Assembly: GCA_965113315.1 (NCBI GenBank)
Contig: OZ220367.1
Strand: one strand, 5' to 3'
Length of the DNA stretch: 64,000 nucleotides
From: Podarcis vaucheri
Lineage: Eukaryota
This document shows positions 1 to 64,000 of the stretch, in pieces. Both the position numbers and the translations under genes were made by a program. The stretch's first letter is position 1, and the number at the start of each line of letters is the position of its first letter. Under the pieces are notes generated by a model, which worked only from the letters and a program-made list of their open reading frames with translations, had not been told where the DNA came from and did no database searches.

Positions 1-634
1 GAAAAAGAAACTTTGAGAATCAAGCACATAGCTATATGTATTCACTGAAGCAAAATTCATTTTTAAAATCATCAGCCAAAGGGTGACCAAGTCCTTAAGT
101 TTCAGTTAAAAAGCCAATAGCAAAAATATATAACTTATATATATATATAACTAAGATCCAAACCTTGCTTACATAAGAACTTCCTTCAGATGCAAAATTT
201 ACGAGATAAAATGGCCTAAAAAGTGGCTTCTTACAAAACTATATATCCAATATGTTATGATGACAATCTTAAGACAGGAACATCTCTCTGTACTTGACGG
301 GTAGGTGTGATTTGCTTCAAATGGCCAAATACAGAAGCCTAATTGGGCCTAATTAGCTCCATGTACCAGAAGTGCCACACCCCAAATCTATACTATTCAC
401 GACACTCACAATTTTTCTAAAGGCTTGTTCGCACAGTGGTTAAACTGTCCCAAGCATAGCAGCCAGATAGGTCCCATGAGTAATGCATTTCCTGGTGGTG
501 ATATGCACCACCAGCCTCATTTGAACACAGGGATAGTTACTTCTAAACATGATAAGGCTGAGTGAGTAATAACAGTGTTGGGGCGTATATTGGGCACTCT
601 CATTTTTTTCATAAATGATTAAAAAACATCTTAC

Positions 635-702
635 CTGTGGCAGTGGTGGAGCTGGTGCCAGGTTTACATCATTCTGAGATGGAAATTCTCCCACAACAGG
701 GC
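635..702 (-). CDS. IDE: IDE exon 24 ([22 protein letters not shown])
   Basis: 68 nt, acag|...CAG|gtaag. Confidence 0.95.
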
Positions 703-3700
703 CTGTTTAAAGCAACAACAACAGTTCATAAACCTCTAGGAAAACACCTACTTTTATACACAGATATTAAACAGACCATTAAAAGCAAAGGGTTGAACTG
801 CTTTTCGTACTGCTTGAAAATCTGCACACTTGCAAACTTTTCTCACATTTGTTATTCTCCAGGACTCTGGAGAGTGAATATACTCCCGCTGATCCACTAG
901 AGGTCATAACCATCCTTTGCAAAAGATTCTGTTTGTTCTACCAAGTGTTTTTCTGTGCAAACTTGAGGGAAGATAATTTGGAAACAAAGAAAGGCACTCA
1001 GTACTTACAGGAATCCATTTCCCGTGCTAGTACATGCACGGATACTTTGTGCCTTCTTTGAGCATCAACTGACAACATCTCCTACAGAAAGACAGAGGAA
1101 AGAAAGATGAGAATCGGTTATTCCAACAAAAGCACAGGAACATTTGCACTGCAGACCAAAGTGTGCAAGAAAGTCTGCTAGCCTGGAGCAGATATGCCTG
1201 ACCCAAGCAGGACACTTTATCCAAGTAGGGTGGAATGTCCAAAAAGGAAGAGAAATATGTAGCCTATGCACACTGTGATATGCAGCCAACTGCTGCTTCT
1301 TATGCTGTCATATACAATCTCAAGTCACTCTTTTGCAAACATGAAAACACCTGTTCAGTGTTAAACAGAACTGACCTACTGGGCCCCTCCCTGATCCGGA
1401 GCAGGGCTGGCTTGTCAATATTTCAGTTATGCCAGTGAGTCCACCCCATTAACTCACCCTGGCTGTTACATAGTGCTTGTGGCCTGCCCAAGAAAACCTC
1501 AAATTCTGCCAAAATCTCTTCCACATACTGTGGAAGGTAAATAAAATTAATGATAAAATAGGTGCACTTACTAGAGATGAGAGCCATTTTTGAATAATCT
1601 AGAAACACCAGCAATACTTAAGAGCAATATTAAAATATATGGCAAGAGTAAGCAATTCAAAGTCAATCTAGCTGTCAGTTGCTCAAATCTTTTAAAAGCT
1701 TCATTAACAGAATTAGCTGGGGAGTAAATCAATTGCCTTCCGCAACTGTAATCAAATAATTTAACTACAATGCACTTATATCAATAATTAACATTTTCTT
1801 AATCGGCCGTAATGACAAGTCTACTGAAAACCATGATGCAATGCACAGTCAAGTTCTATTAGCACTGACTTGAACACAATGAGCATTCATAATTAAAAGT
1901 AACCAAAGTGGTTCTAGAAAAAGCATCTCCATTCCAAAGTTGGGGGGGGGGCAGTTAATGGCAAGCTCCTTACACAGTTATTTTTTTAAGAGAGGCTTCA
2001 ATTCCAAAATATTTTTTAATTTACTTTTTTAGATGGCAGGAAGAAGTTTGCCTCACTTCAAAGAAGCTGCCTTATAATCTGTTCAACAGAAATTATGCAC
2101 AGTGTTTTTTCCCTTTCTTGCATCCCTTCTTGCAGTGTGTGTGTGTGTGTGTGTACACATGCAAAAGCTGGACAGATGCAGTGATGGGGGAATGAATGGA
2201 CTGGGGGTATGGATGGAGGAATATGGTGTGGGGGCATGTGCATAAGGGGTGGATTGATAGGAGGGAGCATGGCTATCATCTTGGATATCCTCATAACTGA
2301 CACTGAAAGCACATCTTCTACCTCTTGATTACAGTCTGCAACCATGCATTTTAACTGCACACCGAGCAGCTGTGTGTGACAGACAGGATAAGGATTCAGA
2401 GCTCTCTCCTAATCCACTCTGCTATTTGAAAACAGGGACCCAAAGGGATGTGCACTGCCCTTATATGCTGCCTCTTTCAGCTGCCGGTACTTCATGCTCT
2501 GCAACCATTGGGGCATGGAAGGAAATACCCTTTTGTATGGTTTCTAGCCTGGGGGAGGGTTCATTAGTGGGGCTTCTACTGCTGAAGAGTCATGTGCTTC
2601 CTTGTCCACCTCCACCTTGTTCTGTTGTACTACTCCCAAAACCAATACTAGCATATATGTAACATGTATTCTGCTTAGGATATTCAAACCAAAGATCCAA
2701 AAAGCATGCATGAATTTGTCTGAGTCACTTCAAAACTGTAATGACCACACCTTTTTAAATAAGCATCAGCTATTAAAGGGGCGAAATTAGTTCATCTGAA
2801 CTTGAACCAACAGTCCTGGAATATGTTTAACGTATTCATTTTTACCTGCCTTGCAAGCTGCACACATTGCACCCTTACTTGTTACTGCCACCTGGTCGTA
2901 CTGCTTTCTTCCACTGGCAGTTTGGAGGGGATAAGCAAAATGTTTTGCAAGTGCGCTACTGCTTTAGCACTGTGCCTTTTGGCATTGTTTAGCTTTCTGT
3001 GTTTCTTGCAAGTTGTGGGCATTGTGACTTGATGGTTACACACCTCTCTTAGCATGCACAGATTGCCTCTCTCTGTGTCCATGTGGCATGTGAGTGTTGT
3101 TGCAGTCTTGCCCCTGATTTGGGGAGGTTATTCCAGGGACACTGGGAGCTTGACTGCTGTTGATATTGTAAGAGCGGCCCTATTGGATCAGACCAAAGGC
3201 CTAGCTTGTGCAGCATTCTGCTCTCACAATGGCCAAGCCAATGGATATGGGAAGCCCACAAGGAGGACAGGAAAACAATAACACTATTATCTTTTGTAGT
3301 GTTCCTGTTGTATTTTCTCCTCGTCTCTTCCAAGCTGGGCTTGAGTTAGACCAGAGGTTTTCAACCTTTTTGGGTCCATGGCTCCCTTGACCAACAATAT
3401 TTTTTCTGTGGTACCCCGTGGGCCTCTTGAGCTCAGCTATGTCATCCCCTGCCTGCAGAGCTACCAGCCCCTCACCCCTTTTCAAACACCCTCCCTTGTG
3501 GAGTGTTCCCTCAGCCTCCTCTCTTTTCCTCGCTCCTTGGGAATCCTCTGGGTAGCTGCCGCCCCTGGTCTCTGAGCTGCCCCCCCCAAAAAAGAGTTGC
3601 CTCCTTCCACTGCCCCACAGGGGCCTGGGAAGCACCCCCTGGCCAGCCCCAGAGACACCATTCACCTGGGGAGCTCGTAGCCAGGGCTGCTGCAACAAAC

Positions 3701-6700
3701 AGTTGTGCAAGCCTTTGGGAGGCAGAGATGCAAGAGGGTATCAGAGGTGGAAGGGAAGGAAAGAAGGAGAGACAGAGGCCAGTGTTGTCCATGGCACCCG
3801 TGACCATCATTCAAGCCACCCCAGGGTGCCACGGCCCACTGGTTGAGAACCACCAAGTTGGACTATAGGACTCCTCTGCTATGTACTTGTATTGCAATAA
3901 GCAGCTGCTCAATCAGGCAATATTATTAATTTTCCAAAATCACCAATTACTGTTATACATACAGAGCTGATTGCAAGGTTCAAAAACCCTATAACTCCTT
4001 AAATGCAGCACACAAACAGTTCAGGTGCTATACGTAACAATGACAATAGTAGCTGCCGAGATGTCCCCAAGGACAACGTGTGCTTTGTAGAATCTGGCTA
4101 AAGAACAACAACAAAAATAGTTGTTCTTCCCCACCCCCATCTACTTTAAAAAGCTTTTAGAATATAGTGTCACAATTTTAACCCAACCAGATATATATAA
4201 TTGTTCCTGTAAAGAGCTTTGGCTTGTCCAAGCAAAAAAGAAGAGAAAAACTATCATTTACATGTTTGAATTATGCTGACAGTATGCACAGAATTAAGTT
4301 AGCAAGCATTCTGATGAGTGACTAGGGAATAATTGGGGAACAACATTTTTACCCTGGTTAAAAGAATGTGGAATAAAATAAAAAACCAGAAGAATACTCA
4401 CAGGCTCTATTGTCATGTTCATAGCACACAGCAACAGTTTAACATCTGGTATATGTATGTACTCCATTTAGATAAAAGTTGTGATGTTTATCAAGTTCTC
4501 AAACTGTTATTAATATATTCCCTTAAATTTTACACAATTTTACAATCAGAAGCTAAACTAATCAGAAATATTATGATCAGCTTACCTTATAAAAGTGCAT
4601 AATATCATCCTTAGTAAGAGTTTTGAGATATGCCACTTCAATGTTATCTGGATGACAAAGATTATAATTAATACAATTAAGAAATTTACACTTCCTTCAA
4701 ACCACAACACCTCAGCATATTGTAATTATTATTATTATTTATTGAATTTATGTACCGCCCTATACCCGAAATATGCCTGTCACTGAAAATATTGCTACTC
4801 TGAAGGATCAGGACATTTTCTGAAGCCTGTGCACATGTGACATTCCATGTCCTTAGCTATGATTAATGGATCAGGAGTATCTGCATCAAGCATCATATGT
4901 TCTTAGACTGATGCAAAGGAGCACTGGAATTTCTAGAATGCAAATCCCTCATCACATAATCGATTATAAGAATACATGCCAGGCAGCTTTCAAAAATGGA
5001 ATGTGGTCTAGATGGGGCAAAGAAATAGATAATACCACAGAAATAGCTAATAATAATTTAATTTTAAAAAAAAATTATTTGTACCCCACCCATCTGACCA
5101 GGTCACCCCGGCTATGTGCAGTATCCCAGCATTGTGACTTTGACACTAATTAATCTTCTAAGTGTATTCCAGAACTAAATATTATTATTTTATCATGCAT
5201 GGTGGGTACACTTTAGATGGTCTGAATTGTTACTTTTGTTAAGCTTTCATCCAAAAAAAATTACATTTCCAGCTTGGGAGTGCTTCTTACCTCTGTCAAA
5301 GTTATATTGCTGGGAAATAATTTCGCCCCAGTATTTTGCACACTCAGCAGACAGTTTCTTTGGTTTGTCAAGGCGACGAATTGCTAAAGCCTGGATGTGC
5401 TTCTGGAAGGCTTCATCAGACATGTCCTCTATACTCTTCTCCATGGTTTTTAAAAAAGCTTCAACCCTGCTCTCCAAGTAGTGTGGAGGTTTTTCTGACT
5501 GGATGATAAATCGTAGTCCTTGGATACCATTTGCCCGCCGTGGACCACTGAACACAATGTAACCTTGAAAAAAACCAAATAATTCATTCTATTAGACTAA
5601 CTAAATAAATAATTAAAAAAGACAGAAGGGGTTTGTATTTCTGCCCTTGAATTCTGGCCAAATTCTAACATGACCATTAGTGCCTTAAATGGCCTTACAT
5701 CAAGTGAATAGATGATATAACTATCGTAACTAATCTCAGGTTTTAGCTTTCGTGCAAGCTAATGGAGGGATCTCACATTATGCATTTTGACCATGAAGAA
5801 AACAGCATATATATTAAAATTGTATAAATCACTTTCATGATTCTCCTGTATCTCTTTGAAACAGTGATTTCATTGATTTGTCACTGAGCACAAAGGGCTC
5901 CAAACCAGCAATAAGATTCCACAGCCATCACATGGACAGCACATTACATTGAACTATAGTGGCTGAAGTATACAATCCAAATTCTGCTCACTATAACAAT
6001 ATTTAGGTGATCTATGAAGACAGGCAAGCTATTATTTACCTAACTGTTCTTTAGTGCGCAGGGTATTGAAGCAAGGCTCTGAGATGATTTGACAGAAGAG
6101 CTCCAAAAACATATTCTCTGAGGTGCTTTGCATATCTGTTTGATAATATATTTCAATGCCACAATTGTTATGAACCTCGTTCCTCTGTTGATAGACGAAC
6201 CAACCTCCTAAAAAAACATGAAAATGATGCAAAGGGTCATTTTGAAAGATGGTCAAGCAGGGAACCATCCATACTCTCTATGCGATGTACACTAGTTTAG
6301 AGAAGAAAATATAAGTACTCTATATAAACACAATCTGGAAGCCTAGGACTGAGATGAATTACCGTTCTTTTTGCTCTATAAGACTCACTTTTTCCTTCCT
6401 AAAAGTAAGGGGAAATGTATGTGCATCTTATGGAGTGAATGCAGGCTGCGCAGCTATCCCAGAAGCCAGAACAGCAAGAGGGATTGCTGATTTCACTGTG
6501 CAGCAATCCCTCTTGCTGTTCTGGCTTCTGAGATTCAGAATATTTTTTTTCTTGTTTTCCTCCTCCAAAAACTAGGTGCATCTTGTCATCTGGTGCATCT
6601 TATAGAACGAAAAATACGGTACTTTTTCTAGTCATGGTTTCTTTGTTCCATGAGCAAAGAACTTCAGCTTATATTATAATCAGGTGCATAATTACCCCAA

Positions 6701-9700
6701 ACAATGCCAGTGAGTGGTTTGGTAAACAGTAGTTCTCGTTTCCACATTAGCAACTAGCCCCAAAATGGTGCACGATCTGCCCATGATGCACCTCTACACA
6801 TTGCTATCCATTTTTCTACTCTGCAGTGCTTAACTCTTTGTACGCTGTGAATAAATTCAGGATATATATTTGAAAGTCAAATACTGAGACTTGAGTGATT
6901 TCATTTGTATAGTAATTCTGCACTCTATTCAGTGAGGAAGACCTTTTCCTCCAAAACTAACACAGAGATTCACAACACCGACCTACATTATTGTTGCCAA
7001 AATAATATATCATTTTGGCGTTGATTTTGAAATATTTGCCATGCAGTACTGAAAGCAAGTCACTTTCCAAAAACAAATCAAGAAATTTCATCCTGACTTA
7101 CTGCAAATGCAAGCACCATGAACCTCAGCTTTATATGTTTTATAGCTTATGTCCCAATGGACAACTTACTGTCAGGCAGCTGTACTTCTCTATACCTTAC
7201 AAGCTGGCTCGGAAGCAGAGGTTTTGTATGAGCATGCTCAATGAGAGTGTCTTCAATCATTTGCATAATTCCTAATGCAGCCTGGAAGAGAAGAAATTCA
7301 TTGGAGATTTTATTCATCTCCTGGCAATTGTCCATGTGGTAGCACACAGAAGGATAACGGGTATTACGGAAAATGGCGAAATTAGAAAGGAAAAGGAGAT
7401 GACTAATTGCAGCAGATGCAAGCATTAGGAATGCAAAGCCAAGTTGGTACGTGTGACAGCTATGAAGCACACAAAACTGAAAGGCTGAATCTTTGCTTCT
7501 ACATTATGTTTTAAATACTTTTAGAAAACAAGATCAACTTTTTTAAAAAAATAAATAAATGCACATTTTATATGCAATGGCTGTGCCCTACATCTTAGCA
7601 CACAAGGCTGAATTGTTTTTTCCTCCCTGCCACCCCTCTTCATTTACAGAAAATATGTCAACTCATTGCTACTTTGATGTCCACAGCCAGCAGCTGCTGT
7701 ATCATCCCCACATTACTCTTGTCTCCTACTCTTCTGCATTTAGTTTCTGAAAGTTTAGTGAAACCACACAATTCCTTAGTTCCCCCTTCATTTCCTACTT
7801 TATGCATTGATTAAGGTCCAAGTCCATGGTCCTCTTAAGCCTGTAACTATGAGAGACGTGTATGCATCATGGGGCTAAAACAATACAGCTGCACAAACAG
7901 CAAAAATGCCTTTGCCAAGCCAATGCTATAAAACCCTTTGACCATCTCCAGAGAGGAGTCTTACTTTCTGGAGTTGATATCAAAATCACTATGCATTGAA
8001 GTACCAAATAAAACCTTACGATAATGAGTAACACATCTACAAAAAAACAAACCAAGTCACTCTAGGGAAAGCCTTTATAGAGGAAACAAACTCATCAAGA
8101 TGTATTGAAATTAAATCCAAAATAATAAAGGCTGTTAAAAGCTAACTGTGCTTATAGAGATGCAAAACTCCAAAGCCTTTTTGAAAGATATGCAACTTCA
8201 AAATGAAAACTACAAGGCTGGGTCAACTGATCTGAACTCAAGAAAATCTCATTTAAAATGTGCTTTAAAATTCAAATTCAGTAAGCCAAAACCTTTTGGG
8301 TTCTAACTTCACAGAAAATAACCTTGCATAGAAAAGACAACATTTAAAAATGCTAAACCAGGGTGTGGTTTGATTAAATTAATAATGTCAAGGAAAGCCA
8401 CTTCCTCTTCCATGAAACCAAATATCCAGGTATGGTAGATGTCATTGTTCACTGCGCAGTTCACTATCTGGGGAGACTCAAATAGTTTTTACTAGTCCTT
8501 AATGGCTCATGCGGGAGGACTTTGAGACCTTGCCCTTTTGGTTTGCCTTAAGTCAAATTATTTTACCATTACTATGGCATTAAGGGTTATTTTAAGATGC
8601 TCAGAAATAAGTGAGCTGGACATGCTCATTCACTGTTGTCTTTTAACATAAAATATATACAGTTTCTACAGATAGAGAACCTTAAAGTTTTTTCTACAAA
8701 CATGGCTGTTGGTACCTTCCTCGTACTTATTTTATCCAACCAATATACGCAATACAGAGCTGTCACACTTAGTGCAAATATGTAAGACCCTAGTCTCATT
8801 TTACAGGTAGGTATGGAAGCAAACTAGCTCTATAATTTCATCAAAAGTACCATTAACATCGCTACATTAAATTCCTTTGCTAAGATGATATTCAAACATC
8901 TCACAAAGCTGTACCAGGCAATCTTATACTATAACATTAAAGTCACAATGTCTATTATTTCCAGCTCACAGACTGCCATTTAACATTAGCCACTGACTTC
9001 ATTCTAAATACATGCTCTTGGTTCAAATTATATGCCTCTTTGAGAACTTAAGTGTGTGGATCTAGCATTCAATTTTACAGCCTTATTTCATCACTGAAGC
9101 AGACTGCGCAGATACCATGAAGTATAAACTGCCTGAAAGCTCATTCCAATACATGTTGGAATGCCAGTCCCTTGAACCTTCAAGTAGTTTTGCTTGATTT
9201 TAAGAAATCACTTAACAGGGTCAGTTACTTATCTGGGACAAAAAGGAAGCATCACACAGCCAAACAGTTCAATCTTGAATGTGAAAAGTAAGCTTAAAGA
9301 GACATCACAGATATGATTGTGCACCTGTACTGTCCCCAAGATATGTAATAAGAAACAGAAACCTAAGTCTGGGATACAGCATTGTGAAGATTTCATTTCA
9401 AATAGATGTCACAGCCTTTCTGTGTTATTTTATACTCATTTGTCTAGTTAAAGACACCCACAGAACAATATTGGACAAGCAAACCTGTAAGACTCACTGA
9501 CAGAAAAGCTTATGAAGATTTAAAAAGCAAGCATGGATCAAAAGATAGAGAAACTTAAGTAAACCCTTGATTTTACGTACAATTATCAGTATAAATCTGC
9601 TTCTGGTGAAAAATGTATCAAACCAACCTGTTTTGTTATATTGCCATGGAGAAGTGCTTCAATGTGTAACCGTGACAACAGCTGAGAAATAAAGGCCTTG

Positions 9701-12700
9701 AGACGGGGAAGGGTGACATCTACAATAGATATTTAGACGTTTAAAATCAATCACATTTTCCATTTCGAAAAACAAGGCCTATATCATCCTAAAATCCAAT
9801 ACATGTCTTAGAAGATGACAAAGAAAATTATAATAATCAACAAAAGTCAGTGGGAGTTTTCTTCACAAATATTCAGGTTTGGGAAAGTTTCCAGGACAAA
9901 ATTGCAGTGCTCACTGCGTAGTTTGCCTTGCTTAGAATTCACATGTTATTTGACCCAGATTCCAACACAGAAAAGAAAAGAGAAAGGCAGACAGACAGAC
10001 TATGCTGCACTGCAGTTAGGCTAAACAGACATCCAGCCTCAAAAATAGTAACAGTCATTCAGGTGGTGGCTGAAGATAAAGCTTAAGCTGTTAACTACAT
10101 AAAAGAACATGTAGTTTATCATTCCCCATCATCTTGACAGCAATTATTTCTGAATGGCAGTTTCAGAGATTGGTGGTTATTCTGAAATTAATTAAACTTT
10201 TCATAGATATGTATGGTAGGATTAATGCCTTTAGCTACAGGCACATCCAAATACCCACTGAAACACATGTGAGTGTAGATGAATATAAATGGTGAATACA
10301 AGTTTAAGTGCCACCAGAGTGGATTGTGGCAATCAACCTTAGAAACTAAACAATCAGCATAACCTAGATTTCACACCTCCACTCCCTTGTAGAAGTGTAC
10401 AAAGGGAAAGATGGGAAACTTACATAGGGGTCAGGGGGTGAGGAGGGAATATTGGAAAGAAATTTCTTCCTCCTGCCTGTCTACAGCCAGGCATACGGAT
10501 CACTAGTAAATAGATGCTGTGTAAATAAGATCTCTGATATCACTGATGGTAAGGTAGAGAACATATGAATGCTGTATTTGGGGTTGTTCCTGAGGCTGCA
10601 GCTACCGCAGAATGATTATGCTGGCTGTTACTCAGGCAGGCAAGAAGCGATCATATTGCAACAAATTCTGCACTGACTGATGGTTATGGGATCCAAGTAT
10701 TTAAAGGAGCACCTCCCCTGATAACTCCCAGCCCAGTCTATGTGGAGGAAGTCCTGCTTGGGTGCTGCTGGAGGGCGAGGCCCGTGGGGTGGTGAAGTGG
10801 AGCAAGGTCTTCTTAATGAGATTATATTAAGAAGACTGAGATTATATTGTCCGGACGGTGCTGATGTTTCAGTGTCACTTAAAGACAGTGCTGCATCCAA
10901 TGAAGTTGTCCCATTACTGCAAGGACAACAGAGGGGGACAGCAGAGGAGGGCTCTTGTCTTCATGTCCTGCTTGGGAGCATCTCCAATGGCATATAGATG
11001 GCCACTGCTGCAAACAGAATGCTAAACTAGAAGGATGTTTGATTTAACCCATTTAGTCTACATCTGGCCCTGAAGATGGGAATGGGGACTAGGTTGGATT
11101 GGATAGTGATTTCCCCTTTGCTTCATTCTCTGCTGCTGTCATTAGAATCACTCATGAGTTTGTGTTGGCCCAGTTCATTTGTCTGATAACAGACATGGGC
11201 TTTTAAGTGGAGCAGCGTGAGCCCTGAGTGAGCTATGTGGCTGCAAACTGGAGTGAGTGAATTAAATATCTCCTGCCCCATGCAATGTTCCTGAACAAAG
11301 TGGAGCAAATTGTACGAGTCTGGCTGAGAGTATAAAACAAATATTACTGTGCTTCCCTTTGTCTTGAAAGAGACTGAGTGTTTACACAGTTCACAGACTT
11401 AAAATGACGGAGGTTGAGCTTGCCAACCTGGAAAAGCACCAACTATGCTTAGTGATCAGATGAGTGGCAGTGCCTGTACCTTTCTCCAATGTTCTGATTT
11501 TCCCTAGATTCAAAGAAAATTGATGAGCTAGAACAGCTGCATCTCTGGACTTTTAAAAGGTAACAGGGAAACAGGACTTGAGAGTGGAAGAAAGGAATGG
11601 CATTCAGCATGCTGGGGTTCTGAAAAGTATTTGGAAATCTCATCTGAAAACAGGAATATTCAATGTACTGACCTCTAGGTGTTTTGCACTACAATTCACA
11701 TCATTCCTGAACACTGACTATATTGGCTGGGGCTAATGGGAGTTAAGAGTCAAACACGGGGGGGGGGGGCGGCACAATATTGGCAACCCCTCTCCTAAGA
11801 CTATCAAACAGAATTTTAGAACTGCACAACTGCAACTGTAAAAAATAAGAGGCAACTTATATATCCATGGGTCATACTGCATAACCACTTCTTCCACAGG
11901 AATATGGAATTAATTTCTTAAAGTGTTTTTATGCTGTCCAGATCCCAGAATTTAAAAGGCACCCTTTAAGGGCAGATTGTTGGAACTAAATGAAGCCCCA
12001 GTTAGGGGGATTAAGCTCTTGAAATCTGTCTGCACCAAAACTGTGGGACTTTTCTGTGAGGGACTTCAAACTTCACATCTGAGCATACTTTTGGAAGCTT
12101 ACAATCTTCTTGGATTGACTAGTTATTGCTGGTGGATAATTTTAAACTAGATATATTTTAGAGAAAGATATTTTGATGATTATGTTAAGCTTCTTCACAA
12201 TGGACTTATTTTAAATGCTTAAAGCTTTGTTATTTTAATATTCCCTCTGTAACAAATGTGGTTTTGGTTATCATTAAGGATTATTTAAATTCTAAATTTA
12301 GATCTTAAAAACCTAGAACATGACAATAAGGTTTTAAAAGGTTTTCTCACCACCACTAAGTCAATCTAAATTACTAAAAATCTCCATACCCTCCATAGAA
12401 CAGTTGTATGAAGGCATATACTATTTAAGACGGAGATGAAATTAAAATACTTTGCTCAAAGTTCAGTTGAGATAAAAAATGCTTGACTAAGAAACAACAA
12501 TTTAAAAATCAAAACAAGTAAAAATACACATTAGAGAGAAAAGATGTAATTAAAATGGGCAAAATATATAAACTGGCAGCAGCTCACCGTCTAAAGCTTC
12601 TTTTAATTCATCTTTGGTCCAGGCAACTTCCGTCATCAGTAGTCGGAGGTAATACATGGCATGCTGGTGTGGCTGTTCAGCTCGGAAGTTATTAAGCGAT

Positions 12701-15700
12701 CGCATGTACTAACAAGGTTAAAATAAAATAATGGTTAAGAAATGAAGATTTGCGATGAACGTTGCCTGATTTTTTGATGTTCTATATTCAAATTATATGG
12801 TCAGATAAAAGAAATAAATGCCCTTCAAGATGGGCAGGGCTCCCTCTTAACTGAGATCTCATATCATAGTTTGAAGCTGGATGGCAAATCATTATTCATC
12901 CATGATTAAAAGGTTACCCTGACTAGCATTCATCAACCAATACTGGGGCCAATAAAACACATCAGGAATTTGCCTGTAATTGATGAGCAGCTGGCAGGTG
13001 GAGGAGAAGAAGCATGGGATCCTGTGGTCTGTTCCTAATCTCTGAACCAGCACTAAGGGATGGGAAACAGCATATATGTGCTGGCGAGAGGAAGAGAACT
13101 ACAGAAAGATAGAGTCATAGCTGAAAAAGCCCTCACTAAATTTAATTGACTTAAATCTTATGGATGACTACTCTGAAGTCACATTATTTTCAAATGGAGC
13201 TTACTCTCAGGCAAGTGTGCAAATGACGACAGTCCAAGTGTGGCACCAATCATTGCAGTCTTATACCTTTCTGCAGGCATATGTACATTCCCTACACATT
13301 GTTCATAACTTGTTTGAACTTTTAGGCTCTGTACACCCCCTCCTGCCTTCAAGGAATGAAATATTGCATGTATGGTGTCTTCCACTGCTTGATAGCCTGG
13401 GCTGCTTGATATTCTGATTTATAAGGATCAAAGTCAAGTTCAAGATGGCTTACCGCCTCCTTGATAATTTCAAATCTTTTTTCATCAATCTCAAAGGTAG
13501 CCATTTTCTCAACAATCTTCTTGAGCAGGATATGCTGCTTGTCATTGTAACCTTTTACGGAAAGCTATAGGAAAAGGATATATAAGCTGTTATGTGTTTG
13601 AAATATTCTGTTTTCTATAATTCTAGATTGTCCATCAAAGCAGTAAACAGCAACTTCTTAACACTGGGAAGCATTCTCCCTTATTTCACCAGAAATACTA
13701 AGGTTTGCCCTTTACTACATGGAAGTCTATGTGTGATATTATTACTGTGTTACTTTTTCCCAGGGCTTAACATCTTCTATTACAATTGCAAAGCAAAATT
13801 ATAGTGGAAAACAAGTATTGTTCCATGCTGCAAAGCAATGCTTCAAATGTCAGGTAATAGAAAACGGAATGAAATGTTGTTGCTCTTTCCCAGGATTAAA
13901 ATCAGAAAAGCAATATGCTAATTGGAATGAAAAGAGTAGTTTATCATTCTTTTTCCAAATGAAGAATAAAAGTATCCTAGGAACCCAAATCTAGAAAAGA
14001 ATATAGGAAAGAAAAACTTCTGTTCCATAGTTAATAAAGCAGAAGAGTCCATTATATACTGATTTTTAAGAAGTAGGGACTTTCAAATGTTTAAGACATC
14101 AAGATGACAGGTTCATAAAATCATTGCATAACTCGGTTGACCACCATACACACAAGGCTGTATTGAACGCAGTGCCAACTGGGTGCTGCTTGTGCAATGT
14201 GACTTCAGTTTCCTCTCCCTTTCCTGCCCCCCCAACATGCTAAACAGGCTTCTCCACCCTTCTGGAGCTTACTCTGAAGGTGTATAGGGAGCTAGAGGGG
14301 ACAGGAGAAGAAGAAAAAAGAGGATTTGCAGGTACTGATGACTAGCAGCATCTGCAAAGCTCCTTGTGCATATAAAAGATAAAACCTTTGTTTTAGCAAC
14401 ATCTTGCTGCCTGCAAGATGCACCGACTCACCTGTCATTTGTGATGTCTGTTATGTGGGAGACTCTGCCAACCTTGCAAACTAAGCCTCTGAGGCAGATC
14501 CTAATAAGGATCTGGCCTATGAAGTCAAAAGGGCTCCCCAACCCCTGTGCTACATGATGAAAGAATTTAGAATGGACTTGACTCATATTGACTAGATCCC
14601 AGGTTGCAGTCTGAAAACATAACACCTTGGCAACCTTGCTGGTGCTAAATAGGTCTGATCAGATGAGAGGCTGCTGAACAACACTTTGTACACCACACCG
14701 AGTTCCATGATGGAAAAAATGGCAAGCTACAAATGTAAATAAGCAAAAATACTATAAAACTGTGCTGTTTTCCCCCAGCCAATTTTAGCACTGAAACCAG
14801 TACATTAAAAAGCATGCTTTTTAGCAGCCCCATGTTTCGTCAGATAAAGAAAATGTATGACCTATGCAGAGATTACTGGAGTCTTAAAAGTAAGTGCAAT
14901 GTTTTGGGAAAGTTTAGGGAAGAAATAGTCATGTACTAGAGATCACTTTTTAATGTACTCATTTGTTATATAAGGACCCTGTTTCACAAGTCATATTGAA
15001 CCTGAAATGCAGTCTTCTCATACCAATAATGCAGTTAGTAATATTTAGTAAATTGCATGTCTTATGAAGGTGGTTCTGGCACACAAAAGCTCATGCTGCA
15101 ATAAATGTATTAGTCTTCAAGATGCCCTGCAGTACTTTGGTGGTGGCTGGGGTTTTTTATTTTTTAAGTATACATTAGGATCTAAATGACTGAAAGCCAG
15201 CAGAACTCCATGTTTAACTAAAAACATAGCAACTCTTTCAAGGTTACTAGACTATACAAATGAGTAAGAAATGCAGATCAGTAATGCATCAGCACACTTC
15301 TCAGTCATAAAAAAACCAATCCAATCATGGCCAAACCATTCAATAAATGGTTATAAAACTGCACAAGTCTCACGCCCTTATGATAGGGATGCAAAGGAGG
15401 ACAAAACCAGTAGCCATTTTTTCAAGCAGCACTCAACTCTCACGCCATCTAAATTTTGCTTGTTCACCCNNNNNNNNNNNNNNNNNNNNNNNNNNNNNNN
15501 NNNNNNNNNNNNNNNNNNNNNNNNNNNNNNNNNNNNNNNNNNNNNNNNNNNNNNNNNNNNNNNNNNNNNNNNNNNNNNNNNNNNNNNNNNNNNNNNNNNN
15601 NNNNNNNNNNNNNNNNNNNNNNNNNNNNNNNNNACTAACAAAAAAGAAAAACAAAACAAAAGGATGCTTTGATACTTCAAGGAGCGACACGGTAATGGAT

Positions 15701-16451
15701 GAAGAAACATGACTGAAGAGTATGTATATGCAGCCTCATAACTAATATTCTCGGGAATGAAACACTGGGAATTTGATTTCTCATTCGGAACTCTAGTGGA
15801 ATGGAGCAGTATCTCAACTCCAATTCGGACTGTAAATTTGAGTTTTAAGTAAAAAAAAATAATCTTGCAAATATTCTGGTGAATGACATAAAATGAAGTG
15901 CAAAAATTGCTGAATGCGAATGGAAATGTTGAAGACTCCAGAAATTTCAAATTATGAGAAAGTATAGCTAGAAATCAAGGTTGAGAAAGAAACTGAAAAA
16001 AACAGGTTCTCAATTGGAAAAGCCATTGAAAAATTGCTTCCGGCAAATCATTTTTTTTCCTTCTGATTAGTGGAAGTAAATTTAAGGCTTTTAAGATTNN
16101 NNNNNNNNNNNNNNNNNNNNNNNNNNNNNNNNNNNNNNNNNNNNNNNNNNNNNNNNNNNNNNNNNNNNNNNNNNNNNNNNNNNNNNNNNNNNNNNNNNNN
16201 NNNNNNNNNNNNNNNNNNNNNNNNNNNNNNNNNNNNNNNNNNNNNNCCACGTAAGCAAATGGGCTGGAAGAAAATGTTGAAAGTAAAATATCTGCTGCAA
16301 TTACTTCCCAGTTCTGCTAGATCCTCCATACTGGATCTCAAGGACACAGTAAAAAAGAAAATCCTGCTTCCTGTTATGAGAATATTAAGACTGTATGTGA
16401 ACACAAACACACAGCTAAAGGGGGAAAGATTGATTAAACAATTCCACACTG

Positions 16452-16484
<33 letters not shown>

Positions 16485-19400
16485 CACACACGTATTACAT
16501 CTATGTTAAATCTACTGCGTAAGATTACACAAAACCATTTTTAGCTCACATTATTCTGAATTTGCTACAAAGACAAATGCTTACAAACAAGTACAAAACA
16601 TATGTAAAACACTTAAAATATACAATGAGTTAAAAACCGCCACAGTGGATAAATCTAAAAGCTTGCCAAGTAGGACAGTCTCACACTTAACTTGCTTGTC
16701 ATCAGGATTAAACCTCACTGAACACAGCTGCTGGTTTCACAAAATCAGGAAATAGCGCAGTTATAGGTTTGCTACCAAACCACTGGCATTTTCTATATTA
16801 GGCACAAAAATATCAAAGTTTTGTATTTAGCTATAGCACATAACACTACCCTGATATATTTTTGCAATATCCCAAGGAGGAAGAGTACGCTGCACAGACT
16901 TCCAAAGGTAAAGACAACTCAAAGACTCAAGTCATGTTTCAACAATACTGCTTCGCACCAACATATTAAGAGTGACAAACCAGATTAAGAGCAGAAGTAA
17001 TTTGTGTACAGTATGGTCTAATATCTATTATGGATATATACATATAGCAGTTAAAAATATGAAATCATCAACATCGCCCAAGTAAATTGTTCACAAAGCA
17101 ACATTTCTTACTGAAGAATTCTATCATAAGTAAAATAAAAAGTACAACAATATTCAGCATGTTAAAGCAAAATAATAATTATGGGGCAGAATAATGATTC
17201 AAAGAACAAAACATTTAATTAAAACCATACATCTCTTTTTGAAGAAAAATCAGAATGTTCTTTTAATAATGTGAAACAAGTGACCCTTTGCACAATGATT
17301 TCTGACATGCAAACCAACACTATTTATTCAGAAGTTAAGTTTCACTGGGCTCAATCAGACTTGCTCCCAGAAATGTATGCGGCCTCAATATATGTTAAAA
17401 CTCACTGGACAATGTTGCATTTTCATATACATCTTATCTCAAGGCTATTATTGTAGAGACCCATCACAAGCAGAAACAACAAAATCAGAAAAGGCTGAGA
17501 CCTCATTTTTAAAACCTTTTCAATACAAAACTCATCAGTAGATAAAGAAGTTTGTGGGGGATGACTGCATTTTACTTAATATAGGAATTATCATTTCAAG
17601 ATACATAACCACCCAAGTTTCTATCTATAAACTCTCTTACAAAACTAAGCAGTACTGCAGTTCACATGCTTCCTCAAAAATCAAAATGGGACCATGAAAT
17701 TAGCTAGCAATTATATTAAGTGTAAAACCCTAACTTACTTGGTTTTATCTTAAATTTCATTTTCAGTGCTGTAAAATGTTAAGTATGCTTCAACTTTAAC
17801 AGGAAATTTGACTTCAGAACCAAGCAATTTCACCAAAGTAAGTTTTTAACTGGTCTATACAAATATCCCCAGCTCATAATGCTCAGCCTTCCTTATGAAC
17901 TGAGCAGCATTACACTGAGAAATTATCAGGCTTATGAGCATATTTAGCTCATAAGAAGCTCTGGAACATATATTTTCTGTTTGAACGTTCAGCTGCTTTG
18001 GGAAAACTACACACCACATTCCAGACACGACAGAAAACGGAGGTTTTGTAGAAAGGCACCCTGGTTGTTGCTAACATTACAAGTAAGTTTATACTCTAGG
18101 GATGGTGATTAGAAAGGTGTGCTTGGGCCCTTTTGAGATCCCAGTGACATTGAATCAAGAGTGCAACAGAGTTTCCAAATTGGGGTATGTGAGAGCTATT
18201 ATCTGATGGGGTGAATATTATCAGCAATATTAGCAAATCCCAATTTCAAATTGAGTAATTCATCATCACTAGATACAAAGGGAGACCTCTGCGGGTGATC
18301 AGTTGTACTGCACTGGAAATGATTTAATGATTCAAGCACAGCCAATGCAGAGATGCAACAGTATTATCTGGCCCAGAAGTCTGGTGGGAAGGAGGCAAGA
18401 CCTGAAACGTAGTTTATGCAGAACCGCAATGGTGATTATGGGTTCACAGGAATGCTAAATATATTTATTTTATTACTTGTTGCATATTAACTGTTCTCAA
18501 AGCTCCCAAGCTGAGACAGACCAAAACAAAGATGAATTATTTTGTGTGCTAAAGAATGTTTTTAAAATCAAAAGCAGTTCTAAAATTGTTCTGGACATTT
18601 GAAGGGAGAGGAGAATGAAGCCCTGTTCATTTATTTCCCTCCATATGACTGTACATGGAGCTGGATCCACTGGCCTCATTGATATTCCCCAACACACGGA
18701 GACAGCAGGGGATAAAACAATGGTGGGAGGCTAGAGCAGGGTTTCCCAAACTTGGGTCTCCAGCTGTTTTTGGACTACAATTCCCACTTTTGCTTTTTTA
18801 GGATGCAGCTTGAAGTGCTGCAAAGGCTCAAGAAGTGATTCTTCCACAGAATATGGTAGGACACAAAATGCATGTGTACAGTAAGGGAATTATGGCTCTA
18901 CAATACTAATTCCTGCTATCATACCAGTTTCTGACAAATACAACAGTCCTACATTCTACTTCTTGGACAAATCTTACTTTTAAAAAAACCTTCCTCCAAA
19001 ATCAGATGCTCCTAGCACACACAAAAATTACTTTAGGGGTTAAATAAGGATAGTAGAATGGTACCAAAGTTGTATAAAAGTGGACTTGCCCAGGTCAAAC
19101 AAGGCACTCATCGGGATCATAAAGCTGAGGGACTGCTCCGCTGAATAGACTGAAAGCTACTTTCCTTTGAGGAATGAATTAATCAAACAATCAAACAAAC
19201 AAACACACACCCATGGCTTGGATATAGCCATACATGTGTGGAAGCATGTTTCTGTGCATATATTCTCTGTGCTGTGAAGCTCTATCACCAGAGGTATGTT
19301 TGGTGTAGGAGTGTGGTGAAGGAGGAGAGTCATTAACAGCTCTTGGATTATGTTTAAAACACTCTTGTGGCACTTTAACAGTAACAAATTAAGATGCTAA

Positions 19401-22400
19401 AAGACTTTGTTGCTTGTGCTGCAACAGATTAACATGGTTGCTCCTCTGGAACGTGGACAATACTTTTCAGCCAGCACAAAACCTGTGCACACTGTTGCAC
19501 ATCCATAATGCTGGATTGCAGCAATAAGTGGGAACCGACAATCTCAGTTATTCCACTGTAGCAGCCCCATTTTATCATGTCTAGAATGATAAAATGTTTT
19601 CTTGAATGACTCTGCTTAGAATGATAAATTTTAAAGACAAGAATGCGTGCATACCTGAAAAATTCAAAGTTGAGACAAGCTTTGGGTAGGAAAAATTTGT
19701 CATCTTGCTTGAACCATAGCTTGCACATAGCAGTGTCCTGAGTTTAAGAAAACATACATTTCCTATTATTATTATTATTATTAAATTACAAACTGTATTT
19801 TTATCATTTTAATCTGTTTATATTCTTTAAACATACAGATCCAGGCCATCTGAGTTTGGGTGCAGTCCCACAGGGTTTAACAGAGCCCAAATTTCTCAAC
19901 CCCACCCCAATTAAGCACACAGTGATGCAGACCTATTCCCTACGATGTTCCCTTGTGCTGTCTAAACACATGCTTCTATGCTAACATTTCTGAGATGGAA
20001 GGAGGACCTATAAGCCCTGTGGGACTTTTGCCGGTATGAACACTAAATCCATACGCCGTTTGATTGCACCACTGCCAGGTAAGTCTGAAAAGAAGAGACA
20101 GGTATGGCAGGGTCTGGGCTTACCTGATATTGGGATGACCCATTAGGAGTTCATCTCCTAACTCCGCAATTTGAACTCACTTCCACCACTATGTGAAGGT
20201 TTATATACTTTGTATACGGGGCAAAAAGCCAACTGGATAGGAGCTAGTCACCTCTTAAAATAAAGATCCAATTTTCATTCATTTTTACATTCTATTCTTA
20301 CAATACTGTTCATATTATAAGCAGCCTACTCAATGACCTTAATCTTTCAAAAGCAATTCAGGAAAGAATGGTACATATTCCCGAAATTCCACCCACAACT
20401 ATTAAATACATATGCTTACCTTGATAAGAGTAGGGTACTGTGGTGCATCCTTCTCTAAAGGTACAATTTCAAAGTTAGTAGGGATAAATTCATTCTTCAT
20501 TGGCAGCTTGAATTTCCCATTGAGGTCAGCATTTTGCCATTTCTACATTCAATGTGCAAACAAGAGGATAGTTTTGTTATTATCCAGTGGGTGGGTTAAA
20601 AAAAATTGTGCTGCAATTGTGCTGCTCTATGAAGGATTATTGACCTCTGATGAATCATGCTTCTTCAAAATTAATTATTACTAATGTTTCAAATTATTTA
20701 ATCTGTATGATTCCTTGCAGTTCACATAATACCATTTAAGTTTGCTTTTAACTATGTTCCATAAACACTTAGAACATAGCACTGACTGAGGGCTAGAGTG
20801 CATGCTCTAACCACTGTGTAGAACTACTAAGAAATGCTTTCTGCAATATGTATCACCATGTGAGCAGCTGGTTTTCACTCTTAGCAATATGTGAAAATAT
20901 TACACAAATCCTCCAAACACAGCTGCGTGTGTGATCATAGCTGTATGTTCAGCTAGGTGCTCTGCACATAGTTTCTCTCTCGCTAAAGCTTATTAATCAG
21001 GATTTTTTTTGGGGGGGAGGTGTTTTAAGGGTCCAACATGTATAGTACTGGCTGCACCACAAAGAGATGTTCAAGGATTTGGTTCACATTTTGAAGTGAA
21101 ATCTATTTCCCCCCATAACACCAGTTGAAATTAACTGACACCAATGTGACACACTTATACAAGCAACAGTATCAGTTGCTTTTGTAAACAACACAAAATA
21201 AACTTTATTGTAAGCAGTGGCGGAGCAAGCCGATTGGGCGCCTGGGGCAGCACATGTGCCCTGTGCCCAGGGGCGAGGCCATCCGCCCGTGGGGGCGGGA
21301 CAGCCACCCACAGGGGTGGGGTGACCCAGGGCAGGACGCTCCGCAGGGCCTCCGAGGAGTCTGCCTGCCTTCTCCCACTCAGCCACCCTACAGCTGAGGG
21401 GAAGGTGGCGGACCATTTGGGGCAGTGCAGAGCCTGCGGGCACTCAAGCCACTGCATCACTCCCAGGAGAGACGCCTGCCTTGGGTGTGCTGCAGGCCCC
21501 GCAGTGAGTGCCGCCCAGCATTTTGTCACCCCCTCCAATGGCGACACCCTGGAACCGCCCCCACCGCCCCCCTTCCTCCTCCCTGATTGTAAGAAGTGTG
21601 AAAATACTGGTTACATGTTCAGTTTACCACCAACTTTCTCACCACACCTTAATGACTTCATCAGAAATTGCCTCTTGCTTGTACTGGGTTCCATACCATT
21701 TTTCTGTTCTATCTGTTTTTCCTTCAAAAGACTTAGAAACTATTGCAACCCTAAAAAATAAAACCAAAACATAGTAAGTAAGCAAGCAAGCATATTACCT
21801 CCCCCGCCCCCCCCCAAAATACTATTCAAATAATTCTGCTTGGTCACTAAGTTCAAAGATTCTGTTATTAATACTGTAAATTCTATATGTCCTATTCTAT
21901 TTTTCCATGTAATCCTCCTGTCAGTAAAACAAAAAGCAACATTTATCCATATCAAAATGGCTATGTTAAACGACCCCTTGTCATAAAAGATATATATATG
22001 CAGAGAGAGAGAGAGAGAGAGAGATTATACACTGAACTTGCGTATAAGAGGATGTATTTTACAGGATTTAATATATTAAGCTCAGTTTGTTTTTTGCAGC
22101 TATGCAAAATTTCACTAAAAATTTCACTAAAATAAAAGATTTCTAGCTCTCATGACAAGTATTTAAAAAAAGACGTTAACAGAATATTTGAAAAAATTCC
22201 CAGCAATTAAGAGCATATATAACACACCCAAGGTGCTCCTAAATTCATTTTCTACCATTTCTAAACAGAAATTTGAAGCAAAGGAAAAGACCATGCAAAT
22301 GTCATCCATGGGTAAAACTACAACATACTTTTGTGATCATGCTCTCTGCAACATTTTAACAACTGTTTCCAATTAGCTTTAACAGTTTTCCAGGCTTCAA

Positions 22401-25400
22401 ATAGTCTAGAATTTTAAAGAAATGCTTGGGGGGGGGGGTAAGTAAGGAGAAATAATGCAGAATAGCAAGAGTAATTATCATCTCTCTGGCCAATTATATG
22501 CGAGAGAAAACATTTACTATCAATCCTGTTCTAGCACCTCAGAGCCAACTCGTAGTTAATTAGAAGACTATAGGACAGTTGGATATATGGAACACTTAAT
22601 CAGTCTGAACATTTAGTACAAACATAACCTTAAAAACAAAGGATAGGGCTGAATCAGAGGCAGAAATAACTAGCAATTTTTCATTTTAACCTTGTCCTTG
22701 GCTGCCAAATAATATCTCAAGATGGAAGATTCTGTGCTGTAAATGAAGCACCCCACTCAGCCTTCTTTCACACTATGTATGACTACAAGGCACAATACAA
22801 TAGTATGAGGGAAGCTTTATTTCCCTTTGAAATTAGTTACTATGGTAACAATTCTGTCACTGGCAATGAGAGAACACTGCTTATCTCAGTGTTTCTAGCA
22901 TACACTGGCAGAGAACCATGGCTTCAGCAAAAAAATAAAAGTCAATTATGTACACCAAGTATGAAAGTCTATCGTATTGAAAATAGCAGGAAGAGGTTAC
23001 CTGCCACTAATAAAAACCTCTCTGTTGCCAGTGGACAACTGTGTTTCCACTCCGCTGCAACAATCTTGTTTTACAAATCATATGACAAATACAGAGCAAG
23101 TCAATACATTACTATGAATTAAGCAGCAGTCAGGGGTGTCTGCTGACATGGACCCTGTATGTGGGCCAAGTGCAAACTTGGGGTGAGCATACAATCACAG
23201 GTAAAAACCATGATGAACCACTGTGATTCTCAAGAAGAGCTGCACAAAGAAGAGTGTGTTTTCCTTAAGTAGAAGCATTGGGCTCAGTCCAGTTAATCCT
23301 ACAAGCACAAGTTCCCTCTCAGTCCCTATTCTGCAGCAACTATCATCTTTACAGTTTCCCAAATAATCAATTTGTGTCATCTATGCCCCTCAACCTGCCA
23401 CAACCAGAATCAGATACCTAATTCGAATCTCATTTTCAGATTCTGATTTCAAGGGCAAGCACTGACCAGTTTGCCAATGTGGCAAACTATAGTTACAATA
23501 AATAGAAAACAGAAAGAAAAGCATCACGCTAGAGGGGAAGAGCATGCCTGCTGTTCCTTTCGTTTCTTCACCTATGGGTTGGAGGATTGTTTCAATTGAG
23601 CCCTCGTGTGAAAGCATCCAGAAGAGTCAGTGACATGGGTGTGAAGTTTCAATGAAGTCTATCAACATCGTATGATAATTCCAAAGAACTACACATTAGT
23701 TACGTAAATATGACAAAGGGTTCTATCAGTTCTTAAAATTATTATGCAGTGTTCTTCCCTCCTTCCATGCTATGCTAAATATTTTTCTTTGTATAGATTA
23801 GGAAAACTTAAATATTTCATTCAAGGAGTTTTGCACGTGTAAAGTTCTTTTGGATTTAAATGTACAATCTACAATCCATTAGCAGTTTTAACCTGCAAAA
23901 TATTTCCATCTCAATCTGTACAAAATATTGGATGTGGCAATATAGCTTACCGGACATTTTCGGGTCTTAATTTATCCAATACCATTTCTATTAAATCAGG
24001 CCTAAATTCTTCAAGTAAATATTCTGCAGCAAGAACTTCTTCTATAGGATAGTACTACAATAAAAATGTGATATTTTTAGTTTAAACTGAAGACATTATG
24101 CATAATACTAAAGTGATAAAATATAGTTACTATGATAGTTGGCTATCACTCTAAGTAACACTTGGAGTAGACTCACTGAAATCAATAGATCTTCTCAGAG
24201 TTATGACTAATGTTAGATGTCACCCATAGTACAGAAAGAATCACTGTCATTTAGGTACACAGCTAATAAAAAAAAAGCTACCTGGACTAAATTGTTGATA
24301 TTATAAGGGATAAAAAGAAGCAAATGCTGACCCCTGGAGGATGTTTTCAAAGTGAATGGAAGCAACATAAACATGTCCATGTAGCAGTATCTAAAAAAAC
24401 CCCTACTTTCAGAAATTATAACAGAAGGCTATCTTCTCCCCCTCCCCCTCCCCCCAGCAAAAAGCAAAGAATTCAGTACTTATGAATTCATTCTGGAAAT
24501 AAAAAAGAGTGTAGAAGCAAAGATTTCTCCAAGGTTGTTTTGCAAACTGGAACCTTTGGTGAGTCTGCCTTCGATCTAAGTCACCAAGGCTCTTTAGATG
24601 TGAAGACACTAAAACCTAACAGGTCTACAGATAAATAAGACAATACCATATGTTTAGGACCAGGCCCTAAGAACGCCTGGTACAGGAAAGATCATTTAAC
24701 CAGTAAGCATGCTTGTGCATTGTAAAAGTCATACTGATTAATCAATATACAGATAATCAGTTCAGTTATGCTTGGAAGGAAACAGTGCAAATTATTCAGC
24801 TATATCCGGCACCAGTCAGGGTCCCAGTCCACACTTGGTAACTAGTCTTTCCATGGAGTTATTAAGTGAGGAGACAATTAGCTGTCACTACCACTTTATA
24901 CTGTAATTGTGTGCCATACCAACATCTTTTGGCTTGCAATACTCATCTTGGACATAGTAATTTATCACTATACATGCATAATTTTTTTGTGCTTTACCCC
25001 AACCTAATGACATTGATGCCCAACTTTTGACACATTTCAGAAATGTTGAGAAATATTTCAGCATTAAATTCAGTCCAATTTTGTAACTTACGTGAAGAAC
25101 CCCTGCAACTTTTGATGTATAACCCCGGGGTCTTTCCTTATCTTTAAACCTGAAGGCTACAGCATTTAAATCCTAAAAAAAGAAATAAAATTAAGTTATT
25201 CTGCAATGCCACTCTTCATATTGTAAACGATGGGTAAGAATGGTATTTTTAAACGATAATGGGAAATGAAGCTTGGACATAAATTTTATTTGTTTTCTGA
25301 AGTTAGCAATCAATTGAATAAATGCACTGTGGTTTAATGAATGCAGGCAAACATAAGAGAATAAGTGAAAACCGCTTTAAGTTATTACAAAGCATTTAGG

Positions 25401-28400
25401 GCAAAGTAAACAATGTATGTAATAAACTGCATTCAAAAGCATTAGAAACTAATTGATTGAATTCAAGAACATTAGGAACTTAACTAAGCAGATTTAAAGA
25501 AAATGGAAGTTATAATAATTTTAATCTTCTATAAGATGAATTTATGTTTATAAAGTTATGGATTATTAAATATAGCATCATTTTAGGTAGGTCATGTGTT
25601 TGTTCATAAGTTCATAAATTAATTTTAAAAACAAGAAAATTTAACAGATGCAATCTATTTCTAATTAAGGTATCTAAAATAAGAGAAGATCCGGTGTGAA
25701 TCTCTAAAATTACTTGAAAGAAAACCTCAAATATGTTGCAATTATCATACCTTACATTCTTGGAAAACCCACTCTTGAGGTCCTTCTGTACGTAGTTTTT
25801 GTATATACTGAAACATGTGCAAGATAATATCCTCCACGTGTACTTTCAAGAAAAAGATAAAATATTGCATGCATAAGCAATTTCTCAGGGAATCACAAAG
25901 TGAACATTTTTAGTTTTCTTAGGGCCAAGACTAGACATGACACAAGAGATCTGCAATTAGAATCTCCTATGTGCATGTACAAGGCTTTTAAAAAACGAAT
26001 CAGCAGCCCCATGCATGCACTTTGAAGACGGGGATGTTTGAAACCCTTTTCTCCGATGCCCTTCCCCGATCTATTTGCTCCAGTGGGTGAGCCATTTAGG
26101 GCTGCTATTCTATCCCCACTTAACTGAGAGTAAGCCCCATTGAATTCAGCAGGACTTACTGCTGAGCAGATATGGTTGGGACTGCATTGCTGACCATCAA
26201 TCTTCCAGTTCAGCCCTTATACTTAAAACTAGCAGCTCAATCTGACAGAGGCTAAACTAATACAAAGTTGTACAAACCGAATGTATGCAGTATTCACACA
26301 TCTATTTGACTAATGTAAAAGTATATAGAGTATCAAGCAAACAACATGCACATGATACCTTTAGATATACAAATAATTTCCAGAGAGATAAACTTGCTGA
26401 TCAGTTATGATCTTAACAGAGGCCCAATTTGCACGTAACACAAAACCAAACCATGGCTCATTGTGAGCAACCAAAGATAGAAGATTGTGGCCACTTTGCT
26501 CCTCCTCTGATCCTGCTGCTGCTATGCTGCTGTGACCTTAGCATTATGTCCAAACATAATGGCTGAGCTTTATGTCTGAATCCAGGTTCATGTTTTATTT
26601 TCCCTGCACAAACTACGAGTGGCAAAACCATAGAACAAACCTTGCCCCCAGCTCATGGCTTGTTTTGAGCAAAATAAAGCATAAGCCCAGGATCAGATGT
26701 AATGCTAAGGCAAACCATGTAGTAGGAGTAGCACTAGAGGAAAAGAAAACAACCACTATCTTATCTCTGAGAACCCACATTTGCTTCCTTGTGGCAAGCC
26801 ATAATTTGGCTTAGTTTTATATACAATTAGGAATCCTCCAATTAGCTTCCTGATAATTTCAACAGAATTAGATGGGCTAAGAACTTTCCTCATATTTGGG
26901 CAAACACTAGCAGTATTCAGATGCAGGAAAACAATTTTCAAATCTGTAGAATTAAGAATGAGCACATAGATCATTTGTTCAACCCTCTAAAAAAACCCAC
27001 CTACAATCTTAAAATTACAAATGTTTGGCAGTGAGGTTGTTCTTATCTCTACATTTTTGCATGTGGTGGGGAAGTTAGTTTGAAGCCAATTCATTTGTCC
27101 CTGACCTAGCTATTATAGTATGGATTTCCATCAGATTATTTCTCACTTTGGGAGATGTAAAAAATGTCTACTTAGAGTAGCCCACTTAGATCAATGTGCT
27201 CCAAATCCAAACTCCACAGAATAAAAGAAGGGATCCACTTACAAAGTCCTTCTTCTGTGAGGTCAACATTTATGATGAAAAACATGAAACCTCTAGCACC
27301 TTCTTTTTGTCCTCCAACCAGGGTATTTACCCAGCCTGTGAAATAGAATATATTTAAAACTCACACACAATAGTTTATTTTTTCTTAGTTATGTTGTTCA
27401 TGCACACAAACAAAATTAGAAGGTACAGTGGTACCTCGGGTTAAGAACCTAACTCGTTTCGGAGGTCCGTTCTTAACCTGAAATCATTCTTAACCTAAGG
27501 TACTTTAGCTAATGGGACCTCCTGCTGCCGCCGCGCTGCCACCGTGCGATTTCTGTTCACATCCTGAAGCAAAGTTCTTAACCTGAGGTACTATTTCTGG
27601 GTTAGCGGAGTCTGTAACCAGAAGCATATGTAACCCGAGGTTCCGCTGTATATGTTTTTGGTTAACATCCATGAAATTAAATAAATACTATGAAAGAACC
27701 AAATGACAGAAAGACATTGCATGCAGACAAAATCTAAGTGCATTGGGGGCAATCCTTTGTAAAGATCTTCTGCAATGAGCAGTTTAGAATTCAGTAGATT
27801 CCCAATGCAGCTAGGCTATGTCAGTCCAAGTCCCCATCCCCAGCTCAGTTGGCAATATGCCTGTGCCCCCTTGCCACTCCTGGTGGAGCTGGAGTTGAAG
27901 CTGGTGCAGGCCCCCAAATGGGGCATTTTGAGAGCAAGGGGGACATATGTTACACATTGGTAAACATGTCCTGAGCATCACAAACAGTCATCCTGTTGAT
28001 GGAATACTGGCGAGAGGGGATATACTGCATACAAATGAGATCCCTTATAATCTTTCATATAAGAAGTACTGAGCCGTTGATAGGAAAAACCAAAAAGAGC
28101 ATCAGTAATATAATGCGGGATTGTTTGAAATATTACAACTGCAACTTGGATTTTGTTTACTTCACTCCTACTTTTCAGGGGCTGAGCTGTAGGGAAGCAA
28201 TTGCCCCAAGGTTTCAATGTCAACTCACTGCACACCTTACCTTTAGCTTTGAGTTCTGATAGAAGACTTCCTGGACCTTCATGACCAATAAGATGGCCAA
28301 GATAATGGCCAGGGTTTGATTTATAGTACTTCTGAAGATCTGGTATTGGAAACGTGACGTAAAGATTTCTAATGTCTTTGATAGGTACCACTTGGTAAAG

Positions 28401-31400
28401 TTGCTGTGAAACAAACAAAAAAGCAAAATAAATCAGATTTAAACTGAACCCAGTATTTTGCCTTTACAAGGCTACTTTTCTTCTCAAATCCACCACCCAC
28501 AGTTCATTACACATATGCCCATTTCATGCTTAGGCCATAACATAAAATTAATATTGCTCAACTGCATTTTCTAGCAGAACAATTAGTGAAGTTTCAGGAA
28601 GGGACCGATTACACCTACACCCACACCTTTTCCAGCCAACATACATTTGTCTTGCTGTACAAGTAATTCTGATGTGCTATGACGCTACTCAACTTATCAC
28701 AGTAGTTTTCTGGTCTTGCTTAAAAACACAACATAAAACTTATTTTAAAAGAAGTCACAATGCAATAAACCCACCCTGAGATGTTCTTCCTGGAAAGGAT
28801 GTTCAGGGAATTCTGGTAATGGAACGTTTTTGTTCTCTACTTCAGAGAATAGCTTCACTACCAAACCTGTTAGCTCATCTAAAGATTCTGTATGCATATA
28901 TTTGGGAGGAAAAGAAAGTTACACATGGTCAAAAGTTTCACAGATGTTATCCTTGATTGCTCCTTTTAGAGAAAGCCTTGATAAGCACAGTCTTAAGAAA
29001 AGTCAGTATCTAAAATCTGTATGCATTTTACACATTCTTCAATATAAAAATTCTGTGCCCAGAATAAAATCTGTCTATGTACTGTTGATGCAGCACAATG
29101 TATTCTGTGTACAGTAAGTATCTTCCTAAGGAATTAAAACTATGGAGTCTAGACTGGGAGGCAGAAAGCAGTGAGACTAAGAAAGATACGGAGATTGGAG
29201 CATGCTAGGAAATGCATGTCACTGAAGCCTGCCCTCCATGTTCTGAGTTCTGGAACATCACTGCATGTTTATATTTTAAGATTCATCTATAAGAAAATAC
29301 TAGGGCTAGAAACATATACATTATATAAAAACAGACATTTTCAGAATGACAAATTCTGCAGCAGACACACAATCTTTTTCTTCTACTACAAATCTGCAGA
29401 GTACATACATCCCTTCCTATAATTTTTTTTAAGTCATCCTACAAATTAATAAGTGTAGATATTAGAAATGCTACAGATTTAAGGTAGACCTGTGGTTTAG
29501 GATTTGGAGAGTGGTTGCATTCTTTACACACCCACACAGAGTTAAGTTCCAGTGCTAATCCATTGTAAATTGATTATATATTAAAAGTAGCTCCCAAAAA
29601 GTTTGGCATTCTTACCTCGTCCTAGAACACAAACAGCCATTAAATTTGATGAATAATAAGTGGAGTGAAACTTCAATAACTCTTGTCTTACATCTATTCC
29701 TTCTTGGTTTGGTCTAGTTTCCAAAGTGAATTTGCTTCCTACAGTACATAAATAAAAAGAAGGATGTGTTACAATAAGAGCCATGACTGGGTTAAATGTG
29801 CTCAGTTCTGTAAAAACTGTTAATCCCTGCAATCACAAGAGGCGATACTGCACATATCCCTCAAACAGATTACAGCATCTCAATTGTTTTATATTACTAC
29901 TACATTTATACTCTTCATTTCCTCCAATGAGCTCAGGTGGCATACATGGTTCTCCGCACCCCCTCACTTTATTCTCATAACAACAAATGATGGGCATTGT
30001 GCATGCAGATCCTATTTATATTTCTATCACATGATGGTACTTCTATCGAGTGCAAGATGTTTATCGGATTTCCTGCTTTCATGATTTCAGCAAGACCATT
30101 TGTGGCTCAGCTTGAATAGCTTGGAGTTAGGAGAATTGAAATCTGGAATTGTGTTCTCAAGGGATTGCTTCTACAAATCCTTTTTCTAAACTTTTATTTG
30201 CGCAATTTTAACAGCTTTTATACACACATCGTACAGTATCCATCACTTATCTCTTTTCCTAAGACTTCCCAATCCATCTCTCTGTAACATTGTAGGGAAA
30301 TCTTGATCTACTGCATATCCTGATATTTCACCAATATCATTTCAAGTCTTCCTGTTTTGATGTTATCTGCTGCTCATATGTCAACTCCTACTTGTGGATT
30401 AAATTGTATATTTTACCCTCTAAAATAATCTCCAAAACACCTCCACTCTTATCTTTATCTCATCCTTATTCCTTAGAATACATAGCATTAGTAACCATGA
30501 CTGTGAAACTATCAATCTGTTTTGCCAAATTTCCATCGTGGGTATCTCCTCTTCTTTCCGTTTTTTCGCATATACTGTTCTAGCTGCAGCGGTTGTGTAC
30601 AGAAAAATACTGAGTGCCTTTTTTGGAATTGGAATATCATCACCTATTATCCCTAATAGAAAGGCCCCTGGCCTTTTGAGAAACGTGAGTTTTAAAATCT
30701 TATTTAATTCTGTGTGGATCATTTCCCAATACTCTCCAGCATATTTACATGACCACCACATATGGATCAGGGTTCCCTCCATCTCGTGGCACCTCCAGAA
30801 TAAATTAGACCCTTTTTTATACATTTTCACTAATTTGCTGGGTTTTGCTTAATAAGATAACAGGCAAATCCTATTCTGATATTCATAATATAAAGGTTGT
30901 GTAGAGCAGAAATACAGGTATGTTAATCATACAATTAGTGTTGTGCCTAACAACAAATGCAGTGTATATCCTCATAGTTCATGGACATGTTCAGGCCAGC
31001 GTCAGATATAGTGTTATTGAGTCAACAAAGCATGGTTTGTTGGAGTAGAAATGAGCAGTTAGCTCAAGCGCTTCCTCCTCCCACCCTTGGCCTTAGATAA
31101 GACTTTCGGGATAATTAAAACAGTTTCCCCACGATACCTGACTTAGGAAACTGTGGTTTAAGTCAGGGTGGATGTCACTCACTTGACATCATGTGGCAAC
31201 TTCAAATGGGCTGCCTGCCAGTGCCTATCTCCCAGTTCTTATTAATCAATAATAATTTTCTAAATTACTTCACTTTTTTTGGCAGTGAAAAAGGAAAATC
31301 AAGACTAGAGTTTCTAATTTCCAGTAAGCTGACTCTAACATTGCTGCTATGCAAAATAAAGCTAAAACACAGCATTCTGGGTTGATGAAATGTAGTTATG

Positions 31401-34400
31401 AAAACAAGCTTAATGCAAGAAATCACAAAATAAGTGAGGTGAAGATAATGTTCTAAAAATAATGAGAACAGGGATTTAAAAAATGATCAGCTCAATTCAC
31501 AAATAGTAGTAATGAATACAGACAAGCACGAATAAGAAAAACCATTCAAGATACATAAACAAATGGTCTTATTCAATTTATGATGAATGCACAGTAGTTC
31601 AGGTCTCCGTACACTTTCATTGTGAATTGCCACCCTTACAGAATAATTCAACATTGCACTTTCCTGATTGCTTTGCCAGACAGAATGATCCCCCCTTTCT
31701 TCCCCTCCCCATGCCCTGTTATCCTGACCCTCCAGAGCAGATTTGGGGGTTGTGGAGGGGGAGGAAAGCCCTGTTGTACTAATTGGAGTCCTTGCACTGG
31801 CTTCCGCTAGCACACAAGGTTAGTGGAATCTGACTCAACATCTGCACTTCACATGGCAGAGTATCTGGTGCTGCTATAACTCTTTAAGCTTCTGTTTTCT
31901 TTTTTTTATTTTAAAGACTACAACTACATTTGAAAATAAGAGTTTTTGAAATCATGTTTAAGACAAAAAGTGACCATTATCAGAAAGGGATCTTGCTGCC
32001 ACCATTTTAAACCTAACATGTTCACCAAAGGTAATACCGCTGTAATAAACGGACGGAATAAAACCTTAGGAGTGAGAGCTTGCATGCTGCTCTCACTTAA
32101 CCAGACTTAAACCCTCTGCTATCACAGATTCAAAGAACATTTCAATCAAAAGGGTGGATGATCTATGCTGAAAAAGAGATAAGGGAAGTGAAACACACTG
32201 ATTCATCTGAACTTTACTGTGGCATCAACCACAATATCTTTCTGGAAAATTTCTCAGGAATTGCTTTGTTTTCTGGTTTAAGAAGCAGTGCTGAGAGAGG
32301 TTTCTTCCACCAGTACAGCTATATAATACTTTTTCCACACTTATAAAGAAATATTTCTTCTAGTGTGGCAGCACTCACACTTTGAAACTCTCTACCTAAG
32401 TACTCTTTTATGATCTGCTTAAAACATTTTTGTTTACGCAAGCCCATCCATGTAGATGTTGACATGCTTTAATCTCTCTTCAGTCTACTGTTAATTTTAA
32501 TTATCTTTTAAATGTTTTTAATTACAGTATTTATTCTTAAACTGATTTTTATTGGTAATTTTAATACTTCTTGTAAGCCACTTATAGGCTTTGTAATTAT
32601 CATCTGGTATATAAATTCTGTTAAATAAATGTGACACATTCTCAGTTGCTTTTAAAGATGAATCAAATGCAGTAAACCACCATGTGTAAAGGGTACATCA
32701 TCAAATAATTTCCATACAACATGTTTTTATTTTAACACATTCTTTAAAAAAAAAAGATTTTCCATCATACAATTTAAGAGAAAAAGAGAAAAAAAATACA
32801 TAACAGAAAAGAAACATTAAATCATTATACATTAAATCATTATACAATATCCAAAAAAGAAGAAGAAAAAGAACATAAACAAAATAAAATGAACCCACCA
32901 CCCTGTTTAACTTCCCTCCACCACTACTCGTCTTCTCTAGAATCAATTTTACCCTTATCATTGCATTCTGGTTGTTTTTATTTTTTCTATATACATACAT
33001 ATGTCACTGATAATTTATTGTTTTGATGCATTTACATTCTTAGTCTAAGCATATTAGCATGTCTTTTTTGGAGCAGTATTTTGCCATATAGTCATCAAAG
33101 CATTGCCATTCATTTTTCAGTTTTTGATTTGACTGCTGTCGTATGGATGCTGTTAGTTTAGCCAATTTTAAATATTCATTTAATTTGAGAATCCATTCCT
33201 CCTTGGTAGGGAATTCTTTAGCTTTCCATTTAGGTGCTATTACTATTCTAGCTGCGGTGGTTGCATATAAGAAAATTCTTTTTTTCGATTTCAGTATTTC
33301 TTTCCCTAATAGGTAAGCCTCTGGTTTTTTCATTAGTGGGATTTTAAGCATTTTTTTCAAGTCCTCATGTATTTCTCCCCAGAAGTACTTAATTGGGCGG
33401 CAGCTCTGACTTTAATCTTCTCATATGCAAGGTAGGCATGCTATCCATACCTGTTGTTAAAGCCCTCCAGGTCTAATAAATCTGCTTTTTCCAAAGTGAT
33501 CCATTCTTCCAGCTATACAAGGCATTCTGCTTCATAAAATATTTTTTCCAATATAAAATAATGCCTTGGAGCCTCCCAGCACAGCACAGTTTAAAGGGAC
33601 TCCCCAATCGAAAGCAGATCATGTGCAAATGTAATGGAAGATTAAATACCTGTTCCAAATTTACTGAAGGGGTGATTGGGATTTCCAGTAGCCTTTTCCA
33701 GCTGAAATAGTCTCCAAGCATCATTCATTAAATTCTTCTCATGCTCAGAATCAACAGCATTCACTTCTCTGTCTTTGCAGCTTTCATCAAACAGAGGGCA
33801 CAAGAAAAACTGAGCAAACCTGCAAGAAAAAAAGTCAGATTTCCCCAAATCAATGTTTCGACAATTACATTGTTGATAGTTTAACATATGAAATTCATGT
33901 TCAGTGTGGAGAAGCACACAATTTATTATCAGTTCAGGATAGGATTTGCCCACCAGGTCTGAGCCTTTTGTCTTCAATGCTCTGGACAGATGCCCATAAT
34001 TTAATTAAAATTTTTGTTCACCTGGAGCCACCCTGTTGCTAAGTAGTCTCATCACCAAGTGGGTGTTCTAATCTAGTGCAATTTACTATAATGACCTTTT
34101 TAGCAGACAGGACACACTCTATGAGCAAGATACCATCAGCTGCCTTGTTTGCTACTTCAGATCTGCTTCTTCTTGCTGTTGTCTTATGAACTAGCCACTC
34201 AAAGTTTCCTTAGCAGAGGCCTGCTGTGTGTCTGTGAAAAAAGAGCTATTGGGACCTGCTCTACACAGACGTACTGAGGACCCTTCCAAAATCACCAAAG
34301 CTAATGTTACTAAGCCTCTCCTTGGCCCTCAACATGAACCAAAGAACTTTTTTTTAAAAAAAAGTAAAAGGACACAGACCATGAAATGAGTGAGGGCTGT

Positions 34401-37400
34401 GCAACCTGTTAATTACTTTGTCTTTGGGAAAAAAATCATGCTAAATTACCTGGGAGTAAGCCCCACCAAATTCAACTTACTTCTGAGTAGACATACCAGA
34501 GATTGCACTGTTATTTTGCTAACTCTGAAGTAAAATCAAATATACAGTATGCAAAAGTAGCTTGAATATCCCTTTTTTCACCAAATATAAAATTCCACAG
34601 AGAGAAGAGCCTTTGAGAGTCAGCTGATAAATATGCAACATATGCTGAGAGTGTAAGCAGAATATATTTATAGAACAAACATATGTGAGGTTCCTATGCA
34701 ACACTTTCATGGTTATGTAAAGTAACAGCAAAATGATAAACCATATGAAGTTTTTAAGACACTCGCCATACTGTTGATGAGTCTCTCCTCACTTAGAACC
34801 TATTTTGATATACTACCGCAAGGGCTCATTCCATATGTTTTCTTTTATCACTGTTATTCCCAAGATATTAAAAGTATTTCAGTAATTTAGTCTTTACAAT
34901 TGTATTAAAGTCATTATTATAAAAACGCAGAAGTAATAAATACACTAAATAATGTTATCATCTGGTAGGACTCTCATGTTAATTGTGCTTGCTGGAAAGA
35001 CAAAACCAAACCAATATATTTAATCATTAATAGATATGCTCACCTGTCCAGGGCACCTTCCAAGTGTTCATGTGATACATCAAAATAAAAGTTGGTGTGT
35101 TCTCCACTGGTAAAAGCATTTGAACTTCCTGCATGTTCACTGAGAAATTGGCTGTACTCATTTTCTTTTGGGTATTTCTCAGTTCCCAAAAAAAGCATAT
35201 GTTCACAAAAATGGCTTAACCCAGCAATGTTAGGGGGATCAGATAATGACCCTATGAATAGGAGAAATGGGCAGAAATAGAGTATTACTTTAAAAGCTGT
35301 TACACATATTCAGTATAAAGCAATCAAATCATCCAGAACAATCAACATTTTAACACTTTTCTCTGGGTCAGAGAAATCATCTTACTGATTATGACTGCAA
35401 ATATTTAAGAAATTATATAGCTCCATTTCCCTTTGCAGAAAAGCTAGGCGGGAATGCACCTGCTAGTATACAGCTGCTTCATACTAACTTTAGAGAAGCT
35501 ATAGGAAAGGTGTTAGCTGGAAATCAGAGGCAAGTGGTTTATGTGAGCATCCCAAGCACTTCAAACTACAAAGAAAAGATATTTGATAAAGCAGGACATA
35601 CATATGTAACCATTTTGGTTTTTGGTTTTTAATCAGAACATCTAGTAACAACCATGTTCTAATTTCATGTTTGCTTAACATGCAAATACATCATTTTTAG
35701 GCCTACTATCTGACTTCTCAAACATATTACACAAGGAATAATTTTCATATGACATGCCATATGCCATTAATTTATACCAGGAAATTAAACTATTTTAATT
35801 CCCCGGCAGACATACTGGGAGCTTAAGCGCAGAAGGATGTGGAGCATATAAATTGAGTTCTTCTATCATTCATCCTTGAAAAACTTAGACCTGCTTTAGA
35901 ACAAGTAATTTATACAGCCAGTTTTATAACAAACCTAACTTCTGAGGCTAATCTGGCTAAGGCTACAATCCTACTTCCATTTACCTGGGAGAAAGCTACA
36001 CTGAATTCAACAGGACTTCTGAGTAGAAATGGATAGCCAGCGCTGTAAGATTGCAAACCTATACACATCTTCCTGGGAGTTCCTGGGGTTTTGTGCACTT
36101 CCATATAATGTCAACTTCCAAGTAAGCAAAACTAGGATTGCAGCCTCAGTATAGTATGTAGAAGGTTGTAAACCATTTTTTTTGAAAGTTATCACATTTG
36201 AATTAGATTACAGTGCAAAACCAAGTTACAGTATATTATAGATGATCATATACCTATGTGTACATCAAGTGCAGCTGAAGACTTGTCTGTAGTGGGGTCA
36301 CTGATAAGCATTGCCTTGATGCCATTTGCCAGTTCTAGCCCACGATACTCTCGTTTATCTTCAGGTGATTTGATAATATCATTTGCTATTCTTTTAATAG
36401 CAAGATGACTCATTTTGTTGTGTGTTGCTTGATGAAGCCTAAAAAAAAAAGCAGTAAAAGTTAAAGCCATATCTCAGTTCAAATAGCCTAAGAAAGAAAA
36501 GGGGGAGACGCATTTGCAACTCAAGAACACTCAACTCTAGAAGGTCCAGATCAAAAACTTATTGTCCACAGTCCAACACTGTAAGGCGTACTTAAGTTCA
36601 CTGAAATCAATAGACTAAAGCTATATTACTTCCTTCAAATGTAGAACAGCTCTGAGTGCTTTCAATAACAAGTTGGCCTAATAATGGTCACAGTGAATCC
36701 AGTTTATTAATATCTATTTTATAATATTAAAAACCTGTACTTTATTTCCTTTTTATCTATAACAGTATAGTTGCTGTCAGCCTTCACTAATTGATAATAT
36801 TGGCTATATATTGAAAAAAGTGCAATGTAAAATCAACATATGCTTGTCTAAATAAAAGCATTATTTCAGTTATGATGCAGTAAAGCCTAGTTTATAACAT
36901 CATTTTCATCTGCCAAGAGTAGATTACTATAGCTCTTTAAATCCATGATGAATTGCTTTACAATGAATATAGAATGCTAGAGAGCCAAAATGAACTGACC
37001 AAGCAGGTTTAAAATGTCACAACCACACTCCCAATGACAAGCCAAAAACAGTTTACTTCAATGTCTGTGATTCTGTGAATTATTTCAAGCCCACATGAAA
37101 GGTGAAGTCATTCATGCTGGGCTATTTACCTGACTACACCCTTATTCGGAACTGAATAAATATAATTGCATTTCCTGTATTTGTTCATGCTACATACACC
37201 CTATTCCTGACCTGTCATTGATTTAGCTAAAAGAAAAGAAGAAGCATAGAAAAATAAGTAAACCATCCCTGCACATATTCCAGGTACCAGGCATCATTGC
37301 AAGAGCTTCTTGTTCTTTCATGCCTTTGCATACAGTCTCTTGCTTCTTGGCTTTCATGTAAAGCATATAAATACATATTTAAAATATATGCCTGAAAGGA

Positions 37401-40400
37401 ACAGCATGCCTTCTTCAACCTGCCAAATAAAAATGCTTTTGTGCTGCCATTCTATCCACACTTACCCAAGAGCAAGCCAAACTGAAAACTATGAGACTTA
37501 TTTCTGAGTAGAAAGACACAAGATCAGCCTGTTAACAAGGTCCCTTTTCAGTTCCTAGATCATTCTCGCCTCTTTCACCCAAGTATCTTGTACTCTGCAA
37601 ACTAAAGTGCTGAATGATTTGTTCCCAGTGTCTCCTGGCAATTACACCACCAAGCTGAAACACTGAAGACAAATACAAAGTGTATTAGCTATTTGGAGCA
37701 GAACAGCATCACATTACGATTGTTCTAAATAATTCATTTGATAAAACTACAAAGCTATTCCATCATTACTGTTACTGCCACAAAAGTAAAGAAACTTCAA
37801 AAGGAAAAATAACAGCATAGAATTTTGGGAACAGTGCTATTTACTTTTTTTAAAAAAGGTAACAGAAGAATGTGAAAAATTAAGGCTTAGAGGAAGGCGA
37901 AATAAGTACAATGGTACCTCGCAAGACGAATGCCTTGCAAGACAAAAAACTCGCTAGACGAAAGGTTTTTCCGTTTTCGATTTGCCTCGCAAGACGAATT
38001 TCCCTATGGGTTTGCTTCGCAAGATGAAAACGTCTCGCGACTTTGTTTCCTTTGTCTAAAAACAAAGACATGTTTTGTTTATAAAGTTAATTTATTTTCC
38101 CTTCAATTTTTGAACTGCTCTTTACAGTATGTGTGACTTTAAAGAGCAGTTAATAAACTGTTGTTGTACCAAATTTGGCTTTGTTTGGACTTTTTTTGAC
38201 CATAGGAACGCATTAATTGATTTTCAATGCATTCCTATGGGATTTCGTGATTCGCAAGACGAAAAATTCGCTAGATGACAAAACTTGCGGAACGAATTAA
38301 TTTCGTCTTGCGGGGCACCACTGTACTAGAGAATAGTGTGTTTAAGGACTATTACGTATCTAGGCCAAAATCAGACCACATATGTAAAGACTACGTTCAG
38401 CCATCACAATCACACACCCCAAATAGTTAGCAAGGTCTACAAAAAGCATTTTGGGTTCCACACAGTCAATTCTCGTGCAACTGTGCAGAGGACATCCATC
38501 CACATGGAACAGTGGATATTTTTAAACATTTTAATAGAGAAACGTAAATAAAAATAAATAAACTTACTTGCATAAATATTTTTATGTTCTCCAGTCAATC
38601 TCATACTGACCATGGGTTAAACCACATAGTAAAATTCCATTGTCTACTGACACTATCAAAGTCCATAGCCCTCACTTATATACTAAACATTTTACACTGA
38701 TGTTTTATGCAAACCAGTTTGATCTCAGCTACAGCACACTGCATTTCTAAAATCAAGGTGTTCATCTTGTTCTGATGAACATCCCTCATTGAGAACTGTG
38801 CTAACCTATGAAACAGCAGATGTCAACAAGACAAGCAAAAGAAAAAATAGTCAAGATACCATGCCAAAGAGCAGAGGTTGCAGACAGGCACAATTAAGAA
38901 TCAAACTGAGGGGTCAGGCAGCTGTGGAAGTGAAAGCCTGTAGCAGCAACAACTGCTCCAGTAACAGAAGATTAGGATAATTTAATAAGAAATAATAGTT
39001 AAAAAGTAGGGGTGTAGTGGGGTTTAAAAGAACAGAAGGAAATAGAGCCAAACACAAATGTCATATTTGAGAGTTGCATAGGTATTCAGTGCAGACAGCA
39101 GTTGGACTCTGTGGAGCTTATGTTGGGATTCAGCTTCAGGTTGGAAGTTCAACAGTGCGCCAGCTGCCCAGCTGATTTCCTAGCTTAGATTGTGGACATG
39201 ATCTGAGATCTAGTATTGGAGTGACCAGTGGAGCATAAAAGGAACTGACTTTTGTTCCACAAGCCTCACTCTGCCACTAATGCTATTTAACGTCTACATG
39301 AAACCGTTGGTAGATACCATCCAGGACTTTGAAGTGAGACCTGTGGGCCTTTCCCAATTTATACTGGAGCTAAGAAGTTGTATATAAAGTACTGCTTTGG
39401 CTGATTGGACTCTGAATTCTGACATTATGGAACAGTTAACAACATTTACCTTTCGATCCACAGTTAAGGATGAGTCCTAAATTAGAGTAATAAAGCTTGT
39501 AATGAACAGTATGTTGCAAAATATAGCACAAAGTAGAGCAGAAGAATTCAAATGGCTACAATGTCAGAAATTCCCGCAACTGACAAATTCAGGTATGACA
39601 CCCACAGAAGCCAATGTTTCCATTAATTAAAATCCACCAGCTGCACAATTCCTGCCAAATGGCAATCACGTTAATGTAACTTCTCACCTCTTCTATAACG
39701 AAGACAGCATTCAGAGCTTTGGAGGAATTCATTAAAACTCACTAATATCACATACAAATAAAAAATAACCAAGTCCATTCCCTAACATAGCTTTTAGCCT
39801 AGTCCTCCTTATACACATTCCTTGTTGACCTTAAAAAACTCTTAAAGACAGGGAGTGAAGATGAGGGGGCTGATATTGTGACATATTTCCTAAAGTAATA
39901 GTGACATTTAAAGACACATCAGCCAATAACAAGCTTTTTTTTTGACATATTATTCTCAGTAATGAAAAAGAGGCATTTTCATCAGTGTACACATCTATTT
40001 AAATACATTACTGTTCAGTAGTTTTAAGTCACACTTTTTATATTGTTCAGTGTGATACAACACAAAAGTTCATTGTACTTGGAAAAGATCTAGCAGTGTC
40101 ACACCCATATTTCCAGAGTCAGACTTCAACCATATCTGCATCATCACTCATGTCCCAAGCAAGTGGTGTGGTAAAGTACCATCACTCACCTGACCTCTGG
40201 TCAGTTGTTGCTCTAACCAGGAGGTGAAGCCATGTTGGTACAGTGCTCTCACTGGTGTGTTTGTACCATGCTGCCCTTGCTCCTGCCTTTCCCCTCCCAG
40301 CTAAGCAGCAGAAACATGAGGGCAGGTAAGTGGCGACACCACACCACCTGCTACTTACCCCAAGTAATTTAAAAATCTCTGTAACTACCAAGTTCACTGT

Positions 40401-43400
40401 TTGGAAGTCACTGGCTATATCTAGTAATCAAGGAAGTAAGATAGATCATAGAATTGTAAGCTTGGAAGGGACCTCAAGGATCATCTAGTCCAACTACCCT
40501 GCTATGCAGAAATCACTAGTGACTCATGTTAAGTTTGTGGTCTACTAAGACCCCTAAAGCCTTTCCACATGTACTACTGGCAAGCCAGGTGTCCCCCATC
40601 GTATATTTGTGCAGCTGGTTATTATTGTGTGTGTGCAGAACCTTAGATTTGTCACTATTAGTTTGGCCCATTTCTCCAATCTGTTGAAGTCACCTTGAAT
40701 CCCAATTCTGTCTTCTGCAGCATCACCTACCCCTCCCAGTTGGGTGTCATCTGCAAATTTGATGAGCATCCCCTCAATTCCTTCATCGAAGTCATTAAAC
40801 AGACGTTAAACAACAGGCCAGACTTGTCACTTTTTTCCAGGATTAAAAATGATTTCACCATAAATGCTTTAAGAATTATGATTTTTTAAAGACTTTTACA
40901 TACAAAGTGTTGACAAACTCAGCTACAAATATCTCTACTCTACCTAATTCATAAATCTAAGTCAAAAGTACCGGTACCTCCAGAAATGTATAAATGGCAT
41001 CTTTTATCATGACGTTTTTAAATTGATAACTTTCTGCTTTATTTTAGAATCCCGAGTTTAGTTCTTGTTCAAATGCTACATAGAAGCAGAGAAAGAAAAT
41101 GAATCCTAGAGTTGATAGATCTCACTGTAGGTAAGAATCTGTTTCCTTCTGCATGTTACAGCAAAAGCATGACTCATCCCTACTTGCGCTTCCTATGAAT
41201 CTAATTTACCACACACCTTGGCTTTCACAGTTCCTACTTTTTTTGTCCTGGCAAGGGCTCTGTGTCTTTATTAGGCCTGTGACAGGCAAATAAAACATGT
41301 AACAAATTTGCCAAGCAATGGTACATAATCTTCAGAAAGCTACATCTGTTGAAATCCTACCTGTTATGCAACTGTTAGAGGCACAAAAAACTCATCATAA
41401 TTATGAAGATACTTTCAACAGAAGCTAAATGCACTTGCTAAGGTGGTACCTAATAATACTTCTGGGAACAAGTATTGAACTAGCATGTGACAGTCTGAGT
41501 AATCTATATTTATAGCAGCTTAAACACTGACCCGGAATAACCCAGATAATGAGATCAATTAATTTCCAGTTCAATTAAAAACAGGACTTTTCCTATGGAG
41601 ATACAGTTTGGATGTATAGTGGCTTATTCTTCCCTCTCTCTCTGCCTCCTGGATATTTTTAAAGAGAAAAGCATTACTTACATGCCATATATTAGTGACA
41701 CTTCTCACAACCTCAACAGGGAAATGGCTTTCATCAAATTAGTTCCTAAGCTTGTGCAAGGCAAACCAGAGCTCTTTAACAATAAGCATTCTTCTAAACA
41801 AGAATATGAACACCCCCAATTCACCACTTGTATATCTTTTTGCTTTATATATCTAGATATATAAAGCATATCTTTATACTTCCTGGGGCTTCTCAATAAT
41901 AACCAGTTCTGAAATAGTTAATACCGTACTATTAAAGAGGAAATGTTGTACGATGGCACACATCACGGATGCAAGTTTGAGTTGCTTTCAACAGAACATT
42001 TTTATGATGAAAGTGGCTTGCAACTAAGATCTAAACAATTGCGTGGGAAGGAGTTACAGAAAGGATACACACAAAAACACATACATACTCCCAAGCTGTT
42101 TATAAAGGTTTTTAGAGTGATTTAGAAAAATGCTTCTGTCATGAGCATTTATTTTCAGTAATGATACACTATGTTTATAATTTCTAGAAATAAAGAGGAC
42201 CCATAGCGGTATACAACACAATAAACTAAAATTAAATTATGAACATAATGGCATTAATTGAAAGAAGAACCCTCACAAGTGGTGTACAAAGTTCTGGCAT
42301 TTCAGGTGCTGTCATTAAAGGGTAGCCACAAAGGAAGTGACTCAAATGGAATAGCAGGAAGGATAAATGCTGTTTTTCATGTACTGAGCAAGGGGTTGGG
42401 CTTAATGGCTTACAAGCCCCCCCCCCCCAATTCAATCATCATATACAAGACTATTTGGGGGCAATAACAGGCATTAACATGATTAGAAGAGGAAACAGAG
42501 AAGTTTCACCGAAGTGAGAATAAGATAGAGGGAAAAATACACAACAGTTCATTTTGAAAAGATGTTTTTTGATACCATGCACAGGGCAGCAACACAGAAG
42601 CAGATACTCACAAAGCCTGAAGTTCTCTGGCAATAACTTAACGGGAAAATATCAGTGAGGTGCACAGGTGTCTGCAAGAGCTGAACTGAAAGGTTAATTT
42701 ACTGCAGCACGTAGGACTTTATTCGCACAATGAAAAGAAAGATTGCTATCTCATATCAAAACAAGTAGGAAGCCCAAAATGATTCAGCTACATCCCTAGC
42801 TGACTATCTTGCACCACTCAAAGGTCACTGCTTTTCTACAGAATTGTGAACTCCATCCAGCAGATATAATAACCAGATATATTCACCTGATACCTCTCTT
42901 TCCTCACAAAATAAAGGGTCAAGAGCTCCTGATCTTACTGATTATTTGTCAATGCCTTCAACCTTTGATATACCTGAAGTATAATTTTCATCCCAGAAAA
43001 CCAGATAAGACTCCCTGCCCTTGCTCTGGTCTGCATAATTATCTCTTCTTTTTAGTCTTTGTAGAACTTATTTACTCATTTTATTATGATTATCCCCTCC
43101 ACCTTAGGAAAATAATGAAACTAGCTTTTTATCTTGCTTCCCCTTTTCCTTCATTTCCCTTGTAGTTTAAGATCACATTTCTTTCGGCCTTCCAACAGTA
43201 TTTGTCTCTAATTGGCTTGTTTCCCACTGTCCCTTCCATTTTCACAAGGGCCCACACAATCTAATGTTTCAGTGACAAAGGATGGAGACAGACTACTAAT
43301 CATGGGAACACTACTTAGAATTGATCCCAATGGTAGTTTAAGTGTGTGATGAGCAGGTTGCTGAGAGGGTTCTACTCACTTACTTCATAGGGTACTTATA

Positions 43401-46400
43401 AATAGGAACCATGTGACAAACTGGTATCTGTTTCTATCTGGGAAATATGTCAACCAATATTTTAAATATTAAGCCACCCTATATACTACAAAAAACCTAG
43501 TTAAAAAGCTGGACTGTACTCTCGCCAGCTGCTTTAACCAAAAAAAGTAACACATTTTTTTCCTAACCACTTTTGTTGTTTCCTGTAATCAATTCTTATC
43601 TAGTAGGTACCTTAGAAATATAAAAGCCAACCTATACCCTCTCTTTGTTATTTGCTGCTGTATGACCACCTTATAACAGGGATGGCTAACCTCAGTTCAG
43701 GTCTGATCTGACCCCTTAAGCAATTTTTTTCTGGCCCTCCCAGAACTCTGATTTTTGCTGCAGAAGCAAAAAAGAAAGAAAATGAAACAGACACAGTGCT
43801 GGAGTGGGAAGAGCCCAGTGCCCCAAAGGGAATTCAAATCATTCTCCAGTGTCATGAGATTGATCATCTGAGCAGAGAGGGAATGATAATCACTCTCAGC
43901 GTGGATCAGCTGGGGTGGGGAGGCTGTCTGCCTGTGGATATTTTGTGTAAGAGTGTCTGCACACATGCAACATGCAAGTACATTAATGAGTGTGTGGCAG
44001 CCACACCTACTACTGGAATGGGACCCCTAAGTGAATCCCTCAAGTCAAAGAAAGCTACCCTGCCTTACAGAGAGAAAACTCAATTAGCATGCTACACAAA
44101 TTTTCTATCAAAATACTAACCTTTTATGAAATCAGCAACATAGGGCCTGATCTATCAAGAAAAATGGCTCTCTTGCTTTAAGCCTCTGTGAGAAACAGTT
44201 ATATTTCAGTAATTGGGATGAGTTCATGAGTTTGAAGCCCCTGCGTTATCTCATCCTCCTGTGTCTCAAGGTCAGCGACTGGGCCTGCTAATTGAGAATC
44301 GACTTCAGCTGTGAGAATGAACATATGCCCAAGTTCAGGAAGTTTCTAAGCGTTTTCATTGGCTCAGGGGACTCACCCCAGTTGCTATACCTTTTTACTA
44401 TAAAGTTAGCCATTGCCTTCACCCCTTTGTCTCTTCTTTCCTGTTGCTTGTACCTGTTTCTTTGTAACATCTGCAAGATCCTATTTCTGTGCTAGGGAAG
44501 CTTTCGGGTCACAGTTTTAGAAAGTTAGTTTCATGATTCCATTCATAATTGTCAATTGTATTTAAGATCTGCACTTTTTATGGGACTTTCACATGCTTTC
44601 CCCTTTTCTTTTGAATAACTATCTCATTTAGGATGGGTGTCTGCCTTTTGGGATAAAGCCTTTGTACTGAATCCAGTTCCTAAGTGCCCTGCTTTTAACT
44701 TCTCTTTCTCTGATATCCTAGAAGCATCCAGTAAGGGTCTCTCAGCCCAGGCTGGTTGGACTTAAGGAGCAGTGGTAGTATACTACATTGCAGGGTTGGT
44801 TTTATACCCTGCTCAGTAGACAAGATCTGAAACATCAAGAACTGTGCCCAGGGATTTGAGGTAGAAGTTATTGACATCAATGTAGCCCACAACTGTGACA
44901 CATTTCAGATTCAATGATACACTGGTACTATAAATCTAATGGGATCAAGATAAAGTAAAAGAGCATAATTTCATACTCTGACATTGAAATGGAGATACTC
45001 TGTTAGCAAACAGGAGCCACAGCCCCCCCCCAAAAAAAATGGGGGGGGAGAGTTAAACCTTTTTCTGGAGATGACAGAATTTCTTGTTAATAAGAAAAAA
45101 TAACAAACAAAGTGAACAAAAGGCGTAACAGTGTAGGATGGGAGCCTGGATGGATGATCTCATTGTATTAGCACTGGCAATGTCCAAACATTCATAGGGT
45201 GGATAGAAAATCCAACTACTGTCTATTGCTGCAGCAAAACGAAGCTATCTTCTGTTGTGGGATTCAGCAACTACTATTTGATCAATGAATTAAACATTGT
45301 GCCCAACTGGAACGGTATCCTCAATTCACCTTTTAAAAAATCAGTATTGATAATGTATTAAAAAGTTCAAAGAACATTTTAGAAGTACCATTTCCTCCAG
45401 GAAGACACAGAAGGAGGGCTGAGATATCAAATCATCTGAAGAACTTTTAATGTGCAAATGTACGCAGATTAACTAAAAATTAAATGGGAGATAGCCCTAC
45501 TTCTGATGTTGTGTACAGTACATGCATGTGGTGCACACACAGGCAGGAAAGAATAATTAAAGCATGAAATAATCTGCAGTATTGCCAACTCATTTTATGG
45601 ATTGTGTTGTTGAAACCTTTGTTCCACTTCTTTAAAAAATTTACTGATGTGGGTGTGTTGGCCTAATTACAACAGAATTAAGGGATGCATTTATTTCAAA
45701 CATATATCAGAGTATTAAGTTACCTTTGGTGAAAGCTTCTCAGTCATCCTTTCTTAACAATATGTTAGCAACAGATTTATATTTAATAAATAGATCAAAT
45801 AATTTTTATAATAGTTCTTAAATTCAAAAATCTTGCTACTACATGACACATTCACTGGAAACCTGTACAACCTGATCTTATTTATGTTTAGTGGTAGGCA
45901 ACTCCCACCAAGTTCAATGGAGCTTAATTCCAAGAGCACTTTGTTGCACCTCATCTTACCATTTACATTAACCTAAGCCTATACATTTTCAAAGCTTTGC
46001 ATGCTTTTGTTCAGCAATGTGGTTGTTCTTCCTCATACAGACCAATGTGTCAGAAAACAGATGCTCTATATACCTGCTGTATATTGTACTTAAACGACTG
46101 TATTTAAACTAACTGTTGCCTCATTTGTATTTAAGTATGTTTTCTGAGTACAAGCCAAATCCTACTCTGTTCAATTATGGCATACCTTTTGAATTCAAAA
46201 TGATTTATGGTGCAATTGTACAGCTGTCTACTAAGAAGTCTTATTTAGTACAGTGGGGGCTTACTCCCAAGTAAGTGTGTTTAGCATTGCTGCATGTGTT
46301 CTATGAAGTAAAACAGTTGTTAAACAGTGTCAAAACCACAGTTTTGAATGGGTGGGGAGAGAAGCTTCCTTCCTGTGGAACAACTTATAAAGGTGTCTAA

Positions 46401-47690
46401 TGAATTCCTAACTTACATAATGTTGGGCTAACATGGTTCCCGATTCTTGATCTAAACAAAGTTGTCTGCACTGTGTTTTTAAGTCCACATGAAAGCCATG
46501 CAAGCATTAAAAGCTAATCCTCTTCAAAGACAACGGGGATCTGATAAACCTGTTACGTACACACTTGCAGGGAAGTACTTTCCATCAGCCCTGTAGGTAA
46601 ACAACTAATATTGCCAACTCATGCAAAACAGTCGCACTTAAAGAACAGCAACACGATATTGCAAAACCCTCGCCTGCATGCATGTATTTTGTGCTCTTGT
46701 TTCTGACATCCACACACACTAAGAGAAAAGCATTCGTGTACCGACGGCGACACAGTATTTAAAGACGATCGCAGTTTGCGAAGAAAAAAACTCGATTTCC
46801 CAATTTTTTTCTGCGAAAAAAACATTCTTTCGCTCGAATTTCAGCGATCGTTCGCCGCTTGCTAAGTTCTCCCCTTAGTAAACGGGTTACGACCAATGTG
46901 ACGTTGAATTCCTCCCATTAAAAACATGACTCCCAGCAAAAAATACAAGGGGTGGGCGCAGGGGTAGGGAAAAGAAAACAACCACAGCCACCATCGAGCG
47001 TTATTTGCGCCAGCTGTTTACGACCTGCTTACTCCTACTTGCGCCACTACACCCGACTCAATCGCTTGGGGGCTATTTCGCAGCCGCATACGACCCCCTT
47101 TCTTGCCTACCAGAGTCACTTCGCAGACTCGGAGAAAGAGGCCGCTACACCGCCCCCTCCCCTCAAAGCCAAGCCTCCCTCCTTAAACAGCTCAGTGCCA
47201 GAGTCCACCTTCCCTTCCCCCACGGCCTCGCATTAGCGCTGATTCACCCGCTCCCAGGTAGAGGTCCCCCTCCAAAAAAAAAATCACACACATTTAACCG
47301 CCTGTTATACAACCAGGGCAGAAACCCGGGTGGCGGGGGGTGGGGTGGATATCTCTCTCCTCGCGCCGCCTCAACGGCTTACACAACGGAAAGAGGGAGC
47401 TGGGGGGCGCGCGCACACACACACACACATCTCCCCCCACACCCACACCGTTAATACTACTGCTGCTGCTACTACTACTACTACACTGGCACACAACACC
47501 CCCATTTTGGGGCAACGGCGCGCCGCGTGGCGGAGGAGGTGGGGAAGGAGACACGATACCCGGAGACGAAGAGCCGCTGTCGCAGCGAAAGCAGGCGAGG
47601 CGGAGCGAGAGGCCGGGCGAAGCAGCAGCCCCAGGAGAGCAGCACAGTCCGGCTGAGGAGAGGAATAAGCCGGGGGAACCACTGCCGCAT
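635..47690 (-). CDS. IDE: Insulin-degrading enzyme (insulysin, M16A zinc metallopeptidase), spliced CDS exons 1-24; final exon outside window
   Basis: 23 fully visible GT-AG exons plus a partly masked exon 15 translate in a continuous frame to a protein closely matching vertebrate IDE, including the inverted zinc motif HFCEH (35199-35213). Confidence 0.99.
1009..1081 (-). CDS. IDE: IDE exon 23 ([24 protein letters not shown])
   Basis: 73 nt, tag|...|gtaagt. Confidence 0.96.
2135..2154. repeat. (GT)n microsatellite
   Basis: Read directly. Confidence 0.9.
3352..3855. mobile_element. hAT-type non-autonomous DNA transposon (MITE)
   Basis: Imperfect TIRs CAGAGGTTTTCAACC / GGTTGAGAACCACCA; 8-bp TSD AGTTAGAC / AGTTGGAC (7/8). 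Confidence 0.8.
4586..4647 (-). CDS. IDE: IDE exon 22 ([20 protein letters not shown])
   Basis: 62 nt, cag|...|gtaag. Confidence 0.95.
5291..5563 (-). CDS. IDE: IDE exon 21 ([18 protein letters not shown]...ISQQYNFDR)
   Basis: 273 nt, caag|...|gtaag. Confidence 0.98.
6040..6207 (-). CDS. IDE: IDE exon 20 ([16 protein letters not shown]...[10 protein letters not shown])
   Basis: 168 nt, tag|...|gtaaa. Confidence 0.98.
6362..6619. mobile_element. Tc1/mariner-superfamily (pogo/Tc2-like) MITE
   Basis: TIRs CCGTTCTTTTTGCTCTATAAGA / TCTTATAGAACGAAAAATACGG, flanked by TA on both sides. Confidence 0.8.
7170..7281 (-). CDS. IDE: IDE exon 19 ([37 protein letters not shown])
   Basis: 112 nt, cag|...|gtaag. 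Confidence 0.97.
9628..9719 (-). CDS. IDE: IDE exon 18 ([30 protein letters not shown])
   Basis: 92 nt, tag|...CAG|gttgg. Confidence 0.97.
12588..12708 (-). CDS. IDE: IDE exon 17 ([40 protein letters not shown])
   Basis: 121 nt, ttag|...|gtgag. Confidence 0.98.
13454..13564 (-). CDS. IDE: IDE exon 16 ([37 protein letters not shown])
   Basis: 111 nt, tag|...|gtaag. Confidence 0.97.
15470..15633. other. N block, 164 nt
   Basis: Counted directly. Confidence 0.99.
15490..15634 (-). CDS. IDE: Probable IDE alternative exon 15b, almost entirely masked by Ns
   Basis: A long pyrimidine tract plus ttag|T runs directly into N block 15470-15633. AG (exon 14) + T = Ser, as expected for 15b, and the position downstream of 15a fits. 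The exon body is not visible, so this is inference. Confidence 0.6.
16099..16246. other. N block, 148 nt
   Basis: Counted directly. Confidence 0.99.
16119..16263 (-). CDS. IDE: IDE exon 15a (S-P-F-A-Y-V..., remainder masked by Ns; lower boundary inferred from the 145-nt vertebrate length)
   Basis: Visible on the minus strand: ttttcttccag|CCCATTTGCTTACGTGG (16263-16247) = (S)PFAYV, then N block 16099-16246. Confidence 0.85.
16453..16491. repeat. (GACA)n(CA)n microsatellite ~190 nt upstream of the exon 15a acceptor
   Basis: Read directly; reads as UG-rich on the IDE pre-mRNA. Confidence 0.9.
18737..18787 (+). mobile_element. Truncated hAT-like squamate MITE end
   Basis: CAGGGTTTCCCAAACTTGGGTCTCCAGCTGTTTTTGGACTACAATTCCCA; related degenerate copies at ~11672-11755 and ~57680-57770. 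Confidence 0.55.
19655..19737 (-). CDS. IDE: IDE exon 14 ([27 protein letters not shown])
   Basis: 83 nt, cag|...AG|gtatg. Confidence 0.97.
20420..20542 (-). CDS. IDE: IDE exon 13 ([41 protein letters not shown])
   Basis: 123 nt, gtag|...|gtaag. Confidence 0.97.
21215..21585. mobile_element. GC-rich hAT-type MITE
   Basis: CAG...CTG ends with imperfect TIRs; perfect 8-bp TSD ATTGTAAG (21207-21214 and 21586-21593). Confidence 0.85.
21648..21750 (-). CDS. IDE: IDE exon 12 ([34 protein letters not shown])
   Basis: 103 nt, ttag|...|gtgtg. Confidence 0.96.
22002..22024. repeat. (AG)n microsatellite
   Basis: Read directly. Confidence 0.9.
23951..24054 (-). CDS. IDE: IDE exon 11 ([34 protein letters not shown])
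   Basis: 104 nt, gtag|...|gtaag. Confidence 0.97.
25092..25172 (-). CDS. IDE: IDE exon 10 ([27 protein letters not shown])
   Basis: 81 nt, ttag|...|gtaagt. Confidence 0.97.
25751..25842 (-). CDS. IDE: IDE exon 9 ([30 protein letters not shown])
   Basis: 92 nt, aag|...|gtatg. Confidence 0.97.
26105..26187. repeat. Short dispersed palindromic repeat (gagtaagccccattgaattcagcaggacttact), related copies at ~34445-34508, ~35980-36055, ~46215-46292
   Basis: The same GTAAG...CTTAC inverted core recurs at several intronic positions. Confidence 0.55.
27243..27335 (-). CDS. IDE: IDE exon 8 ([30 protein letters not shown])
   Basis: 93 nt, cag|...|gtaagt. Confidence 0.97.
27426..27648. mobile_element. 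Tigger/mariner-like MITE
   Basis: TIRs CAGTGGTACCTCGGGTTA / TAACCCGAGGTTCCGCTG; TA TSD. Confidence 0.85.
28241..28403 (-). CDS. IDE: IDE exon 7 ([13 protein letters not shown]...[15 protein letters not shown])
   Basis: 163 nt, cacag|...|gtaag. Confidence 0.98.
28775..28887 (-). CDS. IDE: IDE exon 6 ([37 protein letters not shown])
   Basis: 113 nt, acag|...|gtggg. Confidence 0.96.
29616..29738 (-). CDS. IDE: IDE exon 5 ([13 protein letters not shown]...AVCVLGR)
   Basis: 123 nt, gtag|...|gtaag. Confidence 0.97.
30181..30850 (-). mobile_element. 5'-truncated L1/Tx1-clade LINE 3' end (ORF2 C-terminal zinc-knuckle region)
   Basis: ORF 30420-30830 contains [17 protein letters not shown]...YWEMIH...LLG...TTAAAR; A-rich tail with AATAAA near 30193 on the minus strand. 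Confidence 0.75.
32722..33395 (-). mobile_element. Second 5'-truncated L1/Tx1-clade LINE 3' end
   Basis: ORF 33040-33360 (KPEAYLLG...[16 protein letters not shown]...PTKEEW) is homologous to the 30420-30830 ORF; T-rich 3' UTR and AATAAA near 32725. Confidence 0.75.
33650..33819 (-). CDS. IDE: IDE exon 4 ([29 protein letters not shown]...FSKFGT)
   Basis: 170 nt, cag|...|gtat. Confidence 0.98.
35044..35251 (-). CDS. IDE: IDE exon 3 ([22 protein letters not shown]...EGALD), HXXEH zinc-binding motif
   Basis: 208 nt, atag|...|gtgagc. Confidence 0.98.
36254..36438 (-). CDS. IDE: IDE exon 2 ([16 protein letters not shown]...SAALDVHI)
   Basis: 185 nt, ttag|...|gtat boundaries; contains [17 protein letters not shown]. 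Confidence 0.97.
37909..38323. mobile_element. Tigger/mariner-like MITE with repeated TCGCAAGACGAA subterminal motifs
   Basis: TIRs CAATGGTACCTCGCAAGACGAA / TTCGTCTTGCGGGGCACCACTG; TA TSD; CpG-rich. Confidence 0.85.
40446..40800 (-). mobile_element. CR1 LINE 3' fragment (internally deleted)
   Basis: Translates to [12 protein letters not shown] (RT catalytic motif); reverse complement of the CR1 3' end (...ccttccaagcttacaattctatgat) at 40446-40470. Confidence 0.85.
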
Positions 47691-48620
47691 TACTATATCC
47701 CGGCCCTGCCTGTTGTCGCCGGTGCACAAGCCCGGCCTACCTCTCCGCCGCTCCTCCCTCAGCTGAAGCCGCTTCTGGCCGGCGGAGGCGCCATTTTCTC
47801 TGCTCTCGTTTACCCGGCGGAGTGTCGCTGCTGCTGCCCTCGCCCACCTCCTCCTCCTCCCTTCAGCCCCGCGCCGAGGCCTGGAAGCACTTCTGCTGCT
47901 CCTACCTGGGGCCGAGGGGAACCAAGTCGCCTTCCTGCGGAGGGACCGCTAAGAGAGAGACCGAGGGCGGCGGCGGCGGCTGCAGAAGCGACGCGGCGGG
48001 AAAGCGCCTGTTGCTGCTGCTGCTGCTGCTGCGGTATAAAAGGAGCAAAAGGCCGCGGAGCTGTCTGCTGCTCTCCTCGATCGCGGGGTCGAGGGATTCC
48101 CGTTATGGAGAATGATGACAGCTTGGTTTCTAAGACACTCGCCCTTTGCACGCTTTGCTTCGATAGTCGACCCCGTTTTAACTTCCGAGTTAAAAGCATG
48201 CACGTGCGAAAGGAACTAGCATATGGGTGGAACGCCCCAGCGCGCGCGCTCTCATTCTGCTTCTCCGGGAGACCCTCCTAACTATATACACTTACCTAGG
48301 GGGGGAGCGAGTCTTGCCACCATCCACTGGATTTTGCTTCCGATTAAAATGGGTTAGGAGACATCACCGCTTGAGCCCGGCATCCTTCCGATTCCGGAAG
48401 AACAACGCGATCTGCGGCAGGGGCTGTTGCCGGCGGATGGCTTGCTCGGCACGAGCGTCGGCAGACAACAGCCTACTAGACGGTTGTACGTATGCGAAAT
48501 CGGCTGCCCCAGTAATGAAGCAGTTGGAAGGCAGCATCACCTGTCTCCTGTGTGGGATCCTTTTTTAAACAGCCAGATCCGATGCAGCTAGGCGCGCCTA
48601 TGCCTTTTGATTTCGATGGG
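46720..48620. promoter_or_regulatory. CpG island / IDE promoter and first exon
   Basis: Dense CpG and high GC around the IDE ATG, in contrast to the CpG-depleted introns. Boundaries approximate. Confidence 0.85.
47560..47690 (-). CDS. IDE: IDE coding exon 1 ([10 protein letters not shown]...RLFVSG), Arg/Leu/Ser-rich presequence
   Basis: ATG at 47690 inside a CpG island. 131 nt ending at GG|gtatcg, phase-compatible with exon 2 (G|CTT). Confidence 0.8.
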
Positions 48621-49525
48621 CTATGCGCTAAGCTGCATAGAATCGGTGTAAGGACAAAAAGGGCTTCAGAAATACCGGTAATCTGTGAAATGGCAACGGT
48701 AAAATCAAGCTAAATGATCAAGGCGCACGTGTATTGGCACAGAGGCAAAAACTAGCCTTGGGCACAAACTTCAGCGTCCTAAGAGTTTCTGTTTATTATT
48801 AAAGGAAAGTTCTAGCCCTGTAGTCTGAAATATAGGTTCCTTCCTACATTCATGTTTGCCTCTCCCTGAGATTAAAAGCAAAACAAATTATGCAAATAAG
48901 TACAAATACCCTGTTTTGAATTTACATATTCATATAACTAGTTTTGTGTGGATGAGACCAAATGTCCATCTAGGAGTCTAGTGTTACATTTCCAGCTATG
49001 ACTAGCAAGCTACTTGTTGAAAACTTAAAAGCGTACCATGAAGACAACAGCCTCTTCCTGTTCTTTGTCTCCAGCACCTGGTCATAAAATTCATCTTTTT
49101 TCACAGAATTTTATTGATCTTGGTGTAAAATTCTGGTGTTAGTGGGTTGTTGTTGTTTTTCCCTTTTAAAGCACAAATTATATGCAGGCTGGTATTTAGG
49201 CAAACTTCATAAGACGAGCCTGCTGGATCAGGCCAATACCCCTTTCCTAGTCCATCATCCTGAAGTATAATGGGGGTAGGTCATGAAGATCTCAGGGTAT
49301 TTCTGCAAGGCAGGAATCTTTGGAAGAATTATACAGGCCTATAAAATCAGTACAAAAGTTCCCATTAACTTTAATTGCTGCTTTCAAGCTTGTTCTGTTT
49401 GGCTGATGATGTATAATTTAAAAAAAAGACTGTTAATTTCTTCTTCCAAAGTTGTTGTACAGATGACATTTGACATGGTTTAATTAGAGTAACATAATTC
49501 AGACTTCCAGGAATATTAAACACGT

Positions 49526-49776
49526 GGAATCAGAGAATTGTATAAGGAAGGACCCCGAGGGTCATCTAATCCAACTCCCTGAAATTCAGGAATCTCAACT
49601 AAAGCATTCATGACAGATGGCCATCCAGCCTCTGCTTAAAAACCTCCAAGGAAGGAGAGTCCACAACTGCCTGAGGGCGTCTGCACACATTCCACCTCTG
49701 CACACATTCCAGTTTGCCAATATCCTCCTCAAATTGTGGCACCCAGAACTGGACAGAGCATTGGTGCCAAGGTCTG
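49526..49776 (-). mobile_element. CR1 LINE 3' fragment
   Basis: Translates to SVQFWVPQFEEDIGKLECVQR...VVDSPSLEVFKQRLDGHL, typical of the CR1 ORF2 C-terminus. Confidence 0.85.
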
Positions 49777-51743
49777 TGTGACATGGAGGGGGGTGCTTGT
49801 TGTGTGCGCATGATGTTACATGTTTGACATATGTATGACATCACACATATCAGGAGGAGGCCGCAAGGCCCAGGGAGGTCTGCTGCCACCAGTTAAGCCT
49901 GATAAGGCCTTCCGCCACCACAGGGAAGCAGCTCATTGCCTGACATGCATTCTGGGTCTTATTAACCCTATAAACAATAATGGCTCCCAGTGGGTTTTTG
50001 ATGAAGGGCAACTAGGCCAGTCGGGCCTCCTGAAGCAACAGCTGTGATGGAAAAGTTTGTTTTGCTTGGCAGGTTGGGTCAACAAGTGTTTTCTGTTTCT
50101 TTTTCCCTGCCAGCAAATGGTTAGCAAACAGCAGCTTATGATTTGACTGGGGGTTCCAGGAGGGGGAGTTGAAAAGGAGAGGATTTGGAGAGACAGTTTT
50201 TAGTTTGGGATAGAGTAGGTTGGGAGAATAGGTAGGGAGACGGGGAGTGAGAGGAAAGAGTTTGTTCTGGGTAGAAACACCCACTCTAAGGAATATATCA
50301 CAAGCTGGACAAAGGAGTCTCTGAGCTTATTGTGAAGGACAGTGTGTGGTGTCCTGTAAGAGTAATTAGGCCAGGAATTAACTGGGAGGCTGAGCCAGGA
50401 GAAGTAGAAGCTGTGAGAATACAGTCTACTTAGGTCTCATTCCAGTCAGGAGGGGAGAGATTCTTCTACGAAAAGAGAAGACTGCCAAACCACTTAAGAG
50501 GGGTGTGGAGATCCCTTGAGTCTGTTACTTGGAGTATCTCAGGAGTAGGGTTGTCTAAGGGGTGTGGAACTGACAGGAAGTACCACCTTGTTTTAAGAAC
50601 CAAAATATTAAGTGGCAACAGCTGTGCAACAACAGAGCACTGAAGTAAAATATAATCTGAAGTATCCTATGTTTTACCCACTTGTGTCATAAACTTCCTT
50701 TGTTAAATAAAATATTGTTTATTTGATCAAATCCTGCTTGAGACTCCAAATTATTAAGTTTTCCCTCACACAAGTCCCCCACAAGATAATCTGGGGTAGT
50801 TTGTGGGAATTTGTGGAACTGGTGTTCTGTGAGGTGGGTGCACTATATTTAAGTGAGGATGAGCCCAACGGCACCGGGGGGGGGGGGGAGGCCGTTGCAC
50901 CATCACATATTAATTGGTGGCAGCACCGTGATGCAAAGTTAAAACCCACACAGAAATGTACCCAGAGATACAGAACAACCAGTTTAATAAAGTATTGAGG
51001 ATATTTTATTAAAAGAAGAAAAAAAATCTGTCAGAAAATGACCAGCAAGCGCCAAGCAAAAGAGACTCGGGATGACCCAGTGCAGGGAGCTGCTGCATTT
51101 GAGGAGAATCCTAATACTGAATTAGAAATGATGAGGCTAAGATTAGAATTGGCTAAAGTTGAAGCAGAGAAAGAAAAACAAATTAAAGCAGAAAGAGAAA
51201 AGGCCAGAATCGCAGCTGACATTCAGGTAGCACAGATACAGGCTGAGAGAGATATGGCAGAGAGAGAAGATTAGCTCATGAGGAAAAAAGAGAAAGAAAG
51301 AGATGCCAGATTAGCCCAAGAATACAGAGAAAGGGAGACCAAGATGGCCCATGAAAAAGACATGTTTCTTTTAAAAATGAAGGAAATTAAGCTGAGAGCA
51401 GAACTGCCACAACCATTGTTGCGGGGTGAAGATTTTACCTCAACTAATATAAAGAGATTTCCAAAGTATGTCAAAGGTGATGATGTACAGGCATTCCTGT
51501 TTAGTTTTGAACGGACCTGTAAAGATTTAAATATTACTGAGGAAAACTGGATGCTGTACTTACGCCCACAGATATGTGGAATTTTGAGTGAAATATTAAT
51601 TTGTGATTTTTGAGAGAAGATGAAACCTCACATTTAAAGAAAGAGTGAAGGTGCTTGGTGTTCTGTGAGGTGGGTGCACATATATATTTAAGTGAGGGCC
51701 GGCCCGATGGCACCAGGTGGGAAAGTGCCATTGTGCCGTCACA
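49777..51743 (+). mobile_element. Gypsy (Gmr1-like) LTR retrotransposon remnant: 5' LTR 49777-50907, PBS 50915-50924, gag pseudo-ORF 51038-51613, diverged LTR 3'-end copy 51656-51743
   Basis: TGTGAC...ATCACA termini; AATAAA at ~50706; TGGTGGCAGC after the LTR; gag-like motif FPKYVKGDDVQAFLFSFERTC...ENWMLYLRPQICG; 50820-50907 repeated at 51656-51743. Confidence 0.8.
51038..51613 (+). pseudogene. Retrotransposon gag-like ORF (coiled-coil plus capsid N-terminal region), one in-frame TAG at 51272-51274, truncated
   Basis: ORFs 51038-51274 and 51278-51613 share a frame; an E/K/R/A-rich helix is followed by the DDVQAFLFSFER motif. Confidence 0.7.
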
Positions 51744-52359
51744 ACAGCTGAACCTCATAACTGAGGACAGTTGCACAAAAACTGTTTCATATGTTAATGG
51801 AAGTACTGATGTTCTGCCCTTTCAATAATATCCTCCACCAGTTGCTGAAAAACCAACATTCTTGCAAGTCCTGCTGGCTTTGAGGTTGGGGTGTTTGCTT
51901 GTTCTTTTGACATCCACTTGCCGTAGGAACAAGGGAACTATGGGGCTTGCTGTCACAGAAAGAGCTACAATCAATGGAGTACAAATCTTAGAACTTCCAG
52001 TACATACACAGATTTGTGCTCTCAATCTCAGTCTCCCTTCTTTTAACAGGAGTGGCAGAAGGTGGAGTAGGTTCTGGTGGTAAACCTCTGAGGAAACTGA
52101 AGAAATTTGACAAGGAGCCCTCAGTTGTTTTAGCAGCAATATAAAGACTCACCATCCACCACATGCTACTGAAATGAAGTTGAGAGATAGGGAGTGTAAC
52201 CAGAATGGGTAACCAGAAGTAGCTTTTTGAGTCAGCTCATTTAAGTTACGGTATTCAAAATGAATTGCCGGGCTCCAAATTCTTTTATTCTAAATGTGCC
52301 TCTTTTGCACGTAACTCCATCTGAGTCTATCTTGAGGTCGTAATGAAAACAAAATAGAT

Positions 52360-52595
52360 CAGGCATCAGCAAACTTTTTCAGCAGGGGGCCGGTTCACTG
52401 TCCCTCAGACCTTGGGGGACGGATGGACTATATTTTGAAGGGGGGGGGGAATGAACGAATTCCTATGCCCCAGAAATAACCCAGAGATGCATTTTAAATA
52501 AAAGGACACATTCTTCTCATGTAAAAACACACTGATTCCATTTAGAAGACGATTGGGCTGGATCCGACCCCCGGGCCTTAGTTTGTCTACCCATG
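52360..52595. mobile_element. hAT-type MITE
   Basis: Ends CAGGCATCAGCAAACT / AGTTTGTCTACCCATG; perfect 8-bp TSD AAATAGAT (52352-52359 and 52596-52603). Confidence 0.85.
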
Positions 52596-53521
52596 AAATA
52601 GATCTTGCAAGCCTGCAGGCTGCCTATACCTGTTCTAGAGAGCCTACCCAACAGCCTAATGTTCAACATGTTCCCTGTTGTTGTACCAGACCTGCTCAGT
52701 GATTGCAACAGGTTTCGCAACATATTACAGGACTGGGACACCCCGAAAGAATACAACTTTTGTAAACATCCTCATCCGAGGCTAGTTCCTGCTTTGCTTG
52801 TTTAGAATCTGTAAACATTTCCCTCTTTCCTTGACCTCCCTAGTCCTTCAGCCAAAGGGGTGGGGGAACCTTTCCTGGCTAGTGATCCAGATTCTTATCT
52901 TTCCACCTCTGCTGAACCAAGTTTTACAGGTGGGTGGGGTTGTCCTATCAGTCACCTGATGTCACTATGATGTGAGGTGATATGGGGTTTTGAAGCCCCA
53001 CTTGTTGACCCTCCAGGACCAGGGTGAGTTGCCACCACTCATCAGCTGTAGGCAGGGAAGAAACTATGCTTTATTTAATCTGGGTCAAAAACACACTCCC
53101 ATGCACATTTGCGTACACACACACAGGCTGGGAGCCCCAATGGTAATCCTCTCTAGAAGCTTCACCTGGGGCAAAAAAACCTGGCTACCCCTCCTGCCAC
53201 TGCCACTATGGCTCTGCTATAAGAACTCACTTTAAGCTCCTAGTCGAATGCCTTGGCCTCAACACCTAGTTGAAAAAAGGCTTCATACTCATAGTCAAGG
53301 CGAAAAGTAATTAGTAAGAATGTGATTATTTCATGCCAATTATATACACACCCTCCTTTCATTAAGCCTTATACGTAATGATATATATGAGGAAATGCCT
53401 AATTGCAATCATGTCAATTACAGCACAGCGCACAAGCTACTTGTGCTGTAGTCTGCTGTTCTTTGACCAATGGATGAATTCCTCTTAAACTGAAGTGCTA
53501 CTTATTAATTTAATTCATATC

Positions 53522-53640
53522 TCACCCTGTGAGGTAGGCTAGGGTGAGAGGCAGTGATTGGCCCAAGGTTACCCAGTGAGTTTCATGGCTGAGTGAGGAA
53601 CAGAACCCTAGCTCCAGGTCCTAGCCTGACATGCTAGCCA
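53522..53640 (+). mobile_element. CORE/MIR-like SINE fragment (related copy at ~60874-60972)
   Basis: ccctgtgaggtagg...tggcccaaggttacccagtgagtttcatggctgag; the tggccca...cacccagtg...atggctgag part is shared with the second locus. Confidence 0.6.
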
Positions 53641-56600
53641 GAGGTTTGGAAGGGATACCAAATTTGGGGGTTCATAGTTAATAACCCTCTACCCACTCAT
53701 TTGAGAGAAAGCCTCACTAAAACACAGTGAAGTCACCTGTGCAGAGATAGGCAATAATTTTAAACCACACAATCTTACCTGTCTCCAGTTGTAGTTCAAG
53801 TAGGTGGAACTGTCTGTGACCTGGCAGATCCTTGCTGCAATATTTTGTTCACTGGTTATTCCTGCCTGCTGCTGTCAGTTATCCACCCATGTCCAAACAA
53901 ATCTAAGGCGTTTGTATAAACCCAAGAAACCAAAGTAGGCCAATGAATCTGCATTAACAGGCTGTTAAATATATTCAGAAGCCAGGGCAACAGCTAATTT
54001 AAATTTGACCCTGCCATAAAGTCTTGGAATGCCTCGTCTTCTGTGCTCTGCATCTTGAAGATGTTCAAGCAGGAACATGAGAATCCAAATAAGTTCTGAT
54101 GAGAGCTACAGTATACACAAGACAGTGACAAAGCTCCATTCACAGCTGATATAATATTTTTGTTCCAGATTCTTGGGAGGGAGGGAGGGTGCCCTGCCAA
54201 AGGCAAGGGGGCTCTTTCTCTGGGATTCAGAAGCAAGACAAGGCACAATTGGGGAAGAAAGCCTTAAGATTTATTAAAAAGCAGGCAGATTATACGTAAG
54301 AGTATACTACACCAAGTAAGCAACACCTCCATTCAGTTGCTGGGAGCTCCACAGGGACAGCAACGGAGAGGACCCCATAGGTAGTCACCAAATGACACAG
54401 CATGGCAGGTCTGCACTGATGCTCTCCCTGTGTCTGAATCACAGGGGCCTTCCTAAATTGGGCTGCATGATTGGTGCGGCAGCTGCCAATAATAAGCCTA
54501 ATGCTGCTTCAAGGGATCCTCCCCCAATCACAGCTGTTCTCTCTTCCAGGTATTTAGGCTGTGATCCTCCTAAGATGGTATAGCTGTACGCTATCTCTTC
54601 TAAATGTTTAAGCTGGGAAGTAGACAAGTAACACATTTTAGCAAAATACTGTAAGGCTGTATCTAGCCAAAATAAGGATAACTGCTGCCTAGGAGAGTGA
54701 AGGTCACTGGCATGAAGGAGCAATTGTGACAGGCCACTACACCACATTGATGTACAATATATCTTCTGGTGCATTTCCCATACAGGGTGTAGCTACTTCT
54801 TTTACTTCTTGACTTCATGACACCCCCCCCCCCCCCAATCTAGGCTTCTCTTCATGCCCACAGACAGCATGGTAAAATCATGGTCTTAACACCATCTGCT
54901 CTGGAAAAGCAAAAACGTATAAGATGCAAGGAACAAGCCCTCATGATTTTACATGCAGGTATCACAGTTCCACCGTACAATAACAGGCCACATCTATGCC
55001 ACATAAATCCACAGTGGTGCTGCAAAGTTCTGGATCCATCGGTTTCACAGCACAGTCACGGAGTGTAAACTGAGACTAAATCACAAATTTCTGTTGAACT
55101 CTAAAAGCCTTTTAAAATTTTGTTTAGTAAGGTTTAGATAGCACTAAGAACAACTAGGTGGTTTAGGTAAAATAGTACAAAATATTAATTAAAATAGTGA
55201 CAAAACAGCCTTTAAAATTTCATAATACAATTTTCAAAATTTAAATAAAAGCAAGTTTTAAAAAACAAATATGCATGATAAAATTACATGTCTGTGTAGT
55301 TTTTCATAAACAGAAAAGCTTATAGCAGGCATGGAAAACAATATAATTATGACGCTTGCCTAGTAATTATATTATTGCCTACTATTGCCTAACTCGGCTC
55401 ATAATTTTGTTATGTTTTGATTGGTCCTAGTAAACTGTCATTAGGTTGTTAAAAATTCTTTGTGTCACTCCCAATGATACTTAAGAAATGCCTTTTTATA
55501 GGCCTCAAAGGTGGTCCTTTCACACCACAGAGGACAAATGGTAGCTTCCAGCAAATGAATCGCCCTAGGTGAGTCTCCTCCCTCTGCAGTTTTCCTTTCC
55601 TCACAGCAAGGAGGCAGGGAATGGGAACTGTTCACCTGGTGACTGACTGGACACGTCATATGTAAATAAGTACGCTCTCTCTCCCTAGTTTCCGCCATAA
55701 GGAATCCTGCATAGCAACCGTGTAACACCGGACTCAGGTTTCACAGCTTCAGAGTTATGTGATAGATAGGCAAGCCGAAAAGGGCCGTGGAAACTACAAC
55801 TCCCAGCATGCCCTGTTGTCATTAAACTGACGGTGCTTTTACAAATCCCTAAGCATAGAGATAAACGATTAGAGCAGCAGCCAGTAGTTTCCCTATTTGG
55901 AAATTTCTATTTTTACTCCGTGAGATGACTAAAACAGAAGAGTGTCTGTCTGCAGAAGTAATGCTGCGCAGCTTCCGCACAGGACCACCGAATAACCGAG
56001 CGTTTGCTTGGGATCAAGTGTTCACACGTGCCAGTCCTGGTGTTATACACGAATATTTCCAGCAGAGATGCGTCTCCCGATTCTTTTTTCCTCTGAAATG
56101 TGAGAAATGGTCTTCTTACCGCGGCTCAGGTCCAGAGGCTGGAATGCGCTTCCCATACATACATACATTTTTTTTTTCATACAACGTAAAGACCTGTGCA
56201 CAAACTCCTGCCTTTGCTCTAAACACTTTGCCACCAAATCTCAGCCTGACATTTTATTTTGTTTTAAATCTTGCCACAGGCTTTTGCCGGGCGTGGGAGG
56301 AAGAGATATCTGTATTAGACTAATGACTAATGAGGTTCGCGTCAGAAGTAGCCCAGAAGTCCTTTCTACAAAACGGGAACGGACTGCTCTTGAATTAGTG
56401 GTCTATGTTTCATTTTGATCCTTGCGTCGCCGGATCACGCAGTCAAAAACGTAAGTCCGCTTCCTGGGAGGAAATAATAAACGAAAAGAGGGAGAAAAAG
56501 TCCCGTGTTGCCCTGCGCGCCTCCTCCCTTCGCGCTGATTGGCCGAGGCGCGAAGGAGCGAGTCGTTCAAAGTAGGCGAGTGTGGAGGCGCTTTGGGCGC

Positions 56601-56843
56601 GCGTCTCGTTTGAGGCGGTTCTTCTTGACATTCGCCGGTCCGAAGCGCTTCTCTTTCCTCCGGGAGCCGGCGGCTCTTTTTTTCCATCTCTCGCGGGCGT
56701 TTCGGCCAGCCGGTGGAGCTCGCAAGTGCGGGGACCCCCCTCCCGCAGCCGTTAAAGACGAAACGGGACTCGAGCGGCCGCCTCCCTTCCCTTCCCTTCC
56801 TCCGCTCCGCCCGCGTCGGGGTCTTGCCTGCACCGGCCTGAAC

Positions 56844-62682
<5,839 letters not shown>

Positions 62683-62753
62683 TAAGAAACATGTCTCCAT
62701 GAGAAGCATTTTGTTCGGTCATGGTATTGGTAAAGAAAAAAAGAAAAACCCCT

Positions 62754-62851
62754 AGCTAGCTCAGTTGGTTAGAGCATGGTTCTGATAATGCCAGGTTTGA
62801 TCTTGGTATGGGACAGCAGGTCCCTTCCAACTCTACAATTCTATGATTCTA
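62754..62851 (+). mobile_element. tRNA-derived SINE with CR1-type tail
   Basis: agctcagttggttagagc (A-box) head joined to ggtcccttccaactctacaattctatgattcta (CR1 3' end). Confidence 0.7.
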
Positions 62852-64000
62852 ATATGTAAGAATTATATCCAATAGTTCCCTTAGGCAAGCCCCCCCCCCA
62901 ATGTTTTGGATTATGAGGTCCTTGTCTGCTGCAGGATTCATTAAACACATTGCTCCAGTTACCTCCACCTTTGAAGGTTATTAATTTATAAGGTTTACCA
63001 TAAGCACCCAGAGCAGGTTACAACAATATAGCATAACATTATTTATTTTATTCATTTTTATTTCATAAGTTTATGTACTCCCTTGTCATCCAAGGAAAAT
63101 ATATTTGATTTTGAATTCTGTGGAATGCAAATTATAACACAATAAAATTCCACATAAGAAATAAAAGAAGCAATAAAAAGACAGTTAAAAATCATAGGGC
63201 ATTTAGCATAGTGTGTTGCAGTTGCTACAGTGGGAGAACAATCAAGTACTCCACTACTTAGTGTTACATCTTTCTTATTTGGTTGAGTTTTTGTAGAAAA
63301 TATTAGCTCAGTGCAAGGAAGCAGTTCTGTGGGGTTTTTAGACAGGCTATATACCGAGGATTGAACCTGGGAGCGTTTGCATTAAGAATGTACTATACTA
63401 TTGAGCTTACAGTCCTTCATTTTGGTTTGGTTGTCCTGTTTCTTTGGTTGTCCTGTTTCTTTGTATTTTCTCACGAGGAAGCATAAGAACTCTTTCTGAA
63501 CTCAATTCTTTGAAAATTGCATTTGAATGAGGCGACAACACAAGCTCATGTCACCCTCACAAATCCAGTGTGGATCAGTGGGAGTCCGCTACTAGCCACC
63601 CAGGTTTTGGCTAGTGGGGAAAGAAGGCCCAAGCTACCTTTCGATGCAGTTTTTCCCATGACCCATAAGCCTTCTCCCTTTCCAGGTTCTATGCCCCCAT
63701 AAGGGTCCCATCTAACAGTTTGAATCAGGCCTTGAACTTTCTGCCCACTTATATGGAAGAACGCATTGGAGGCAGGAAGCCAGCAGGTGGCGCCAGAGAG
63801 ACCAACAGAGTACTTCCTGCAGCCCTACTTGCAATAAGAAACAAAAGGCTTTATTAATGAAGCTTTGTGAAAGAGAAGGTGCTGTACTGTAGCTGGGAGA
63901 TTTACAGAGTTTGGAAAATGCAGTGGTAGAATAGTTCTGGCCTGCTGTTTGTGGCAGCACATATTCTAAGTTGAAGAAAATCTGTAAAATGAGCTAATTT

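What the first reader, a model, noticed from the sequence alone, without database searches (positions are those of the whole stretch)
15715..15761. Intronic antisense copy of exon-15 codons between IDE exons 15a and 15b: candidate competing RNA-duplex switch for mutually exclusive splicing
Seen: the + strand, which is antisense to IDE, reads GAA GAG TAT GTA TAT GCA GCC (E-E-Y-V-Y-A-A, 15715-15735) and 15 nt later TCG GGA ATG AA (S-G-M, 15751-15761). Recalled from mammalian IDE, not visible here: exon 15a encodes N-E-Y-A-Y-A-A, and exon 15b encodes K-E-Y-T-Y-A-A...S-G-M-N. The pre-mRNA therefore carries GCUGCAUAUACAUACUCUUC, which is complementary to the block shared by both paralogous exons, plus a second arm that fits 15b only. 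The geometry fits too: the element starts 81 nt upstream of the 15b acceptor, and the KEYTYAA codons would start about 73 nt downstream. That gives a nearly symmetric hairpin with the 3' splice site and pyrimidine tract in its loop. Inference: one element could pair with either 15a or 15b and silence the paired exon, analogous to docking/selector pairing in Dscam1 and competing structures in Ate1. It could alternatively act as an ADAR editing-complementary sequence, since the predicted mismatches are of the A-C type. I know of no description of this for IDE.
Basis: partly seen in the sequence, partly recalled or inferred. Interest (0 to 1): 0.82.

Follow-up and report, generated by a model that had tools for sequence, protein, structure and literature searches.

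The report
Unproven antisense match in IDE intron

Summary
The letters and geometry are as described. IDE lies on the minus strand. The two N runs cover most of exons 15a and 15b. The element sits 81 nt upstream of the 15b acceptor.

What could be tested gives no support:
- The 21-nt arm has 3 mismatches to each degenerate codon pattern.
- Matches of equal stringency occur beside 3 of 36 flanks of visible IDE exons.
- Over all synonymous codings the arm-1 duplex spans -5 to -27.5 kcal/mol. The usage-weighted median is about -13.
- The best chance 21-nt intron-exon duplex at 18 visible exons has a median of about -19.
- There is no repeat copy, no similarity between the flanks of the two exons, no Rfam family and no unusual local fold.

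Visible letters show exon 15 is 3n+1 long. Skipping both exons, or including both, gives early stop codons, so productive mutual exclusivity needs no RNA switch.

Best reading: ordinary intron sequence with a chance resemblance (about 0.55). A real exon-pairing element is still possible (about 0.2).

The parts
15715..15735 (-). Arm 1. The pre-mRNA reads GGCUGCAUAUACAUACUCUUC. The + strand reads E-E-Y-V-Y-A-A.
   Evidence: It has 3 mismatches to each degenerate codon pattern.
15751..15761 (-). Arm 2. The pre-mRNA reads UUCAUUCCCGA. The + strand reads S-G-M-(K).
   Evidence: It sits in a weak local hairpin with 15780-15797 (-9.9 kcal/mol, z -1.4).
15470..15634 (-). Exon 15b. It is masked apart from its first base (T at 15634, completing Ser AG|T). 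The mask probably runs about 20 nt into the downstream intron.
   Evidence: The pyrimidine tract is at 15637-15663 and the acceptor AG at 15636-15635.
16099..16263 (-). Exon 15a. Its first 17 bases are visible (16263-16247, (S)PFAYV) and the rest is masked.
   Evidence: The acceptor AG is at 16265-16264.
19655..19737 (-). Exon 14. It ends TTC AG|gtatgc, leaving 2 bases of a Ser codon.
13454..13564 (-). Exon 16. It starts in phase 0 (CTT TCC GTA AAA = LSVK).
   Evidence: Both shifted frames stop early.
15350..15365 (-). Visible alternative partner of the element. A 16-bp uninterrupted helix (4 G-U pairs) with 15727-15742 would loop out exon 15b.
   Evidence: dG is -21.2 kcal/mol. It is the longest helix among 20 exon flank pairs, but 4 of 40 shuffles reach the energy.

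Best explanation
The stretch 15715-15761 is ordinary intronic sequence. Its reading as antisense exon-15 codons is a resemblance of the size that chance produces beside other IDE exons. Productive mutual exclusivity of exons 15a and 15b follows from reading frame. Each exon is 3n+1 long, so transcripts with both or neither exon carry early stop codons and should be removed by nonsense-mediated decay. This is inferred from established knowledge of NMD. Which exon is chosen is then set by ordinary splice-site strength and protein regulators, which were not tested here.
For: Arm 1 has 3 mismatches out of 18 constrained positions. The chance expectation in the window is 0.34 and 0.19, and a second hit lies at 55336. 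Equal-stringency antisense matches lie beside visible exons at 5702, 35356 and 33504. Their real duplexes are -7.4, -17.4 and -20.1 kcal/mol.

Weighted by codon usage, the median is -12.5 or -13.8, and only 11-18% of codings reach -18.7. For comparison, the best 21-nt intron arm against its own exon at 18 visible exons has a median of -18.7 to -19.2 and a range of -14.4 to -25.0.

The intron and the local region fold no better than shuffles (z -0.9, +0.2 and -1.4). There is no other copy in the window, no similarity between the flanks of 15a and 15b, and no Rfam family. The + strand frame is closed after 12 codons, so this is not a decayed inverted exon copy.

Frame: exon 14 ends with 2 codon bases and exon 16 starts in phase 0. 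The exon-16 frame used when both exons are skipped stops at codon 3. The frame used when both are included stops at codon 7. In humans, 60% of mutually exclusive exon clusters contain exons with lengths not divisible by three (PMC5740500).
Against: If the recalled 15b peptide is right, two collinear arms within 47 nt, placed between the two exons and on the correct strand, are jointly uncommon by chance. My estimate is 0.002-0.05. The best-case codings give a strong duplex: -25.6 to -27.5 kcal/mol for arm 1 and -16.7 for arm 2.

These two exons are the only masked stretches in 64 kb. That is an inference, because the masking rule is not known to me.

Frame-enforced decay explains why only one exon appears in productive mRNA. 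It does not explain how the exon is chosen.
Confidence: 0.55

Rival explanations
1. The element is a real exon-complementary RNA site. Arm 1 pairs with the K/N-E-Y-x-Y-A-A codons of exon 15b or 15a. Arm 2 pairs with the 3' end of 15b only. The nearer and stronger 15b hairpin encloses the 15b branch site, pyrimidine tract and acceptor in a loop of about 154 nt and represses 15b. This would make it mainly a 15b silencer rather than a symmetric switch.
For: The letters, strand, spacing and nesting of the two arms fit. Best-case energies are strong. The joint chance estimate is low if the recall is right. Clusters of mutually exclusive exons show an increased capacity for competing structures, and tandem duplication of one stem arm is a proposed origin (PMC6071210). 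In mouse liver 15a exceeds 15b about 1000-fold, so a default 15b repressor would make sense (PMC8467815).
Against: The exon letters are unseen. Three mismatches are already fixed by the recalled amino acids. The typical coding gives a duplex weaker than chance duplexes at other IDE exons. The arm is AU-rich. No conservation data exist. The element lies outside the masked stretches. It has visible intronic partners at least as good as the typical exon pairing. Known docking and selector sites are intronic, not coding (PMC7797038 abstract; PMC6071210 abstract).
Confidence: 0.2
2. The element acts through an intron-intron helix instead. 15727-15742 pairs with 15350-15365, downstream of exon 15b. 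This loops out the whole exon and favours its skipping.
For: The helix is 16 bp and uninterrupted, at -21.2 kcal/mol. It is the longest among the flank pairs of 20 exons in this gene. With the full 47-nt element the energy is -29.9 kcal/mol. Pair probability is about 0.66 when the masked exon cannot pair.
Against: Four of the 16 pairs are G-U. Four of 40 shuffled flank pairs, and 3 of 60 shuffled queries, reach the energy. Three other exons have flank duplexes of lower energy. The minimum-energy fold uses a different partner (15422-15441). There is no conservation evidence.
Confidence: 0.08
3. The element is a decayed relic of an inverted partial duplication of exon 15. It has real homology but no present function.
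For: Both arms are collinear and in one frame on the antisense strand.
Against: The arm spacing is 15 nt, against 30 nt or more expected from the recalled peptide. The frame is closed on both sides. There is no extended similarity to the visible exon flanks.
Confidence: 0.07
4. The element is an editing-complementary sequence that guides ADAR to adenosines in exon 15b, at the K and T codons that would lie opposite C.
For: If the recalled codons are right, the fixed mismatches would be A-C or C-A type. I worked this out.
Against: No RNA data could be obtained. The putative duplex is short and AU-rich. My literature searches turned up no report of RNA pairing or editing at IDE exon 15. Recalled from memory and not tested here: IDE is not among the conserved recoding targets I know of.
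Confidence: 0.03

Closest known systems
Docking-site/selector competing RNA structures (Drosophila Dscam1 exon 6, 14-3-3 zeta, srp; human ATE1 elements R1/R4 against R3)
   Same: It also lies between tandem-duplicated exons, which fits the duplication origin model of PMC6071210.
   Different: In the known systems the pairing elements are intronic, conserved, and shown by disruptive and compensatory mutation (PMC7797038). Here the proposed selectors are coding sequence that cannot be seen. Conservation is unknown. The conditional stability is not above background.
Frame-enforced mutually exclusive exons removed by nonsense-mediated decay when both or neither is included
   Same: Exon 15 is 3n+1 long, and both aberrant frames meet early stops in exon 16. 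In humans, 60% of such clusters contain exons with lengths not divisible by three (PMC5740500).
   Different: Decay only cleans up the products. It does not choose between 15a and 15b, so a separate selector, whether protein or RNA, is still needed.
Intronic editing-complementary sequences of ADAR targets (for example the GRIA2 Q/R and R/G sites; from general knowledge, not tested here)
   Same: An intronic segment complementary to nearby coding sequence, with A-C mismatches at candidate sites.
   Different: Known examples form longer, conserved duplexes, and editing is seen in RNA. None of this could be shown here.
Exon-looping stems between flanking introns (a general class of long-range intronic pairings that promote exon skipping)
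   Same: The 16-bp helix 15727-15742 with 15350-15365 brackets exon 15b.
   Different: It is statistically marginal and has no conservation evidence.

Membership tests
Docking/selector competing RNA structure | One docking sequence is complementary to two or more selector sequences, one for each mutually exclusive exon. | not testable with these tools
   The proposed selectors lie in 15470-15633 and 16099-16246, which are N. The operators forbid filling them. Only bounds could be obtained, from degenerate codons.
Docking/selector competing RNA structure | Duplex stability is clearly above what unrelated intron-exon pairs give. | tested here: inconclusive
   The conditional range is -5.2 to -27.5 kcal/mol, with a usage-weighted median of -12.5 or -13.8. 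The null median is -18.7 to -19.2, with a range to -25.0.
Docking/selector competing RNA structure | The pairing elements are intronic, as in Dscam1, 14-3-3 zeta, srp and ATE1. | tested here: not met
   The docking candidate is intronic, but both proposed selectors are inside coding exons. PMC7797038 describes five intronic elements.
Docking/selector competing RNA structure | The elements are conserved, with compensatory substitutions across species. | not testable with these tools
   No vertebrate genome collection was available.
ADAR editing-complementary sequence | A-to-G differences between RNA and DNA at the paired adenosines. | not testable with these tools
ADAR editing-complementary sequence | An extended, imperfect duplex between exon and intron. 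| tested here: inconclusive
   At best 8+10 bp in arm 1 plus 11 bp in arm 2. The arms would be separated by an unequal internal loop, 15 nt on the element side and about 39 nt by recall on the exon side.
Frame-enforced mutually exclusive exons (NMD) | Exon length is not divisible by three. | tested here: met
   Exon 14 ends with 2 codon bases (AG). Exons 15a and 15b start with the third base (C and T). Exon 16 starts in phase 0.
Frame-enforced mutually exclusive exons (NMD) | A premature stop arises when both or neither exon is included. | tested here: met
   The exon 16 frame used after skipping both exons reads F-P-stop. The frame used after including both reads FRKRLQ-stop. An earlier stop inside masked 15b cannot be checked.

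The most novel reading that the evidence does not exclude
A single intronic docking element between IDE exons 15a and 15b base-pairs with the homologous coding block of either exon, and through a second arm with the 3' end of 15b. That would make the exons themselves the selectors. It would be a vertebrate competing-structure switch with exonic selectors, which would also explain unusual synonymous conservation of these exons.
Probability: 0.15. Interest if true: 0.72.

Novelty: not a real feature. Interest (0 to 1): 0.3.

Why it matters
The 15b form of IDE degrades insulin and amyloid-beta less well than the 15a form (Farris et al. 2005, as cited in PMC7956289 and PMC10129079). I found no description of how the choice between 15a and 15b is made. 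A proven RNA element would offer a handle for shifting the ratio, for example with antisense oligonucleotides, as was done for ATE1 (PMC7797038). It would also be a rare vertebrate case in which coding sequence acts as the selector. As the evidence stands, this is a hypothesis resting on recalled peptides, not a finding.

Tried and rejected
**Transposon or repeat copy.** blastn of the intron against the rest of the window gave only short chance hits. Rejected.

**Matching element upstream of 15a.** The flanks of 15a and 15b share no similarity. Rejected.

**Known RNA family.** Rfam at E <= 1 over 13000-20000 gave only two sub-threshold chance hits elsewhere. Rejected.

**Stable local structure.** The intron, the 177-nt region and the arm-2 hairpin all fold within the shuffle range. 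Rejected.

**Inverted pseudo-exon.** The + strand frame is open for only 12 codons and is too short for a family scan. Rejected.

**Steric or distant-branch-point exclusion.** The 15a-15b intron is about 484 nt, inferred from an exon length of 145 nt. The nearest AG upstream of the 15b acceptor is only about 31 nt away (15668-15667, read), so the branch point should be proximal. Considered unlikely.

**Reads.** The Rfam scan and the folds were made by reference.

**Long-sequence duplexfold of whole flanks (second part).** It gave meaningless global pairings and was replaced by the 21-nt window scan.

**Left out under the operators' rules.**
- Filling or looking up the masked exon letters from any source.
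- Joining exons into a spliced protein model for a homologue search.
- The large protein searches, which were not needed for this question.

PMC8467815 prints mouse primers that lie inside exons 15a and 15b. I did not use them in any search, script, alignment or energy calculation, nor to stand in for the masked letters.

Full report
**Setting**

The window carries IDE on the minus strand. At least 18 coding exons read as insulin-degrading enzyme. KIF11 lies on the plus strand from about 57 kb.

Only two N runs exist in the 64 kb: 15470-15633 and 16099-16246. They fall exactly where exons 15b and 15a must be.

- Exon 14 (19655-19737) ends TTC AG|gtatgc.
- The 15a acceptor is visible (AG at 16265-16264), followed by C CCA TTT GCT TAC GTG G = (S)PFAYV. 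The mask begins after that.
- Upstream of the other mask there is a long pyrimidine tract and ttag|t, so exon 15b starts at 15634.
- Exon 16 starts at 13564 in phase 0.

**The observation**

The element starts 81 nt upstream of the first base of exon 15b. Both arms are in one + strand frame, but that frame is closed: stop, 12 codons, stop, then LIFSGMK. So this is not an open inverted copy of an exon.

**Is it more than chance?**

- Against the degenerate codons of K-E-Y-T-Y-A-A and N-E-Y-A-Y-A-A, the 21-mer has 3 mismatches each.
- Dinucleotide shuffles of the window give 0.34 and 0.19 such matches. An unrelated 3-mismatch hit lies at 55336.
- As a control with real sequence, I took 18 visible IDE exons. 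I searched the antisense strand of their 450-nt flanks for any 7-codon window of the neighbouring exon.
- At the raw criterion of 3 mismatches or fewer there were 30 antisense hits.
- At the per-site stringency of the element (p <= 4.3e-6) there were 3 hits in 36 flanks, at 5702, 35356 and 33504. The analytic expectation is 0.08 per flank.
- Their real duplexes with their own exons are -7.4, -17.4 and -20.1 kcal/mol.
- Second-arm-type matches (three codons plus two bases, exact) are common, at 22 in 36 flanks. About 0.03-0.16 are expected near arm 1 in a collinear position.

Arm 1 alone is therefore at chance level. The two arms together would be mildly unusual, but only if the recalled 15b peptide is right.

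**Could the duplex be strong?**

| Quantity | Energy (kcal/mol) |
|---|---|
| Arm 1, all codings | -5.2 to -27.5, median about -15 |
| Arm 2, all codings | -5.4 to -16.7 |
| Perfect complement of arm 1 | -35.9 |
| Arm 1, weighted by codon usage of visible IDE exons | median -12.5 (15b) and -13.8 (15a) |
| Null: best 21-nt intron window against its own exon, 18 visible exons | median -18.7 upstream, -19.2 downstream; range -14.4 to -25.0 |

Only 11% (15b) and 18% (15a) of the usage-weighted codings reach -18.7. So the proposed duplex would stand out only if nearly all masked wobble bases fit. That is exactly what cannot be seen.

**Other properties of the element**

- It has no other copy in the window, and the flanks of 15a and 15b share no similarity.
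- No Rfam family matches.
- The intron and the local region fold no better than shuffles.
- Arm 2 sits in a weak local hairpin (-9.9 kcal/mol, z -1.4).
- The element has a visible partner downstream of exon 15b. 15727-15742 pairs with 15350-15365 in a 16-bp uninterrupted helix (4 G-U pairs, -21.2 kcal/mol).
- That helix is the longest among the flank pairs of 20 exons. However, 4 of 40 shuffles reach its energy, and three other exons have lower flank energies.
- When the masked exon cannot pair, these pairs have a probability of about 0.66, but the minimum-energy fold uses yet another partner. I treat this as a marginal lead, not a finding.

**A simpler basis for mutual exclusivity**

From visible letters, exon 15 is 3n+1 long. 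If both exons are skipped, exon 16 is read as F-P-stop. If both are included, it is read as FRKRLQ-stop. Both products should be substrates for nonsense-mediated decay, by established knowledge.

Hatje et al. report that 60% of human clusters of mutually exclusive exons contain exons with lengths not divisible by three. They also note that competing RNA structures are usually not conserved over long evolutionary distances (PMC5740500). This explains the exclusivity of the products. It does not explain the choice of exon.

**Literature**

The 15a/15b isoforms are known (Farris et al. 2005, cited in PMC7956289 and PMC10129079). In mouse liver 15a is about 1000-fold more abundant than 15b (PMC8467815).

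I found no paper linking IDE exon 15 to an RNA structure. IDE is not mentioned in the two Ivanov and Pervouchine papers on competing structures and tandem exon duplication. The known docking/selector systems use intronic elements (PMC7797038; PMC6071210).

**What was not done and why**

So there is no RNA-seq, editing or related-species evidence.
- No vertebrate genome collection was available for an intron alignment.
- Primers printed in PMC8467815 lie inside the mouse exons. I used them in no search, script, alignment or energy calculation.

**Verdict**

The letters and geometry are confirmed.

| Reading | Probability |
|---|---|
| Chance resemblance in ordinary intron sequence | about 0.55 |
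| Real exon-pairing element, more likely a 15b repressor than a symmetric switch | about 0.2 |
| Intron-intron looping helix, inverted-duplication relic, or ADAR guide | smaller shares |

Noticed in passing
window 15470-15633 and 16099-16246: The only two N runs in 64 kb cover exons 15b and 15a. If both exons are 145 nt long, both masks end about 20 nt into the downstream intron. About 18 other IDE exons that are highly conserved at the protein level are left unmasked.
   Followed up: partly
window 15727-15742 with 15350-15365: A 16-bp uninterrupted helix (4 G-U pairs, -21.2 kcal/mol) joins the two introns that flank exon 15b. It is the longest among 20 exon flank pairs in this gene, but it is within reach of shuffles (4 of 40).
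   Followed up: partly
window 16440-16490 (minus-strand pre-mRNA, about 180-230 nt upstream of exon 15a): A (GTCT)n / (CAGA)n microsatellite followed by a short GT run lies in intron 14, close to the 15a acceptor.
   Followed up: no
window 30423-30848 and 33043-33411, minus strand: Two open reading frames of 142 and 123 aa in IDE introns resemble each other. By eye they look like the C-terminal part of a LINE-type ORF2.
   Followed up: no
window about 50900-51610, plus strand: Open reading frames with lysine- and glutamate-rich coiled-coil-like sequence, followed by a gag- or SCAN-like stretch, lie between the IDE and KIF11 5' ends. This may be a domesticated or decaying retroelement gene.
   Followed up: no
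window about 46000-48500 and 56400-57400: Two G+C-rich stretches (0.50-0.52 in 2-kb bins) sit at the 5' ends of IDE (minus strand) and KIF11 (plus strand). This is the head-to-head arrangement I recall from mammals (from memory, not checked here).
   Followed up: no
window 5702-5722, 35356-35376 and 33504-33524: Antisense 7-codon matches to the neighbouring visible exons, at the same stringency as the finding. They served as controls. Two of them give real duplexes of -17 to -20 kcal/mol with their own exon.
   Followed up: yes
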